Below, piece by piece: positions 1-64,000 of a stretch of DNA of 64,000 nt. Under the pieces are notes generated by a model. It was not told the DNA's origin. It saw nothing but the letters and a program-made list of their open reading frames with translations, and made no database searches. A program made the position numbers and the translations under genes. The stretch is from a candidate division TM6 bacterium GW2011_GWF2_32_72 (GTDB taxonomy: Bacteria; Babelota; Babeliae; Babelales; CAIQNR01), in assembly GCA_945882015.1 (NCBI GenBank), contig CAMCVM010000001.1:6888-70887 (forward strand), given 5' to 3'. Every line of letters begins with the position of its first letter. Position 1 is the first letter of the stretch.

Positions 1-793
1 GATGCGCAAGGGAACATGCAAGAATTTCTTCTTCTGTCACTTTAAAGACTCTTCCTGCTGCATGTTCTTGCAGTTCTAAAAGTTTCCAAGGTTTTGACCA
101 CATACCCCGTCCAATTAAAAATCCATCAACTCCTGTTGTTTCATATGCTCGTTTTGCTGTTGCCCAATTAACAATGCCACCAGACAACAAAACCGGAATA
201 GTAATAATTTTTTTCACTTCACCAGCAAGTTGGTAATCAGGAACTCCATTAAATTTTTGAGTTTGTAATCGCGGATGAATTGCAATTGCATCAGCTCCAC
301 AATCTTGAATAAGACGTGCAACATCAAGAGCATTTTTTTCTTTAAACCCTGCACGAATCTTAACGGTAAAGGGAATAGACAAATGTTTTCTAAATTCTGC
401 AAGCAAACTGGCCAATCGGGGCAAATCAGCCATTAACGCTGAACCACATCCAGATTTGATGACATTTTTAGCAGGGCACCCAATGTTTAAATCAAGGCAA
501 TCAACTTTGGCTGCCATAATTTTTTCACACGCTTGTTGAATAAATTCTATTTTATTGGCCGAAACTTGATAATTAAAAGGACGTTCCATTTGTTCAAAAT
601 CAAGCGCTCTTTTGGCACCTTTATCGTTAGCCACACAACTAACATGGCGCATTTCCCCGTATAAAAGCTCATCTTTTGAGTAATGACGAACAAGTTTTCT
701 AAATGGTGAATCGGTAATACCATCAAGTGGCCCACCTATAAATCTTGGAACAATAAGGTTGCCTATTTTAATTTTTTCTTGCCAATAACTCAT
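1..793 (-). CDS. dusB: tRNA-dihydrouridine synthase (Dus family), 3' end outside window
   Basis: Not in ORF track; manual translation from ATG at 793: MSYWQEKIKIGNLIVPRFIGGPLDGITDSPFR...DLNIGCPAKNVIKSGCGSALM...TVKIRAG...IHPR...GFLIGRG; NxGCP catalytic motif. Confidence 0.93.
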   Translation of the reverse strand, partial: MSYWQEKIKIGNLIVPRFIGGPLDGITDSPFRKLVRHYSKDELLYGEMRHVSCVANDKGAKRALDFEQMERPFNYQVSANKIEFIQQACEKIMAAKVDCLDLNIGCPAKNVIKSGCGSALMADLPRLASLLAEFRKHLSIPFTVKIRAGFKEKNALDVARLIQDCGADAIAIHPRLQTQKFNGVPDYQLAGEVKKIITIPVLLSGGIVNWATAKRAYETTGVDGFLIGRGMWSKPWKLLELQEHAAGRVFKVTEEEILACSLAH

Positions 794-891
794 AAAAACT
801 CAGCTTATTAAAGGGTAAAAAAGAGTTTATAATAATACTTTAAAAAGACAGATTTGTCATATAAAAATTGATTTTAAGCTGGCAGAGGCCG

Positions 892-920
892 TTTACAAAC
901 TTTTAAAAATAATCTAAGCT
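892..920 (+). promoter_or_regulatory. putative sigma70 promoter for the 962 gene
   Basis: TTTACA-17 nt-TAAGCT upstream of a GGAG RBS. Confidence 0.45.
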
Positions 921-961
921 AATATCTGAACTATAAAATTAATCTAATAAATGGAGTTATT

Positions 962-1321
962 ATGAAAAAAGTTTTATTAATTTTTACACTATTCTTGTCT
1001 ACATCTCTAAAACCTGCTGCTTTTTTACCTGAATTTACTATAGGCTTAGCATATGGAGCGGTTTTTAGTACTTCAATCTTTTATATTGGTGAGACACTAA
1101 GACATCTACGCAAAGGTCATTATGATTCAGCCTTTTTAGCGGCAGTACCTGCAGTGATATGTAATCAATATGAAAAAGCACTCTCGATTGCTCATAGTAA
1201 AACATTACCACAAGGTAGATTACTAAGACCTGTATATCTTGCTGGCGCAGTAGCTGGTACGTTTACTTTACCCATTACTTATTGTGTTCTAGCTCACTTT
1301 GCTGATCGTCATCGTAAATAA
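962..1321 (+). CDS. hypothetical exported/membrane protein
   Basis: MKKVLLIFTLFLSTSLKP signal-like N-terminus, two further hydrophobic Gly/Ala segments, GGAG RBS, downstream hairpin. Confidence 0.75.
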   Translation: MKKVLLIFTLFLSTSLKPAAFLPEFTIGLAYGAVFSTSIFYIGETLRHLRKGHYDSAFLAAVPAVICNQYEKALSIAHSKTLPQGRLLRPVYLAGAVAGTFTLPITYCVLAHFADRHRK

Positions 1322-1340
1322 ACTAGAGAAATTTTATTTC

Positions 1341-1386
1341 TTAAAAGGTTAATAGCGCTTAGGTCCTGTTGGCCTTTTAATTTTTT
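1341..1386 (+). terminator. intrinsic terminator of the 962 gene
   Basis: TTAAAAGGTTAATAG...CTGTTGGCCTTTTAA stem (G-U pairs work on + strand) followed by a T-run. Confidence 0.6.
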
Positions 1387-1410
1387 AACTATAGAAAATT
1401 GATTTACTCT

Positions 1411-1446
1411 AAAAAAGAGGCATCTTTAAAAAGTGCCTCTTTTTTT
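1411..1446. terminator. intrinsic terminator (serves the small minus-strand gene)
   Basis: AAAAAAGAGGCA...TGCCTCTTTTTT inverted repeat. Confidence 0.75.
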
Positions 1447-1460
1447 ATTGTTTGTAGTAT

Positions 1461-1619
1461 TTATTTTGCTGAAGGTAAAATTCTAAAAATTACTGTTCCG
1501 CAAGTTTTACATTCGCCTTTTAAAGCTGGACGAGTTTTTCCGCCCTTAGCCTTCATTTGAACATCTTTTGCATTGATAATTTCACGTCTTGCTTTACACT
1601 TTACGCAATATCCTTCCAT
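1461..1619 (-). CDS. small basic zinc-ribbon protein, DUF5679/Cren7-like (52 aa)
   Basis: Below ORF-track cutoff; MEGYCVKCKARREIINAKDVQMKAKGGKTRPALKGECKTCGTVIFRILPSAK; CxxC...CxxC; AGGAGAG RBS; own terminator. Confidence 0.88.
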   Translation of the reverse strand: MEGYCVKCKARREIINAKDVQMKAKGGKTRPALKGECKTCGTVIFRILPSAK

Positions 1620-1813
1620 GACACTCTCCTTTATTTTACCGAACTTAATCGGCTCCCCCTAAACACATTCTTAAACGATTTATCCCCTTATAAAACGATT
1701 ACTCAGTAAGACTAACACAATCAATATTAAAACCACAAGAGAATAAGCCTAATAAGTCGATTAACTAATACTTTTGAGCTTATTTAAGGTAAAAGTTAAA
1801 GTGTTAGATTGCA

Positions 1814-2650
1814 TTAAAAATCATAAGCAAGCTGAACTCCAATTGCCCCTTTGTAATCTGTAGCTAAATCTACTTGGAAATTTTCAGAAATTCTTACTTT
1901 CTTTAAAACAGTATAGGTTGCCATACCCATGATGACCCCAAGACCAGCTCCAGCTACAACTTGTGAAGTATAATGATGGTTACCCGTAACACTTAAACTT
2001 CCAATTAAACTCGCATATAAGGCAGCAGGAACTCCGTACCAAGGTCCTTTAACGCACCAAACATACGTGGCTAAATAGGTTGACATTGAAGCATGCCCAG
2101 AAGGATTTCCACCATGAGCACGGCGTACTGAGCTATGTTTTTCATGCCATGGACGCAATCCAGCGTCATATTTAATCTGTTTTAACAGTACTTTTGACAA
2201 CCACGTTAATCCCAAGCCTGTGACAAATAATTGCGCTTCTCTTCTTTTTTCGGTATCGGTATTGCACCATGAATAAAGACCATAGATAGAAAAAGGGATT
2301 GCCATTACCGGGTCTTTTAACAGAAAAGTTAAAGCTTTTGGAGGTTTATGTTTATTTTTATGCAACGTAGCATCATAAAAATGCTCATGGATTAATGGAT
2401 CAACCCTTTTTCCTATTAAGAAAAAAGGGACAAAGCCAGAAGCTATTTTCATAGTTCTAAAAGTTGGCACTTCTTTAATAATTTCATGTGAATCATTGAT
2501 TAATTTTCTAAAAAAACCTTGCACTTTATATGGTTTTATACAATTGAACGGTTTTTGACATTGTTGTGCTGATTCAGCAATAATACTCTCTTGAAAAATA
2601 ACCTGAACGGATAAAAACATAATCAGAAAAATCTGTTTTAATTTAATCAT
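1814..2650 (-). CDS. PAP2-family phosphatase with signal peptide, paralog 1
   Basis: K...RP (KQIKYDAGLRP), PSGH and GNHHYTSQV motifs; ends in GVQLAYDF. Confidence 0.85.
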   Translation of the reverse strand: MIKLKQIFLIMFLSVQVIFQESIIAESAQQCQKPFNCIKPYKVQGFFRKLINDSHEIIKEVPTFRTMKIASGFVPFFLIGKRVDPLIHEHFYDATLHKNKHKPPKALTFLLKDPVMAIPFSIYGLYSWCNTDTEKRREAQLFVTGLGLTWLSKVLLKQIKYDAGLRPWHEKHSSVRRAHGGNPSGHASMSTYLATYVWCVKGPWYGVPAALYASLIGSLSVTGNHHYTSQVVAGAGLGVIMGMATYTVLKKVRISENFQVDLATDYKGAIGVQLAYDF

Positions 2651-2773
2651 AACAACCCCCTAACTTTAACTCAAACTCCTTATGAAAATCTCATAACTTA
2701 ATTTAAGTATAAAAAAGTAACCCTAACCAAATCAATATCTATGACTCTTTGTAATAAAATTAAGCTGCTAAAG

Positions 2774-3580
2774 TTAAAAATTATAGCCTACTGAAACTCC
2801 AATTTGATTATGAGTATCAGTTACAACATTGACTGAAATATTTTCTGGTAATGCTATTTTTTCAAAGACAGCATAAGAACTTGCCCCCCACATAATACCT
2901 AAAGCAGTTCCAGTTACTACTTGTGATATAAAATGATGATTACCGGCAACACGCATTCCCATAATAAATCCTGTGTATAGACCAAAAGGAACACCGTAAT
3001 GCCAGCCTTTATAGAGTCCAAGGTACGTTGCCGTAAATGCAATAACAATAGCATGCCCTGAAGGAATTCCATGATAATGTTTCCATTGCCTACTAAATCC
3101 TGGATGCAGAGGCCGTAGGCCTACATCTAATTTACAATGCGCAACGGTTTGTTTAATAATAAGTTTAGAAATATGAGCCCATGCATATCCTAATGTAAAA
3201 ATCTGAAATGCTCTTCTGACTTGTCTATCTCTATGGCCAAAAGCAAAAAATCGACATACCCAAATAGGTATATCCATAATCTCATATTCAGCAAAATATT
3301 GTAACCACTGTGGAGGCTGATGTTTATTTTGGTGATTTACTGCATCATAAAAACAAGCATGCATTTTCTTGTCATAATGACGACCAATCAAAAAAAATGG
3401 GATAAAACCACTTGCAATTTTAAGAGTGCGTTGAGTACATAATTCTTGCCCAATTTGATATGAATCAACAAAAATATTACGCACAAAATCCCGCGTGTTT
3501 TCTGGAGAAATATCATCAAAAACACAAGAATTACCTTGTAAAGCAATAACTGAAAACAATAGAACCAATAGTTTCTTCAT
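2774..3580 (-). CDS. PAP2-family phosphatase with signal peptide, paralog 2
   Basis: GLRP, PSGH, RVAGNHHFISQV motifs; ends in GVSVGYNF; clear similarity to 1814-2650. Confidence 0.85.
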   Translation of the reverse strand: MKKLLVLLFSVIALQGNSCVFDDISPENTRDFVRNIFVDSYQIGQELCTQRTLKIASGFIPFFLIGRHYDKKMHACFYDAVNHQNKHQPPQWLQYFAEYEIMDIPIWVCRFFAFGHRDRQVRRAFQIFTLGYAWAHISKLIIKQTVAHCKLDVGLRPLHPGFSRQWKHYHGIPSGHAIVIAFTATYLGLYKGWHYGVPFGLYTGFIMGMRVAGNHHFISQVVTGTALGIMWGASSYAVFEKIALPENISVNVVTDTHNQIGVSVGYNF

Positions 3581-3598
3581 AAATAAAAGCTACTGGTT

Positions 3599-5035
3599 TT
3601 AAAGCTCAGGATGCATCGTGTGCCATGAAGTAACTTGTTCATAAGCATAAGCGGTTTGATAGATTAGCTCTTCTGCAAGATGTGCTCCAATAATCTGCAT
3701 CCCGATCGGTTTTTTGTCATGAGTAAAACCAACAGGAATCGAAAGTGAAGGAACTCCCGCCAAATTCATCGGTGCAGTAAAATAGTCTTGCAAATCCATA
3801 GCCAATTTGTCATTGTCATATGTCCCAACCTTAAAAGCAGGAACAGAATGTGAAGGCATAATCAGCAAATCTACTGTTTCAAAAGCATCATTAAATTCTT
3901 TTCTGATAGCGCGACGAACCCGCTTTGCATTATCATAAAACTCACCTGCATGCCCTACAGAAAGTACGTAATTACCTACTAAAATACGTGCTTTTACTTC
4001 AGAACCAAATCCATCATGACGAGTATTTTTATACATTTCATTTAAATCACGTTCTTTGTCGCGTATTCCATAACGAACACCATCAAATCGTGCTAAATTT
4101 GAAGCTGCTTCTGCTCGACTAATAATAAAATATGCTGCAGCTCCATACTGCAATGTTTTCATTGAAATAGGAACAATAGTTGCGCCTAATTTTTCAAGCT
4201 CTTTAATTGCTTGCTCAACTGATTTTTTAATTTCATGATCAAGACCTTGCCCATCAAGCGCTTCTTGTACAACACCAATCTTAAGATTTTGTTTTAATTT
4301 TCCAGTTAGATTTTTAGTATAATCTTGTTGCTGAACCGACAAACTTGAAGCATCTTTTGCATCTTTGCCTGCAATGACTGAAAAAACAAGTGCATTATCA
4401 TAAACACAACGAGTTAATACGCCAATTTGATCTAATGAAGAACCGTAAGCAGTCAGTCCAAACCGTGAAACGTGTCCATACGTTGGTTTTAATCCAACAA
4501 TGCCACACATTGCTGCCGGCTGACGAACCGAACCACCAGTATCAGATCCTAAAGCCCAAGGTACTATGCCCGCTGCAACTGCTGCTGCTGATCCGCTACT
4601 TGATCCTCCAGGCACACAAGCTTTGTTCCATGGATTTTTGGTTTTGAAAAAAGCTGAAGTTTCACCTGAACTTCCCATTGCAAACTCATCCATATTAGCA
4701 CGTCCTAACAGAGCTGCGCCTTCTTGTTTAAGTCGTGCAATCGCTGTTGCGTCGTAATTGGTAACAAAAGTTTCTAAAATCTTTGAGGCACAAGTCATTT
4801 TACGATTTTTTTGTGCAATATTATCTTTAATCAGACCTGGAATGCCCGCTAAAGTTCCTGAGAATGTACACTCTTTTGTAATTGAAGGTTCATCAAAAAT
4901 TTCTAAATACGCGCCAAGATCTTCATGTTTTTTTGCATTATCAGTAAAAAATTTGAGTAATTCTTGATGGCTGATTGCTCCAGAATCTACTAATGCTTTA
5001 AGTTCTTTAATAGTTTTGAATGCTAAATTATTCAT
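3599..5035 (-). CDS. gatA: Asp-tRNA(Asn)/Glu-tRNA(Gln) amidotransferase subunit A
   Basis: Amidase signature GGSSSGSAAAV, GSDTGGSVRQPA; SNLARFDGVRYG. Confidence 0.97.
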   Translation of the reverse strand: MNNLAFKTIKELKALVDSGAISHQELLKFFTDNAKKHEDLGAYLEIFDEPSITKECTFSGTLAGIPGLIKDNIAQKNRKMTCASKILETFVTNYDATAIARLKQEGAALLGRANMDEFAMGSSGETSAFFKTKNPWNKACVPGGSSSGSAAAVAAGIVPWALGSDTGGSVRQPAAMCGIVGLKPTYGHVSRFGLTAYGSSLDQIGVLTRCVYDNALVFSVIAGKDAKDASSLSVQQQDYTKNLTGKLKQNLKIGVVQEALDGQGLDHEIKKSVEQAIKELEKLGATIVPISMKTLQYGAAAYFIISRAEAASNLARFDGVRYGIRDKERDLNEMYKNTRHDGFGSEVKARILVGNYVLSVGHAGEFYDNAKRVRRAIRKEFNDAFETVDLLIMPSHSVPAFKVGTYDNDKLAMDLQDYFTAPMNLAGVPSLSIPVGFTHDKKPIGMQIIGAHLAEELIYQTAYAYEQVTSWHTMHPEL

Positions 5036-5044
5036 GAATAGCCT

Positions 5045-5329
5045 TTACTTGTTGTCTAAAATTTTTGGAACCACAAAATAATTTTCTTCTCGCTCTGGAG
5101 CACGATTTAAAACTATTTCTGAGTCTGTTGTAACTACCACATCATCTCTTAAAAAATTGATATTTCTATTTGAAGGCTGATCAAGTAATTGATTTGCAAC
5201 ATCTTTAACCACTTGCGCATAAGAAAGCACGTCTTGTAATTGCTGAGTTAATGACTCAACCTCTTCTTGCTGTATCGCTATTCTTGAAATTTGAGCTATT
5301 TTTATAACTTCTTCTTTGGTAATTTTCAT
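5045..5329 (-). CDS. gatC: amidotransferase subunit C
   Basis: MKITKEEVIKIAQISRI...LRDD...YFVVPKIL; directly upstream of gatA. Confidence 0.95.
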   Translation of the reverse strand: MKITKEEVIKIAQISRIAIQQEEVESLTQQLQDVLSYAQVVKDVANQLLDQPSNRNINFLRDDVVVTTDSEIVLNRAPEREENYFVVPKILDNK

Positions 5330-6738
5330 GCACTGTTCCTTAAAGCCTGCTTAATCCATTCTTGATTTCTAAATCGTTTAATATAAATTGCCCCCATTAT
5401 GGCATTGCCTAAATAAAGGGAACCATAGATTAACATAAATTTTAAGGTTTGGTTAGTCATTGGTAATTGTGAAAAATAATAAGAAAGCGGCATAAATACA
5501 CCTCCACAGACGATAAGACGTGTCCACATGACCATTTTAACATTGGCAGCGCCTCGTAATGCTCCTGCTAAAATAAGCTGCACTACATCAAAAAATGCAA
5601 GCGCGCTCATAAAAGGGAAAATATAAGCTGCAAAATCAGTAAATTCCCCTTTAATATCAAAAACTCTAATAACTGCTGTTGGAAATAAAGAACAGAAAAA
5701 TAAGACTGACAAAGTCATAATGCTTGAAAGCAATAATATTTTTTTAAGGGTTACTTTAATCCCATTCCAATCCTGCCTTCCTAAATCATTACTGACTAAA
5801 AAAGTAATCACTTGCGCAAAAGCAATAGCTGGCAAGAGACCAAATCGCTCTAAGTCTTTAATAACAGCAAAGCTTGCAATCACGCAGGTGCCCATTGGAG
5901 CTAAGCATTTACCTAACCACAGGTATGAAGCAGCCAAAGTCCCTTTGTCAATCACTACGGGCCAGCTTAATACAAATAACTGTTTTACTTGTTGCAAACT
6001 GGTAAAGCATGAAAAAAGATTAATGGTATACCGTTTCATTTCTGTACTTAACAGAACATACAGTACCGAAGCAACACACATAAACCCATATTGAATCACC
6101 GTTGCCCAAGCAGAACCTTGCAATTGTAGTTCAGGAAAACCACATTTACCAAAAATAAGGACATAATCAAAGAATAAAAAAACCACTGATCCTGCTACAA
6201 AAGTGACCATAGGAATTTGTGTATTTTTGATTCCGCGCAAAAAACCAATAAACGCAAAATAGATAAAGGTAAAAAAAATTCCAATTGCTCGTAATTTTAA
6301 AAAAGGAATCCCTAATTCAATCATTTGCTCAGGAACCCCATACCAATAATAAATAGCATGCGCTCCAAAAAAAAGAGCACTGGCTATTACTGTTCCGACA
6401 ATAACCGTTGACCAAAATGCATTAATTAATACTGACCCAGCTTTTTTAAAATCTTGCATCCCATTATATTGCCCTGTCAAAACAATTGTTCCAACAGAAA
6501 GTGCTTCAGCTATTTTTACAATAAAGTGCAGTAACGTATTAGTTACCCCCAATGTTGCATAAGCTGGAGTCGATTTAAGACATGCTATCATATGAGCATC
6601 AATTAACAATGGAACAGAATAAAGAACCACTGCTGTTATAAATTCAGGGATAAAATATGCTGTTATTCGTGCATAGTCTTGCCCTTGGGTTGTATCTTGC
6701 ACTCCTTGAAAATAGCTACTTAAGATACTTTTTTTCAT
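5326..6738 (-). CDS. MATE-family efflux transporter
   Basis: About 12 TM segments, FLRGIKNTQIPM, LIFGKCGFPELQLQGSAWAT, GALRGA; start set at MKKS behind an AAGGA RBS; ATGA overlap with gatC. Confidence 0.9.
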   Translation of the reverse strand: MKKSILSSYFQGVQDTTQGQDYARITAYFIPEFITAVVLYSVPLLIDAHMIACLKSTPAYATLGVTNTLLHFIVKIAEALSVGTIVLTGQYNGMQDFKKAGSVLINAFWSTVIVGTVIASALFFGAHAIYYWYGVPEQMIELGIPFLKLRAIGIFFTFIYFAFIGFLRGIKNTQIPMVTFVAGSVVFLFFDYVLIFGKCGFPELQLQGSAWATVIQYGFMCVASVLYVLLSTEMKRYTINLFSCFTSLQQVKQLFVLSWPVVIDKGTLAASYLWLGKCLAPMGTCVIASFAVIKDLERFGLLPAIAFAQVITFLVSNDLGRQDWNGIKVTLKKILLLSSIMTLSVLFFCSLFPTAVIRVFDIKGEFTDFAAYIFPFMSALAFFDVVQLILAGALRGAANVKMVMWTRLIVCGGVFMPLSYYFSQLPMTNQTLKFMLIYGSLYLGNAIMGAIYIKRFRNQEWIKQALRNSA

Positions 6739-6825
6739 GTCTGTTTCCTTTGTTACACTACACAATGCGCATTATTTTACACGCTTTTTTGAAATAGATA
6801 CAATGAATACACTTTGTAAACTATT

Positions 6826-6858
6826 TTTATAATCAAAATTATATGCTTTGATTATAAA
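6826..6858. promoter_or_regulatory. 12-bp perfect inverted repeat, candidate operator
   Basis: TTTATAATCAAA-9 nt-TTTGATTATAAA between divergent genes. Confidence 0.4.
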
Positions 6859-6980
6859 GTATGTATTTGCAAAAAAAAATAAATTTAAAAAATTCTTTAT
6901 TTTAGTCACTCTTTCTTGTTATAGTGACAATTGAAACGAGGTCTCTAGTGAATTTCAAAAATAATTGGGGGATGATTATT

Positions 6981-7610
6981 ATGAATAAAAATTCAAAGGT
7001 GTTTCTATCATTACTATTTTTAATCTTTAATCTTTATTCTGAGTCATCACATATCATCACATTTTTCATAGAACCGTATCCAACAGCTCATGATCAACAT
7101 TTCATGAAGCAGAATACATCATTAAATCAAGATGTTTTTTGTACCTATTACGGATACAAAACTGTTTCAGACAATAATGGCCAAGTAGTTTTTCCACTTA
7201 AAACACAAGATTCAAATTTCTACTTACTCATAACTGATCAAGCGGAACCTGTTTTCATGCTCCATAACACCTTAAGTCATTGGAAGGTTCCTGCAGGAAA
7301 ACCTTATGAGCTGTTTTCAGTAAGCAGACTTTATGATGAGGAAACTAAAACTCATTTTTGGTCTATTGAGCAAACACAATTAACGCAAGATGGTCAAATT
7401 CCTTTTAACACAATTACTATCGTTGCAGATTCAAAAAGCTTTTACATACCTACAGGTATTTCAATTACTACCGAAAGTCAACATTATGTACTGCCAACCT
7501 TGTACATAAAAAATGAAACAAAGTTACCTTTGTCAGCTTTACAATTTTTAGAAAATTGTGAATTTTTTGCTCCACTTGCCCCTACCAATAAAACAAGCCC
7601 TGCTGTATAA
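6981..7610 (+). CDS. hypothetical exported, beta-rich protein
   Basis: Start reassigned to MNKNSKVFLSLLFLIFNLYS (signal-like) after GGGGGA; SDNNGQVVF motif typical of prealbumin/Ig-like folds. Confidence 0.7.
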   Translation: MNKNSKVFLSLLFLIFNLYSESSHIITFFIEPYPTAHDQHFMKQNTSLNQDVFCTYYGYKTVSDNNGQVVFPLKTQDSNFYLLITDQAEPVFMLHNTLSHWKVPAGKPYELFSVSRLYDEETKTHFWSIEQTQLTQDGQIPFNTITIVADSKSFYIPTGISITTESQHYVLPTLYIKNETKLPLSALQFLENCEFFAPLAPTNKTSPAV

Positions 7611-7694
7611 AAAAGTGGTTACTGGTGAAAGCTAAAATCATGGTATACTATCTTCTCTAAACTTGAATAAACCCTTGTTAATAAAGGAATATTT

Positions 7695-8315
7695 ATGAAG
7701 CTTCAGATTTCATTTGATGACCCTATTCTTGAAAAGAACATAGAAATGGCACAGCAGGTGGTCCATTATTGTGATGTTTTAGTAATCGGAACCTTACCAC
7801 TTTTTAAGCATGGAATTATGATCTTAGAACGATTTCGTAAAGAGTTTCCTGATAAAACTATCTTTACTGACTGTAAAATAGTCAATAAAGGCCGTGACGC
7901 TGCCGCTCTTTTTTCTCTTGCTGGCACAGATTGGATTTCTGTTGTAGCAGGAACTAACCGAGAAGTTATTCATGGAGCATGCTCAAAAGCCCATGATTTA
8001 GGGAAAAAAGTTATTTTAGACTTTATTAACGCTGGAACTCCTGGTCAAGAAACTTTAGAAGCAAAAAGCCTTGGCGCTGACGCAATTCTTTTACATCAGC
8101 CAGCTGAGAGCAAGGACGATTTAGTTTTCTTTGAACAATGGGAAATGGTAAAAGGAAATACCTCATTACCCATTATTATTGCAACAAAACGGGGGCGTGA
8201 AAATCTAACACAACTCTGTGCTTTTAATCCTGATAGTATCATTGTAGGAAAATCAATCACAGATAATGCTGACCCTGTGGCAGAAGCACAATTTTTTTAC
8301 AATCAGTGCAAATAA
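7695..8315 (+). CDS. 3-hexulose-6-phosphate synthase/KGPDC-like protein (OMPDC superfamily), divergent
   Basis: MKLQISFD, IGTLPLFKHG, FPDKTIFTDCK, IIVGKSIT...DPVAEA. Confidence 0.8.
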   Translation: MKLQISFDDPILEKNIEMAQQVVHYCDVLVIGTLPLFKHGIMILERFRKEFPDKTIFTDCKIVNKGRDAAALFSLAGTDWISVVAGTNREVIHGACSKAHDLGKKVILDFINAGTPGQETLEAKSLGADAILLHQPAESKDDLVFFEQWEMVKGNTSLPIIIATKRGRENLTQLCAFNPDSIIVGKSITDNADPVAEAQFFYNQCK

Positions 8316-8327
8316 ATCAACATACTC

Positions 8328-11300
8328 TTATCCAATGTATTGTTGGCCTTGAATAAACTGCTTATCATTCAGTTGGCTGATTATATTATTAATATCAGTT
8401 TGAGCAGTTTGATAATCAACTCCTGCTAAATAGGCTTGCCAATAAAAATTACGCGCTAAGTAATGCAAATTAGTAATCCAACTGCATGCAATAGAAAACC
8501 ATTGCGCCTGCAGTAAACCAGTTTTTGCAGCAAGCGCTGCATCAATCCATTTTAAACATTGATTACAAATATCTGGGCCAAAGGTTGTTTGACTTGCCCA
8601 ATATTGTAATGTCTGAGGATACAGTTGCTGAGCATTTGCAAAACTCAGTGAATGCCATTGAACAAAGCTTGTATTAATGAAATTTTGTATTTCATAAAAT
8701 CTTGATACTGCTCCACTTTCTGATGCTTGCACAGAAATAACAGGCAATTTTTGACTGGCTGAAGCAGTTGTTCCAAATGCTGGAGCTTTAGAAAAAATCT
8801 GAGCAATATATTGAGTTGGAATAATATCAGAAACTGACACGTCCGATGATTGGGAAGTAGTGGCAGGAAGCACCGCATTTGCAATAGCAATAGTTTGCGC
8901 ATAATAATAGACTGCATTTAAAAGATCATTTTTCATGATCGTATAAGCTTTACCCAATGTATCAGATTGCAAACTGGTTGTTCCACCTGCCATAAAATCT
9001 GCCACTCCTACTTGCTGCGAGCCAATTTGACCACTTTTTGTAAGCGTTTGAAATGATGGTTGTTGGATTGAAGCAACACCTTGAAACACTGTTGAAGTTG
9101 CGTCTTGAGGTAAAAGTGAGAAAGTAACCCCTGTTGTAGATGAATTATAAATGGTATTACCAAACTGATCTTTTTGCAAAAATAGTTGTGGATAATTTCC
9201 AATAGCAGGATACAAATACGCTGGATGGTTAGCGTCAATACCTATTTGTGCTACATTTTCCACTTTCCATATTTTTTCTGGAGCATATGTTTTAGTTGTG
9301 TCTTTTGCTAAAACACCACTTACTTTTTCTATGTAAGTTGCTTTTTGCCCATCTGGTGTAAGATCGCATAATAACTGTTGATAAGCATTATATCCAAATC
9401 GAGCTAAGTAATAAGAACCAAGTTGTGTTAATACTTTTAAAATTTTGGCTCGTATGACCATTAATTTTGCTTGAACATCTGGAAATGACTGCCCAGCATT
9501 TGCATCTAATTGTAAAAAATTAACTAATTGTTGTTCTGCGATTAAATAAAACTTCCATGCTTCCTTAAAATTGAATAATGCATCAAAACCTGGTACTGGC
9601 TTTGGATATACTGTATTACTTGAAGGATAAAAAGTTGTTTCAGGATCTATTTTTTGTGTTATACACAGATCCCCTGCTGCTTCTAATGATTGTATAGCCG
9701 TTATTATTGCAGGACTGGTTAAATTATAATTTTGCGATAACGAACTTGTGTAATACGCAACTTTATTAGCATAGTTACAAGAAAGTTGTGCCATTGCTTT
9801 ATACGAGCTGGTTGCAGGATCTCCAACAAAAAATAAACTATTAATCTGAATCTGTTGCGAATAACCTTGTGCATATAATTTATATATTTGCCCTCGAGCT
9901 GAGTCCGCTCCATAAGCGGTTATAAAATCTAATAAAGATCCATATACTCCAAAAAGATCTATAAATAAACTTTGAAATTTTTGATAAAGATCACTGTAAT
10001 TACCAAATGAATCTTTAAATCTTTGATCTTGTTTAAGAGCTACTAATTTTTTATATTGGTCAGTTGCTTGTAACTGTTTTATTTTTGACCATATCAAAAG
10101 AGCTTGTGCTAAGTAAGTATTAAGCATTGCTGATTGGGCTACTGCTTGTTGCGTTGCATCATGCAAAGGAAACAGAATTTTATTTTCATAACTTAATGGA
10201 TCAGACCCTTTTGCATAAAGCGGATAAAGATTAGAATACAAAGTATAAGCAGTATTAAGCTCATTAGAAAAACGAGGCAATGGAGGTACTGGAATATTAT
10301 TCATAATTAACACCCAATCAGAATCATCATTATCAGAACTACTTAAAACAGTGCTCCTATCAATCTGAACTATTTTAACACTCATTTTTGCAAAAATACG
10401 CTTTCCATTAATGACTATTCCTGTCGTTAAAGCTTTAGTCAATTGATTTTTATAATCTGTAATATACTCTTCAAGACGAGGGTCTTGTGGCGCTTGTCGC
10501 TGTAAATGTTCTCGATACAATGGAACAGCAAAAAGATCTACAACTTTTAACATCCACGCAGCAGAGGTATTACCTATTTTGTTTTGTTCTGTGATTGATG
10601 AATTAACCAACTCTGTATAATCTTTAAATAGTGTTGGGATCATTTTTACAGGAATTCTTTGTTCATTATATCGTGATAAATATACTGGAGTATCAGGAAG
10701 ATACGTAGCTAAAACTGTATCTAATGATTGTTGATTAGTAACTGTTAACAATTGATTGACATCTGACTTTAAAGAAACCCCATCAACAGAAAAATTATAA
10801 ACTGGAATGAGTGAACTGTAAGCCTGAAAAGCGACTGTATCTGTAACTGCTAGTTTTGCTGCAATAAAATCTTTTTGATTTCCTACTTTTGAATAATAAC
10901 TTGCTGCAAGTTCATACCTATTAATAATGTCTTCAAAAATCTGTGAATCAAAAACTACTGAAAAATTAGTACTACTAAAATTCTTTTTTTCTTGAAGCAG
11001 TAATGCGTCTGCAGTCTTTTTATAAAAATCTCCAAATAATTGCTCAATATTTTCTGACAATTCTTTCCATTGTAAATCTTGTGCATTTATATTTAATATA
11101 TATCGATATAATGCACATTGCGTTTGCGCTTGCTTAAGGATCTGATTAATACTGAGTAACTTTTTAAATGCTGCTACTTTTGCTTGATAATCAGTTTGAG
11201 TCATTACTACTTTTGGATCAAAAAGAGTAGTTTTTAAAATTTGGTCTCGTAACGTATACAAATTATTTAAAAAATATTGTGCTTGGGGTAAAAAACATGC

Positions 11301-14237
11301 TGCGTCAGTAAATCCTCCATTTCTTATTTTTATTACATAACCCCTATAAATACCTAATGCTTTTACTATATCTGAACAAAAAATATCATTTTGATGATTA
11401 TTAATGTAATACAAAAATCCTTTTGTGCTTAATTTTACAAGATCTGAATTAGGTGCGCATTTGTCATATGCATCGGTAATAAAAATTAAAGACGCATGAT
11501 CAGGCCTAATATTTCCAAATGCAAAACCTGTAAAAAAATAAGAAAATGCTTGCTCTGAAATATCTAAAAATTTTTCAGGGATATCAGCATCATTTAATGA
11601 TGCTACTAAAGTTTTTCCTTTGTCATATATTTCTTGACCAATTCCCTTTCTCGCTTTGTTTATTGCATCTATTATTTTAGAAAGACCATCTGCCTGGGGA
11701 TTAAAGCCACCTTGCCGATATAATGATCGAGCAAAAGCATATAAAACTGCTGAATCAGAAAGCGTTTGGCTTGATTGCAAATCTTTACCTGTTTCTAACT
11801 TTTGAGCAAGCGTCACATATAAACGAGCTTGATGCAAATAAAAAAATTGACTATAGGTTAAAGCTTTATTTTCAGTTTCAAACAAAGTGTTAATTTGTGT
11901 ATAATTTTGTAAATTTTGCGCATATTGCTTAAAAAGAAGATCAATATTTTCAAAATATTGTTGAGCATCAAGATATTTTTGATTAGCAAATAAAGCCCAT
12001 TTTACGAGGTTTTTTGTGTCTATAATTGAACTAACATAATTATCTGCGCCAAGACATTGATAATTGTTATCATTTACTGTCGAACATGCTGCAATAATAG
12101 TTCCAATATCGCCTGAAACAGAACAGACTGGATTACCTTTTTCATCTTTCGCGCAATGATAAATACCTGCAAGCGCTTTTTCTAAATTTTGTAAAACCTG
12201 TAATGCTGCTTGTAATTCTGCAATACTTTTTTGCACCTCTGGATTAGTCTGGTCCAAACCAAAATAAAAAGAGAGTTCCTGCTCATAATCAGCAATAGCA
12301 GGTGCAAGCACTGTATCTAAATAGTCAAATATATTATCAAGAATCTGCTGTAACTGGTCCACAGTAAAGCCGCTTGGTGTGGTATTAATGTCTCCCAAAA
12401 CAGGAACTTGTAATGTAAAATTAATATAAGCTGTAATCCATGGTTTATAATAATTTACATATCCCTGAGTAGCTGATTGATACGCTTTAATAGCAGCTTG
12501 TGACCCTATTTTTTTTACATAAAGCACCAAATCTGGTTTATGCAATAACTCAAAAATGGCTGCTATCTTATTAAATGCATTTTTTGCATCTAATAAATAA
12601 GAACTTTGCGTCTTTTCGGCTGCTCCTTTTATAGTAAACTGTACCGCATTCAATGATGCTTGATACGCATCTGAAGCTTCTTTAAATAATGTAAGTATTG
12701 CCAAAATATAATTTTGATAATCAGTGTAAGATTTTAATAATAATGGCTGGTTTGCTTTTTGATAATAAGCAATAACTTGACCATACCAATTACTTGCTAA
12801 AGCTAAGCTCTTAAAAATCAAAGCATCAGTACTCATTGCTGTATTTTTATTATTTAATGCAGTACTAAAATTTTGTAATAATGTTTGCTGAACTGCTTGC
12901 GCAGTAAGGTTATTTGTAGTAACAAGGGCTGAACTAACAGTAAGAGGTGCAAGCGTACTTTTTATAAGATTTTTTCCATCAAAGGCAAAACTGGTGAACA
13001 ATGCTTGTAAATCTGCTGTAAGCATTAAAAAGTCTTTTTGTAATGCTTGAAGCCCAGGACTTTGGACTATTGCCGCTGTTGCAAATGGTGATTTGACAGC
13101 CGCTGCAGTTGAACTTACTACAGACATTGATGCAGGCGCTGTCGGTTTTACATATTGACTATAACCAGGGCTTACCTGCTTTACTGGTTCTTTTAGGGTG
13201 TTACCCTGACATGCTTGAACAGCTTTTTCAAGCTCTAATTGTGCCAAAAATGCATTCATTGTTCCTAGTTGTAATGCAATATAATTCTTTATTGCACTTT
13301 TAAAAGCAGTCACATCGGTAAAAATAATTGCAGCTTTGTCAGCAACCACTTGCGTGCTTTGTGGCGTCTTAAAGACATAATGCCCCAAAGTATAATCTTG
13401 ATTACCGGTCAAAAACTTATCAAGCGCATCATAAAAAATTTTTTCATAGACTTGCAATGCAGTTATATTAACTACCTTTTCAAAACTATATTTTTTAAGA
13501 GTTATTGCAGTTGGATTATAGGTGTTTGAAAGTGTTGTAACTAAAGTAAAAAACCAGCTGACAAGGGCACTATTTCTTGCATCTTGATATTGTGCAAAAA
13601 GCGCCTTTAATTCAGTTTGCTTGCCTTCCATCCACTGTTGCATGGCAGCAGCATTAGTACTATTTTTTTTGCTAATTGTTTGAGCTGTAGTAAATGCTTG
13701 ATTAACCACTTGCTCAATCTTATCCCATGATTGATCAAGTTGCGTAAGTTCACCGTTTTGTCCTTGTTCTGAATTAAAAGGAATAAAATTCTGGGCTACA
13801 TCCGATGCATAAAAATTTTCGTTCAGTTGTTTAAATTTACCTTGAACATATTGAATCAAAAAAGATTTATATTTTTGTAAGAGCATCATAGGGTAGCTGG
13901 TGTCTTCAAATGCCATTAAAAAATAAGAACCTGAACCATTTTGCAAAGCACTGTCTATAGTTGCTGGAACAGTAGCTGAAAGTACTTGCGTATTTTTATC
14001 ATCAGAAAACTGATCATAGAATCCGTACATTTGCAATAAAAGACGATAATAACTCTTCTGATTCAAGTCAGGATTATATAAATTTGCATAAAAAGCACCA
14101 AATCTATCTTGTAAAACTTGAGCATTATTCTGAAAATCTTGGGCCGGCACTGATGCTTGTACTGAGAGCGTTATAAACCCAGCAATAATAAATAAATAGC
14201 TACACCACGAAATATGATCGATTAATCTTTTTTTCAT
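8328..14237 (-). CDS. giant hypothetical exported protein (about 1970 aa)
   Basis: Uninterrupted ORF; start set at MKKRL behind GAGGTG; signal peptide ending SVQA; Q/A/Y-rich helical sequence; no recognisable catalytic motif. Confidence 0.85.
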   Translation of the reverse strand: MKKRLIDHISWCSYLFIIAGFITLSVQASVPAQDFQNNAQVLQDRFGAFYANLYNPDLNQKSYYRLLLQMYGFYDQFSDDKNTQVLSATVPATIDSALQNGSGSYFLMAFEDTSYPMMLLQKYKSFLIQYVQGKFKQLNENFYASDVAQNFIPFNSEQGQNGELTQLDQSWDKIEQVVNQAFTTAQTISKKNSTNAAAMQQWMEGKQTELKALFAQYQDARNSALVSWFFTLVTTLSNTYNPTAITLKKYSFEKVVNITALQVYEKIFYDALDKFLTGNQDYTLGHYVFKTPQSTQVVADKAAIIFTDVTAFKSAIKNYIALQLGTMNAFLAQLELEKAVQACQGNTLKEPVKQVSPGYSQYVKPTAPASMSVVSSTAAAVKSPFATAAIVQSPGLQALQKDFLMLTADLQALFTSFAFDGKNLIKSTLAPLTVSSALVTTNNLTAQAVQQTLLQNFSTALNNKNTAMSTDALIFKSLALASNWYGQVIAYYQKANQPLLLKSYTDYQNYILAILTLFKEASDAYQASLNAVQFTIKGAAEKTQSSYLLDAKNAFNKIAAIFELLHKPDLVLYVKKIGSQAAIKAYQSATQGYVNYYKPWITAYINFTLQVPVLGDINTTPSGFTVDQLQQILDNIFDYLDTVLAPAIADYEQELSFYFGLDQTNPEVQKSIAELQAALQVLQNLEKALAGIYHCAKDEKGNPVCSVSGDIGTIIAACSTVNDNNYQCLGADNYVSSIIDTKNLVKWALFANQKYLDAQQYFENIDLLFKQYAQNLQNYTQINTLFETENKALTYSQFFYLHQARLYVTLAQKLETGKDLQSSQTLSDSAVLYAFARSLYRQGGFNPQADGLSKIIDAINKARKGIGQEIYDKGKTLVASLNDADIPEKFLDISEQAFSYFFTGFAFGNIRPDHASLIFITDAYDKCAPNSDLVKLSTKGFLYYINNHQNDIFCSDIVKALGIYRGYVIKIRNGGFTDAACFLPQAQYFLNNLYTLRDQILKTTLFDPKVVMTQTDYQAKVAAFKKLLSINQILKQAQTQCALYRYILNINAQDLQWKELSENIEQLFGDFYKKTADALLLQEKKNFSSTNFSVVFDSQIFEDIINRYELAASYYSKVGNQKDFIAAKLAVTDTVAFQAYSSLIPVYNFSVDGVSLKSDVNQLLTVTNQQSLDTVLATYLPDTPVYLSRYNEQRIPVKMIPTLFKDYTELVNSSITEQNKIGNTSAAWMLKVVDLFAVPLYREHLQRQAPQDPRLEEYITDYKNQLTKALTTGIVINGKRIFAKMSVKIVQIDRSTVLSSSDNDDSDWVLIMNNIPVPPLPRFSNELNTAYTLYSNLYPLYAKGSDPLSYENKILFPLHDATQQAVAQSAMLNTYLAQALLIWSKIKQLQATDQYKKLVALKQDQRFKDSFGNYSDLYQKFQSLFIDLFGVYGSLLDFITAYGADSARGQIYKLYAQGYSQQIQINSLFFVGDPATSSYKAMAQLSCNYANKVAYYTSSLSQNYNLTSPAIITAIQSLEAAGDLCITQKIDPETTFYPSSNTVYPKPVPGFDALFNFKEAWKFYLIAEQQLVNFLQLDANAGQSFPDVQAKLMVIRAKILKVLTQLGSYYLARFGYNAYQQLLCDLTPDGQKATYIEKVSGVLAKDTTKTYAPEKIWKVENVAQIGIDANHPAYLYPAIGNYPQLFLQKDQFGNTIYNSSTTGVTFSLLPQDATSTVFQGVASIQQPSFQTLTKSGQIGSQQVGVADFMAGGTTSLQSDTLGKAYTIMKNDLLNAVYYYAQTIAIANAVLPATTSQSSDVSVSDIIPTQYIAQIFSKAPAFGTTASASQKLPVISVQASESGAVSRFYEIQNFINTSFVQWHSLSFANAQQLYPQTLQYWASQTTFGPDICNQCLKWIDAALAAKTGLLQAQWFSIACSWITNLHYLARNFYWQAYLAGVDYQTAQTDINNIISQLNDKQFIQGQQYIG

Positions 14238-14306
14238 AACACACCTCAAAGAGAAAGTTTGTATCAATCAAAAAAGTTTAAATCAATTGGTTTCAAAAAA
14301 GGAAGT

Positions 14307-16040
14307 TTACAATCGCTTTTGTAATGTTTCAAGCTCAGCAAGAGTTGTTGCTTGGTAAGAATTTTTGTCATCTCGATACTTTAAAAAACGGGGAAACCTT
14401 AACGCAAGTCCCAATTTTTTCTCAGATTTGCCCGCGGTATGAATAGGAGAATACGTAATTTCATCGGCCAAAACTTCACAAACTTGTGAGGGAACGACCC
14501 AAACATTAGGTGCTAGATTTTTATCACACCACACATTATTTGGTTGCACAGGCACAGCAAGCGCATCACATCGCATTTTAAGTTCAACCCATTGTTCATC
14601 GGTTAAACCAGTACCAACTTTTGCAACCGTTTCATACATGTTATCGCGTGGATTATAAATTCCAACAAGAAAAGCTCCTATACCAAACTGAGCTCGCTTA
14701 CCTTGACCTGCATAATACCCTAAAACCACCACATCAAGTGAATCAAGTAACTTATCACTCGCCTGATATTTTAATTTTATCCAATGAGAACTTCTTTTTC
14801 CTGGTTGATAATGAGCGTCTGGTCTTTTTATTACAAGACCTTCAAGCCCTGCTGCGATTTCTTGAATAAAATAAGCTTCTAGTTGCGAAGCAGTAACTAC
14901 TTTTTTTTCATCAATCAATTGTAATGTTTCATTAGTGTTGGGTTGCAAAAGATTAATGAGTGCGCTTCTGCGATCTTCGTGCCCAGCTTCAAGTAAGCTT
15001 TTTCCATCAAGGTACAATAAATCAAAAAGATATAATTGCAAAGGTAATTCTGAAGCCATTTCCTCGATTCCATGTTTACGGCGACGTTTTACTGTTTCTT
15101 GAAATGAAGCAAACATTTTCGTATTAGGATCATATACCATTGCTTCGCCATCAGCGATAAAGCTCTTAACCGGCAATTGCATACATGCTTTGACAAACTC
15201 AGGAAACATTTCTGACATATCAGTTAAGTTACGAGAAAAAAATCTAATAATTGGCTGTTGACCTGTTTTATCCACATGCACTTGCAAACGAAACCCATCA
15301 AGTTTTGGTTGCGCAACACAAGGACCTAATTTTGCAATAATTGACTCTACATCGGGTAAACGTTCTGCCGCTGCAGGTCTAATAGGAACACCTACTTTTA
15401 TATTCATACTCTTAATTGCATCAATCCCATCTTGCTTTAAGGTGTGAGCAATCAAACCAATATCAGCACACACATTGTAAGCATCTTGTAATGCATCGCT
15501 CAATGATTTGTCACCAGCTTGCATCCATGAAAGTGCATCCAATAATGTCATATCTGAAAAACCAAGACGTAATGTTCCTAAAATAATACGAACCGTATAT
15601 TTTGCAGAAACTGAATCAAGCTGTGTAATCAATTGTTGAATTGCCTGACTTTTTTGTTCTTGCGAACCGACACCTGATAGTCTTTCAAGAGCGACTAATG
15701 CTTGATAAACCTCTGACAATGTCATACTGCTTTGGCAAGCTTTATAAAAATGGGCTATAACAGAACCTAAATCACCCAATCGAGTAAGTTCTTCTTGAAT
15801 AACAAGTTCAGATTGACCGGCAACTTGGGCTACCACTTTTGCCATATTTTTTTGTGCAATATTAAATTGTGTTCCAATATGTGGTGGATTAAGTTCACCT
15901 AAGCATAAATAACAAATTAATGCTGCTTCTTGTGCCGATGCTTGCTGTAAAAGCTGTGCTAATTCTTGGGTCATTACCGTTCTAGATGCTGTCAACTCAA
16001 GCGATTGAAGCACTTGTGCTACTGCTTTAAATTGCATCAT
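14307..16040 (-). CDS. lig: ATP-dependent DNA ligase, archaeal/eukaryotic three-domain type
   Basis: N-terminal DBD (LGDLG, ILGTLRLG); motifs KLDG, DGEA, FDLLYLDG, EGLVIK, WIKLK, LRFPRF. Confidence 0.96.
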   Translation of the reverse strand: MMQFKAVAQVLQSLELTASRTVMTQELAQLLQQASAQEAALICYLCLGELNPPHIGTQFNIAQKNMAKVVAQVAGQSELVIQEELTRLGDLGSVIAHFYKACQSSMTLSEVYQALVALERLSGVGSQEQKSQAIQQLITQLDSVSAKYTVRIILGTLRLGFSDMTLLDALSWMQAGDKSLSDALQDAYNVCADIGLIAHTLKQDGIDAIKSMNIKVGVPIRPAAAERLPDVESIIAKLGPCVAQPKLDGFRLQVHVDKTGQQPIIRFFSRNLTDMSEMFPEFVKACMQLPVKSFIADGEAMVYDPNTKMFASFQETVKRRRKHGIEEMASELPLQLYLFDLLYLDGKSLLEAGHEDRRSALINLLQPNTNETLQLIDEKKVVTASQLEAYFIQEIAAGLEGLVIKRPDAHYQPGKRSSHWIKLKYQASDKLLDSLDVVVLGYYAGQGKRAQFGIGAFLVGIYNPRDNMYETVAKVGTGLTDEQWVELKMRCDALAVPVQPNNVWCDKNLAPNVWVVPSQVCEVLADEITYSPIHTAGKSEKKLGLALRFPRFLKYRDDKNSYQATTLAELETLQKRL

Positions 16041-16059
16041 AATTATTCTTTCAGATACT

Positions 16060-16626
16060 TTAATAAGTTTTTAATTTTTTTTGTTCTTTAATAAAAGCAA
16101 AACTATACAACGCAGCAGAAACAAAAGAAAGCGCAATCATACTTAGCAAAAGCGTGTACTCAAGAAATAAAGCTGCCATACTGCCTATTGCCCATGGTTT
16201 AAATACCATAAATACAATGTAACAATATTGAACCGTTACTTTCAACTTACCCAATGGTAAAACATGAATAACAAAATTTTGTTGTGATGCTGCTGAGCGC
16301 AATCCAGTTACAATAAATTCTCGTGCTATTAACAAGAAAGCTAGATAAAAGTGCATTAAATTTAAATGTACAAAAACAATAAAAACACTCAGAACAAAAC
16401 ATTTGTCGGCAAGCGGATCAAGCACTTGGCCCAAGATACTGACCTGATTATATTTACGAGCGTAATAGCCATCTAAAAAATCGGTTAATCCAAAAAAGGC
16501 AAGTATTAAAGCCAGAATCTTGCTCAAGAATAGATTTGAAAGCGGCATTACAAAAGCAATAAAAAAGGGAAGAAGTGTTAAAGAACCAACAAAACGAAAC
16601 ACTGTGAGAAAGATAGGTAGATTCAT
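16060..16626 (-). CDS. pgsA: CDP-diacylglycerol--glycerol-3-phosphate 3-phosphatidyltransferase
   Basis: TDFLDGYYAR...GQVLDPLADK CDP-alcohol phosphotransferase motif; REFIVTGLR. Confidence 0.93.
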   Translation of the reverse strand: MNLPIFLTVFRFVGSLTLLPFFIAFVMPLSNLFLSKILALILAFFGLTDFLDGYYARKYNQVSILGQVLDPLADKCFVLSVFIVFVHLNLMHFYLAFLLIAREFIVTGLRSAASQQNFVIHVLPLGKLKVTVQYCYIVFMVFKPWAIGSMAALFLEYTLLLSMIALSFVSAALYSFAFIKEQKKLKTY

Positions 16627-16641
16627 GTGTTACCTAAAAAA

Positions 16642-16715
16642 TGGCGACGCAGGGATTCGAACCCCGGACCTTCGGATTATGATTCCGCTGCTCTAACCGA
16701 CTGAGCTACGTCGCC
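16642..16715 (-). tRNA. tRNA-Met (CAT), elongator; CCA not encoded
   Basis: GGCGACGTAGCTCAGTCGGTTAGAGCAGCGGAATCATAATCCGAAGGTCCGGGGTTCGAATCCCTGCGTCGCCA cloverleaf; G1-C72 paired, lacks initiator GGG/CCC anticodon stem. Confidence 0.93.
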
Positions 16716-16732
16716 AAAACACTTTACGTATT

Positions 16733-18283
16733 TTATATGCTAATTCTTTCAAATTTTAGACCATCTAAAATGAAAGTAAATAAAGATTTCAAAACAAATA
16801 ACCCTGATATCAATGTTGCAAGGACACCTAACATCATTGTAATTGCAAATCCTTGCACTGGACCAGTACCAAATTTGTAAAGGACAAGCCCAACAATGAA
16901 TGTTGTAATGTTACCATCTAAGATAACAACCATTGCATCGGAAAATCCGATATCAACTGCCCGCTTAAACGTGACACCTTCAGTAAGGGTTTCTTTTATT
17001 TTTTCATAGATCAATACTGAACAATCAATAGCCATTCCAACAGTCAAAACCATACCGGCAATACCTGGCATAGTCAACGTTGCATCAAGCCATGACATTG
17101 CTACAATAATTAACAGTAGATTATAGATCAACACAAGAAAAGCAAGAAATCCTGCAGCTTTATAATAAAATAAGCTAAAAATAAGCAAGAATCCCATACC
17201 AATTAAGCAAGACATAAACCCTTGTCTAATCGATTCAGCACCCAAAGAAGGCCCGATTCTTCGTTCTTCTTCAAAGGTAACTGGCGCTAAAAACGCTCCT
17301 GATCTGAGCATTGTTGCAAGATTTTTTGCTGATTCATCAGTAAAGCTTCCATGGATATAACCAGAACCGCCAGTAATTGGTTCATTAACTGAGGGTGCAG
17401 AAATCACTTTATCATCAACGATCATAGCAACTTGTCTGCCACGTGCTTTTTTGGTTAAATCACCAAACTTTTGTGCGCCTTCAGTATTAAATTCAAAGTT
17501 AACAATTGCTTGCATTTGAGGACCTTTACCAAATGAAGCATTCTTTAGATCGCGACCAGTCAGATCTGTGTAATCTGGAACTAAATAATACGTAGTTCTG
17601 CCTTCACGTTCTTCTGTTACAATCATCATACCATCAGGCAAAACACCATCAAAACGTTCAAGTAAATCTTCTTCATGAGCTGCAGAACCTTCTACTTCTT
17701 TAATTTCAAGATTAGAAGTTTTGCCAATCATTTCTTTTGCTTGAGCAGGATTGTCAACACTTGGAAGTTCAATAATAATATGGTTTTCACCTTGACGAGA
17801 AACAGGAATTTCTGCAACGCCAAGCTCATTTAAACGTTTACGTAAAACATCAACGTTTCCTTCAACCGCGTTTTCTTTAATGAATTGAGCAACATGATCT
17901 GGAAGTACCAAACGAACAGTCTCTCCTTCATGATGAACGTTCATATTTAAATTACTTCTGACACGAAACGCTTGAAAAGCTTTATTAGCATCTTCAACAG
18001 TTTTAAAAGTTAAAAGAATTGCGTGCCCTTCAACTTTATGATTGACTGGCTCTACAATAGAATTGTCTTGTAAAATATCAACAAGACCCCTCATTCTATG
18101 CATTAATTCAGCTCGCACAGCTTCATCTACATTAACTTTAAGTGTTATATAAAATCCACCAACAAGATCAATTCCTCTTCGCGGATGGTCTTTTAAAGGC
18201 CATACAAAATAGATACTTACTGCCGCTAAAAGAATCCAGAAAGAAAAACTTACATATGATCCACGACGCGCCATACTGAACAT
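16733..18283 (-). CDS. secD: protein translocase subunit SecD
   Basis: GIDLVGG, RLNELGVAE, LRSGAF, IGPSLG, LTMPGIAGMVLTVGMAID, GTGPVQGFA; start reassigned to 18283 (GGGAG RBS) because the longer ORF overlaps tRNA-Leu. Confidence 0.96.
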   Translation of the reverse strand: MFSMARRGSYVSFSFWILLAAVSIYFVWPLKDHPRRGIDLVGGFYITLKVNVDEAVRAELMHRMRGLVDILQDNSIVEPVNHKVEGHAILLTFKTVEDANKAFQAFRVRSNLNMNVHHEGETVRLVLPDHVAQFIKENAVEGNVDVLRKRLNELGVAEIPVSRQGENHIIIELPSVDNPAQAKEMIGKTSNLEIKEVEGSAAHEEDLLERFDGVLPDGMMIVTEEREGRTTYYLVPDYTDLTGRDLKNASFGKGPQMQAIVNFEFNTEGAQKFGDLTKKARGRQVAMIVDDKVISAPSVNEPITGGSGYIHGSFTDESAKNLATMLRSGAFLAPVTFEEERRIGPSLGAESIRQGFMSCLIGMGFLLIFSLFYYKAAGFLAFLVLIYNLLLIIVAMSWLDATLTMPGIAGMVLTVGMAIDCSVLIYEKIKETLTEGVTFKRAVDIGFSDAMVVILDGNITTFIVGLVLYKFGTGPVQGFAITMMLGVLATLISGLFVLKSLFTFILDGLKFERISI

Positions 18284-18306
18284 ACAATTCTCCCACCAAT
18301 AATTAA

Positions 18307-18390
18307 TGCCGAAGAAGGGACTTGAACCCCCACGGGATTTCTCCCACAGCCACCTCAAGGCTGCGTGTCTGCCAGTTTCACCACTTCGGC
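18307..18390 (-). tRNA. tRNA-Leu (GAG); CCA not encoded
   Basis: GCCGAAGTGGTGAAACTGGCAGACACGCAGCCTTGAGGTGGCTGTGGGAGAAATCCCGTGGGGGTTCAAGTCCCTTCTTCGGCA; long variable arm. Confidence 0.95.
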
Positions 18391-18471
18391 ACCATTAATT
18401 TTAATGATTGCTTCAACACAGAATATTACCAGAAAGTTACACGCTTATCAAACTGAAAATCGTGTAAAAAC

Positions 18472-20001
18472 TTACTCAACTTCTTTTTTGATTGATTGAT
18501 CTGTTTTTTGTATTACATCTTCAGCCTTTTTTTCTTCTGCTGTTACATTACTCTCAACTGTTTTTACTACTTTTTCAGATGAACCGAATAATCCAAAAAT
18601 GCTTGTACCAAGAGCGCTGATTGTGCTATAGAAAGTCATTGGCAAGCTCGTAATCCATTGAGAAATTTGAGCAATAATTCCAACTCTTTCAGTTGCAACA
18701 TCTTTTTTTTCTTCAGCTTCATGTTTAATTGCAACATGCTTTTTTTCAAGTGCTTCATCTTCTTTTTCAAAAAAATCAGCTTCTTTTTTAAGATCAAGTT
18801 GATCATTTTTCAATACTGCCAAACGTGAAATAATACTTTGAGTATGCTCTTGCACGGATTGTGCCATTTGTTCAAAATAGCTTGTAAATGGCCCTGTCAG
18901 ATACTCATGCACTTTATTAACATCTTGCAAAAGACCTTTAGTATCATAATATTGTTTGCGAGCTTCTTTATCACTTAATTCACGCGCAACATTTTTAAAG
19001 ATTGACCAAGCTTCTTGTTCGTATTTACTACAAATGTCTACTTGTTGCAACACTACTTCAAGTGCCTCATCTATTTTATGATCAAGCTCTACAACAGCTT
19101 TTATATCAACTTTAAGTTGTTCAAGCTGGGTTTGCTTGTCCTTAATTTTATCAAAAAAGATTCTCTCTTTTTTATCCAAAAATCCTTGATCTTTTTTTTC
19201 TTTTTCAATAACTGCAATACCTAAATTAATAATATCTTCAAGTGGTCCTTGCTCAAGCCCTACATGTTGATAAAAACGATCAAGCTCTTTGTCTACTTCG
19301 TTTCTTTTATTAAAAAAAGTCATACGTGTTGTCATAACACGATTAAATGCTTCTTTGATTTGACTATACAATTCTTCAATTTTACGCCACCAATAATTTT
19401 TATACACCCAATTACCACTGGTTGCTTTTGAATCAACAGTATCTCGAAGATCTTTATCTTCTACCTGCCCATCAACTTCATCAACCTGTTGAGTATGGTC
19501 TTCATGTTTTCCTGGCATTATTGGTTGCGATTTTATGGGATTAACTTTTTCTTCTTTTGTTGCTGGCAGAGAGCGTACAACCGAAAGTGGCTTCTGGGTA
19601 TCTTGTAAACTAACTGGTATTACTGTAAAAGGCTGCGTAGGCTGAACAACTGATTCTGATGGGATTACAGCAACAGGCTGATTAACTTGTGGTTCAACCG
19701 GAACTATTACAGCTGATTGCATAGTTTGAGGTTCAACAGTAACAGGAGGATTCGCTGCTGGCAAAATAGAAACAGTTGATTGATTTGATGCAACAGGTTG
19801 CGCCCCAACCACTACTTGTGTTGGCTGGTTTACTTCATCAGCTTTTTCAGGCGGAGTAACCGATACAGCTGCCTGTTGTTCTGGTTGCACTGTGAGAGTA
19901 ACAGGAGTGCCTGCCGTTGTTGACACAGCGCCCAAAAGATTAATTACACTTAAGAAAGAACCTACTCCAACAATGCCAGCTATTATTCTCATTACTTTCA
20001 T
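18472..20001 (-). CDS. hypothetical exported protein with P/V/Q-rich linker and coiled-coil domain
   Basis: Hydrophobic N-terminus, about 150 aa low-complexity region, SGNWVYKNYWW motif, heptad-rich helices, C-terminal hydrophobic stretch; GGGAG RBS before ATG 20001. Confidence 0.8.
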   Translation of the reverse strand: MKVMRIIAGIVGVGSFLSVINLLGAVSTTAGTPVTLTVQPEQQAAVSVTPPEKADEVNQPTQVVVGAQPVASNQSTVSILPAANPPVTVEPQTMQSAVIVPVEPQVNQPVAVIPSESVVQPTQPFTVIPVSLQDTQKPLSVVRSLPATKEEKVNPIKSQPIMPGKHEDHTQQVDEVDGQVEDKDLRDTVDSKATSGNWVYKNYWWRKIEELYSQIKEAFNRVMTTRMTFFNKRNEVDKELDRFYQHVGLEQGPLEDIINLGIAVIEKEKKDQGFLDKKERIFFDKIKDKQTQLEQLKVDIKAVVELDHKIDEALEVVLQQVDICSKYEQEAWSIFKNVARELSDKEARKQYYDTKGLLQDVNKVHEYLTGPFTSYFEQMAQSVQEHTQSIISRLAVLKNDQLDLKKEADFFEKEDEALEKKHVAIKHEAEEKKDVATERVGIIAQISQWITSLPMTFYSTISALGTSIFGLFGSSEKVVKTVESNVTAEEKKAEDVIQKTDQSIKKEVE

Positions 20002-20028
20002 AACAATCACTCCCTATGCATTAAGAAC

Positions 20029-20490
20029 TTACAATACTTCAGCAAGATCTTTCAGCTCTTTTAATAAGCTTTTTGATAACTCTTCAGCTTCCCATGAAGT
20101 GTAGCTCCAGCGAACACCAGAATCAACTTTCATGAGGACTGAACGGTCACTTTTAATGTCGATAATATCAATGCGAACAACATTGATCAATGGATGCACT
20201 TGAGAAGGAGCTCTAACCACTCCGGCACGGCCTAAAACACTGTAAGCAACATTGCCTTCATCAAGGAAACAAAGCATTACTTTTTTTTGCCAAACCATAT
20301 TATGATAACCTGCATGATCTTTATGAATCGACATCAAAAGACCTTCTGAGCCTTTTGGATAAATACACTGAATAGGTGTAGTATGCGGCAGACCTTTTTC
20401 AGAAAAAGTTGCCAATATCGCGACAGTTTTACCTTGTTTTAAAAGATTTGCTAAATCTTCAGGCAATTTAATTCCTACATGTTTTGCCAT
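20029..20490 (-). CDS. pyridoxamine 5'-phosphate oxidase-like split-barrel protein
   Basis: AILATFSEKGLPHTTPI...YHNM...VMLCF...YSVLGRA pattern. Confidence 0.8.
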   Translation of the reverse strand: MAKHVGIKLPEDLANLLKQGKTVAILATFSEKGLPHTTPIQCIYPKGSEGLLMSIHKDHAGYHNMVWQKKVMLCFLDEGNVAYSVLGRAGVVRAPSQVHPLINVVRIDIIDIKSDRSVLMKVDSGVRWSYTSWEAEELSKSLLKELKDLAEVL

Positions 20491-20535
20491 ATCAAAAATT
20501 CCTTATATCTTATTAAATTTTCTAACACTCTATTT

Positions 20536-21690
20536 TTACTGTAGAAGCCTTAATGCGACTTCATTTTCTACCGCTACTACTGATTTATTTAAATACAGAA
20601 TACCGCCACTTTGCTTAACAAGCCCCTCAATTTCAAATTCTTGCATGTTATACATAAAGCGATTTCTTTCTTGGTCAGTCATATCATGAAGAACATCACT
20701 AATTACTAATCCTTTCATTCTCCTTAATCCTAACATTACTTTTTCAAGACGTATCTGTTCAGGAGTGAGTAATTCTGAAGATGCTTCTATGTCTTTTCCT
20801 TCTTCAAGTAACTTCATATAGTGCATTACATTTTTAATATTTTGCAATCGTCGCTGGCCATCAAACGAACATGAACCTATTCCGAATCCTTTATATGGTT
20901 TTCGCTCCCAATACACTTGATTATGTTGAGCCTGAAAACCTGCTCTAGCAAAGCTAGAAATTTCATATTGCTCTAACCCTGCTTTTGCAAATGCTTCAAC
21001 TGTCCAATAATACAGATCAACAATTGGATCTTCTGGTGGAAGCGTTAATTCATTTTTAACTAACCGAGTATACAACGGTGTATTTTCATGAATTGATAAA
21101 AAATACATTGAAATATGATTAACCGGCCATTGAACAACTTCATGAATCATTGACTTCCACTGTGCCTCTTCAATTCCTGGTAATCCAATAATTAAATCAA
21201 CTGATAAAGCATCAAATTCATGCTGAGCCCAATTAATTAATTGGTACACATCACTTACTTTCTGATGACGATTAAGTTTTCTTAACACTTCATCGTCCAA
21301 GCTTTGCACTCCAATACTTAAACGGGTAATGCCTGCTTCTTTCCACACTGCAAGCTGCTCTTTTTGAACAGTACCGGGATTAGCCTCAAGGGTAATTTCA
21401 GAGATCTTACTTAAATCAAATGTATCTCTTAGTATACCAAACATGTCAAGTAGCAGTTCATTTGGCCAGGTACTTGGAGTCCCACCACCTAAATAAATGG
21501 TCTCTAGTGGGCCTAAAGGAGCTGTTTTTTGAGCAAAAGTAATAATTTCTTTCATCAAAGCTTTATGATATTGCCCCATTAAATGGTCTTGGCCAGAAAT
21601 GGCCACGAATGGACAAAAATGGCAACGATAAGGACAAAATGGCCAATGGATATAAAATGACCGAGTATCAACAGCACAATTATATTCCAC
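20536..21690 (-). CDS. hemW: radical SAM heme chaperone HemW (HemN-like)
   Basis: YIHWPFCPYRCHFC, YLGGGTPS, EITLEANP, RLSIGVQS, YEISSF, HNQVYW (HNxxYW HemW motif). Confidence 0.92.
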   Translation of the reverse strand: MEYNCAVDTRSFYIHWPFCPYRCHFCPFVAISGQDHLMGQYHKALMKEIITFAQKTAPLGPLETIYLGGGTPSTWPNELLLDMFGILRDTFDLSKISEITLEANPGTVQKEQLAVWKEAGITRLSIGVQSLDDEVLRKLNRHQKVSDVYQLINWAQHEFDALSVDLIIGLPGIEEAQWKSMIHEVVQWPVNHISMYFLSIHENTPLYTRLVKNELTLPPEDPIVDLYYWTVEAFAKAGLEQYEISSFARAGFQAQHNQVYWERKPYKGFGIGSCSFDGQRRLQNIKNVMHYMKLLEEGKDIEASSELLTPEQIRLEKVMLGLRRMKGLVISDVLHDMTDQERNRFMYNMQEFEIEGLVKQSGGILYLNKSVVAVENEVALRLLQ

Positions 21691-21796
21691 AAAGCCCCTT
21701 TAAAAACTATTTTGATTATGAACTGTTAATAATACCCCAGTTTAACCAGAGCATCAAGCAAAACCATGAATAAGCCTTAAGACAAAGTCTTTTTTT

Positions 21797-21807
21797 TGTG
21801 ATAGAAT
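21797..21807 (+). promoter_or_regulatory. extended -10 promoter element
   Basis: TGTGATAGAAT (TGn-TAGAAT) about 33 nt upstream of the 21840 ATG; GGAGG RBS. Confidence 0.45.
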
Positions 21808-21839
21808 GAAACTCTATAAACTTATAACTGGAGGTTATT

Positions 21840-22439
21840 ATGCTTAATTTCAATAAGTTCATTTTAATCATTGCAAGCTTAATATTTTCTAATACTGAAT
21901 TAATTCAAGCAGGCGGATCTTTTTCAAAAGGATTTTCGAGTCAGAAAGAAGATGATGAAAGAGAAAGACAACAAGAAGCTGAATTAGAGGCTCAAAGAGC
22001 AGCAAGTGCTCAAAGAAAAGCTGAATTAAATAGAAAAAAAGATCTAAAAACTCTTGATCAAGACAATCGTAAAAAAGCAGCAATTGAAGCTTTAAAAGCA
22101 TTGCCAGAAATGCAAAGAAAGTACTTAGAAAAATTCCCTGCTCCTGAAAATGATGTCGAACTTAGAGCATCAATTAAAAATGGCTTTAAATTAGCTTGGC
22201 AGGAATATTACACACAATTGACTATAAGAACATTTTTTGCTGAAAAAAAATATACCGGTCTTGGTTCTGATCAAACACTTACACAAAAAGAAAACGAAGT
22301 CGCAGAACGATGTGGAAGAGTTGCTGCTGAACTGTTTCTTCGTGGGAAAAAGCAGGATGATACTTCTACTCAAGAAATACAAGCAATCTATGCACAAATA
22401 CTAAAAGCTGACAGAGATGCTTTGCAACGTAAAAGCTAA
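21840..22439 (+). CDS. hypothetical exported protein, candidate effector
   Basis: Signal peptide ending LIQA, mature N-terminus GGSFSK, charged coiled coil; GGAGG RBS. Confidence 0.82.
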   Translation: MLNFNKFILIIASLIFSNTELIQAGGSFSKGFSSQKEDDERERQQEAELEAQRAASAQRKAELNRKKDLKTLDQDNRKKAAIEALKALPEMQRKYLEKFPAPENDVELRASIKNGFKLAWQEYYTQLTIRTFFAEKKYTGLGSDQTLTQKENEVAERCGRVAAELFLRGKKQDDTSTQEIQAIYAQILKADRDALQRKS

Positions 22440-22450
22440 ACCTTTTACGT

Positions 22451-22945
22451 TTAATGTAAATCCTGAATTTTCGTTATATCGATTAACGCAATTGCTTTTT
22501 CAATCGCATCAACTATTTGTTGCTGGGCTGCTTGCTGTTGTGCGAATTTTATTAAAACAACATCATTAAAAAGCTCTTTAATTGCTTGCTTTGTAGCGGT
22601 ATCAAAACAACTATTATCTTCTAATGCGCCTATAAATTGATCATCGGTTAATGCAACTAATGGTACAGCGTAACGGGTTTGCAAGTACTGTTTCACAATT
22701 ATTGTAATTGCTGCATAAACAACTGCAGGATCTTGAATATTTTGTTTTTTAAGTTGTTGTAAATGATCGATAGCAATTTGCCAACATGGAATCTCAATTG
22801 GTTTTGTTTGTTTTTTATATAACCAATACCCAACTATTGCTATTAAACTCAAACAAACAATAACTACTAAAACAACAAACCAGGTTTCTTTCCAGAATGG
22901 CTGGTAATAAACATCGTAAATATCTTTAATTTCGATTGATTCCAT
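22451..22945 (-). CDS. single-TM MoxR/Bat-associated protein (DUF4381/BatD-like)
   Basis: IKDI...TM helix...IVKQYLQTRY...LTDDQF...IKFA pattern; follows DUF58. Confidence 0.75.
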   Translation of the reverse strand: MESIEIKDIYDVYYQPFWKETWFVVLVVIVCLSLIAIVGYWLYKKQTKPIEIPCWQIAIDHLQQLKKQNIQDPAVVYAAITIIVKQYLQTRYAVPLVALTDDQFIGALEDNSCFDTATKQAIKELFNDVVLIKFAQQQAAQQQIVDAIEKAIALIDITKIQDLH

Positions 22946-22962
22946 ATAATTGACCCTTTTGC

Positions 22963-23823
22963 TTAATACATCATGCGACGTTTAAAAAAACGAATAATAT
23001 CGGGAATAAAAGGACGATTTGTTTGAATATCAATAAGTTCAACTCCGCAAGCTCTTAAATTTGCTGCTACTGCTTGCTGCTCTTGTTGTAAAAAATTATG
23101 TAATGGCTGCGCACTGGTTTTGATTGTTACTTGCTGATGAGTTTCAGGATCTTTTATGGTTAAAAATGCTGCTACATTAAAATGAGTCTCTAACTGATCT
23201 AAACAGCGTATTGCAATAACATCAAATTTCCGTGCTGCAATTTTTAAAAGATTTTCATAACCGGTATCAAAAAAATCAGAAAGTATAAAAACAATAGCAT
23301 CTTTTTTCTGCATGGCTATCAAACGTTCTAATGCATTTTTTAATGAGGTTTTGCCTGAAGGTTGGTTACTAAAAAAAGATTCCATTAAGCTGTGAACATG
23401 TTTTCTACCTGAGCGTGGAGGTATCACTTGTTTTACTTGGTCAGCAAATAAAAGCGCCCCAACATGATCTTTTCCATAATCAGCAACAAGCGCCAAAACA
23501 CTTGCCACTTGAGCAATAACATCTGATTTTAAATAAATTTCAGAACTATAAAAGGTAGAAGCTGATTGATCGACTAACAAGATAATAGTTCGATTGCGTT
23601 CTTCAATGTACTGCTTGACTAAAACTTTACTAGTCCGAGCTGAAGCATTCCAATCAATAAAACGAACATCGTCCCCTAGTTGGTACTCTCGTAGTTGATC
23701 AAATTCTAGCCCAGAACCTTTTTGAGCGGAGCTATAATCACCAACTTGTGTACCACTTAAAAGACGACGCGTTTGAATTTCAATCTGTTTTATTTTATTA
23801 AGGACTTCTTGAGTAAGCTTCAT
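22963..23823 (-). CDS. DUF58 domain (vWA-like) protein
   Basis: GSGLEFDQLREYQLGDDVRFIDWNASAR, VKQYIEER, VDQSAS, LSDF. Confidence 0.93.
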   Translation of the reverse strand: MKLTQEVLNKIKQIEIQTRRLLSGTQVGDYSSAQKGSGLEFDQLREYQLGDDVRFIDWNASARTSKVLVKQYIEERNRTIILLVDQSASTFYSSEIYLKSDVIAQVASVLALVADYGKDHVGALLFADQVKQVIPPRSGRKHVHSLMESFFSNQPSGKTSLKNALERLIAMQKKDAIVFILSDFFDTGYENLLKIAARKFDVIAIRCLDQLETHFNVAAFLTIKDPETHQQVTIKTSAQPLHNFLQQEQQAVAANLRACGVELIDIQTNRPFIPDIIRFFKRRMMY

Positions 23824-23835
23824 GTACTCCTTTCT

Positions 23836-25068
23836 CTACCACAATTCTTTTTTAAGCACCTCAGGCAATTCAATGGTACCATCTTCTTTTTGATACGTTT
23901 CCATCAAAGCAACCATCAAGCGGGGTAATGCTAATGATGATGCATTTAATGTGTGCACATACTGTGTTTTTTCAGTTGCATTGGCACGATATCTAATTTT
24001 ACCACGACGCGCTTGAAAGTCTGAACAGTTACTTGCAGAAGACACTTCATAGTATTGTTTTTGTCCCGGCAACCATACTTCAATATCGTATGTTTTTGAA
24101 GACTGAAATGAACAATCTTGTGCTGCCAATAAACTTACTCGATAATGTAAACCAAGCGCTTGTAAAATTTCTTCGGCACAATTGACCATCATTTCCAATT
24201 CTTGCCCTGATTTTTCTGGCTCACAAATTGAAAACAGTTCAACTTTTTCAAATTGATGAATACGAATCAAACCCCGTTCATTTTTACCATAGTTACCCGC
24301 TTCACGTCTAAAGCAGCTGGTCCAAGAAGTTAAACGAATCGGTAATTGATCAACCGGTAAAATTTCATTGCGATATAAATTTGCAAGTGCAACTTCAGAT
24401 GTTGGGATTAAATACAGACCATCTTGCGAAACTGCAAAAACATCATCTTTAAATTTTGGAAAGTTACCTGAAATGGTTAATGTTTCGTCATTGACTAACG
24501 CTGGTGGCAGCGTTACTTCAAAGCCATGTCTACTATTATGCTTAACCATAAACATTGCAAGCGCATAGACTAACTTTGCTGCTTGTCCACGATAAAAAAC
24601 AAAATTAGAAGCTGCCATAGTTGCTGCAGCCTCAAGATTAAACCAATTATTAATCTGTCCTAATTCTAAATGGTGTTTTGGCTCAAAAGAAAATACTGGT
24701 TTTTGGCTATATTCTCTTACCACTACATTTTCGGCTTTGTTACCTTCTGGAACTTCATCAAACGGCAAATTAGGGCACGTTAATTCTAATTTTTTCAAAG
24801 CTAGCTCAGCTACTTCAAGTTGTGCTTCTTGCTCTTTTAAAAGCTTGCCCACTTCAATTGAACGGTCTCTTAAAACTTGTGTTACTCCACCTTTTGCTTG
24901 TTGCGCTAAATCATTTTTTTCTTTGCGCAACAGTTCAACTGAGACCAAAAGTGCTCGTACTTGCTCGTCGAGCTTAAGTAATTGTTCAATAGGAAACGCC
25001 GGATCTTTTTTTTGTATTTTAGCCCCAATTTTAACAGGGTCCTGACGAAGTAGCAATTTATCTATCAT
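23836..25068 (-). CDS. serS: serine--tRNA ligase
   Basis: LIPTSEV, CFRREAG, GLIRIHQFEKVE, YDIEVWLPG, EVSSASNC, HTLNAS. Confidence 0.98.
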   Translation of the reverse strand: MIDKLLLRQDPVKIGAKIQKKDPAFPIEQLLKLDEQVRALLVSVELLRKEKNDLAQQAKGGVTQVLRDRSIEVGKLLKEQEAQLEVAELALKKLELTCPNLPFDEVPEGNKAENVVVREYSQKPVFSFEPKHHLELGQINNWFNLEAAATMAASNFVFYRGQAAKLVYALAMFMVKHNSRHGFEVTLPPALVNDETLTISGNFPKFKDDVFAVSQDGLYLIPTSEVALANLYRNEILPVDQLPIRLTSWTSCFRREAGNYGKNERGLIRIHQFEKVELFSICEPEKSGQELEMMVNCAEEILQALGLHYRVSLLAAQDCSFQSSKTYDIEVWLPGQKQYYEVSSASNCSDFQARRGKIRYRANATEKTQYVHTLNASSLALPRLMVALMETYQKEDGTIELPEVLKKELW

Positions 25069-25282
25069 GAATGTATATCCAATAGTAAAGAGTATAATTT
25101 TACTTCTTAAAATACCTTATTTTAACAACAATTAAAAGTTTCCATTAAATGAGCTTAATAAGAAAATAATCAATAAAATTCTCTATTTATAAAAAAAAAG
25201 AAATATTTGAATAATAATTTTTTCCTGTTAATATTTACAACTGAAATAAGTAAAATTATATTAATCAATAAATAATAAAAAC

Positions 25283-26101
25283 ATGAAAAAAAATCTATTA
25301 ATCACATTCTTCTTGACAGCAATTATCACTCATTTTCCTCTGTATTGTGCTACACCTCAAAATCTTTCTATAGAAGCTAGGCGGGCAAGGTTGCTAGCTA
25401 TAAATCCTCACCAGGCAGTCCCTATGCCTGTTTCTGCAGCTCAACCTGCTCATACTCAACCTGTTCTTAAAGCTGCTCCTTCAGTTCAACTTCCTCCAGT
25501 TCAAGGTTTTCCTTCAGTTCAGCCTATTCCTGCAGCTCCTCAACATATTCTTGCAGTTCAAGCTGCTCGTCCTGAAGAACTACCTCTAAAAGTTTTTTTT
25601 GCAAAAGAAGATTATGAAGCGTGGCAAAAGCTTGAGCAATACTTAAAAGAACTAGAAAGAAGATTTCCATTTAATAATCATCAAATTAGTGAAATAATTA
25701 AACAATTTGCGTGGGCCAAAAAGGATTGCGTTTTAACATTCTATCTAAAACGCCAAACAGAAAAAAATAATCCCGATGCCGATCAAGCACTTGATAAAGC
25801 TATAGGTATGTTTAATAAGTTTAGAAGAGCGGTTGATCAAGGTAAAGAAGGTGTACCTAATATTATAGATCCAATAGAAAAATATCTGGGTGACACTCAT
25901 TACTATAAAAATGTTTTAGTTCCTGGAAACACACCTCCAGCGACACAGTCTGGTGTTATATGTCATTTTTGCGCAAAAGTTTTTAATCGTGATTATATGC
26001 TAAAAAGGCATGTGAGGAACTCTCATCAGGTTGAAGAGGCTCATAAAAAAGACTTAGCAAATAAAACAACCAGCGGTGATATTACAGTTTCAAAAATCTA
26101 A
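25283..26101 (+). CDS. exported protein with Pro/Gln-rich region and C-terminal C2H2 zinc finger
   Basis: Signal peptide MKKNLLITFFLTAIITHFPLYC; CHFCAKVFNRDYMLKRHVRNSH matches C-x2-C-x3-F-x5-L-x2-H-x4-H. Confidence 0.85.
   Translation: MKKNLLITFFLTAIITHFPLYCATPQNLSIEARRARLLAINPHQAVPMPVSAAQPAHTQPVLKAAPSVQLPPVQGFPSVQPIPAAPQHILAVQAARPEELPLKVFFAKEDYEAWQKLEQYLKELERRFPFNNHQISEIIKQFAWAKKDCVLTFYLKRQTEKNNPDADQALDKAIGMFNKFRRAVDQGKEGVPNIIDPIEKYLGDTHYYKNVLVPGNTPPATQSGVICHFCAKVFNRDYMLKRHVRNSHQVEEAHKKDLANKTTSGDITVSKI
25430..25572 (+). repeat. degenerate tandem repeat of about 18 nt encoding P/Q/A/V hexapeptides
   Basis: Recurring cagttcaa/cagctcaa...ttcct units (PSVQLP PVQGFP SVQPIP). Confidence 0.6.
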
Positions 26102-26218
26102 CAATCTTATAGTTTACATAAGAGAATAATAAGGTCGCGGTAAGCTTAATTATACAAATAGTTATTAATCGCATTACTGTAAAACTATGCAGAATAAGAA
26201 AATATAAAAAAGAACATA

Positions 26219-26252
26219 AAAAAAGAAGGCATTTTAAAATGCCTTCTTTTTT
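26219..26252. terminator. bidirectional terminator downstream of HU
   Basis: Perfect palindrome AAAAAAGAAGGCATTTT|AAAATGCCTTCTTTTTT. Confidence 0.8.
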
Positions 26253-26271
26253 ATTGCAATCAATCTATAGA

Positions 26272-26550
26272 TTAAACAGATTTGATTAATTCACGTAAAT
26301 GCTTACCCGCTTTAAAACGAGGAACGTTTACTGCTTCAAGATCAATCCGTTCTTTTGTTGAAGGATTAATTCCCTTGCGAGCTGGACGACGTGATACCCA
26401 ATAGGTACCAAATCCTGTGATAGCAACTTTATCGCCACGTCTTAGAGTGCGTTCGATAATACAAATCAAAGAGTCTAATACACGAGAAACATCTTTTTTG
26501 CTAAAAGTTGTTTCTTCACTTAAAGAGTTTATCAATTCACTTTTATTCAT
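26272..26550 (-). CDS. hup: DNA-binding protein HU
   Basis: MNKSELI...ITGFGT...RPARKGINPST...VPRFKAGKHL. Confidence 0.96.
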   Translation of the reverse strand: MNKSELINSLSEETTFSKKDVSRVLDSLICIIERTLRRGDKVAITGFGTYWVSRRPARKGINPSTKERIDLEAVNVPRFKAGKHLRELIKSV

Positions 26551-26863
26551 TGATTCTCCTCACACGGTTTAAAGGTTAAAAATACTGCAGCTTCATTATG
26601 CACTATCTTTTTTATAATTTTTTATCATTGACACTTACCTTAAGATAAGCGTTAAAAAAATGTCAATAATAACTAATTATTTACAAAAAAATTATTTTGT
26701 TTTTTTGGCCAAGTGAATTTTATAACATGCCCTGTTTTATTTTGCAAGCACTGACTCATAAAAGGTTTACTTAAAAATTATTACAGTAAAACTGACTGGC
26801 AAGTAAACTTTACTTGCTTTACAAGTTCAGTGTACACTTTATTCCATACTTTAAAGGATTTTT

Positions 26864-27670
26864 ATGAAACTTATCGATACGCATTGTCATATTAACACCA
26901 TTATTAAAAAAAATTTTGATACTCCCTTGCCTGATAATTTTATTGAACTTGCGCAACCAATCATTCAGCAAGCACACAGTGCTGGTGTTACAAAGATTAT
27001 TAATGTGGGAACCAGTTTGCCCGAAAGTTTAAATTGTGTTCAGTTGGCAAAAGCTTTTAGCAAATGTTATGCAACTCTTGGCATTCACCCCAATGACGTT
27101 AAAAGTGGATGGCAAGAAGAACTAGAAACTTTTAAAAAGCTTTTAGAAGATAGTTCAAATAAAATAGTAGGAATTGGAGAAATTGGACTTGATTACCATT
27201 ACCCTGACTTTAACAAAAATTTGCAATATGATGCCTTTAAAGGACAAATAGAATTGGCCCTTGAATACAATTTACCGATTGTTATTCATACTCGTGATGC
27301 ACAACAAGAAGTGCTTGATGTCCTTGAACAGTACAAAGGTAATAAGTTACGCGGCATTATTCATTGCTTTTCTGAGGATCAAGCATTTGCAGATCGCGCA
27401 ATTGCTCTTAATTTTGTTTTAGGAATTGGTGGCACATTGACCTATCCTAAAAATAAAATATTACGAACTCTTTTTGGATCAATTGCTCTTGAATCTGTTG
27501 TTCTTGAAACTGATGCGCCATTTTTGCCGCCACAAATCATTCGAGGCAAACCAAATAGTCCAGCACAGATTAAAACGATTGCTGAATTTTTAGCAGCATT
27601 ACGTAATCAGCCCATTGCAGCAATTGCAGAGCAAACTACTAAAAATGCAGAAAAACTATTTGGGATTTAA
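26864..27670 (+). CDS. tatD: TatD-family hydrolase
   Basis: IDTHCH, GIHP, IGEIGLDY, IHTRDA, HCFS, LETDAPFL. Confidence 0.96.
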   Translation: MKLIDTHCHINTIIKKNFDTPLPDNFIELAQPIIQQAHSAGVTKIINVGTSLPESLNCVQLAKAFSKCYATLGIHPNDVKSGWQEELETFKKLLEDSSNKIVGIGEIGLDYHYPDFNKNLQYDAFKGQIELALEYNLPIVIHTRDAQQEVLDVLEQYKGNKLRGIIHCFSEDQAFADRAIALNFVLGIGGTLTYPKNKILRTLFGSIALESVVLETDAPFLPPQIIRGKPNSPAQIKTIAEFLAALRNQPIAAIAEQTTKNAEKLFGI

Positions 27671-27673
27671 ACA

Positions 27674-27709
27674 ATGAAAAGGCGATTGTTTTCACTTTCG
27701 CCTTTTCAT
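27674..27709. terminator. bidirectional terminator between convergent genes
   Basis: ATGAAAAGGCGA...TCGCCTTTTCAT 12-bp inverted repeat. Confidence 0.7.
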
Positions 27710-27729
27710 AACTACTTTGTATTAAAGAC

Positions 27730-27933
27730 TTAGTAGCCCATATGAACAAGCATTAAGCCAATTACATGATAAATAACTACAAAAAGTACGCCTTCTAAAG
27801 CTACAATTTTTGCAATTTTGTTAACTTTTTCTTGTTGATAGCCACAACGCCATCCAAGAATTACCCCTACATAAATAACCCACATAACACCCATAATCAT
27901 CAATGCTTTTTGAGTTAATAGTTCTTGTAACAT
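27730..27933 (-). CDS. small 2-TM hypothetical protein
   Basis: AAGGAG RBS; two hydrophobic helices. Confidence 0.7.
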   Translation of the reverse strand: MLQELLTQKALMIMGVMWVIYVGVILGWRCGYQQEKVNKIAKIVALEGVLFVVIYHVIGLMLVHMGY

Positions 27934-27963
27934 TATCTACTCCTTGTAAAAAGAATCACTGTT

Positions 27964-28173
27964 TTAACGACACACAATTATCAAAAATTTTTTACAAAAG
28001 GGCCATACAAATGCTATGCAAATGGCGCTGGCAAGTAACAACATGCTTAAAGCCCGTAAAGAACTGCCAACTGTTTTTTTATTCCATCCTTCGTAAATAT
28101 ACCAGGCAAACGGAACAACCAAAGCAGCAAATCCTACAAAGCCTGCTATTAAAGAAATAGTACACAGCATCAT
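27964..28173 (-). CDS. small 2-TM hypothetical protein
   Basis: Two hydrophobic helices; ATGA overlap with the upstream gene. Confidence 0.6.
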   Translation of the reverse strand: MMLCTISLIAGFVGFAALVVPFAWYIYEGWNKKTVGSSLRALSMLLLASAICIAFVWPFCKKFLIIVCR

Positions 28174-28742
28174 AACCAGTTCCCATCATCTGCATGATTG
28201 CCTATTTCTTGAATGGTTTTATGCGTGCATCGGCCTGCTAAAATTTCAAAAGTAAGTAAAATGAGCAATCCTATTTGGGTTACATATCCAACAGCAATAG
28301 TGGATATTTTTAGAATAAAAGAAGATTGATTGTGTAGTAAAAAAAGAGCAACTAAGCAAAGAACAATATAAACAGCGATTATTATAAAAACTAATCGAGT
28401 GTGAATCATGCCTTGGCCAAAATGATGATAAAAAAAACGATCGATTACTAAAAAACAGGCATGTAAAACAAAAGCACACAAGGCATGCGGGACAACAATA
28501 GTAGTAAGGACAGTTTGAAGATTATCAGGAAGCATATGGAAAATTATAAGAGTAATAAAAAGATCTAAAACCGCTAAAGAAATCCATGATATAATTTTAA
28601 GAATAGGCATTTCTTTTTTAATGCACCACTGCATTACTGCATAAGTTATTCCCAGCACAAAAATCCAAACTAAAAAAAGTGAGCTGGCATAAAGAGCTAC
28701 TTGCCCAAAAAATCCAACTATTTTTTCTATCATATTTACCAC
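28170..28742 (-). CDS. multi-TM hypothetical membrane protein
   Basis: About 5 hydrophobic helices; AGGTG upstream of MIEK. Confidence 0.7.
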   Translation of the reverse strand: MVNMIEKIVGFFGQVALYASSLFLVWIFVLGITYAVMQWCIKKEMPILKIISWISLAVLDLFITLIIFHMLPDNLQTVLTTIVVPHALCAFVLHACFLVIDRFFYHHFGQGMIHTRLVFIIIAVYIVLCLVALFLLHNQSSFILKISTIAVGYVTQIGLLILLTFEILAGRCTHKTIQEIGNHADDGNWL

Positions 28743-28881
28743 CTACTTCTCTTTTTCCCATCGCTTTTATTATATCCTATCAACAATTAAGCTTAGATTT
28801 CAATATTCGAGCTCACTTTTCTTTCTTTTGCCTACTAAATGGCCTATACTAAAAAACTTATCACCCATAAGGAGTCTTTAT

Positions 28882-30273
28882 ATGAATCAGATTTATTTGG
28901 TTGCATTTGCTACCTATATTTCAGTGTTGGCTTTTATTACTTTTTCTTTTTATAAAAAAAGCAGTTCAAGCTCTGACTTTCTTTTAGGAAACCGCTCACT
29001 TGGTTATTTTGCAACAGCAATTGCTGCGCATTCAAGTGATATGAGTATCTGGCTTTTTATGGGATTTCCCTCATTAATTTATCTTGGGGGCATGCAAAAA
29101 GCCTGGATTGTTATTGGCCTTTTAATTGGGATGTATTGTTCTTGGACCTTTATTGCCTCACGTTTACGTCAAGCAACAGAAGACTATCAAAGTAATACCC
29201 TTTCTGAATTTCTTGAACATCGCTTTCAAGACAAAACTGGTGTATTACGTATTATCAGTGCCTGCTTAGCCTTATTGTTTTTTTTATTTTACATCTCATC
29301 AGCATTAGTTGCGATGGGGATTGTATTTGAATCAGTGTTTGAAATCAATTACCATATTGGTGTTTTTTGTGGACTGCTTACTACCGTTCTTTATATCTTA
29401 GCCGGTGGATTTACTGCTATTGCAGTCTGCGATCTTTTTCAAGGTATGTTTTTAGTCGCAATGATTGTTCTAGTACCCTTATTTGGCTACTCACATCTTG
29501 ACAATGGTTTTGCAACCATTACAGACATTGCTTACCTTAAAAATATTTCTTTATCTTTAATTCCTTCAACCGGTCAAGAACTGGTAAAATGCTTATTATT
29601 AGCAATTGGATGGGGTCTGGGCTATTTTGGTCAGCCTCATATTTTAGTTAATTTTATGGGTATTAAAGATATTAAAAACATGCACAAAGCAAAATATGTG
29701 GGTATGGTATGGCAACTATTTACTTTAACAGCCGCATTGCTGGTTGGTTTAATTGGAATTGGGCTTTTTACCACAACACTGGCTCAGCCTGAACTTGTTT
29801 TTGTAGTAATGGTACAAAAAATATTTTCTCCATTTTTTGCTGGCTTTGTTTTATGTGCAATTCTTGCAGCTGGACTAACCACCATTGATACACAAATTTT
29901 AGTTTCTGCTTCTATTTTTTCTGAAGATATTTATAAACGATATCTGAATAAAAAAGCAACGCAACAGCAAGTTTTGTTAGTGTCTCGTATTGCAATTATT
30001 GTAGTTCCACTGTTAAGTTTTATGATTGCTTCGGGCAAAAGTTCTTCTGTTGCTGGACTGGTTGATTATGCTTGGAATGGACTGGGCTGCACCTTTGGAC
30101 CTGCTTTATTAATGGCGCTGTACAGTAAACGTGCAACGACCAATGGCATTATTCTAGGAATGTTAACTGGTGGAACTATTGCTGCATTGTGGCCTTTGAC
30201 AGGTTACAGCGTTCCGGCAATGATTCCTGGATTTTTTACTAATCTTTTGATTGTTTTGTTATTAAGAAGATAA
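28882..30273 (+). CDS. putP: sodium/proline symporter (SSS family)
   Basis: SSDMSIWLFMGFP, WGLGYFGQPHIL, AILAAGLTTIDTQ, YAWNGLGCTFGP; start after AAGGAG at 28882. Confidence 0.93.
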   Translation: MNQIYLVAFATYISVLAFITFSFYKKSSSSSDFLLGNRSLGYFATAIAAHSSDMSIWLFMGFPSLIYLGGMQKAWIVIGLLIGMYCSWTFIASRLRQATEDYQSNTLSEFLEHRFQDKTGVLRIISACLALLFFLFYISSALVAMGIVFESVFEINYHIGVFCGLLTTVLYILAGGFTAIAVCDLFQGMFLVAMIVLVPLFGYSHLDNGFATITDIAYLKNISLSLIPSTGQELVKCLLLAIGWGLGYFGQPHILVNFMGIKDIKNMHKAKYVGMVWQLFTLTAALLVGLIGIGLFTTTLAQPELVFVVMVQKIFSPFFAGFVLCAILAAGLTTIDTQILVSASIFSEDIYKRYLNKKATQQQVLLVSRIAIIVVPLLSFMIASGKSSSVAGLVDYAWNGLGCTFGPALLMALYSKRATTNGIILGMLTGGTIAALWPLTGYSVPAMIPGFFTNLLIVLLLRR

Positions 30274-30274
30274 A

Positions 30275-30514
30275 CTACCGAGTTGAAGCTTTTGGTGCAT
30301 TTAAAGTATTATTACGTGGATCAGTTACTGATCCCTGCCCTGTTTTCATGTTAAACCAACACTCAGAAAACATTTCATATGCCCATCCATCCCATGTGTC
30401 ATCATAAAAAGCTACTTGTGCTGACTCCTGATTTATCGGAGCTTGCGGTTGCTCTGCAGACTCAATACTTTTAAAAAATACTAAAAAAACTAGAAACAAT
30501 ATTACTTTTTTCAT
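30275..30514 (-). CDS. small exported peptide A (79 aa)
   Basis: Signal MKKVILFLVFLVFFKSIESA; GAGG RBS; paralogous leader to 30527-30736. Confidence 0.75.
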   Translation of the reverse strand: MKKVILFLVFLVFFKSIESAEQPQAPINQESAQVAFYDDTWDGWAYEMFSECWFNMKTGQGSVTDPRNNTLNAPKASTR

Positions 30515-30526
30515 ACTTACCTCTTC

Positions 30527-30736
30527 TTACTTTTTTTTATTTCCTTCATTCTGAGACCCCAAATTAATTGGACCCTTTGCAATATCAATCGGACCAATTC
30601 CTGGAATAAATATTACGCCAGGTGATGTTTGCTTAAAAGCTGTATAAGTAATTGCAGCAGCTTGAGGCTTAATCTCTGCGCATTGTAAACTTTTTAGAGC
30701 TGCTAAAAAAATTAAAAAGAATACTACTTTTTTCAT
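30527..30736 (-). CDS. small exported peptide B (69 aa)
   Basis: Signal MKKVVFFLIFLAALKSLQCA; AAGGA RBS. Confidence 0.75.
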   Translation of the reverse strand: MKKVVFFLIFLAALKSLQCAEIKPQAAAITYTAFKQTSPGVIFIPGIGPIDIAKGPINLGSQNEGNKKK

Positions 30737-30748
30737 ACTTACTTTCCT

Positions 30749-31219
30749 TTACCATAACCGTTTTAATTTTGATCCACCAACATCAAAGATAATATGTGAT
30801 ATTGCACCAACTGCAAAGAAAAAGGTATCAAACATCAATCTTGAATAGACTGCTGGGTATAAACGGGTTACAAAAAAAACAGAAGCACACGAAAGTGCAA
30901 TAATAAACCAAATTTTATGGAATAGCCCACGGTGATGAACCAGTAAGGGCAGCAGTGCTAGTAAAGCAGTCCAGATAAAAAGAGCAATCTGTTTTTTATA
31001 TAAAAGTACCAATAATACAATTGCAACTACTTTGTAAAAAAGCATCTGCCCTTGACTTTTGGTATCAATATCAGGGAACAAAGAACCAATAATACAACAC
31101 AAAAACCATTCAAGTGCTATTGCAATTGAAGGTTTTGCAATACAATAGGTTGCCACCAAAAAGAGTGCGCCTATATAAAAAAGAGCTCCACCAACTACGT
31201 GCGTTTTATACCCTGGCAT
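30749..31219 (-). CDS. membrane-bound metal-dependent hydrolase (YdjM-like)
   Basis: YKTH, GSLFPDID, HRGLFH, SHIIFD motifs. Confidence 0.88.
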   Translation of the reverse strand: MPGYKTHVVGGALFYIGALFLVATYCIAKPSIAIALEWFLCCIIGSLFPDIDTKSQGQMLFYKVVAIVLLVLLYKKQIALFIWTALLALLPLLVHHRGLFHKIWFIIALSCASVFFVTRLYPAVYSRLMFDTFFFAVGAISHIIFDVGGSKLKRLW

Positions 31220-31234
31220 AAGCCAACATCCTTT

Positions 31235-32374
31235 TTATTCAACGGCTGTTATATCATCATGTAAACGCATAAAAACCGTCCCTGGATAAAAAAATTTCAG
31301 AATCAGTTCATATGACCAACCAAGTCGAACCATTTCCCGTGCACCCCATTGGCATAATCCAATATGATGTCCAAATCCTTTACCAGAAAAATGATATTTT
31401 TTACCCTGTTTTTTAACGGTGAATGCGTAACTTTTAATCGGCAACAATTTATATAACTCATGAACGGAAAAATATACATCTTTATGCGCTGTTTTAAGTA
31501 CCACTTTTTGCACTACTCCAGCCTTATCTTTTTTGATAATCTTAAGATCTTTTACTGATCCTAATGGTGTTTGAAACCCCTCTTGTAGTTTATGTTGTAA
31601 TTGTTCAGCCGCATAAGAAAAACTCCAATTAAAACTTTTACAATCTTTGCAAAAGGTACACGCATAATTTCGTGCAAGATACGGAACCTTTTCAAAATCA
31701 ACAATGCCAGTCACATTACTTGGAATAATTGACCCGCAACAAATATCAAACATGGCCAGAATCGGTTGCCCGTCGTACCCTAAAAAAAGTCCTCGTGTTT
31801 GATCGACTGCTTGACGAATAATCGCACAGGTATGCACTCCACGATATTGTTGGTGATGATTAGTATTCCTGATATGAAAGAGTGATTTTTTCTTCCGAGC
31901 TTTAAGCAACTGATGCAAAACATAACTGCGAGATGCAACCGCAAAAACTTTATTAACCTCAAGTGGCCAACCGGGCCAACTTTCTGCTTTAACTACCGCA
32001 AAAACATATTCTTCAACATCGACAACATTAATTAAATAATATTTGCCTTCTTGTCTTGCAACCATAAAAAACCCATCATAATGATCTTGTTCAAATTGAG
32101 CATGGTCATTAATCGGTTGTAAATAGAGTTGATCTTCTTTAAAGGCTTTACCATTAATCATAAATTGGTTGTGTTCAACAGTTATGGTCAAACGACGATG
32201 GCTTGAAAGTAATGGTAATTTTTTTCCAGTTTTTGGATTTTGAAACGTAAAACCCGCTCCGGCGCTAATATGCCACACAGGGCTTTCTGATTCTGCAATT
32301 AACACTCTGATTGCTGTTGCAGACAAACTACTACTGCTTAAGAGTAGTATAAGAATTTTATATAAAAATTTCAT
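31235..32374 (-). CDS. SpoIID/LytB-domain lytic transglycosylase
   Basis: INVVDVEEYVFAVVKAE, AVASRSY, QQYRG, GFGHHIGLCQWGA, ILKFFYPG; signal peptide. Confidence 0.92.
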   Translation of the reverse strand: MKFLYKILILLLSSSSLSATAIRVLIAESESPVWHISAGAGFTFQNPKTGKKLPLLSSHRRLTITVEHNQFMINGKAFKEDQLYLQPINDHAQFEQDHYDGFFMVARQEGKYYLINVVDVEEYVFAVVKAESWPGWPLEVNKVFAVASRSYVLHQLLKARKKKSLFHIRNTNHHQQYRGVHTCAIIRQAVDQTRGLFLGYDGQPILAMFDICCGSIIPSNVTGIVDFEKVPYLARNYACTFCKDCKSFNWSFSYAAEQLQHKLQEGFQTPLGSVKDLKIIKKDKAGVVQKVVLKTAHKDVYFSVHELYKLLPIKSYAFTVKKQGKKYHFSGKGFGHHIGLCQWGAREMVRLGWSYELILKFFYPGTVFMRLHDDITAVE

Positions 32375-32882
32375 AACTGCGCAATGTATCCAGCATTTTT
32401 AGAGGTAATGTTATATTTTCATCAATGCCTTTATTTGCAAGTGCATCAGCTACAGTATTATATTCACGTTCAACATGTTTAAATAAAGCTTTAATAGTTC
32501 CAAGTTCTGAAAAAATAGCAGCGTGCAACTGTTGCAACTCTGGTTTTCTCACTTTATAGGTAGCATCAAGTTGGCGAATTAATAATTGTGAGTCAGAAAT
32601 GATAGTAACCCCTTCACCTGGCTTTATCTCTTTTTTAAGCAGCATAACACCAATCAGCAAAGCCAAATATTCAGCTTCATTATTAGTTTTTTTGCCTAAT
32701 ACAAAGCCAGCTTTTACCCTATCTTGCGTGTCTTTTTTAAGATAAATCCCAGCTCCAGCTTTACCCGGATTACCCCGTGAAGCTCCATCAACACGAAGTT
32801 CCCATTCATACTTGTTTTTTTTGCCGGTTAAGGTTTCATAGACCGTTTCAAAAATAGATTTTTGAACTTCATTACTCATCAA
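32358..32882 (-). CDS. rnhA: ribonuclease HI
   Basis: VDGASRGNPG, TNNEAEY, SDSQL, HVEREYNTVADALAN. Confidence 0.95.
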   Translation of the reverse strand: MMSNEVQKSIFETVYETLTGKKNKYEWELRVDGASRGNPGKAGAGIYLKKDTQDRVKAGFVLGKKTNNEAEYLALLIGVMLLKKEIKPGEGVTIISDSQLLIRQLDATYKVRKPELQQLHAAIFSELGTIKALFKHVEREYNTVADALANKGIDENITLPLKMLDTLRSYEIFI

Positions 32883-33607
32883 GCAACTTCTCCTGAGTCT
32901 TGAACACGCTCTTTACTGTATAAAAAGCGATAACACCCTTTACACTCGATCAACTGATGATCAAGCACTGATAAAAAATCTTGATGAGGAATACTATAAA
33001 AACAGGCTGTACAGCTTCCATTAACAACTGGAACAACGGGATTAGGAACACAATTACGCATGCGTGAATATTTTTCCATCCATTCTTGCGGTACTTGTTT
33101 TTCTTTTGTTAGTCGTTCAGGCTGTGTGCTTTGTAGTAATTTTTCTAATTGATTAATGCGACTTTTTTTTGCATCTAATAAAGCTTGCACCGCACCTTGT
33201 TTTTCAAGCAACTCCTGCTCATGTTTATGCATCTCTTTTTCAAGCGATTCTAAACTATTCCAAGCAATCATTAAGGTGCTTTCATAATCATGTTGCTTTT
33301 TTTTAAGACGATTAATTTCTTCTTTAATTGCTTGATGCTCTCTGTCATTTTTAACACCAGCAAGGCGCTCTTTAGACTTTCTTTCTTGTTCATCAAAATC
33401 TTTCATTTGATGTTCTTTATTTTCTACTTCTTTTTTCAAAGTTTTGATTTTTGTCTGTCCTGCTTGCAACTGGCCTGCATAATCTAACAAAACTTTGTCC
33501 AAGTGACTTATTTCTTGAATAAGTGTTTGAATTTCTTTTTCCATGACAAAAAGAGATTGATCAAAAGTAATCAGATCAATAAACGAATCGAATGCATTTT
33601 TTACCAC
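32879..33607 (-). CDS. coiled-coil plus C4 zinc-ribbon protein (DUF164/CT398-like)
   Basis: Long coiled coil then CTAC...CKGCYRFLY. Confidence 0.9.
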   Translation of the reverse strand: MVKNAFDSFIDLITFDQSLFVMEKEIQTLIQEISHLDKVLLDYAGQLQAGQTKIKTLKKEVENKEHQMKDFDEQERKSKERLAGVKNDREHQAIKEEINRLKKKQHDYESTLMIAWNSLESLEKEMHKHEQELLEKQGAVQALLDAKKSRINQLEKLLQSTQPERLTKEKQVPQEWMEKYSRMRNCVPNPVVPVVNGSCTACFYSIPHQDFLSVLDHQLIECKGCYRFLYSKERVQDSGEVA

Positions 33608-33682
33608 ATCTCATCCTTTAAAGTTTTGTTCTCAATGATACCTTTAGATACTGTACTGAACAATTTTTTTTAGATTTTAAAA

Positions 33683-33759
33683 TGGTGGGCCCACCAGGAC
33701 TTGAACCTGGGACCTTTCGGTTATGAGCCGACTGCTCTAACCACCTGAGCTATGGGCCC
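33683..33759 (-). tRNA. tRNA-Ile2 (CAT, lysidine type); CCA encoded
   Basis: GGGCCCATAGCTCAGGTGGTTAGAGCAGTCGGCTCATAACCGAAAGGTCCCAGGTTCAAGTCCTGGTGGGCCCACCA; Ile-type acceptor stem. Confidence 0.9.
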
Positions 33760-33838
33760 GCCATGATAGTTTAATAATAAAACTATTATCAAACTATGTA
33801 TACTCTGCAGTTTAAAGTATTTTTATACTCTTGCCAAA

Positions 33839-34837
33839 TCATGAATACTTTATCAAAAAATCTTTAAGCCTACAACTATAGGCCCACTCATTGTCATACC
33901 AGCCAAAAAGCTTGCCCAATTGCCCAGTAACACTGGTCATTAACGTGTCTACTACTACAGAATGGCTATTGTTACTAAAATCAGTTGAAACCAAAGGTTG
34001 GTCAGTTAAATCAATAATATGCTTGAGGGTTTCAGATTGAGCCTGTTGTAATGCTTGATGCAAAGAATCAATAGTTAATGGTTTTTGTGCAACAAATGTT
34101 AAATCAATCAATGATACTTTTGCAACTGGAACACGCAACGAACACCCTTCTAACTTTCCGTGCAACGCTGGTATTATTTTTGAAACAGTTTTCATTGCTC
34201 CGGTTGTTGTTGGAATAATATTTAAAGCAGCTGCGCGAGCTCTTCGCAAATCGGCTTTATCAAGATCTAAAAGCACTTGATCATTGGTATAAGCATGCAC
34301 CGTAGTCATATATGCTGATTGAATAGCAAACGTATCATGCACTACTTTTAAAAGAGGAACAACTGCATTGGTGGTGCAGCTTCCTAATGAAACAACGGTA
34401 TGTTCTTTTTTATAATCAGCTTCATTAATGCCCATAATAATGGTAGCATCTGCATCATCACAAGGAGCTGAAATAAGTACTTTTTGCGCACCTGCACGTT
34501 GATGCTTTTGTGCTAACGCTTTTGAAGTAAATTTACCGGAACATTCAACCACCCAATCAATTGAGAGTGCTTTCCATGGTAATTTTTCAGGATCACTTTC
34601 TGCAAAAAGAGCGATGTTCTTTCCGTCGATAATAAGATAGTTTTGATGTTGGCTGACACTGCCTTGATAAGTCCCTAGAAGCGTATCAAACTTAAAGGCA
34701 TGAGCTATATGCTCAATTCCAGATGGACCGACATTAATTGCTACAATTTCTATTTTTTTAAGTACTGCTTTATCTTGTAACAGTGCTCTTAAAAAATTTT
34801 TCCCTATTCTTCCAAATCCATTGATTGCAATCTTCAT
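33839..34837 (-). CDS. gap: type I glyceraldehyde-3-phosphate dehydrogenase
   Basis: INGFGRIG, SCTTN, HAYTNDQ, RARAAALNIIPTTTGA, WYDNEW. Confidence 0.96.
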   Translation of the reverse strand: MKIAINGFGRIGKNFLRALLQDKAVLKKIEIVAINVGPSGIEHIAHAFKFDTLLGTYQGSVSQHQNYLIIDGKNIALFAESDPEKLPWKALSIDWVVECSGKFTSKALAQKHQRAGAQKVLISAPCDDADATIIMGINEADYKKEHTVVSLGSCTTNAVVPLLKVVHDTFAIQSAYMTTVHAYTNDQVLLDLDKADLRRARAAALNIIPTTTGAMKTVSKIIPALHGKLEGCSLRVPVAKVSLIDLTFVAQKPLTIDSLHQALQQAQSETLKHIIDLTDQPLVSTDFSNNSHSVVVDTLMTSVTGQLGKLFGWYDNEWAYSCRLKDFLIKYS

Positions 34838-34860
34838 TATTATCCCTTTTTATCGTTCAT

Positions 34861-35691
34861 TCAAGACTTATCCCATGATTTGGCAAGCATTAATAATTGT
34901 TTTTCTTCTGCCTCAGTTTCAACTAATGGAATCTCAAGAATAATTGGTACGTCTTTGCATAAAGGATGCTTCATAAATCTTTGCAATGCTGCGGTTCCTA
35001 TTTGACCCTTTTGCAAAGCAGCATGATGATCAATAAAAGAACCCCGCTTTTCAGATGTCTCATTAAGATGCAAAAGCACTAATTTATCTTTACCTATAAT
35101 CTGTTCAACTTTTTCCAAAAAAAGATCTTGTTGTTTTTCATCGACAATATCATACCCAAATGAATGAGCATGGGCAGTATCAATACAGAAAAAAATACGC
35201 TCTGGCTCATTGAGTAACGTAAGTAATTTTGCAAAATCAGCCAAATCACCTCCAACTGTTTTTTTTGCATGGGCTGCATTTTCAAGAACAATTTTCATAT
35301 CTTTTTCTAAAGAAAGTGCCTTATTAAGAGCTTTTGATAAATAGACAATCCCTTCATCTTTGGTTTCACAGCCTGTGGCTGACCCAGGATGAATAATAAT
35401 ATGAGTAAACCCTAATAACTTACCCAAAGCCATTTCTTTTTGAAATGCTCTCCACCCATTATTCCGTTTACCTGCAAGATTAACCCAGTAGGAAGCATGC
35501 AAATACACTGCATCAAATTTTTTACTTAACTGCTGACACTTTTTAATATCTTCTTCTGAAATTTTAAGATATTGGTTACTACCTTGTGTTAATAAAAAAC
35601 ATTGAAAAATAGAACTTTTAAGTCGTAAAGCTTTTTCAAAAAGCTCAGAAAGATGTTCTTCTAACCGTAAATGTAATCCAATAGGACGCAC
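34861..35691 (-). CDS. nfo: endonuclease IV
   Basis: HASYWVNLA, HPGS, LEN, CIDTAH, HLNE, DHH, ILE metal ligands. Confidence 0.93.
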   Translation of the reverse strand: MRPIGLHLRLEEHLSELFEKALRLKSSIFQCFLLTQGSNQYLKISEEDIKKCQQLSKKFDAVYLHASYWVNLAGKRNNGWRAFQKEMALGKLLGFTHIIIHPGSATGCETKDEGIVYLSKALNKALSLEKDMKIVLENAAHAKKTVGGDLADFAKLLTLLNEPERIFFCIDTAHAHSFGYDIVDEKQQDLFLEKVEQIIGKDKLVLLHLNETSEKRGSFIDHHAALQKGQIGTAALQRFMKHPLCKDVPIILEIPLVETEAEEKQLLMLAKSWDKS

Positions 35692-35802
35692 AATTATTCC
35701 TTGCGTATAACTTTTATTTATTAAACTGTCATAATAATAACAAACTTATTTTTTTCGATACAATAAAAACCAATGAGAAAAATACATTAAGGAGCATTAA
35801 CC

Positions 35803-38484
35803 TTGATCCCCGTAAAATTGCATATTAAAAATTTCTTAAGTTATGGTCCTATTGTCCAAACTATAGATTTTACAGCACATCGACTCATTTGTCTTTCAGG
35901 AAAAAATGGTCATGGAAAATCTGCACTACTTGATGCTATCACCTGGGCACTTTGGGGGCAAGCCCGTAAAGTAAGCACTAACTCAAAACCTGATCAAGGA
36001 CTTTTACGTATTTCTGAAGTTGAAATGAATGTAACATTTGACTTCTTTTTTGGAAACAATAAATACAGAATCAGAAGAGATTATTCAACAAAATATGGCA
36101 AACCACATGCTTACCTTGAATTTGGTCTTTTACAACAAGACGACTATTTCGTTTCTTTGACGGATAAAACTATTAAAAAAACACAAGAAAAGATAGAAAA
36201 TACACTGGGACTTGATTATGAAACATTTATTAATTCTTCATTTTTAAGACAAGGACAAGCAAACGAATTTTCTAAAAAATCAGCAAAGGAACGAAAAGAG
36301 CTTTTAAGCACCATTTTAGGATTGCATCATTATGATAAAGCAAAAACCTTTGTGCTTGAAAAAGTCAGATCACTTTCAACCAACAAAGAACATCTTGAGA
36401 AATTGCAACTTCATGCACAAGAAGAGTACAAAGGTCTGGAAGAAGTTCCTGCACAACTTGAGCAAACGTACCAAACACTTAAAGTTTTAGATACGCAAGC
36501 TGAACAACTGACTACTGATAGAATGAGTTGGCAATCAGAACAAAAAACCATTCAGACGGCTTTACAAAAACACGCGGCATTAGTTGCAAAATCTCAGCAA
36601 GAACAACAATTTTTTGTGCAACAAGAACAAGAATTTTATACGCTTGCAAAGGACTGGAAAACAACCCATAAACTCTTGCTTTCTCTTCCAGACAAAAAAG
36701 CACTCGAAGAAAAACAACAAACCTTAAACCAACAACTGACTGCCCAACAAGAACTTTTACAAAAAAATATTGAATATAAAGAACAATTACTTGCTTGCAA
36801 ACAAAAATTACATGAAGCAACCAATCAGTTTGAAAAAGATTTTCTGCAACAACAGCAAACACATACATTATCGCTTGAGCGTTTGCATACTCAGAAAGAA
36901 CTTCTTAATAAACAGATTCAACAACAAAAGCAACAACTTGAAAAGTCTTTAACTGGTTTAAAAATAACACAAAGTACTATTGCAATACATCGAAAAATGC
37001 TACCGGCAGAGCTGCTTATTTCTGATTTTCAAGAACAACAAACTCTTTTTAATCGACATAAAATGCTTTACCAGAAATGGATCGAGCAGGGAAATTGGGT
37101 TAATACCCAGATACAAGAGGTACAAAGTAAACAATCACTTTCGCAAGATCCTACAAACCCTAGTTGTCCTTTATGCGAACAAAACCTTTCTCAAGCAAGA
37201 AAACGTTTTTTACAAAAAAAATTCATCGTTCAGACAGATTTCTTACAACATCGATTCAATCGACTCAAAAAAAGCATTACGCTTATTAAATCTGCTTTAC
37301 AAGAGCATCATACACATTTACAAAAGCTTAAAGAAATTGAACAGTTAGAACTTGCAAGTAAAGAAATCGAAAAAGAGATAGAGCAAGCGCAGATGACTAT
37401 TTCAACTGCTGAGCAAGCACTTATAAAACTGAATGAGCAAGAAGCAATTACACACAAAACCGTTAAAACACTTCTTGATTCAACAGAAAAAGCGCGGCTT
37501 GAAGACACGCAACTCAAGCAACTGACCACAACCATCACCACACTTGAAACAACATTGATAGCTACAGAACATAACCAGCAAAAACACAAAGTACTCATTA
37601 CACAATTAAAAGATGTTCAAAGCCAATTGACTTTGTGCAATCAAACCAATGAGTATCAAGCAACTCAAAAAGAACGGTTACTAAGAATAACCAAAGTAAA
37701 ACAATCGTTAAAACAGTTAAAGTATACTGCAACACAACTTGAAGCGCATATCGAAGAACAAGAGCAATTACAACTTCAAGAAAAAACATTGCAACTTCAA
37801 GAAAAAACGTTAACTGAAAAATTTAAGCAATTATCCGAAGAAAAAGAACTGTTATTACAAAAAAAGGGAAACCTTGAAACACTTGCCCAAAAAAGAACTC
37901 TTCTAGAAACTTTAGATAAAACATACAAAGAACAATTGCAAGAGTGCGCAACACAGATTCATGATTTACAACAGGTAGCAACTGCCTTAGGCAAAGACGG
38001 TATTCAAGCATTATTAATCGAAGATGCTATCCCAGAAATCGAACAAGAAACCAACGATCTGCTTGCTCGACTTACTGACAATCAAGCTCACATTTCTATT
38101 GAATCGTTAAAAGATCTTAAAAAAGGTGGAACGCGCGAAACGCTCGATATTAATATTTCTGATTCTATGGGCATACGCCCCTATGAAATGTTTTCAGGCG
38201 GAGAAGCCTTTAGAATAGATTTTGCGCTACGAATTGCCATTTCTAAGCTGTTAGCAAGACGAGCCGGCACATCCCTTCAAACGCTCATTATTGATGAAGG
38301 GTTCGGGTCTCAAGATGATGAAGGATTATCAAAAATTATGGACGCTCTCTATGCGATTCAAAATGATTTTGAAAAGATCATTATTGTTTCACATTTACCA
38401 ACCATGAAAGAACAGTTTCCAGTTCATTTTTACATTCAAAAAGAAGCACAAGGGAGCACTGTTACAGTTATTGAGCACGAATAA
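35803..38484 (+). CDS. sbcC: SbcC/Rad50-like SMC ATPase
   Basis: Walker A GKNGHGKS, central CPLC zinc hook, FSGGE signature, Walker B IIDEGFGSQD, IVSH; TTG start after AAGGAG. Confidence 0.94.
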   Translation: MIPVKLHIKNFLSYGPIVQTIDFTAHRLICLSGKNGHGKSALLDAITWALWGQARKVSTNSKPDQGLLRISEVEMNVTFDFFFGNNKYRIRRDYSTKYGKPHAYLEFGLLQQDDYFVSLTDKTIKKTQEKIENTLGLDYETFINSSFLRQGQANEFSKKSAKERKELLSTILGLHHYDKAKTFVLEKVRSLSTNKEHLEKLQLHAQEEYKGLEEVPAQLEQTYQTLKVLDTQAEQLTTDRMSWQSEQKTIQTALQKHAALVAKSQQEQQFFVQQEQEFYTLAKDWKTTHKLLLSLPDKKALEEKQQTLNQQLTAQQELLQKNIEYKEQLLACKQKLHEATNQFEKDFLQQQQTHTLSLERLHTQKELLNKQIQQQKQQLEKSLTGLKITQSTIAIHRKMLPAELLISDFQEQQTLFNRHKMLYQKWIEQGNWVNTQIQEVQSKQSLSQDPTNPSCPLCEQNLSQARKRFLQKKFIVQTDFLQHRFNRLKKSITLIKSALQEHHTHLQKLKEIEQLELASKEIEKEIEQAQMTISTAEQALIKLNEQEAITHKTVKTLLDSTEKARLEDTQLKQLTTTITTLETTLIATEHNQQKHKVLITQLKDVQSQLTLCNQTNEYQATQKERLLRITKVKQSLKQLKYTATQLEAHIEEQEQLQLQEKTLQLQEKTLTEKFKQLSEEKELLLQKKGNLETLAQKRTLLETLDKTYKEQLQECATQIHDLQQVATALGKDGIQALLIEDAIPEIEQETNDLLARLTDNQAHISIESLKDLKKGGTRETLDINISDSMGIRPYEMFSGGEAFRIDFALRIAISKLLARRAGTSLQTLIIDEGFGSQDDEGLSKIMDALYAIQNDFEKIIIVSHLPTMKEQFPVHFYIQKEAQGSTVTVIEHE

Positions 38485-38492
38485 ATGAACAT

Positions 38493-38532
38493 AATAAAAA
38501 GAAGGACACCCAAAGGCATCCTTCTTTTTATT
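38493..38532. terminator. bidirectional terminator
   Basis: AATAAAAAGAAGGA...TCCTTCTTTTTATT between convergent genes. Confidence 0.75.
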
Positions 38533-38548
38533 TAAAAGCTCTACAATA

Positions 38549-40150
38549 TTAGTTAGATAATACAAGAGCCTTTGCTTTATCTAAAGCTTTTTGAGTCAAT
38601 TGATTATTATAAGCTGTAATTGCATCTTGATATGGGCTTAAAGCTTTTTTCAGTGCTTCTTTTGCCTTACTATAATTACTTTTAGCAGCTTTTTTTGCTT
38701 GAGTATTTTCAACTTCTGTCTGATATGATTCTAAAGAAATCATAAAATCTATTACAGCTTCTTTAATACCTCTTGGTAAAGTATTGAGAAATTCAACATC
38801 AGAAGCAACTTGTTTATTACATGCTTCTTGAGCCTGAGTATCTAATTGATTAAATTCCTCATAGTTCATTCCAGTAAAGAATAAGAAATAAAAAATGTTA
38901 TCACAGATATATTCTGTTGAAAAACCTCGTGATTCAATATTTAAGCCATTTGAAATTTTATTTTCTAAACGATTTAGAATACACATTGTTACAAATTCAA
39001 CAATTGCAAGGTTTTTTTCATGGTCTTTAATTACACTTCTTGCTCTTACTGCTTTAACGTTAGCAACTACAAACTTTGCTGCAATTCCAGTAACTAAAGC
39101 TACACGAGCCATTTCTTCTGATACAAAGTTAGCAGTTAAAGCACCACCAGCAGTTGCCAAAGTTCTTGTAGCAAAACCGTGACCTTTTGCTAATTTATTA
39201 GCAGCATATCCACCAACAAGACCAAATGCAGTTTTTCCTGGATTTGCTATTACTGCATCTTTAACTGTATTAAAAGCAGCATAAGCTGTTTCTGTTGGGT
39301 TAGCCATAACAGTTTGAGCTGCTTGCTTTACACCATCGACAGTTAAAGCTGTAACAGCATGAAAGCCATCTTGTAAACGGCCAACGCCTGCTTGCGCAGC
39401 TTGAGGAGCATTGAGAACTGCATCAGTAACATAACCTTGTGCAAATTCAGCTGCATGTTGTACTTGTTGACTTGCAACGCCTACACCTTCTTTAAGATCA
39501 GCTAATTCGTTTTTTGCTACTTGCACTACTGATTGAGCAGTTTCATTAACAGATTCTGCTAACACTTGTGCATTATTTTGCACAGTTGCACCAAGAGCTT
39601 GTGCTGTCCCAGCGTAATCAAAGTTTCTTACTGTATGCTGTGCATGTTGTGCGGCATCAAATACATATTGAGTTCCATGAGCAACTTTTTCTTGTAGCGT
39701 TTGAGCAGCTAACTCACCTTTTTCAAGGGCAACTTCAAAAGCTTGACCATAATTGTAATCTCTAACGGCATGCCCTGCATTTTTTAATGCATCAAACCCT
39801 GACCCAACAAAACGAGTAACTGAATCTGCCATTGTACCAACTGCTTGCCCAAATGGCGTTTGTACTACTTGCTCAGCAGGAGGAGTAGCTTGATTAACAA
39901 TTCTTACTATTATTGGGTTGCCTACTGGGTTGACCATAGAATCAACAACAGTTGTAGGATTAAGAGTAATAAATTCTCCACCAGTTACGCCTTTTCCTTC
40001 AGCATCAAAAAGCTTCGAAAGGCCGGATGAACCTTTTCCTAAAAGATTTTTAAAAATCGTCTGCGCACCTGTTGAAAGTATGTTTGACTTTGTTGTAGCA
40101 GTCACACCAAGTGACAACAATAGAACTATTGAAAACATTTGTTTCTTCAT
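38549..40150 (-). CDS. hypothetical exported Ala/Gln/Val-rich helical-repeat protein
   Basis: Signal peptide, amphipathic repeats, Gly/Ala hydrophobic hairpin, GGAGG RBS. Confidence 0.85.
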   Translation of the reverse strand: MKKQMFSIVLLLSLGVTATTKSNILSTGAQTIFKNLLGKGSSGLSKLFDAEGKGVTGGEFITLNPTTVVDSMVNPVGNPIIVRIVNQATPPAEQVVQTPFGQAVGTMADSVTRFVGSGFDALKNAGHAVRDYNYGQAFEVALEKGELAAQTLQEKVAHGTQYVFDAAQHAQHTVRNFDYAGTAQALGATVQNNAQVLAESVNETAQSVVQVAKNELADLKEGVGVASQQVQHAAEFAQGYVTDAVLNAPQAAQAGVGRLQDGFHAVTALTVDGVKQAAQTVMANPTETAYAAFNTVKDAVIANPGKTAFGLVGGYAANKLAKGHGFATRTLATAGGALTANFVSEEMARVALVTGIAAKFVVANVKAVRARSVIKDHEKNLAIVEFVTMCILNRLENKISNGLNIESRGFSTEYICDNIFYFLFFTGMNYEEFNQLDTQAQEACNKQVASDVEFLNTLPRGIKEAVIDFMISLESYQTEVENTQAKKAAKSNYSKAKEALKKALSPYQDAITAYNNQLTQKALDKAKALVLSN

Positions 40151-40417
40151 GAGAAAACCTCCATGATATAAAAAATCATTCCATTTAAAAAATCATAATG
40201 CCATGGGTAAAATCTTGATGTGTGCTTTATAGGTTAACCTATTGACCTACTTTGAGCAAAAGGCCCCTCTTTTAAGCTTGAATTGCTACTTTTTAGTTCT
40301 AAAGTTCACAATAATAAGCATTCTTAAAGACTTAAACGTTATGGTAATAACAGTACAAGATAAAGCTTTTTTAATTCTAACAGTAATTTTAATATTTGCA
40401 ACAGCCCCTAAAAAGCG

Positions 40418-40675
40418 TTACGCATTAACGACTTCTTTTAGGCTTGGAATGAGTTTTTTAAGCTCAGTAAAAATTCCCATATTCAGGGTATAAAGAGAAA
40501 GAGGGCACCCTTGACAGGCGCCCTTTAAATTCACAGTAACAATTTCATTTTCATAGGAAATAAATTCAATATCTCCGTTATGATCCTGAATTTGTGGTCT
40601 GATAACATCACGCAAACAATCTTTAATGAGAATAACACGTTGCTGATAATCATCAATTGTTAGGTTATGCATCAT
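40418..40675 (-). CDS. NifU-like (Nfu) Fe-S carrier domain protein
   Basis: IRPQIQDHNGDIE...LKGACQGCP. Confidence 0.9.
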   Translation of the reverse strand: MMHNLTIDDYQQRVILIKDCLRDVIRPQIQDHNGDIEFISYENEIVTVNLKGACQGCPLSLYTLNMGIFTELKKLIPSLKEVVNA

Positions 40676-40696
40676 ACGTAAAGTTACTACTCAATC

Positions 40697-41107
40697 TTAG
40701 TTTTTGTGCTCTACAACTGTTTCTGCTGGTTGTGTCGCTATAGTTTCATTTGCAACCCATTCAAGACGTGCAATATTAGCAGTATCGCTAATACGACGAC
40801 CTAAAGGAATCAATCGAGTATAGCCACCCGGTCTGTTAACATATGCAGGAGCAATATCTTTAAATAATTTTACTAAAGCTTCTTGCTTATAAGGAAGTAA
40901 CGATTGTGCACGGCGACGCGCATTAAACGTATTTCCATCTCGTGCTAGTGTTACTAATTTTTCAGCAAATCTTTGTACTTCTTTTGCTGTTGTTCTTGTT
41001 GTTGTCAAATGGCCATACATAATAAAATGAATTGTTTGATTACGCAACAATGCTTTTCTATGTGGACCTTTAAGATTCAACTTTTTCTTACCAATTTGAT
41101 GTTTCAT
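40697..41107 (-). CDS. rplQ: 50S ribosomal protein L17
   Basis: MKHQIGKKKL...HRKALLRN...RPGGYTR. Confidence 0.97.
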   Translation of the reverse strand: MKHQIGKKKLNLKGPHRKALLRNQTIHFIMYGHLTTTRTTAKEVQRFAEKLVTLARDGNTFNARRRAQSLLPYKQEALVKLFKDIAPAYVNRPGGYTRLIPLGRRISDTANIARLEWVANETIATQPAETVVEHKN

Positions 41108-41126
41108 AAATTATACCTACCCAAGC

Positions 41127-42191
41127 TTATTCATCTTTTGAGCTGGACATACCACGCTCTTGCATTGCTTGTTCTAAATCAGCCTCTTTAATATCCATTC
41201 CAAATGAAAGACCAAATGCTTTCATGCTATCTTTTACTTCATTTAATGATTTACGACCAAAGTTTTTAATCTTTAATCCATCATCTTCTGAAAGATTTAC
41301 TAAATCCAAAATACGTTTAATATTTGCATTCATTAAACAATTATGAGCACGAACAGAAAGTTCAAGTTCATCAATTGGTTTTAATAAAAGATCAACAGGA
41401 ATTCCTTTAAGCAATAAATCGTTTGCTTGTTTTGGTTGTTCAATTGTTTCAACTACTGGTTGTTTTGAAATTTCATTAAATGGAATTTCTGTACACAGCA
41501 AAAAGTATTCAAGCTGAGTACGTAAAACAGAAACTGCATAATTAAGTGCATCCAATGGATTTTCTGAGCCATCTGTATGAAGACTTAAAATTAATTTATC
41601 ATAATCAATTTCTTTTCCCACACGTGCTTTTTCCACATCAAACGTAACTTGTGTAATAGGAGAAAACATAGCGTCAAGATAAATTCTTGAATCTTCTTGT
41701 AAAACTTTTCCTTCTGGCCACTGAGCTGGACAATATCCACGTCCTAATTCAACAAAAAACTCAATATCTAATTGTCCACCTGCAGAAATATGAGCTAACA
41801 CATGTTGTCCATTAATTAACTCAAGATTACTATCAGCTTCTATATCAGAAACATACACAGTTTTTTCACCAGTTGCTTTCAAACGCATTGTACCTGGTTT
41901 GCCATCTTTGCTTTTAACTACAATTTGCTTAATATTTAAACATAATTGCATTGCATCTTCTACAACACCAGAAACAACTGCAAATTCATTATTAACGCCG
42001 TTAATAATTACTGAAGTAACCGCAGCACCTTCAACACCACCTAAAAGCACTCGCCGTAAAGCATTTCCTAAAGTGACACCAAACCCTGGCTCTAATGGTT
42101 GAGCAGTAATCTGCCCATAATTTTCAGTAATCGTTTGCTTATCCCAAGACAAGCGAGGAACGGTTAACGGTTGATATTCTCTTTTACTCAT
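41127..42191 (-). CDS. rpoA: RNA polymerase alpha subunit
   Basis: PLEPGFGVTLGNALRRVLL, ELELSVRAHNCL, NFGRKSL. Confidence 0.98.
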   Translation of the reverse strand: MSKREYQPLTVPRLSWDKQTITENYGQITAQPLEPGFGVTLGNALRRVLLGGVEGAAVTSVIINGVNNEFAVVSGVVEDAMQLCLNIKQIVVKSKDGKPGTMRLKATGEKTVYVSDIEADSNLELINGQHVLAHISAGGQLDIEFFVELGRGYCPAQWPEGKVLQEDSRIYLDAMFSPITQVTFDVEKARVGKEIDYDKLILSLHTDGSENPLDALNYAVSVLRTQLEYFLLCTEIPFNEISKQPVVETIEQPKQANDLLLKGIPVDLLLKPIDELELSVRAHNCLMNANIKRILDLVNLSEDDGLKIKNFGRKSLNEVKDSMKAFGLSFGMDIKEADLEQAMQERGMSSSKDE

Positions 42192-42236
42192 AATCGGCCC
42201 CCAAAGTTTTGTACACTTATCATACTTTATTCTCTA

Positions 42237-42839
42237 TTACTTAGAATACAACTCAACAATTAAGTGCTCTTCAATTGGCACTTGAATGTCGCTACGTACT
42301 GGAAAACGAAGTACTACACCTTTTCGCACTTGTTTATCCAATTCAAGCCATTCTGGAACTTTAATACCAATATTGAGTCGTTTATCAATGACAGATTCAA
42401 GAAATTTTTCTTTTTTTACAATTGCTTCATGCAATGTAATAACATCACCAACTGAAACTAAAAAAGAAGGTGTAGAAACTTTTTTGCCATTTACTAATAC
42501 ATGACCGTGAACAATAACTTGTCGTGCTTGAGTACGAGTAACTGATAATTTCAAACGATATAAAACGTTATCAAGACGTCGCTCTAAAAGACTCAATAAA
42601 TTTTGTCCTGGAGCACCTTGTTGACGATTAGCAATTTTGAAAAAACGTTTAAATTGTTTTTCTAAAACTCCGTACATCTCTTTTACTTTTTGCTTTTCTT
42701 GCAGCTGCTTTCCGTATTCAGAAAGCTTTTTTTGGTGTTTTGTAGGAGCTTTTTTTTCAGCATCTTGCCCTACTGCAGAATTTCGCTCACGAGAGTTCAT
42801 TCCTTTTGCACCGACCGGTCTTTTCTCTTTATTATTCAT
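42237..42839 (-). CDS. rpsD: 30S ribosomal protein S4
   Basis: SEYGKQLQEKQK, LERRLDNV, ARQVIVHGH, IVELYSK. Confidence 0.97.
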   Translation of the reverse strand: MNNKEKRPVGAKGMNSRERNSAVGQDAEKKAPTKHQKKLSEYGKQLQEKQKVKEMYGVLEKQFKRFFKIANRQQGAPGQNLLSLLERRLDNVLYRLKLSVTRTQARQVIVHGHVLVNGKKVSTPSFLVSVGDVITLHEAIVKKEKFLESVIDKRLNIGIKVPEWLELDKQVRKGVVLRFPVRSDIQVPIEEHLIVELYSK

Positions 42840-42879
42840 GCCTTGCCTGCTACCTTAACATTCTTTACTTAATAACAAT

Positions 42880-43266
42880 TTAAACTCTACGTTTCTTTGG
42901 AGCACGACATCCATTATGTGGTAATGGAGTTACATCTCGCAATGTTGCAATAGTAAGACCAGCAGCTTGAAAAGCTCGAACCACAGAATCTCTTCCTGAT
43001 CCAGGACCTTGTAAGTTTACTTCTAGTGTTCTAACGCCTAAAGGTACCATATCTTTTGCAAGCGTCATTCCAATTTGCGTTGCTGCAAACGGAGTGCCTT
43101 TACGTGCACCTTTAAATCCCATTTTACCTGCGCTTGAACGCAACAATACATCACCTTCAGGTGTTGTGATTGAAACAAGTGTATTATTGAAAGTCGATGA
43201 AACATGCGCAATAGCAGTCTCGACACGCAATTTTCTTTGTTTTTTTGATTTTAGCTTATATGCCAT
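42880..43266 (-). CDS. rpsK: 30S ribosomal protein S11
   Basis: STFNNT, RKGTPFAA, DVTPLPHNGCR. Confidence 0.98.
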   Translation of the reverse strand: MAYKLKSKKQRKLRVETAIAHVSSTFNNTLVSITTPEGDVLLRSSAGKMGFKGARKGTPFAATQIGMTLAKDMVPLGVRTLEVNLQGPGSGRDSVVRAFQAAGLTIATLRDVTPLPHNGCRAPKKRRV

Positions 43267-43277
43267 ACTCAATTACC

Positions 43278-43667
43278 TTACTTCTTGGTTACTTTACGTT
43301 TTAGTGGAATTACATTCCCTGATTTACGAGGGCCTTTTCGAGTACGCGCATTAGTCTTAGTACGTTGACCACGAACTGGAAGAGATCGTTTATGACGTAA
43401 CCCACGATAAGAACCAATTTCTTGCAATCGACGAATATTATTAGTGATTTCTTTGCGCAATTCACCTTCAACCTTGTAATCAGTTGTAATAATTTTTTGA
43501 ATTGCTGCAACTTGTTCATCACTCAAATCTTTTACACGAATATCAAAATTAACTTTTGCCATGGTTAAAATATCTTGCGAAGTTTTAAGTCCAATTCCAA
43601 AAACATAGGTTAATCCGTACTCAATCCGCTTACTGTATGGTAAATTAACACCTTCAATACGAGCCAT
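43278..43667 (-). CDS. rpsM: 30S ribosomal protein S13
   Basis: [32 protein letters not shown]. Confidence 0.98.
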
Positions 43668-43683
43668 AAGTCAGTTACTCCTG

Positions 43684-43800
43684 TTACCCTTGACGTTGCT
43701 TGTGGCGTGGATTTTTTTGACAAAGTATCCGAACCACTCGACCTCTTCGCACAACGCGACAGTCTCTACATATTTTTTTTACTGATGTTCTTACTTTCAT
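43684..43800 (-). CDS. rpmJ: 50S ribosomal protein L36 (Zn-binding C+ type)
   Basis: Not in ORF track; [38 protein letters not shown]. Confidence 0.97.
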
Positions 43801-43811
43801 TCCGCTACACC

Positions 43812-44048
43812 TTATGCGCCATTTTTATAGCGTAAAACAATTCTTCCTCGATTCAGATCATAAGGAGAAAGCTCAAGAGCAACACGATCTCCTGGTAAAA
43901 TTCTAATGAAATTCATTCTCATTTTACCCGAAACATGCCCTAAAACCACATGTCCTCCTTCTATTTCAACACGAAACATTGCGTTGGGCAATGTCTCTTT
44001 AACGATACCATCAATTTTTATAATATCGTCTTTCTTACTTTCTTTCAT
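43812..44048 (-). CDS. infA: translation initiation factor IF-1
   Basis: [28 protein letters not shown]; start at MKESK after AAGGA. Confidence 0.97.
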
Positions 44049-44071
44049 GTAGTCCTTTAATCCCATAAACC

Positions 44072-44824
44072 TTACAACCGAGTCAGAATTTGTGGCCCAT
44101 CTTGAGTAATTGCGATGGTATCTTCAACATGAGCTGCCAATTTCTTATCTTCAGTTCGAACGGTCCAACCGTCCTGCATTATACACACTTCATACCCACC
44201 TTGCGTGATCATCGGCTCAATTGCCAATGTCATCCCTGCTCGCAACACAGGTCCTTTTCCAGATTCGCCGTAGTTTAAAAGCTCCGGCTCTTCATGCATT
44301 TTTTTCCCAATTCCATGTCCAGCAAAATCTCTTACCACTCCAAAACCGTTTTTTTCAACTTCATGCTGAATTGCTGCAGAAATATCGCCTAAACGATTTC
44401 CAACTCGAGCTTGCGCTATGCCCACATCAAGAGCTCTTTGAGCAACTTCAACCAATTTTTGAGCTTCTGGACTATGAACGCCTCCAACAAAAAAACATCG
44501 TGCCATATCAGCACAGTAGCCTTTGTAAGAAGCACAAATATCAACTTTTACTAAATCACCATTTTTTAAAATTTTTTCTTTACACGGCACACCATGTACA
44601 ACTTCTTCATTAACAGAAATGCAGGTTGAATGCCTATACCCTAAATAGCCCTTAGTGCATGAAATCAGTTGAGCATTTTTTAAATGCTGTACAACCCATT
44701 GATCTAACTCAAGTGTTGTAACTCCCTCTTTTATTTGCTCCGGCAAAAGACTCACAATTTTTGCTAATTTTTGACCTGCAATAGCCATTTTTTGTAGTGC
44801 TAATTTATTTTTTATAATAATCAT
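44072..44824 (-). CDS. map: methionine aminopeptidase type I
   Basis: [31 protein letters not shown]. Confidence 0.97.
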
Positions 44825-44826
44825 AG

Positions 44827-45516
44827 TTAAATACCTGCAATCATTTCAAGCTCACCCTGAACCGCTTGTAGTGGCGCTTGAGCATTAATACGATGTATTA
44901 TAAAATTATTTTTTTTATAAAAATCTAACAATGGCTGCGCATGCTGATGATAAATTTGCAAACGTGCTGCGACAGTTTCTGACTTATCATCTTCTCTTTG
45001 CATCAAAACTGAACCACATTTATCACAAATTCCATTTTTTTGTGATTTTTGTGTTGATTGTTCTAATAACGAATAAATAGCTTGACACTGTTTATTAGAG
45101 CAAGTTTTTCGAGCACTTAATCGTTCAATTATCAAAGAATCAGGAATTTCAAACTGAATCACATTTACTACTAACTCAGAAAATCTTTTTTGTATAAGCT
45201 CTAAAAATAAACGTGCCTGCACTAATGTTCGAGGAAAGCCATCAAAGATAATCCCCGGTGCCATCTTAATATGCTCATCAACCCATTGACTAACCATATC
45301 AATAATGACCACATCATCTACTAGTTTACCAGATTTTATAGCAAAATCTATTTGCTTTCCCAGATCAGTCCCCTGGGCAATATGTTTTCGACATAAATCA
45401 CCTGTTGAAAGCTGTACCCAACCAAATTTACTTACGAAAATTTGGGAAAAAGTACCCTTTCCAGCTCCAGGAGCACCTAAAAAAATAAATGCTTTTTGGG
45501 TCGAAATCTTGCTCAC
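44827..45516 (-). CDS. adk: adenylate kinase (Zn-LID type)
   Basis: GAPGAGKGT, STGDL, DGFPRT, CSNKQC...CDKC, QREDD. Confidence 0.97.
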   Translation of the reverse strand: MSKISTQKAFIFLGAPGAGKGTFSQIFVSKFGWVQLSTGDLCRKHIAQGTDLGKQIDFAIKSGKLVDDVVIIDMVSQWVDEHIKMAPGIIFDGFPRTLVQARLFLELIQKRFSELVVNVIQFEIPDSLIIERLSARKTCSNKQCQAIYSLLEQSTQKSQKNGICDKCGSVLMQREDDKSETVAARLQIYHQHAQPLLDFYKKNNFIIHRINAQAPLQAVQGELEMIAGI

Positions 45517-46859
45517 CGGGCTCCTCGCGCTTTTAACCTACCTGAAGCTAAAAAACCTTCATAGTTGTGTTCGATTAAATAAGCTTCCATTTGGGAAGCT
45601 GTTTCAAGAGCAACACCTACCACAATCAACAATGCTGTACCACCCAATAAAAAAGGCATTTTTTGAGCGCCAACCACTGCGATCATAATATTTGGTAATG
45701 CTGCAAGAATCGCTAAATAAATCGATCCTACAAGACCTAGGCGAGTTAAGATGTTATCAAAAAACTCTGCTGTTTTTTTACCTGGTCGTATTCCAGGAAT
45801 AAATCCACCATTCTTTTTAATGCCATCAGCTAACTCTATTGGATTAAAAATCAATGCTGTGTAGAAAAAATAAAACGCAACAATTAAAACAAATTGTATA
45901 ACGTTATAAATTAATCCAGTTTGGCCAAGATTTTTTGAAATTATACCTAAGATTGCAAATTTTTCAGAAAGCATCCCAAAAACCGCAATTGGCACGTTCA
46001 TAATAGATCCTGCAAGAATAACTGGCATTACACCGGCGCTGTTAATCTTAAAAGGAATATAAGAACTTTGACCTCCAAAAACACGATTACCAATAATTCT
46101 TCGTGCATATTGTACTGGAATCTTACGTTCGCCCTTTTCTAAGAAGATAATACAAATGGTGATTGCGATTAAAGTAAGCCAAATAGCTGCCGCTATAAAC
46201 CAATTCATACCAGGCAAACTTCCTTGATACAAAATACCACTTTGAGCATACTCAATAGTACGTAATACATATCCAGGAAAACGAGCAACAATACCTGCGA
46301 AAATAATCATGGAACTGCCATTACCAATTCCAAATAATGAAACTTGTTCACCAAGCCACATAACTATCATACAACCGACAGTTAATGACAACACAAACAT
46401 AAATCTAAAACCCCATCCAGGATTTAAGACAAGTCCTTGTGATTCAAGAGCAATTGCATACATAAAGCTATAAACCAAACTTAAACCAAATGCTAAATAA
46501 CGAGTGTATTGGTTAATAATTTTACGACCATAATCGCCTTCTTTTGCTAACTGTTCAAAATAAGGAACAGTAAATCCAAGGATTTGCATCATAATTGAAG
46601 CAGTAATGTATGGAGAGATTCCTAGAGCAAAAACGGTACTTTGTGCTAACGCACCCCCAGAAAAAACATCAAGATAGCCAAGTAATTTACCCAAATTTGT
46701 TGCTTGCTTAATGATTTCAGCAAGTCCTACCGTATCAACGCCTATAACAGGAATATGAACCCCTATTCTGTAAACGACTAATACACCTAATGTAAAAAAT
46801 AATTTTTTACGCAAATCTGAGATTGAGAAAATATTTCTTAAGGTACGTAACAACATCAC
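45513..46859 (-). CDS. secY: preprotein translocase SecY
   Basis: ALGISPYITASI, GIGNGSS, AGVMPVI, FIPGIRPG, GGTALLIVVGV. Confidence 0.98.
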   Translation of the reverse strand: MMLLRTLRNIFSISDLRKKLFFTLGVLVVYRIGVHIPVIGVDTVGLAEIIKQATNLGKLLGYLDVFSGGALAQSTVFALGISPYITASIMMQILGFTVPYFEQLAKEGDYGRKIINQYTRYLAFGLSLVYSFMYAIALESQGLVLNPGWGFRFMFVLSLTVGCMIVMWLGEQVSLFGIGNGSSMIIFAGIVARFPGYVLRTIEYAQSGILYQGSLPGMNWFIAAAIWLTLIAITICIIFLEKGERKIPVQYARRIIGNRVFGGQSSYIPFKINSAGVMPVILAGSIMNVPIAVFGMLSEKFAILGIISKNLGQTGLIYNVIQFVLIVAFYFFYTALIFNPIELADGIKKNGGFIPGIRPGKKTAEFFDNILTRLGLVGSIYLAILAALPNIMIAVVGAQKMPFLLGGTALLIVVGVALETASQMEAYLIEHNYEGFLASGRLKARGAR

Positions 46860-46863
46860 GTTT

Positions 46864-47313
46864 TTAAACTCCTTTTATAAGAGTAACATCACCACCACAC
46901 GATCTTATTTTTTCTAAAGCAGGAAGACTACATGCATCAACTGTAACAGTTAACTTTTTAGAGAAATCTCCGTTGCCAAGAACTTTAACACCGCATTTAA
47001 CATTTTTAAGAAGACCCTTTTTTACTAAATCTTCTTTAGTTACAACTTGCCCACTTTCAAAAAGTAATTCAAGTTGTCCTAATTGTATTAATTCATATTC
47101 AACTTTAAAACGCCCGTTAGTAAAACCACGTCTTGGAAGTCGACGATGCAAAGGCATTTGTCCACCTTCAAATGCTGATCTTAATTTTCTACCAGCGCCT
47201 GAACGAGCTTTTTGACCCTTTGTACCTTTACCAGAAGTTCCACCTCTGCTACCACCGCGACCAATACGTTTTCTTTTTTTTGTAACCGGCACTCGCTCAT
47301 TAAGATTAAACAT
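46864..47313 (-). CDS. rplO: 50S ribosomal protein L15
   Basis: RIGRG...GQKARSG...FEGGQMPLHRRLP. Confidence 0.97.
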   Translation of the reverse strand: MFNLNERVPVTKKRKRIGRGGSRGGTSGKGTKGQKARSGAGRKLRSAFEGGQMPLHRRLPRRGFTNGRFKVEYELIQLGQLELLFESGQVVTKEDLVKKGLLKNVKCGVKVLGNGDFSKKLTVTVDACSLPALEKIRSCGGDVTLIKGV

Positions 47314-47830
47314 TGCTGCCTTTCATAATTTGTTCTGGAGTTTTGCCACGTAGTTTTGCAACTTGCCCTAAAGAACGTAATTGTGCTAACGCATTTAAGG
47401 TTGCTTTCACAACGTTCATACGGTTAGATGCACCAAATGATTTAGCCAACACATCTTTAATTCCAAGCGCTTCCATTACCATTCGAACTGCTCCGCCAGC
47501 AATTACGCCAGTACCTTTTGAAGCTGAACGAAGTAAAACAGAACTTGCACCATGTTTTCCTAATGCATTGTAAGGTAAAGTTTCACCACGTAAAGGAATT
47601 TCAATTAAATTCTTACGCGCTCTGTTAGTCGCTTTTGCAATAGCAGAAGAAACTTCACGACTTTTTCCAAGTGCAACACCAACTTTGCCTTTTTGATCAC
47701 CAGTTACAACTAATGCAGAGAATGAGAAACGTTTTCCACCTTTTGTTACTTTTGTAACACGGCGAACATTTACTACATGATCTACAAATACGTTATCTGA
47801 ATGGTTCTCTTGATTGCCTTTTCCGGCCAT
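47306..47830 (-). CDS. rpsE: 30S ribosomal protein S5
   Basis: RVTKVTKGGKRFSF, GTGVIAGG. Confidence 0.97.
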   Translation of the reverse strand: MAGKGNQENHSDNVFVDHVVNVRRVTKVTKGGKRFSFSALVVTGDQKGKVGVALGKSREVSSAIAKATNRARKNLIEIPLRGETLPYNALGKHGASSVLLRSASKGTGVIAGGAVRMVMEALGIKDVLAKSFGASNRMNVVKATLNALAQLRSLGQVAKLRGKTPEQIMKGSNV

Positions 47831-47851
47831 GTTCTTCAATCCTTATCGTTA

Positions 47852-48205
47852 CTAAACCTGTACACCGCCTGCGCGGAGTCCATCCGCTAACGCTTTTACT
47901 CTACCATGAAACAAAAATCTGCCTCGATCAAAGCATACTTTTTGAATGCCTTTTTCTAATGCTCTTTTTGCCAACTCTGCACCAACCGCTGTTGCTACAT
48001 CAGTTTTAGTACCTGTTGCCTTAACGTCTAATGAAGAACAACTTACTAAAGTTTGATGCTGTGAATCATCAATAATTTGTGCATAAATTTGTTTTAAACT
48101 TCTGAACACGCTAACACGAGCAAGCGTTGTATCTCTTCGTAATCTATTGCGAACACGCAATTGCTTACTTCTTCTTCGTCTTTTTATATTTTTTGCTACG
48201 GACAC
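47852..48205 (-). CDS. rplR: 50S ribosomal protein L18
   Basis: [27 protein letters not shown]. Confidence 0.97.
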
Positions 48206-48226
48206 GATTCAATCCTCGCTATTTTA

Positions 48227-48766
48227 TTACGCAGATTTTGCCTTACCAGCCTTCTTAATAACAACATCAGTTGTTACACGAACTCCGGTACCTTTATAAG
48301 GTTCTGTTGGTTTTAATTTTCGTAAATCACCACACATCTTACCCAAAATTTCTCGATTTGCTGATTTAAAAGTAAGAAGTTGACCTGTTTTATCAATTTC
48401 AACAACTACATCTTTTGGTAATCCAACTTCAATTTTATGACTAAATCCAAGATTGAATTCTAGAACATTACCTTTAGCAAGCGCTTTATACCCTAACCCA
48501 ACAATTTGTACTTTTTTTTCAAATAAAGTACCAGATCCAACTATTTTATTTGAGAGTAATGCTCTATGCAGCCCCCAAACTTGACGTGTGTCACGAGAAT
48601 TTTCTTTTGCAACAAGAAATAATTTTCCATCGTTTACTGTTGCTTCAAGTTCATTTGGTAAGTGATGCACACCAGCAGCATGCGCTCCAGTAAAATGAAC
48701 GTCTTGCCCTTTTACCTCAACCTTGACACTACCTAAAACAACTGGTCGTCTTCCAATTTTTGACAT
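48227..48766 (-). CDS. rplF: 50S ribosomal protein L6
   Basis: MSKIGRRP, GLGYK, LGFSH, EPYKGTG. Confidence 0.97.
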   Translation of the reverse strand: MSKIGRRPVVLGSVKVEVKGQDVHFTGAHAAGVHHLPNELEATVNDGKLFLVAKENSRDTRQVWGLHRALLSNKIVGSGTLFEKKVQIVGLGYKALAKGNVLEFNLGFSHKIEVGLPKDVVVEIDKTGQLLTFKSANREILGKMCGDLRKLKPTEPYKGTGVRVTTDVVIKKAGKAKSA

Positions 48767-48774
48767 GTTTATCC

Positions 48775-49176
48775 CTACCAAACTCTACAGATTAATTCGC
48801 CGCCAACAAAAACATTCTTGTCTCGAGCTTGTTTATCAGTAATTACACCACGATTGGTAGACAATATAGAAATTCCTAATCCACCAATAGTCGGTTTAAT
48901 ATTTTTTACTTTTTCATAAATACGCCGACTTGGCTTACTTACACGATCAATTGAATGAATAGCTGATTCGCCACCAACATATTTAAACGTGACTTTTAAA
49001 CGTTTTTTATTTTCATCCAATGTCACTGCTTCAACATGAGCAATGAACCCTTCTTGTACTAAAATTTTCGCTATTGCCATATTCATTCTTGAATTTGGAG
49101 CAAGAGCAAAAGGCTTAGAAGCCATAATGGCATTACGTATAATAGTTAAAAAATTTCCAATTGTATCAATCGACAT
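48775..49176 (-). CDS. rpsH: 30S ribosomal protein S8
   Basis: LTIIRNA, RVSKPSRRIY, GLGISILST, GGE. Confidence 0.97.
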   Translation of the reverse strand: MSIDTIGNFLTIIRNAIMASKPFALAPNSRMNMAIAKILVQEGFIAHVEAVTLDENKKRLKVTFKYVGGESAIHSIDRVSKPSRRIYEKVKNIKPTIGGLGISILSTNRGVITDKQARDKNVFVGGELICRVW

Positions 49177-49201
49177 GTCAGCCTTCCTTAAACGCCTAAC
49201 T

Positions 49202-49507
49202 TTACCAACTTGTTTTCTTTACGCCTGGCAAAAACCCTAGTAATGCCAATTCACGAAACTTAATTCTTGAGAGATTAAATAATCCCATATACCCACGTGG
49301 CCTTCCTGTTAAAGCACAACGATTTCTGATCCTAACAGGACTTGCATTACGAGGAATTTTTCGAAATTCTGCTTGAGCTGCTAATCGTTCTTCCATTGGA
49401 AGTGAACGATTTTTTACTCGCTCTTTAAGTTCCAACCGCTTTTTATCGTGAAGAGCAGCAAGTCGGATACGTTTCTTATTTTTTTCTATTGACGATGTCT
49501 TTGCCAT
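49202..49507 (-). CDS. rpsN: 30S ribosomal protein S14 (long, Zn-independent C- type)
   Basis: 101 aa; PRNASPVRIRNRCALTGRPRG, LSRIKFRE. Confidence 0.97.
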   Translation of the reverse strand: MAKTSSIEKNKKRIRLAALHDKKRLELKERVKNRSLPMEERLAAQAEFRKIPRNASPVRIRNRCALTGRPRGYMGLFNLSRIKFRELALLGFLPGVKKTSW

Positions 49508-49518
49508 AGCTATTTACC

Positions 49519-50073
49519 TTACTTATCTTTTGAAGAACGGAACGGCATATTAAAACTTTTCAACAAGGCATATGCGTGTGCATCATTTTTTGCCGAAGTA
49601 TGAATAGTAATATTAAATCCATAAACTTTTTCATTTGATACTGTTTCAGCTTCTGGAAATACTGACCATTCTTTAATACCCAAATTATAATTTCCGCGTC
49701 GATCAAGCTTTGGACTTACGCCACGAAAATCTCTTACGTTCGGTAAAGCAATATTGATCAATCTATCAAGAAATTCATACATTCTTTTACGTCGCAAAGT
49801 AACCATTGCACCCAAAGGCATGCCTTCACGGATCTTAAATCCTGCAATAGATTTCTTTGCTTTAGTAATAACCGGGCTTTGACCAGCAATTTCTCCAATT
49901 ACCTTTGCAATCCGTTGCAACACACGACTATCAGCAACAGCTTCTTTTACCCCGATGTTAATAACAATTTTTTTAATTTCAGGTACCGACATTACGTTAT
50001 CAAGAGCTAATTCTTTTTGTAAGTTAGCCTTGATTGTTTTACGATACAACTGTTCTAAACGAGCACTTGTCAT
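49519..50073 (-). CDS. rplE: 50S ribosomal protein L5
   Basis: Start reassigned to MTSARL after AAGGA; KIVINIG, AKKSIAGFKIREG, VTLR. Confidence 0.97.
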   Translation of the reverse strand: MTSARLEQLYRKTIKANLQKELALDNVMSVPEIKKIVINIGVKEAVADSRVLQRIAKVIGEIAGQSPVITKAKKSIAGFKIREGMPLGAMVTLRRKRMYEFLDRLINIALPNVRDFRGVSPKLDRRGNYNLGIKEWSVFPEAETVSNEKVYGFNITIHTSAKNDAHAYALLKSFNMPFRSSKDK

Positions 50074-50101
50074 GCTATTATCCTTACGTGTCCTACAACT
50101 T

Positions 50102-50413
50102 TTACATAACTTCTTTGCATTGACCACACACCCGCGCTTTTTTTCCATCTTTAAGCTCAAGAGCTCCCACGCGACATGGTTTTTTGCAAGAAGGACAAAT
50201 TGGCATTACTTTTGAAAGACAAATGTATGACTCTTCTCTCTTGATCCCAGGAATATCTCCCTGTTTTCGAGCTTTTACATGTCGAATTGTAACCGCCACA
50301 TCCTTAACCATTATTTTACCTGTTTTAGGTGAAATAGCAATCACAGAAGAGGTTTTACCTTTATCTTTTCCAGAAATAACTAAAACTTTATCATTTTTCT
50401 TTACGCGCATCAT
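50102..50413 (-). CDS. rplX: 50S ribosomal protein L24
   Basis: VKKNDKVLVISGKDKGK; C-terminal CPSC...CGQC. Confidence 0.97.
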   Translation of the reverse strand: MMRVKKNDKVLVISGKDKGKTSSVIAISPKTGKIMVKDVAVTIRHVKARKQGDIPGIKREESYICLSKVMPICPSCKKPCRVGALELKDGKKARVCGQCKEVM

Positions 50414-50429
50414 TTTTTTGTACCTCTAT

Positions 50430-50810
50430 TTAAACCACTTCAGGAGCCAAAGAAACAATCTTTGGATACCCTTTGTATCCAGCGCGAGGACGAATCTCAC
50501 GAGCGATTGGTCCAAATATACGTGTTGCAACCGGTTCATCTTCTTTATTGATGATTACCGCTGCATTTTCACTAAATCTTATCCAACTACCATCTTCGCG
50601 TTGTATTTCTTTTCTTGTGCGAACAATAACGGCTGTTACTACATCGCTCTTTTTAACTCCGCCACCAGGAATTGCTTTTTTTACTGCACATTTAATTTTA
50701 TCACCCAAACGTGCAAAACGTTTTCTTGTGCTTCCAATGACATGAATACATTGAAGCAACTTTGCACCTGAGTTATCTGCAACTTCTAAGTAAGTTTGTT
50801 TTTGTATCAT
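50430..50810 (-). CDS. rplN: 50S ribosomal protein L14
   Basis: [23 protein letters not shown]. Confidence 0.98.
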
Positions 50811-50828
50811 TTTTTTCCTCAGTTTGCC

Positions 50829-51092
50829 TTACACTGTTTGACGTGAAACAACACGTGCTAAATACATATACTTAGTCTTAGCCAATGGTCGACCTTCAAA
50901 AAACTCGACAACATCCCCAACAACTGCCTCGCTTTTTTCATCATGCACTTTATAATTTTTCTGTGCTTTCAAGACTTTTCCGAAGATAGGGTGCTTTAAT
51001 GTTCTGGTTGTTTTAACAATAATAGTTTTATCCATTTTGTCAGAAATAACCTCTCCCAGAAAAATTCGTCGTGTTTTTTTACTTGTTTCCAT
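50829..51092 (-). CDS. rpsQ: 30S ribosomal protein S17
   Basis: GEVISDKMDKTI, HP, HDE, RPLAKTK. Confidence 0.97.
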   Translation of the reverse strand: METSKKTRRIFLGEVISDKMDKTIIVKTTRTLKHPIFGKVLKAQKNYKVHDEKSEAVVGDVVEFFEGRPLAKTKYMYLARVVSRQTV

Positions 51093-51098
51093 ACCGTA

Positions 51099-51332
51099 CT
51101 ATTCCTTATGAGCAACCGTGGTTTGCACGTCTACTTGAGATTTTTGTCCAAGCAAGGTCAAACTACGTGCAATATTTTTACGTAATTTCTTAAATTGAGA
51201 GTAATCTTTGATATGCGTTGTTGAAGAACTTAAACGCAATCCAAATAATTCTCTTCTTAAATCTTCAACTTTAGTTTCGAGCTCTTTTGTACCCAAACCA
51301 CTCAACTTTTGCATAGCTTTATGCGACAACAT
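51099..51332 (-). CDS. rpmC: 50S ribosomal protein L29
   Basis: ELFGLR...LRKNIAR; start at MLSHK after GAGGAG. Confidence 0.93.
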
Positions 51333-51750
51333 TTGGTTGCTCCTCTTGTTTTTTAACAACACGAACTTTTAGAGGAAGTTTTGAAGCAGCAAGACGGAAA
51401 ATTTCTCGTGCTTTAGTTTCAGAAACTCCTGAAATTTCACAGAAAATTCTACCTCTTTTAACTACTGCAACCCAAACTTCAGTTGAACCTTTTCCTTTAC
51501 CCATACGAGTTTCGGCAGGTTTTTTACTAACTGGTTTATCAGGAAAAAGACGAAGGAAAAATTCACCTTCTTTTTTCAATTTTCTTGACATGGTCACACG
51601 CATCGCTTCAATTTGCTGAGCTGTCACCCATGCCGGCGTTAAAGCTTCTAACCCGAATTGACCAAATGCAACAGTACGGCATCCTTTAGAGATTCCCTTA
51701 CGTCTTCCTCGTTGCATTTTTCTAAATTTTGTTTTTTTTGGCATCAACAT
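51319..51750 (-). CDS. rplP: 50S ribosomal protein L16
   Basis: [25 protein letters not shown]. Confidence 0.98.
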
Positions 51751-51774
51751 GACATATCTTTCAACAGTTTAATT

Positions 51775-52407
51775 TCATGCAAATTGGTATTCGCCGCGAC
51801 CAATCCAAACCTTCACACCAATTTTACCATAAGTAGTATTAGCTTCTGCAAAGCCATAATCAATATCAGCTCGCAAAGTATGTAAAGGAACAGAACCAGT
51901 ACGCATCCATTCTTTTCGTGCAATTTCAGCACCATTTAAACGACCACCACAACAGATCTTAATACCAGTTGCACCAGCACGCATAGTATTTGTTGTTGAT
52001 CGCTTCATTGCCTTTTTAAAACTTCCACGTTTTTCAAGTTGCTCAGCAATGCTTTTTGCTACTAATGTTGCATCCAAATCAGCATTTTTTACTTCTTGCA
52101 CAGATACTTCAATTGAATTTTTACCAGTCAATTTTGCAATATCTTTACGAAGGACATCTATATCCTGTCCTTTTTTCCCAATAACAAGTCCTGGACGACC
52201 AGAGTGAATAATTACTTTAATGCTGTCACCCGCTTTTTCGATTTCAACCCGAGCAACTTCAGCATGCTTAAGGTTTTTATCGACAAATCTACGAATAACT
52301 AAATCTTCAAGCAATTGTTGACCATAGCTACGACGAGCAAACCATTTAGCATCCCAGTCTCTGTACACTCCGATTCTAAAGCCTTTTGGGTTAACCTTTT
52401 GTCCCAT
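51775..52407 (-). CDS. rpsC: 30S ribosomal protein S3
   Basis: [42 protein letters not shown]. Confidence 0.98.
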
Positions 52408-52408
52408 A

Positions 52409-52762
52409 CTACGCCTTCCTCGTTGTTGCAGATTTTTGTTCTAAAATCACACTGATGTGACTAAAACGTTTCTTTTGTTCTGACGCTCGCCCCATTGCTC
52501 CAGGCTTGAAATAACGGTGTGTGCGTCCTTCATCAACTTTAATTTCTTTAATACATAAATTCTCTAACTCAACCCCTTGCAAATTTCTTGCGTTAGCGGC
52601 TGCTGATTCAATCACTTTTTGTAATGGCGATACACGCTTTGTTCTATGCGTGGCCAACCAACCAAGTGCGTAATCAACACCCTTACCGCGCACCACATCA
52701 GCGAGTGGGCGAAGTTTGTAGGGAGAGAAAGGAATTCGTTTTGCTTTTGCTACAAATTGCAT
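52409..52762 (-). CDS. rplV: 50S ribosomal protein L22
   Basis: SPYKLR...SAAANA...VDEG...SHI; start at MQF. Confidence 0.96.
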
Positions 52763-52816
52763 ATTTGTTGTCCTTGAAAACATCTTTTAGAAGCTGCTTT
52801 TAGCATACCTTATTTA

Positions 52817-53101
52817 TTAACCCTGAGCAACTCCAGCTTTACGTTGTCCACTATGCAATCTGAAGGTTCTGGATGGGGCAAACTCACCAAGGCGATGCCC
52901 TACCATATTTTCAGTAATAAACACAGAAACAAACTTTTTACCATTATGAACCGCAAATGTTAATCCCACAAACTCAGGAAGTACCATACTTCTGCGAGAC
53001 CATGTTTTAATTGGTTCATGTTTTTTTGCCTCTTTTGCCGTGCGTACTTTGTTAAGCAACGAGACATCAACAAATGGGCCTTTTCGTGTTGATCGAGTCA
53101 T
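52817..53101 (-). CDS. rpsS: 30S ribosomal protein S19
   Basis: [23 protein letters not shown]. Confidence 0.98.
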
Positions 53102-53122
53102 TATTATTTTCTTCCTACGTTA

Positions 53123-53947
53123 TTACTTATTGCTTTTTCGTCGTCTTAAAATAAGTGGGTTTTTTCTCTTACGAGTACGAGTTCCTTTGCAACCTTTACC
53201 CCAAGGAGATTGTGGATGCTTACCTGATTTTGAACGTCCTTCACCACCACCATGAGGGTGATCAACAGGGTTCATAGCCATACCTCGAACACTTGATCTA
53301 AATCCACGCTGTCTTGTACGACCTGCTTTACCCCAGCTAATATTTTTATAATCAGCATTTCCAAGAGTACCGACAGTCGCCCAACAATCGATATGCACCA
53401 TACGAACTTCACTTGAAGGCATACGTAATGTTGCATATTCTTCTGTTTTTGCCATCAATTGCACAGTAGTTCCTGCGCTTCGAGCAAATGTACCGCCTGA
53501 TCCTGGCTTTACTTCAACGTTGTGAATATTAAAACCTACAGGAATTGCTCTAATAGGAAGACAATTACCTGGTTTAGCTTCAGCAGTTTTTCCCGCAAGA
53601 ATCGTATCTCCAACTTTTAAACCTTCAGGTAACAAAATATAACGTTTTGCGCCATTTCTGTAAGCAACTAACGAAATACGTACGTTACGATTTGGATCAT
53701 ACTCAACTGTTGTAATTTTACCTTCAACGTCACGCAATGTTCTCAAGAAATCAATAACTCGATAACGACGAACAGCTCCACCACCGCGATGACGAACAGT
53801 AATCCGCCCGTATGCATTTCTTCCACCAGATTTTTTTAATCCGATAGAAAGACTTTTATGTGGAGTTGTTGTAGTAATATCGTCAGAAGATAAAAAAGTT
53901 TGAAAGCGTAAAGAAGGGTTTCGTGGTTTTCTTTTAATAATTGCCAT
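53123..53947 (-). CDS. rplB: 50S ribosomal protein L2
   Basis: GRITVRHRGGG, EYDPNR, MNPVDHPHGGGEG. Confidence 0.98.
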   Translation of the reverse strand: MAIIKRKPRNPSLRFQTFLSSDDITTTTPHKSLSIGLKKSGGRNAYGRITVRHRGGGAVRRYRVIDFLRTLRDVEGKITTVEYDPNRNVRISLVAYRNGAKRYILLPEGLKVGDTILAGKTAEAKPGNCLPIRAIPVGFNIHNVEVKPGSGGTFARSAGTTVQLMAKTEEYATLRMPSSEVRMVHIDCWATVGTLGNADYKNISWGKAGRTRQRGFRSSVRGMAMNPVDHPHGGGEGRSKSGKHPQSPWGKGCKGTRTRKRKNPLILRRRKSNK

Positions 53948-53949
53948 TG

Positions 53950-54306
53950 TTACTCCTTACTCGCTTGTGTAACAGGTTGCTCTTGTTGTTGCATCATTGA
54001 AGCATCAAAGCCAGTTTGACCTAATGCATCAATGCTATAACCGTCTTTTAAGGTAATAATAGCTTTTTTAATAGTCTTACCCTTAATCTCTTGTCGTCTA
54101 TTATTCAAGCGTTTTTTGCCTTTACGAATAATAATTCTAATCTTTTCAACTTTAACGTTAAAAAGTTTTTCAAGAGCCTGACGAACAAGTGACTTATTTG
54201 CTTCCATGTGCACTTGCACAATAAGTTGCTTTAACTTGCTATTCAGCTGATAAGCTTTTTCAGTAATTATCGGACCTTTGACAATATCATAAATAGTTAA
54301 ATCCAT
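53950..54306 (-). CDS. rplW: 50S ribosomal protein L23
   Basis: PIITEK, LFNVKV, KKAIITL. Confidence 0.96.
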   Translation of the reverse strand: MDLTIYDIVKGPIITEKAYQLNSKLKQLIVQVHMEANKSLVRQALEKLFNVKVEKIRIIIRKGKKRLNNRRQEIKGKTIKKAIITLKDGYSIDALGQTGFDASMMQQQEQPVTQASKE

Positions 54307-54956
54307 CTTGCCACCATTTCCTTAAAGCTTTCGATATCCTTTTTCAATACAATCCAACGGCTAGCATCTGCTAGATCGTACACGTTTGCTGCATCAAAAA
54401 ATACAATACGCACTGATGGAATATTTGCAAAAGAAGCTGCTGTTAATAAATCGTGTGGTGCTAAAAATAAGTTCACCGGTGTATTAACTAATTGTGCTTG
54501 CTGTAATGCTGAAAAAGCTTGCTTTGTTTGCGGAATCGCACCTTGCAATGACCAATCTAAAGCGATCAATAATTGTTTATCAAGTGCATTCCATACCAAT
54601 GCGCCACCTAATGCTTGACGACTCTTTTTTGTTGTTTTTAATGTACGGGTTCTTTTTTGTGGTCCAAAAATAACACCACCACCACGCCATAATGGAGACG
54701 TTGCAGCACCTGCACGAGCCCTACCTGTTCCTTTTTGTTTCCATGGTTTCTTATTTGAACCAGAAACTTCAGCGCGGCCTTTGCAAGCGACTGTTCCTTG
54801 CCGCCAATTTTGTAACAATTTTCTTACTTCAATAGCAAAGATCTCTGGCACAACTGTTTTTCTTTGTTCTTCAACAAGTCCCAAATCTTTTGGCGACAAC
54901 ATGTGTACTATCTTTGTCTCAGTTGAAACTTTTTTTATTGTTTCTGTTTTAGTCAT
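54297..54956 (-). CDS. rplD: 50S ribosomal protein L4
   Basis: RQGT, KPWKQKGTGRARAG, WRGGGVIFGP. Confidence 0.97.
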   Translation of the reverse strand: MTKTETIKKVSTETKIVHMLSPKDLGLVEEQRKTVVPEIFAIEVRKLLQNWRQGTVACKGRAEVSGSNKKPWKQKGTGRARAGAATSPLWRGGGVIFGPQKRTRTLKTTKKSRQALGGALVWNALDKQLLIALDWSLQGAIPQTKQAFSALQQAQLVNTPVNLFLAPHDLLTAASFANIPSVRIVFFDAANVYDLADASRWIVLKKDIESFKEMVARWI

Positions 54957-55579
54957 GCTTTTACTCCGTTCTGAACAAAGACAACCGATCCTGATTTACC
55001 AGGGACTGCCCCTTTAATAAGAACAAATTGCGCATTTTTTTCAATTTTTACCAATTGAAGGTTTTGAACCGTCTTTTTGATGGCTCCCATGTGACCAGGT
55101 AATCTCTTACCTTTTATCACACGACCACGAGCACGCAAATGACCTACAGAACCTGTACGTCTACCTGTCTTATCTCCGTGACTAGAACAACCACCTTTAA
55201 AATTATGTCGTTTAACCACACCAGCAAACCCACACCCTTTAGTTGTTCCCACAACATCAACAAGTGAGCCTTCTTGAAAGGTTTCAAAGAAGTTAGCATG
55301 TTGGCCTACAGATAATTCTTGAGCATTATCTTGCAACTTAACTTCTTTAACAACTCTAAAAAATCTTTTTAGAGCTTTGCCCCAATCAGCTGAAAATGGC
55401 TGTCCTTCAAAACGCTTTCTAACTAAACCAACCACGACAGCGTTATAACCATCTCGTGCTTGATTCTTTGTGCCAAGCACAAACCAATTTGAAACATCTA
55501 CAACTGTGACAGGTACAACTTTGTTGCCTGCAAACACTTGAGTCATCCCAAGTTTTTTACCAAAAAAACCTTGTGTCAT
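54953..55579 (-). CDS. rplC: 50S ribosomal protein L3
   Basis: GKKLGMTQ, GFAGVVKRH, PGHMG, KGAVPG. Confidence 0.97.
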   Translation of the reverse strand: MTQGFFGKKLGMTQVFAGNKVVPVTVVDVSNWFVLGTKNQARDGYNAVVVGLVRKRFEGQPFSADWGKALKRFFRVVKEVKLQDNAQELSVGQHANFFETFQEGSLVDVVGTTKGCGFAGVVKRHNFKGGCSSHGDKTGRRTGSVGHLRARGRVIKGKRLPGHMGAIKKTVQNLQLVKIEKNAQFVLIKGAVPGKSGSVVFVQNGVKA

Positions 55580-55594
55580 CTTTCTTATTCCCTA

Positions 55595-55900
55595 TCACTT
55601 AATTTCAACATCTACACCAGATGAGATGTTCAACTTCATGAGCGCGTCCATCGTTTGATCTGACGGTGATACAATATCTAAAACTCTTTTATGAGTAGTC
55701 AAATCAAATTGGTCACGCGACTTTTTGTCTATATGTGGTGATCGCAATACAGTAAACACTTTCTTTTTATTAGGCATTGGAACGGGTCCAACAATTTCTG
55801 CACCCGTTCTTTTTGCTGCTAAAACTATTTGCTTTACTGCCTTGTCGAGCAACTGATGATCATATGACTTCAGCGCTAAACGAATTTTTGGCTTTTTCAT
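55595..55900 (-). CDS. rpsJ: 30S ribosomal protein S10
   Basis: [27 protein letters not shown]. Confidence 0.98.
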
Positions 55901-55914
55901 CAGTCGATCCTATA

Positions 55915-57099
55915 TTATTCTTTAATTTCAATAACGATTCCAGAACCCACTGTTCTTCCACCCTCACGAATTGCAAAATGTAAATCTTTTTCCATTGCAA
56001 TCGGAGCGATTAATTCAACATTGATTTCAACGTCATCACCTGGCATAACCATTTCACGACCAGCATCTAATGTTACTACACCGGTAATGTCTGTTGTTCT
56101 GAAATAGAACTGAGGACGATATCCAGTAAAGAAAGCACTATGACGGCCACCTTCTGCTTTAGTTAATACGTATACTTTAGCTTTGAATTTTTTATGAGGA
56201 GTAATTGAACCAGGTTTAGCGACAACCATACCACGTTCAATATCTTTCTTTTCAACGCCACGAAGTAACAATCCAACGTTATCACCAGCTTGACCATCGT
56301 CCAATGTCTTTTTAAACATTTCAACGCCAGTAACTGTTGAGTTCATTTTTTTACCAAAACCAATGATTTCAACTGCATCACCTGTTTTGATTTTACCTCT
56401 TTCAATTCTTCCTGTTGCAACGGTACCACGACCTGAAATCGTAAATACACCTTCAACTGGCATCAAGAAAGATTTATCCACATCCCGTACTGGTAATGGA
56501 ATTGCTGTGTCTACTGCTTCCATCAATTTATTGATAGAATCAACCCATTTAGCATCGCCTTCTAATGCACGAAGTGCTGAACCTCTTACTACTGGAATGT
56601 TTGCGCCATCAAATTCATACTTAGTTAAAAGTTCACGAATTTCTTCTTCAACCATATCAACCATATCTACGTCATCAACCATGTCTACTTTGTTCAAGAA
56701 AACTACTAATTGAGGGACGCCAATGTTGTGTGCTAACAATATATGTTCACGAGTTTGAGGCATTGCACCATCAGCTGCTGAAACAACTAAAATTGCTCCA
56801 TCCATCTGTGCCGCACCGGTAATCATGTTTTTTACATAATCAGCGTGACCAGGACAGTCAACGTGTGCATAGTGACGATTTGCTGTTTCATACTCTACGT
56901 GAGAAGCAGAAATAGTAATACCACGTGCTTTTTCTTCTGGTGCGTTATCAATTTCGTCAAACGCTTTAAATGTAGCTCCACCTTTTTCTGAAAGAACTTT
57001 TGTAATCGCAGCGGTTAATGTTGTCTTACCATGATCAACGTGACCAATGGTACCAATATTAACGTGCGGCTTATTACGCTTAAAGATATCTTTTGCCAT
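55915..57099 (-). CDS. tuf: elongation factor Tu
   Basis: [33 protein letters not shown]; start at MAKD after AGGAG. Confidence 0.99.
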
Positions 57100-57141
57100 A
57101 ATATTTACTCCTGAATTGCTACTGTATATCAACAATCACAA

Positions 57142-59211
57142 CTATTTTTTATCACCAACTAACGCTTCTTGGACATTTCTAGGAACTTCTCTGTAACAAC
57201 AAAATTCCATAGAATAACTCGCACGACCTTTTGTCATAGAACGTAATATTGTTGAATAACCACCCAACATTTCTCCAAGCGGAACTTCTGCACGAATTAT
57301 TTGCATTCCTGCTTTTTCTTCCATTCCCAAAATACGTCCTCGACGTGAGTTTAGATCACCCATGACATCACCCATATACTCATCTGGGCACTCAACTTCA
57401 ACACTCATCACAGGTTCAAGCAACGTAGGAGAAGCTTGTTTCATACCTGTTTTGAATGCCATATTAGCAGCAACTTTAAATGCTACTTCAGAAGAGTCAA
57501 CATCATGATACGAACCATCAAAAAGTTCAATCTTAAGATCAACTACTGGATAACCACCAAGTACCCCAGTAGTAACAGCTTCCTTTAAACCTTTTTCAAC
57601 TGCTGGAATAAATTCTCTTGGAATCGTACCGCCAACAACTTTATTTTCAAAAACGAAACCTTTGCCTCTTTCAAGTGGCTCCATTCGCAACCATACGTGT
57701 CCATATTGACCACGTCCACCTGATTGCTTAATGTACTTACCTTCAACTTCTATTGATTTCTCAATAGTTTCTTTGTAAGCAACTTGAGGCTTTCCTTGCT
57801 CTGCTTCAACTTTATGTTCACGCTTTAAACGATCAACTTGAATTTCAAGATGCAATTCACCCATACCAGCAATAACAGTCTGCGCAGTTTCTTCATTATA
57901 AATTAAATGGAATGAAGGATCTTCTTGAGTCATTTTACGTAAAGCTATAATCATTTTTTCATAATCAGCTTTATTTTTTGGCTCAATAGCAGAAGAAATT
58001 ACTGATACCGGAACGTCGATTTTTTCAAGCAATAATTCATGCTTTTCATCTGCAAGTGTATCACCTGTTCTGACATCTTTTAAACCAACAAACGCAGCAA
58101 TATCACCTGCTTGAACAAATTCAATTTCTTCTCGTTTATTTGCATGCATTCTAATTAAACGACTTACGCGTTCTTTGCTATCATTACTTACATTTTTAAT
58201 ATAAGAACCTGATGACAATTTACCAGAATACACACGAACGAAAGTTAATGTCCCAACAAATGGGTCAGTCATAATCTTAAATGCTAAACCTGAAAACGGT
58301 TCCGTAACATCTGCTTTTCGCTCAACCTCTTTATCAGTTCCAGGAATAATCCCTTTTATTGGAGGGACATCAAGCGGAGAAGGCAGATAATCTATAACCG
58401 CATCAAGCATCGGCTGAATACCTTTGTTCTTAAAGGCTGTCCCACAAAACGCAGGGAAAATTTCGCGCTTTAAAACACCTTTACGCAGTGCAAGTTTAAT
58501 TTCTTCTGTAGAAATTTCACCACCATCAAGATATCTGTCTGCAAGCTTGTCATCAAAATCACAAGCCGCTTCAATAATTTTTTCTCTGAGCTCTTTTATT
58601 TGATCTGCGTATTTTGGATCTGCATCTGTCCAATCAACAGCTGAACCTTTATCATCTGTATACACAACTTGCTTAGCAGTTAGAACATCAACAATACCGT
58701 TGTAATTTTCAGATTCTCCAATTGGAATCTGCATTGCTAAAGCTTTACCATTCAAACGCTCTCTAACGTGCTTTACCACTTTAAAGAAGTCTGCTCCAAC
58801 GCGATCCATTTTATTTACAAAAATAATTGAAGGAACGTTATAACGGGTTGCTTGTCGCCAAACTGTTTCAGATTGCGGCTGAACTCCAGCAACCCCACAA
58901 AATACAGATACCATTCCATCAAGCACTCGTAATGAACGCCCAACTTCAATGGTAAAATCTACGTGACCTGGAGTATCAATAATATTGACATGATACCCTT
59001 TCCACGAACAAGTAGTTGCTGCAGATTGAATAGTAATACCACGTTCTCTTTCTTGCTCCATCCAATCCATGGTTGCTTCACCTTCGTGAACTTCACCAAT
59101 CTTATGAGAAACACCTGTATAAAAGAGAATTCGCTCTGTTACTGTTGTTTTTCCAGCATCAATATGAGCTGCAATACCTATATTTCTAAATTTGTCTAAG
59201 CGATTGGTCAT
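57142..59211 (-). CDS. fusA: elongation factor G
   Basis: [38 protein letters not shown]. Confidence 0.99.
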
Positions 59212-59223
59212 GAGTTAGCTTCC

Positions 59224-59706
59224 TTACCACGCATAGTGCGAGAATGCACGGTTAGATTCTGCCATTTTATGAACATCGCCTCTTTTTTTAACCGCTGCTC
59301 CGCGTCCTTCGTGAGCATCTAAAATCTCATGAGCTAAACGGATTCCCATTGTTTTATCTGAACGGGAACGAGCAGCATCAATTAACCAACGCATTGCAAG
59401 TGCACGTGCGCGAACAGGTCTAACTTCTGCTGGAATTTGATAAACACTTCCACCAACTCGACGCGGTCTAACTTCAATAGTTGGAACAACGCGCTCAAAA
59501 GCTGCGTAGAAAGTTTCAAGTCCTTTTTCTTTATCACCTTTTTGTTTTTTGATGATAATATCAAGCGCATCATACATAATAGTTCTGGCAACATTCTTTT
59601 TGCCACATTTCATGATAACGTTGATAAACTTTTGAACAAGTTCAGAGTTGTAATGCATATCAACTCCGATGTCTCGCTTAAAATTAACTGATTTGCGCCT
59701 TGGCAT
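59224..59706 (-). CDS. rpsG: 30S ribosomal protein S7
   Basis: MPRR, RRVGGSVYQIP, MAESNRAFSHY. Confidence 0.98.
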   Translation of the reverse strand: MPRRKSVNFKRDIGVDMHYNSELVQKFINVIMKCGKKNVARTIMYDALDIIIKKQKGDKEKGLETFYAAFERVVPTIEVRPRRVGGSVYQIPAEVRPVRARALAMRWLIDAARSRSDKTMGIRLAHEILDAHEGRGAAVKKRGDVHKMAESNRAFSHYAW

Positions 59707-59724
59707 TTGCTAATTTCCCTTCTA

Positions 59725-60102
59725 CTACGAAGCTTTTGGACGTTTGGTACCATACCGTGAACGTGATTGTTTTCTATTTTCAACACCTGCTGAATCGAGA
59801 GCACCTCGAACAATGTGATACTTCACACCCGGAAGATCGGGAACTCTGCCACCACGAACAAGAACCACAGAGTGCTCTTGTAAATTATGTCCTTCACCTG
59901 GAATATAAGCAGTTACTTCAATTCCACTTGAAAGTTTCACACGCGCAACTTTACGCAATGCTGAGTTTGGTTTTTTTGGAGTTGTTGTAAATACACGAAC
60001 ACAAACCCCTCGCAGCTGAGGACACCCTTTAAGTGCAAGACTCTTTGATTTGTATTGAGGCTTTATTCTTCCAAGCCGACACAATTGATTAATCGTAGGC
60101 AT
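59725..60102 (-). CDS. rpsL: 30S ribosomal protein S12
   Basis: [28 protein letters not shown]. Confidence 0.99.
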
Positions 60103-60279
60103 ATACCCTATTTCCTATAGTTTAAAATTTACGAGGAAAATCATCCTAAAGTCCTTTTGCCCAAACATATGTGCTATCTAACTTTTTTATCTGTACCAAA
60201 AGATGAAAATGCTGTTGGTAATCGAGATTTTATGAAGGACTTCAGATAGCTATTCTATCTTGTTTGTGATTTTTTTCAA
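60103..60279 (-). promoter_or_regulatory. str-operon promoter and structured 5' leader
   Basis: TTGAAA-16 nt-TAGAAT (60279-60252); long-range helix 60245-60235 with 60156-60146. Confidence 0.55.
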
Positions 60280-60558
60280 GCAAAAATTAGATATAACACT
60301 TAGTTGATGGTTTTTTAAAAAAAATCTTTACCATTTTATTTTAAATACTTTTCTATTTTTTTATAGTTATTTTTTTAATTTTAAGCTTACCCCAAAAAAC
60401 ATAGGCTTAAAATATGCTCAATCTTGCACAAAACATTTTAAATCCTTCTCTAGAACCTTATTTTAAAGCTTTTTTGGCTTAATAGACGCAAAGTACAATT
60501 ATTGTTAGAGTAATAAAGTGTCTTGAATAATAATTTTTTATCATTAGAAGGAATTTTT

Positions 60559-61644
60559 ATGGCGTTGCTAGAAATTATACATTTTTGTATGAAAAATTTC
60601 TTTCCTCTTATTATAGGCCTTTTTGGCGTTGGCTTTGTTATTGCTTTTCATGAATTTGGCCATTTTATCTTTGGAAAACTATTTGGGGTTTCTATTCCTA
60701 CCTTTTCTATTGGATTTGGCCCCCAGCTTATTAAGCAAAAAATAGGCTCAACATTGTTCTCACTTTCTTTAATTCCGATGGGTGGATATGTTGAAGCTGA
60801 AGTTGGCGATTATAGCAACCCAAAACCGGGCACTATTGCTGCCATAGCCTATTGGCAAAAGATGCTCATTATTATTGGTGGTATTGCTTGCAACTTCATT
60901 TTTGCTTATCTTGTCTTTGTTGGTCTTTCTATGACTGGCATTCCAAGCAATCCGTTTTTTGCCGGAGAAAATAAACATAGAATTGAAAAAATTGAAGCCG
61001 GTTCAAGCGCTGAAAAAGCTGGCATTCAACCTGGAGACAGAATTTTAAAGATTGCTGATGTTTCCTTAGAAACTGATCTTAAAAAATTACTTGATACCTT
61101 AAAAGGTCTTGCAAACACCGATACCGTTTTAACTATCGAACGCAATGGTGAAATTCTTGAAAAACCGATCACGATTGGTTCAAGAACAGTAAAAGATAAA
61201 GAAATTGGTTCTTTAGGCGTTCAATTTGGATTTGAGTCAACCCCAGCTGTCGGTTTTATGCAAGCATTGCAACAAGGTTTCACTATCACCAAAACGATTA
61301 CAATCAACACCATTGCTGGCTTTTCACGAGTTTTTGCACAGCGCTCAACCGATGGACTTGCTGGTCCACTCATGATGATTTCATTAAGCGTTCAAACTGC
61401 TGGTCACAGCACCGCATTGTTCTTTTTATTTCTTGCATTTATCAGCATCAGCCTTGGTGTGCTGAATTTAATTCCACTGCCAATTCTAGATGGTGGACAA
61501 GCAGTTACCTATACCCTTGAAGCACTACTTGGTCGTTCTTTGCATGAAAAAACACTTGAATACGTACATTACGCTTGTTGGATTGCAATGCTCTTGTTAT
61601 TTGCTTATCTGACATTTAAAGACGTTATTGCAATGTGGTTATAA
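60559..61644 (+). CDS. rseP: RIP metalloprotease RseP (M50 with PDZ)
   Basis: HEFGH, FSIGFGP, PMGGYV, PDZ (SAEKAGIQPGD), NLIPLPILDGG. Confidence 0.96.
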   Translation: MALLEIIHFCMKNFFPLIIGLFGVGFVIAFHEFGHFIFGKLFGVSIPTFSIGFGPQLIKQKIGSTLFSLSLIPMGGYVEAEVGDYSNPKPGTIAAIAYWQKMLIIIGGIACNFIFAYLVFVGLSMTGIPSNPFFAGENKHRIEKIEAGSSAEKAGIQPGDRILKIADVSLETDLKKLLDTLKGLANTDTVLTIERNGEILEKPITIGSRTVKDKEIGSLGVQFGFESTPAVGFMQALQQGFTITKTITINTIAGFSRVFAQRSTDGLAGPLMMISLSVQTAGHSTALFFLFLAFISISLGVLNLIPLPILDGGQAVTYTLEALLGRSLHEKTLEYVHYACWIAMLLLFAYLTFKDVIAMWL

Positions 61645-61649
61645 AAATT

Positions 61650-61674
61650 AAGCCCCGAGTTTCGGGGCTTTTTT
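61650..61674 (+). terminator. rseP terminator
   Basis: AAGCCCCGA-GTT-TCGGGGCTT followed by a T-run. Confidence 0.8.
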
Positions 61675-61696
61675 ATTACTTGATTATTTTTTACTC

Positions 61697-61729
61697 AAAA
61701 AAAGAGCCCCGAATTTCGGAGCTTTTTTT
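61697..61729 (-). terminator. rplM terminator
   Basis: Minus strand AGCTCCGAA-A-TTCGGGGCT then CTTTTTTT; the G-U pair only works on the minus strand. Confidence 0.8.
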
Positions 61730-61746
61730 AAAAAACTTAAATAAGT

Positions 61747-62175
61747 TTACTTTGTATTGACTTGTGCAATATGAGGATGTTCACTTCCTTCATATACTTT
61801 AAGTCTTCTTAAGGACTGCTCAGCAAGCCTATTGTCAGGCATCATTCTTTTAACAGCCATATGAATTAATTGTGTACAATCTTTGTCCATTACTTGTTGA
61901 GCTGTAATTTCTTTTTTTGTACCGATCCAACCTGAAACGCGTACATAAATTTTGTCTCTGAGCTTATTACCAGTCAAAACGATATCTTTTGCGTTGGTAA
62001 TAACTACATAGTCACCATTATCAGAGTGTCGAGCAAAGTCAACTTTATGCTTACCTGATAACAGCTCTGCTATTTGTGTTGCTAAACGACCTAATACTTG
62101 GCCTTTAGCGTCGATTACATGCCATTTATGGAAGCAATCTTCTTTACGTCGAAAAAAAACTTTATTCATATCCAT
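61747..62175 (-). CDS. rplM: 50S ribosomal protein L13
   Basis: WHVIDAKGQVLGRLA, GKHK, DNGDYVV, LKVYEGSEHPHIAQ. Confidence 0.98.
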   Translation of the reverse strand: MDMNKVFFRRKEDCFHKWHVIDAKGQVLGRLATQIAELLSGKHKVDFARHSDNGDYVVITNAKDIVLTGNKLRDKIYVRVSGWIGTKKEITAQQVMDKDCTQLIHMAVKRMMPDNRLAEQSLRRLKVYEGSEHPHIAQVNTK

Positions 62176-62245
62176 GGATAGATTCCCCGAATTTTAAGAT
62201 AATAGTAAACCAAATAATAAACGAAAAACACGCTTTGGTCAAATA

Positions 62246-63574
62246 TCAATGCTCATTAGGACCAGTTTTATAAAAATCATTGTTATCGGTAAAACAAGCA
62301 TCTTGCATAAAGCGTTCAACCTCTGATGCTTTTTTAGGAACTTCTTCTGTTAAACAGATAGCTCCATCTTTTACAATCCAATAAACATCTTCAATACGAA
62401 CACCAAGCTCTTTATCTTTTAAATAGATTCCTGGCTCAATGGTAATAATGTCCCCAACTGCCAATGGCTCGTTGTAGTCACCCACATCATGCACATCAAG
62501 GCCTACAAAATGCCCTACACCGTGAGGAAAAACTTTTTCAACCTCATAACCGCGTTGCTTTAAAAAATCATGTGCTAAGGTATTTAAACATTTGTCTGGA
62601 TGTTTTTTATTACACAAAAACATCCCTGGTGCGGCAAGTTGTGCAATATAGGTCTGACAATCAAGTACATCTTGATACACTTTTTTTTGCGCTTCTGAAA
62701 ATTTTCCTGAAACTGGATAGGTTCGTGTAACATCTGAACAATAATGATGCGCAGAAGCCCCAATATCAACTACGACTAACCCCTTATCAGGTAACTTTGC
62801 ATTGTTATCAACATAATGCAAGATAGTACTGTTAACGCCAGAACCAACAATGCTTGCAAATGCTGGTCGCGCACCACTTTCTGTATAAATGTATTCAATT
62901 GCCGCTTGTACATCAGCTTCATATACTCCAGATTTAATCACTCCAGCAGCAGCTTGATGTGCCATTGCAGTAATTTCAGCTGCATTATACAAATATTCCA
63001 ATTCTGCTTGGCTTTTTGTTCTACGTAGTTGTGCAATCAATGGTGAAATATCAATTGTTTGCTCTTTTAAACCAGGAACATATTCAAACAGTTGCCGCAT
63101 AACTAATAAACATTCTGTTGAAATATCTTGTAATGGAGCGAACAAAAATTGTTCATCTTGGCATAACTGTGTTAATCGTTCAATGAGCGTTTCAAGGGAT
63201 GCAGGCGTATAAAACGGGCCAGTTGAATAACCCATAATTGGTTTTCCCAATAGTTCCACTTGCTCAATTGCCAAAGAAGCTAATGATTCCTCATCAAACG
63301 TAACCGGTAACCATGCAGTTCTGTCGATAGCATAATTGGGTAAAAATAGACTATTGGTGCCTTGCAAAGGCTGGTAAAACATTGCAGCAGCTTCTTGCAA
63401 TCCTAAAAAGTAATGAAACGTACTGTCTTGATAAAATTGTTCCCGCTCACGCTCATACCCTGCACATAATAAAAAAGCACCAGTCTTGTCTGGATGCGTT
63501 GATTGTATTAAATCAACTAAAGCTTTTCTGCGTTCAACTCGCTCTCCAGCTTCGTTTAAAAGCATTACGTCCAT
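62246..63574 (-). CDS. pepP: Xaa-Pro aminopeptidase (M24B)
   Basis: FYQDSTFHY, ILHY, VDIGA, SDVTRTYP, HGVGHFVGLDVHD, TIEPGIY, GVRIED. Confidence 0.95.
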   Translation of the reverse strand: MDVMLLNEAGERVERRKALVDLIQSTHPDKTGAFLLCAGYEREREQFYQDSTFHYFLGLQEAAAMFYQPLQGTNSLFLPNYAIDRTAWLPVTFDEESLASLAIEQVELLGKPIMGYSTGPFYTPASLETLIERLTQLCQDEQFLFAPLQDISTECLLVMRQLFEYVPGLKEQTIDISPLIAQLRRTKSQAELEYLYNAAEITAMAHQAAAGVIKSGVYEADVQAAIEYIYTESGARPAFASIVGSGVNSTILHYVDNNAKLPDKGLVVVDIGASAHHYCSDVTRTYPVSGKFSEAQKKVYQDVLDCQTYIAQLAAPGMFLCNKKHPDKCLNTLAHDFLKQRGYEVEKVFPHGVGHFVGLDVHDVGDYNEPLAVGDIITIEPGIYLKDKELGVRIEDVYWIVKDGAICLTEEVPKKASEVERFMQDACFTDNNDFYKTGPNEH

Positions 63575-63585
63575 TGTTATTCCTT

Positions 63586-64000
63586 TTAAAATGGCCTTCT
63601 TTCAGAAAGCGCCTTATAAACTGTTAATTTATCCATCATTTCAAGCTGTGAGCCGACTGGAATTCCACGAGCTAAGCATGAAATTTTCAAACTACTGTCT
63701 TTTAATTTACGTGCAATAAAAGCAGCGGTTGCTTCACCTTCTGGCGTTTGATTCATTGCTAAAATAAGTTCTTTACACTCGTTTTTTTGCTCAAGCCGTT
63801 GTAATAAAAGTTTAATTGAAATATCATCTGCACCGATTCCTTCAAGGGGACAAATCGCTCCACCTAAAACATGGTAAAGTCCTTTGTAGCCTTCAGTTTT
63901 TTCGATTGCTATCAGTTCTTGCCAAGTTTCAACCACGCAAATAATTGTATGATCGCGTTTTGCATCATCACAAAAAACACATGGCTGGTTCCTCTCTTTC
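63586..64000 (-). CDS. recR: recombination mediator RecR, 5' end outside window
   Basis: CVFCDDAKRD...ICVVE, YKGLYHVLGG, EGEATA, LARGIPVG. Confidence 0.96.
   Translation of the reverse strand, partial: KERNQPCVFCDDAKRDHTIICVVETWQELIAIEKTEGYKGLYHVLGGAICPLEGIGADDISIKLLLQRLEQKNECKELILAMNQTPEGEATAAFIARKLKDSSLKISCLARGIPVGSQLEMMDKLTVYKALSERRPF

Follow-up and report, generated by a model that had tools for sequence, protein, structure and literature searches.

A lineage-specific gene of a Dependentiae (TM6) bacterium encodes a candidate exported, host-directed protein with a single classical C2H2 zinc finger

A zinc-finger gene of the Dependentiae

The Dependentiae (TM6) are bacteria living inside protists, and a lineage-specific accessory gene of one of them encodes a protein that combines an export-type N-terminus with one C2H2 zinc finger of the classical type near its C-terminus. 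Judging from sequence, we put at about even the chances that this is an exported accessory zinc-finger protein directed at the host, and likewise that it acts on the host; binding of the finger to DNA in the host nucleus appears doubtful. The working end of the protein would be one beta-beta-alpha C2H2 finger, a predicted fold, that follows an invariant block specific to the family. The ORF, whose location, strand, ATG start and length of 272 aa agree with a preliminary description of this DNA, lies in the 64-kb stretch that was analysed as a whole, hereafter the window (Table 1). Its composition is native (GC 36.5% vs. 35.5 ± 1.7; GC3 18.7% vs. 22.9 ± 3.1), which rules out, on this measure, a recent foreign origin.

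Table 1. Coordinates in the window of the zinc-finger gene, the segments of its product and the flanking elements.
Feature	Position	Strand	Basis or remarks
Seryl-tRNA synthetase gene (SerS), divergent neighbour	23836..25068	-	Synteny and taxon anchor
12-nt direct repeat AATAAGAAAATA, copy 1	25157..25168	+	Two copies only in the window
Promoter-like site TTTACA-17-TATATT	25234..25262	+	Ends 21 nt before the ATG
Zinc-finger protein ORF	25283..26101, stop codon included	+	ATG start, 272 aa
Sec-type signal peptide, or possibly uncleaved signal anchor, residues 1-22	25283..25348	+	Hydropathy, conservation
P/A/Q/V-rich spacer of variable length, residues 44-100	25412..25582	+	Composition, tandem repeat, length differences among homologues
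Probable helical core of no known family, residues 101-205	25583..25897	+	Crude helix propensity only
Family-specific pre-finger block, residues 206-226	25898..25960	+	YY-x-N/H-V ... N-x-PPA-x-QSG
Single classical C2H2 zinc finger, residues 227-248	25961..26026	+	Motif, profile and structure matches
Variable tail, with H254 as a third conserved His, residues 249-272	26027..26098	+	Alignment
12-nt direct repeat AATAAGAAAATA, copy 2	26193..26204	+	Flanks the other side of the gene
Perfect 17+17-nt palindrome, A-run and T-run	26219..26252	.	Fold energy
HU-type DNA-binding protein gene, convergent neighbour	26272..26550	-	Window gene annotation, synteny

The C-terminal finger is of the classical C2H2 type

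The finger motif was recovered exactly as previously described, with the form C227-x2-C230-x3-F234-x5-L240-x2-H243-x4-H248. This strict pattern occurs only once in the six-frame translation of the window, and 200 shuffles of the window never produced it; a more permissive C2H2 pattern likewise occurs once, and at least once in 5 of the 200 shuffles. The ligands (C227-x2-C230-x12-H243-x4-H248) follow the classical spacing C-x2-4-C-x12-H-x3-5-H, and the classical hydrophobic core is present, with the aromatic F234 in 8/8 family members and, two residues before the first His, L240 in 7/8 or Phe in the remaining one (P0012). Both Cys, the Phe and both His are invariant in the eight members, and the finger, with its zinc ligands, is therefore conserved among homologues, a point on which the preliminary description had made its reading depend. 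Even P0012, which is only 27% identical and shows C-x4-C in place of C-x2-C, keeps the ligands.

Scores of the protein with Pfam models of the zf-C2H2 type fall below the gathering cut-offs (18.8 bits vs. 27, and 17.8 vs. 25.2), which a single 23-residue finger seldom reaches; at E ≤ 0.1, zf-C2H2_4 matches all eight family members and zf-C2H2 six of them. A profile of the family searched against 1.84 billion representatives retrieved 152 proteins at E ≤ 1e-3. The finger is the sole matching part in all of the 150 matches listed except P0001, P0007, and P0012; at least two fingers, mostly with H-x4-H spacing, are present in 145 of the 147 non-family proteins among the matches listed, and zf-C2H2 scores above the Pfam cut-off in 14 of the 15 matches scanned. 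Additionally, eukaryotic C2H2 fingers account for 26 of the 30 PDB matches at E ≤ 1 and, in the Atlas model, whose overall pLDDT is only 0.46, residues ~217-266 superpose on the fingers of Kruppel, PLAGL and chinmo (TM 0.51-0.61 over 43-56 residues). These comparisons argue strongly for a genuine classical C2H2 finger, with predicted zinc binding. The distinction from the bacterial Ros/MucR type drawn in the preliminary description also held, since there is no PF05443 match at E ≤ 10, the spacer between the second Cys and the first His has 12 residues, and the profile retrieves multi-finger C2H2 proteins; membership in Ros/MucR was consequently rejected. An HNH-type beta-beta-alpha nuclease was dropped by reasoning only, no catalytic motif being seen.

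When proteins are compared by language-model features, the closest clusters (score 0.94-0.95) consist of small proteins with one finger from giant viruses, phages, archaea and Actinomycetota, which share only 98-117 of 256 features and are distant relatives at best. As these clusters extend beyond eukaryotes, a eukaryotic origin of the finger does not follow; the amoeba "melting pot", which giant viruses share, may be where it was acquired.

Within the finger, helix positions -1, 2, and 6 differ among homologues (R/S/N, Y/H/R/Q, and R/T, respectively) on a fixed scaffold; the numbering of helix positions (-1, 2, 5, and 6) is the one that we assume for this protein. The finger retains a Lys after the second Cys, an Arg two residues past the first His, and Arg or Lys at helix positions 5 and 6, whose equivalents in canonical fingers contact DNA. 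Sequence-specific DNA binding by one finger alone is rare. If the protein were a nuclear effector, the changes at -1, 2, and 6 would indicate that the finger has been redirected to other hosts or sites.

The N-terminus is of export type

The protein starts with MKK, followed by a 17-residue hydrophobic stretch (L5-Y21) with the helix-breaking P19, and places L20 at -3 and C22 at -1 of a potential cleavage site; the hydropathy of the core is 2.81 over 11 residues, preceded by two Lys. The Sec signal claimed earlier is borne out in that the N-terminus is export-type by a crude hydropathy rule, passed by 9 of 38 ORFs in the window, and an uncleaved anchor fits equally. At a cleavage site, positions -3 and -1 are taken by small or neutral residues, and the Leu/Cys pair likely permits cleavage after C22. 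SecY and SecDF genes are present within the window. Overall, we predict with good confidence that the protein is exported past the inner membrane; Sec alone delivers no further than the periplasm, where a CxxC pair could be oxidized. A lipoprotein was discarded, because the invariant C22 is preceded by [PS]-L-Y and the Tyr at -1 of this Cys does not fit a lipobox, canonically L-[AS]-[GA]-C.

Residues 1-22 are the most conserved segment of the protein (17/22 invariant in seven sequences; mean pairwise identity 0.89), with invariant polar residues T12, T16, and H17 inside the hydrophobic stretch. A stretch of this length, conservation and composition suits both an uncleaved anchor and a cleaved signal, and a 19-residue segment passes a transmembrane hydropathy threshold. 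The protein could thus reside in the envelope, either held in the inner membrane by its N-terminal anchor or retained in the periplasm or on the surface. The Pro-rich stretch would then span the periplasm, as in proteins of the TonB/TolA type, and the core and zinc knuckle would form a structural or protein-binding module of the envelope or contact the host only from the bacterial surface. The conserved N-terminus and the variable length of the Pro-rich spacer are in keeping with such a location, as would be a likeness to TonB, in which an anchor with His is likewise followed by a Pro-rich spacer and then by a C-terminal domain. Nevertheless, TonB_C, TolA and any other envelope family were unmatched even at E ≤ 10, P19 and Leu(-3)/Cys(-1) fit a cleavage site, and the gene is accessory, missing from 11/11 related loci, unlike core envelope machinery. 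Moreover, we know of no classical Cys2His2 finger in periplasmic proteins. Residence in the envelope, the chief rival reading, is accordingly on the unlikely side.

The finger could conversely remain in the cytoplasm, either tethered to the membrane or because the N-terminus is no signal at all, and bind the DNA or RNA of the bacterium itself. Orientation bears on this, for under the positive-inside rule an N-terminal Lys favors N-in, C-out, and two Lys stand at the extreme N-terminus; the argument is weakened by residues past the hydrophobic stretch, which are also net positive. There are precedents for single classical fingers outside eukaryotes, in that AFV1p06 of an archaeal virus binds zinc and DNA (PMC3541406), and PF00096 is recorded in 59 prokaryotic proteins (PMC7017128). 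A role as a regulator is nonetheless very improbable, given that the gene is not conserved among relatives and that the product is laid out like those accessory proteins of the phylum that bear a signal.

The region between signal and finger

The preliminary description saw in this protein the build of a eukaryotic transcription factor, an image that proved overdrawn: its basic patch is unconserved, the length of its P/Q region is variable, it has a single finger, and a conserved nuclear localization signal is lacking. The patch, RRAR, does occur here at residues 33-36, but it is not a family feature, because R34 is replaced by Trp in all six close homologues. RRAR was found in one of seven sequences and Lys-rich inserts after the signal in four of the seven; their alignment contains no conserved nuclear localization signal or basic patch.

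The P/Q/A/V region is indeed present, with 57 residues that include P12, A11, Q8, and V7, and encloses an 18-nt tandem repeat of 3.8 copies (positions 25,491-25,561). Its length changes through indels and it is largely missing in two of the seven aligned sequences; it therefore looks like a spacer of variable length rather than a defined activation domain. The spacer has also to be considered in relation to metal binding, as the C2H2 site and His-containing repeats of an exported protein could serve to bind periplasmic zinc or zinc of the host instead of recognizing a macromolecule. The mature protein has nine His and carries an export signal, and the QPAH repeats are expanded in P0002. However, P0004 and P0006 lack the His-bearing repeats, no metal-uptake family was matched in Pfam or NCBIfam, and the finger, whose surface Lys and Arg are conserved, has a recognition-type scaffold, making a zinc-handling function extremely improbable.

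The helical core of the preliminary description stands as a probable one, derived from a crude propensity script (helices ~105-124, 136-150, 153-160, and 169-185) and weak matches to designed helical bundles. Searches with this region retrieved designed bundles and noise from the PDB (best E 0.077), no family from Pfam and NCBIfam, and no usable feature match from the Atlas, with a structural TM ≤ 0.46. P0007 has no helical core, owing to an in-frame absence.

Immediately before the finger, the family-specific block has a mean identity of 0.86, and Y207, Y208, V211, N216, P218, P219, A220, Q222, S223, and G224 are invariant in 8/8 members. Its PPxQSG motif occurs in 8/8 family members vs. 1/147 of the other profile matches listed. 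After the finger, the tail has an identity of 0.55, with H254 invariant in 7/7 sequences.

A tiny family in a variable chromosomal slot

The family comprises six close relatives, at 59-89% identity, plus the distant fragment P0012, forms three clusters at 50% identity and, apart from the protein described here, consists solely of metagenome-derived sequences. P0012 retrieved only itself, and no shorter relatives were found with residues 200-272. The protein matched 0 families in each of NCBIfam, PHROGs and PADLOC. A scan of genome contigs with the family alignment gave 580 pattern matches, from patterns derived from the signal peptide, and 0 relatives; tblastn against 50,697 phage records found nothing and, against plasmids, one irrelevant match (E 0.9).

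Among the six best SerS loci (57-60% identity), four are named Dependentiae, TM6 or Babeliales, and the order TatD-HU-slot-SerS-DUF58 is common to related loci; the SerS matches and this local synteny place the window in the Dependentiae/TM6. The slot between HU and SerS, occupied here by the zinc-finger gene, is variable: locus L005 has nothing there, L002 an ADP-ribosylglycohydrolase, L007 an ankyrin protein, and L006 and L001 unknown ORFs. By eye, the N-termini of the ADP-ribosylglycohydrolase and the ankyrin protein are signal-like. None of the 11 related loci encodes the zinc-finger protein, and a family HMM run on six-frame fragments of the window and these loci recovered only the gene itself (1/1644 fragments), with no paralogue. 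This variable slot may help to find further host-interaction genes in Dependentiae genomes.

The gene is flanked by a 12-nt direct repeat that may mark an insertion junction. Shuffled intergenic pairs shared a word of at least 12 nt in 50/1000 (mononucleotide) and 107/1000 (Markov) cases, so the repeat is marginal and was not upheld as an insertion scar. The promoter-like site is the best match of the region (10/12); such sites are not enriched (12 vs. 8.2 ± 2.5 in shuffles). Downstream, the palindrome has a fold energy of -18.3 kcal/mol (z -5.9), with 0/200 shuffles as stable, and L005 and L006 show hairpins at the equivalent position after HU; it is likely a two-way terminator shared with the convergent HU gene. 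Around the gene, Rfam gave only sub-threshold matches on this terminator hairpin.

A possible path to the host

According to the genome papers, a signal peptide plus a eukaryote-like domain is the usual format in Dependentiae of presumed type II-secreted host factors (PMC4378268, PMC6561590), and it is assumed that eukaryote-like proteins of the phylum with a signal peptide pass through this system into the protist host (PMC4378268, PMC4776705, PMC6561590). The protein conforms to this format in its Dependentiae genome, signal-like N-terminus, finger and accessory distribution, the effector class itself being an inference from the literature and not a demonstrated secretion class (PMC4378268, PMC6561590). 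In the same papers, type II is the sole secretion system detected in TM6 relatives (PMC4378268), the TM6 core genes include type II components and two gspD copies (PMC4776705), and Chromulinavorax is reported with signal peptides on 44% of its CDS and 78% of its ankyrin proteins, and with observed vesicles (PMC6561590). No gsp gene was found among the 50 ORFs scanned in the window.

Based on these data, the protein might follow a route in which the N-terminal signal, a motif that is observed, would lead the unfolded chain through SecYEG, with presumed cleavage after Cys22, and exit from the periplasm would take place via the type II system or outer-membrane vesicles, as suggested by the literature on relatives. 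The P/A/Q/V stretch would then act as a flexible spacer of variable length and, more speculatively, the helical core would serve for oligomerization or a second contact, one natural variant doing without it. In the reducing cytoplasm or nucleus of the host, the finger would take up zinc and dock on host nucleic acid or protein. The mature protein, of ~28 kDa, is presumably small enough for passive entry into the nucleus.

Our literature search turned up no C2H2 effector secreted by a bacterium, in Dependentiae or elsewhere; likewise, it found nothing linking Dependentiae/TM6 with zinc fingers, and the word "zinc" appears 0 times in the main texts of two TM6 genome papers. Classical C2H2 fingers are rare outside eukaryotes, being "almost exclusively" eukaryotic in the wording of one source (PMC3541406). 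Should secretion of the protein and its binding to a host target be confirmed, the reprogramming of hosts through secreted zinc fingers, so far fungal, would extend to bacteria. In that case the protein, with its 28 kDa and one finger, would also be a convenient entry point for studying the manipulation of protists by the Dependentiae, a group that has received little attention.

Comparison with known systems

The finger resembles those of TFIIIA/Kruppel proteins (PF00096/PF13894) in its C-x2-C-x12-H-x4-H spacing, its Phe and Leu core, the Lys after the second Cys and the Arg after the first His; unlike the TFIIIA/Kruppel arrays, it stands alone, belongs to a bacterial protein that bears an export signal, and has no TGEKP-type linker but an invariant block ahead. 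Ros/MucR are comparable as bacterial proteins with a Cys2His2 zinc site, although in Ros the Cys-to-His spacer is shorter (~9 residues) and the globular fold is larger. The likeness to TonB/TolA, where a Pro-rich spacer links an N-terminal hydrophobic segment containing a conserved His to the C-terminal domain, is in layout only; the C-terminal domain is here a zinc finger, and membership was rejected for lack of a TonB_C or TolA Pfam match at E ≤ 10. Small single-finger proteins such as AFV1p06, found in archaeal viruses, giant viruses, phages and archaea, also present a lone classical finger with extensions, and differ in the absence of the export signal that is present here. Within the phylum, the protein parallels the ankyrin-type candidate effectors of Babela and Chromulinavorax, with a Sec signal, a eukaryote-type interaction domain and a variable genomic position, but its interaction domain is a C2H2 finger.

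By analogy, the best model for a possible mode of action would be the MoHTR1/2/3 proteins of the rice blast fungus, secreted nuclear effectors which are similarly small and join a signal peptide to one C2H2 domain, a likeness by architecture only. MoHTR2, of 110 aa, has both a signal peptide and a C2H2 domain (PMC12488382), and MoHTR3, which depends on its signal peptide, enters the nucleus of the host (PMC10189765). These proteins differ in being fungal, in using the ER route, in acting on a plant host, and in lacking a P/Q spacer or helical core. Extending the analogy, the protein would be the first bacterial effector with a classical C2H2 finger, passing through Sec and type II secretion, entering the protist nucleus and binding host DNA or chromatin as the MoHTR fingers do, a scenario that we regard as rather unlikely.

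The finger is classical by its sequence features

The strict C2H2 finger pattern occurs only once in a six-frame translation of the window, within the 272-aa product of the zinc-finger ORF (see the table), and in 0/200 shuffles; a loose pattern is likewise found once, with at least one occurrence in 5/200 shuffles, and no C2H2 pattern was found in 11 related loci from genome contigs, retrieved through the neighboring seryl-tRNA synthetase (SerS) gene. This confirmed the ORF and the finger of a preliminary description. In Pfam, the protein scored below the curated cut-offs with both zf-C2H2_4 (18.8 bits against 27, E 0.0025) and zf-C2H2 (17.8 bits against 25.2, E 0.0044); zf-C2H2_jaz matched at E 0.054, and no NCBIfam family matched.

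The family comprises the window protein, six close homologs (P0002–P0007) and a distant fragment (P0012). At E ≤ 0.1, 8/8 members match zf-C2H2_4 and 6/8 match zf-C2H2. The family profile retrieved 152 proteins at E ≤ 1e-3 from 1.84 billion representatives. The listed non-family matches cover only profile positions ~220–270, mostly with 3–16 stretches each, and zf-C2H2 was above the Pfam cut-off in 14 of the 15 profile matches scanned. Among 147 stored non-family matches, 145 contain at least two fingers by regex (median 8); 955 of the fingers have a His-His spacing of 4, 199 a spacing of 3 and 22 a spacing of 5. The profile thus retrieves multi-finger C2H2 proteins, and the Kruppel-type spacing first reported holds; a Ros/MucR identity was rejected, because the ROS_MUCR profile did not match the protein even at E ≤ 10.

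Eukaryotic C2H2 fingers made up 26 of 30 PDB matches at E ≤ 1 (2yt9, E 0.0016, followed by ZBTB38, ZFAT and ADR1), although the "SSG" aligned in the top two presumably includes part of a cloning tag, so that their E-values flatter the match. In the ESM Atlas model, whose overall quality is poor (pLDDT 0.46), residues ~217–266 superpose on the Kruppel, PLAGL, chinmo and CP190 fingers (TM 0.51–0.61 over 43–56 residues). Judged by its defining features in the sequence, the finger belongs with classical C2H2 fingers, with Pfam scores below the cut-offs.

A variable gene slot between HU and SerS

In the SerS search, the six best loci show 57–60% identity: L001, L002, L004 and L005 bear the names Candidatus Dependentiae, Babeliales or TM6, L006 is labeled uncultured Pseudomonadota and L007 "uncultured bacterium"; the remaining five (39–43%) are from unrelated phyla. 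The order TatD-HU-[slot]-SerS-DUF58 is common to the window, L002, L005, L006 and L007. These matches and the gene order indicate that the window comes from a Dependentiae/TM6-type genome of ~35% GC.

All 11 loci lack the zinc-finger gene. The slot is empty in L005 (~100 bp) and contains a 399-aa ADP-ribosylglycohydrolase in L002 (E 2.7e-54), a 187-aa ORF without known function in L006, and a 518-aa ankyrin-repeat protein plus a 125-aa ORF without known function in L007; in L001 it is occupied by a 1167-aa ORF without known function, divergent from SerS. Most of these slot ORFs have, by eye, signal-like N-termini. In the intergenic alignment, the terminator hairpin of HU and an element upstream of SerS keep their position in L005, L006 and the window, and the inserted genes fall between them. 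The slot is a hot spot of lineage-specific genes in Dependentiae genomes, and the zinc-finger gene is accessory, in a variable position.

Features of the zinc-finger gene, its product and the rest of the window
Feature	Window position	Strand	Description
PAP2-family tandem paralogs (two)	1814–2650, 2774–3580	-	both N-termini signal-like
1979-aa ORF	8328–14267	-	no Pfam family at E ≤ 0.01
ATP-dependent DNA ligase	14307–16040	-	archaeal/eukaryotic-type N, adenylation and C domains
SecDF ORF	16733–18358	-	listed start TTG
tRNA-Leu (gag)	18306–18391	-	overlaps SecDF start
Orphan ORFs (four)	962–1321, 18472–20010, 21840–22439, 38549–40150		signal-like N-termini, no Pfam family
SerS	23836–25068	-	divergent neighbor of zinc-finger ORF
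HU-SerS slot	25069–26271		
AAACTTTWRATTG element	25129–25141	-	just upstream of SerS
12-nt direct repeat	25157–25168, 26193–26204		perfect; flanks zinc-finger gene
Zinc-finger ORF	25283–26101	+	ATG start; single long ORF, alone between two genes
Residues 1–22	25283–25348	+	signal-like: MKK, hydrophobic stretch of 17 residues, Pro19, Leu (-3), Cys (-1)
Residues 23–43			short segment; conserved R-W-x-[KR]-L-L-x-x-N-P motif
Residues 44–100			P/A/Q/V region: P12, A11, Q8, V7 among 57 residues
Residues 101–205			probable helical core; long Pro/Gly-free stretches
Residues 206–226			invariant pre-finger block
Residues 227–248	25961–26026	+	finger C-HF-C-AKV-F-NRDYM-L-KR-H-VRNS-H
Residues 249–272			variable tail; third conserved His, H254
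Palindrome	26219–26252		perfect, 17+17 nt
HU-type protein gene	26272–26550	-	convergent neighbor of zinc-finger ORF
CT398-like protein	32879–33607	-	coiled-coil hairpin
195-aa ORF	50184–50771	+	Cys-rich, no family

The 12-nt repeat, with only two copies in 64 kb, sits at the start and end of the insert as judged against the empty site of L005; since a shared word this long appeared in 50/1000 and 107/1000 shuffled trials, it gives no more than a hint of a scar left by insertion and may be due to chance. The zinc-finger gene is no recent compositional foreigner, a possibility ruled out by its genome-like GC (36.5% vs. 35.5 ± 1.7) and GC3 (18.7% vs. 22.9 ± 3.1; 32 ORFs). Its ATG is preceded by a promoter-like TTTACA-17-TATATT site whose end lies 21 nt upstream; in this AT-rich region, sites of this kind show no enrichment (12 observed vs. 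8.2 ± 2.5 in shuffles). The palindrome (-18.3 kcal/mol, z -5.9; equally stable shuffles 0/200) is flanked by an A-run and a T-run, one at each end, and could therefore terminate both convergent genes. The AAACTTTWRATTG element is conserved in L005 and L006 (5980–5992; 2/11 loci) and may serve SerS as promoter or leader.

Conservation within the family

Only six close relatives were found among 5.8 billion clusters (59–89% identity, 170–298 aa), all metagenome-derived, and P0012 (27% identity) is from a 1142-bp contig; at 50% identity the family amounts to three clusters in the 1.84 billion representatives. The Cys/His ligands are invariant in 8/8 members, as are F234, K241 and R245 beside C227, C230, H243 and H248, and, ahead of the finger, Y207, Y208, V211, N216, P218, P219, A220, Q222, S223 and G224. 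P0012 carries C-x4-C, not C-x2-C, and so retains the finger despite altered spacing. The PPxQSG block preceding the finger is present in 8/8 family members vs. 1/147 other matches and, by this sequence comparison, is family-specific. Homologs share a fixed finger scaffold, with the Lys and Arg of backbone contact also fixed, and differ at helix positions -1 (R/S/N), 2 (Y/H/R/Q) and 6 (R/T), which we take to be the DNA-contact positions.

Other elements of the preliminary description were retained in part. The RRAR patch is present in the window protein, but R34 is Trp in 6/6 close homologs. The composition of the P/Q/A/V region was verified, and part of it is made of an 18-nt repeat (3.8 copies), but its length varies: QPAH repeats lengthen it in P0002, and it is mostly absent in P0004 and P0006. 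A crude propensity for 3–4 helices suggests a helical core, but P0007 (170 aa, 66-kb contig) lacks it entirely, in frame. The constant architecture is consequently signal, spacer, pre-finger block and finger. P0005 is mosaic-like relative to the window protein (tail 24/24, finger 19/22 and core just 50/105 identical); recombination or chimeric assembly could be behind this mosaic and the core loss of P0007.

Mean pairwise identity is 0.89 for the signal, 0.86 for the pre-finger block, 0.76 for the finger, 0.71 for the core, 0.70 for the P/Q region, 0.60 for the post-signal segment and 0.55 for the tail. Sec signals are recognized by their n/h/c layout and the -3/-1 rule, by which residues 1–22 are a predicted Sec-type signal; they also pass a crude hydropathy filter that passes 9/38 window ORFs. 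No segment of the family is better conserved (17/22 residues invariant, T12, T16, H17 and C22 among them), which is unusual for a cleaved signal. The invariant polar Thr, Thr and His inside the hydrophobic stretch recall TonB-type anchors followed by Pro-rich spacers, as would befit an envelope-resident or anchored protein; however, neither TonB nor TolA appeared in the Pfam search, the gene is an accessory one, and we consider this possible but doubtful. A bacterial regulator, cytoplasmic or tethered, seems very improbable, and a zinc-handling protein slightly more so.

Proposed role

Passages of a Dependentiae genome study name type II as "the only secretion system detected" (PMC4378268), TM6 core genes are described as including type II components and two gspD copies (PMC4776705), and an account of Chromulinavorax gives signal peptides for 44% of CDS, rising to 78% among ankyrin proteins, with outer-membrane vesicles seen (PMC6561590). 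On these passages, the presumed host-directed proteins of the phylum normally pair a Sec signal with a eukaryote-type interaction domain, and the paradox initially perceived in a finger on an exported protein disappears. SecY and SecDF are encoded within the window. We propose, with moderate confidence, that the protein would be exported by Sec, probably with cleavage after Cys22, and would leave the cell through type II secretion or within vesicles, the finger then engaging a host macromolecule; the P/A/Q/V stretch would be a spacer and the core an optional module for oligomerization or a second contact. Of this, the motifs with their conservation, the accessory placement of the gene and the phylum are shown, whereas signal cleavage, the second secretion step, zinc binding and the target are inferred. 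DNA binding in the nucleus, a sub-case of this host-directed role, is unlikely. On its own, a single finger typically binds weakly. DNA binding is nonetheless possible for a lone finger that has extensions; AFV1p06 is an example (PMC3541406).

Other features of the window

The four orphan ORFs with signal-like N-termini fit the high share of exported orphan proteins reported for the phylum, and the PAP2-family paralogs and the 1979-aa ORF lie in the same window. The ligase domains are of archaeal/eukaryotic type in a bacterial genome, and the CT398-like family, named for a chlamydial protein, appears here in a Dependentiae-type genome. Given the tRNA-Leu overlap, the true SecDF start is probably further downstream. 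The 195-aa ORF, antisense to a ribosomal-protein operon, is probably no gene.

Comparison with known systems

Literature searches gave nothing related for Dependentiae and zinc finger, nothing relevant among the matches listed for TM6 and C2H2, and no Legionella C2H2 effectors; those for secreted bacterial C2H2 proteins or nucleomodulins gave only fungal or oomycete cases plus a passing mention in an Ehrlichia paper, and the word "zinc" has no occurrence in the main texts of two TM6 genome papers. The nearest language-model-feature clusters contain small single-finger proteins of Nucleocytoviricota, Uroviricota, Thermoproteota, Nitrososphaerota and Actinomycetota, with scores of 0.94–0.95 but just 98–117 of 256 features in common, hence distant relatives at best. 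A eukaryotic donor is therefore no better placed than a viral or archaeal one, and these sources are equally open. By mechanism, the two nearest systems are the ankyrin and other eukaryote-like signal-peptide proteins of Dependentiae and MoHTR1-3, a set of small nuclear effectors with C2H2 domains that the rice blast fungus secretes (PMC12488382, PMC10189765). The Dependentiae class combining a signal with a eukaryote-like domain is itself known; what is new is that it here carries a classical finger.
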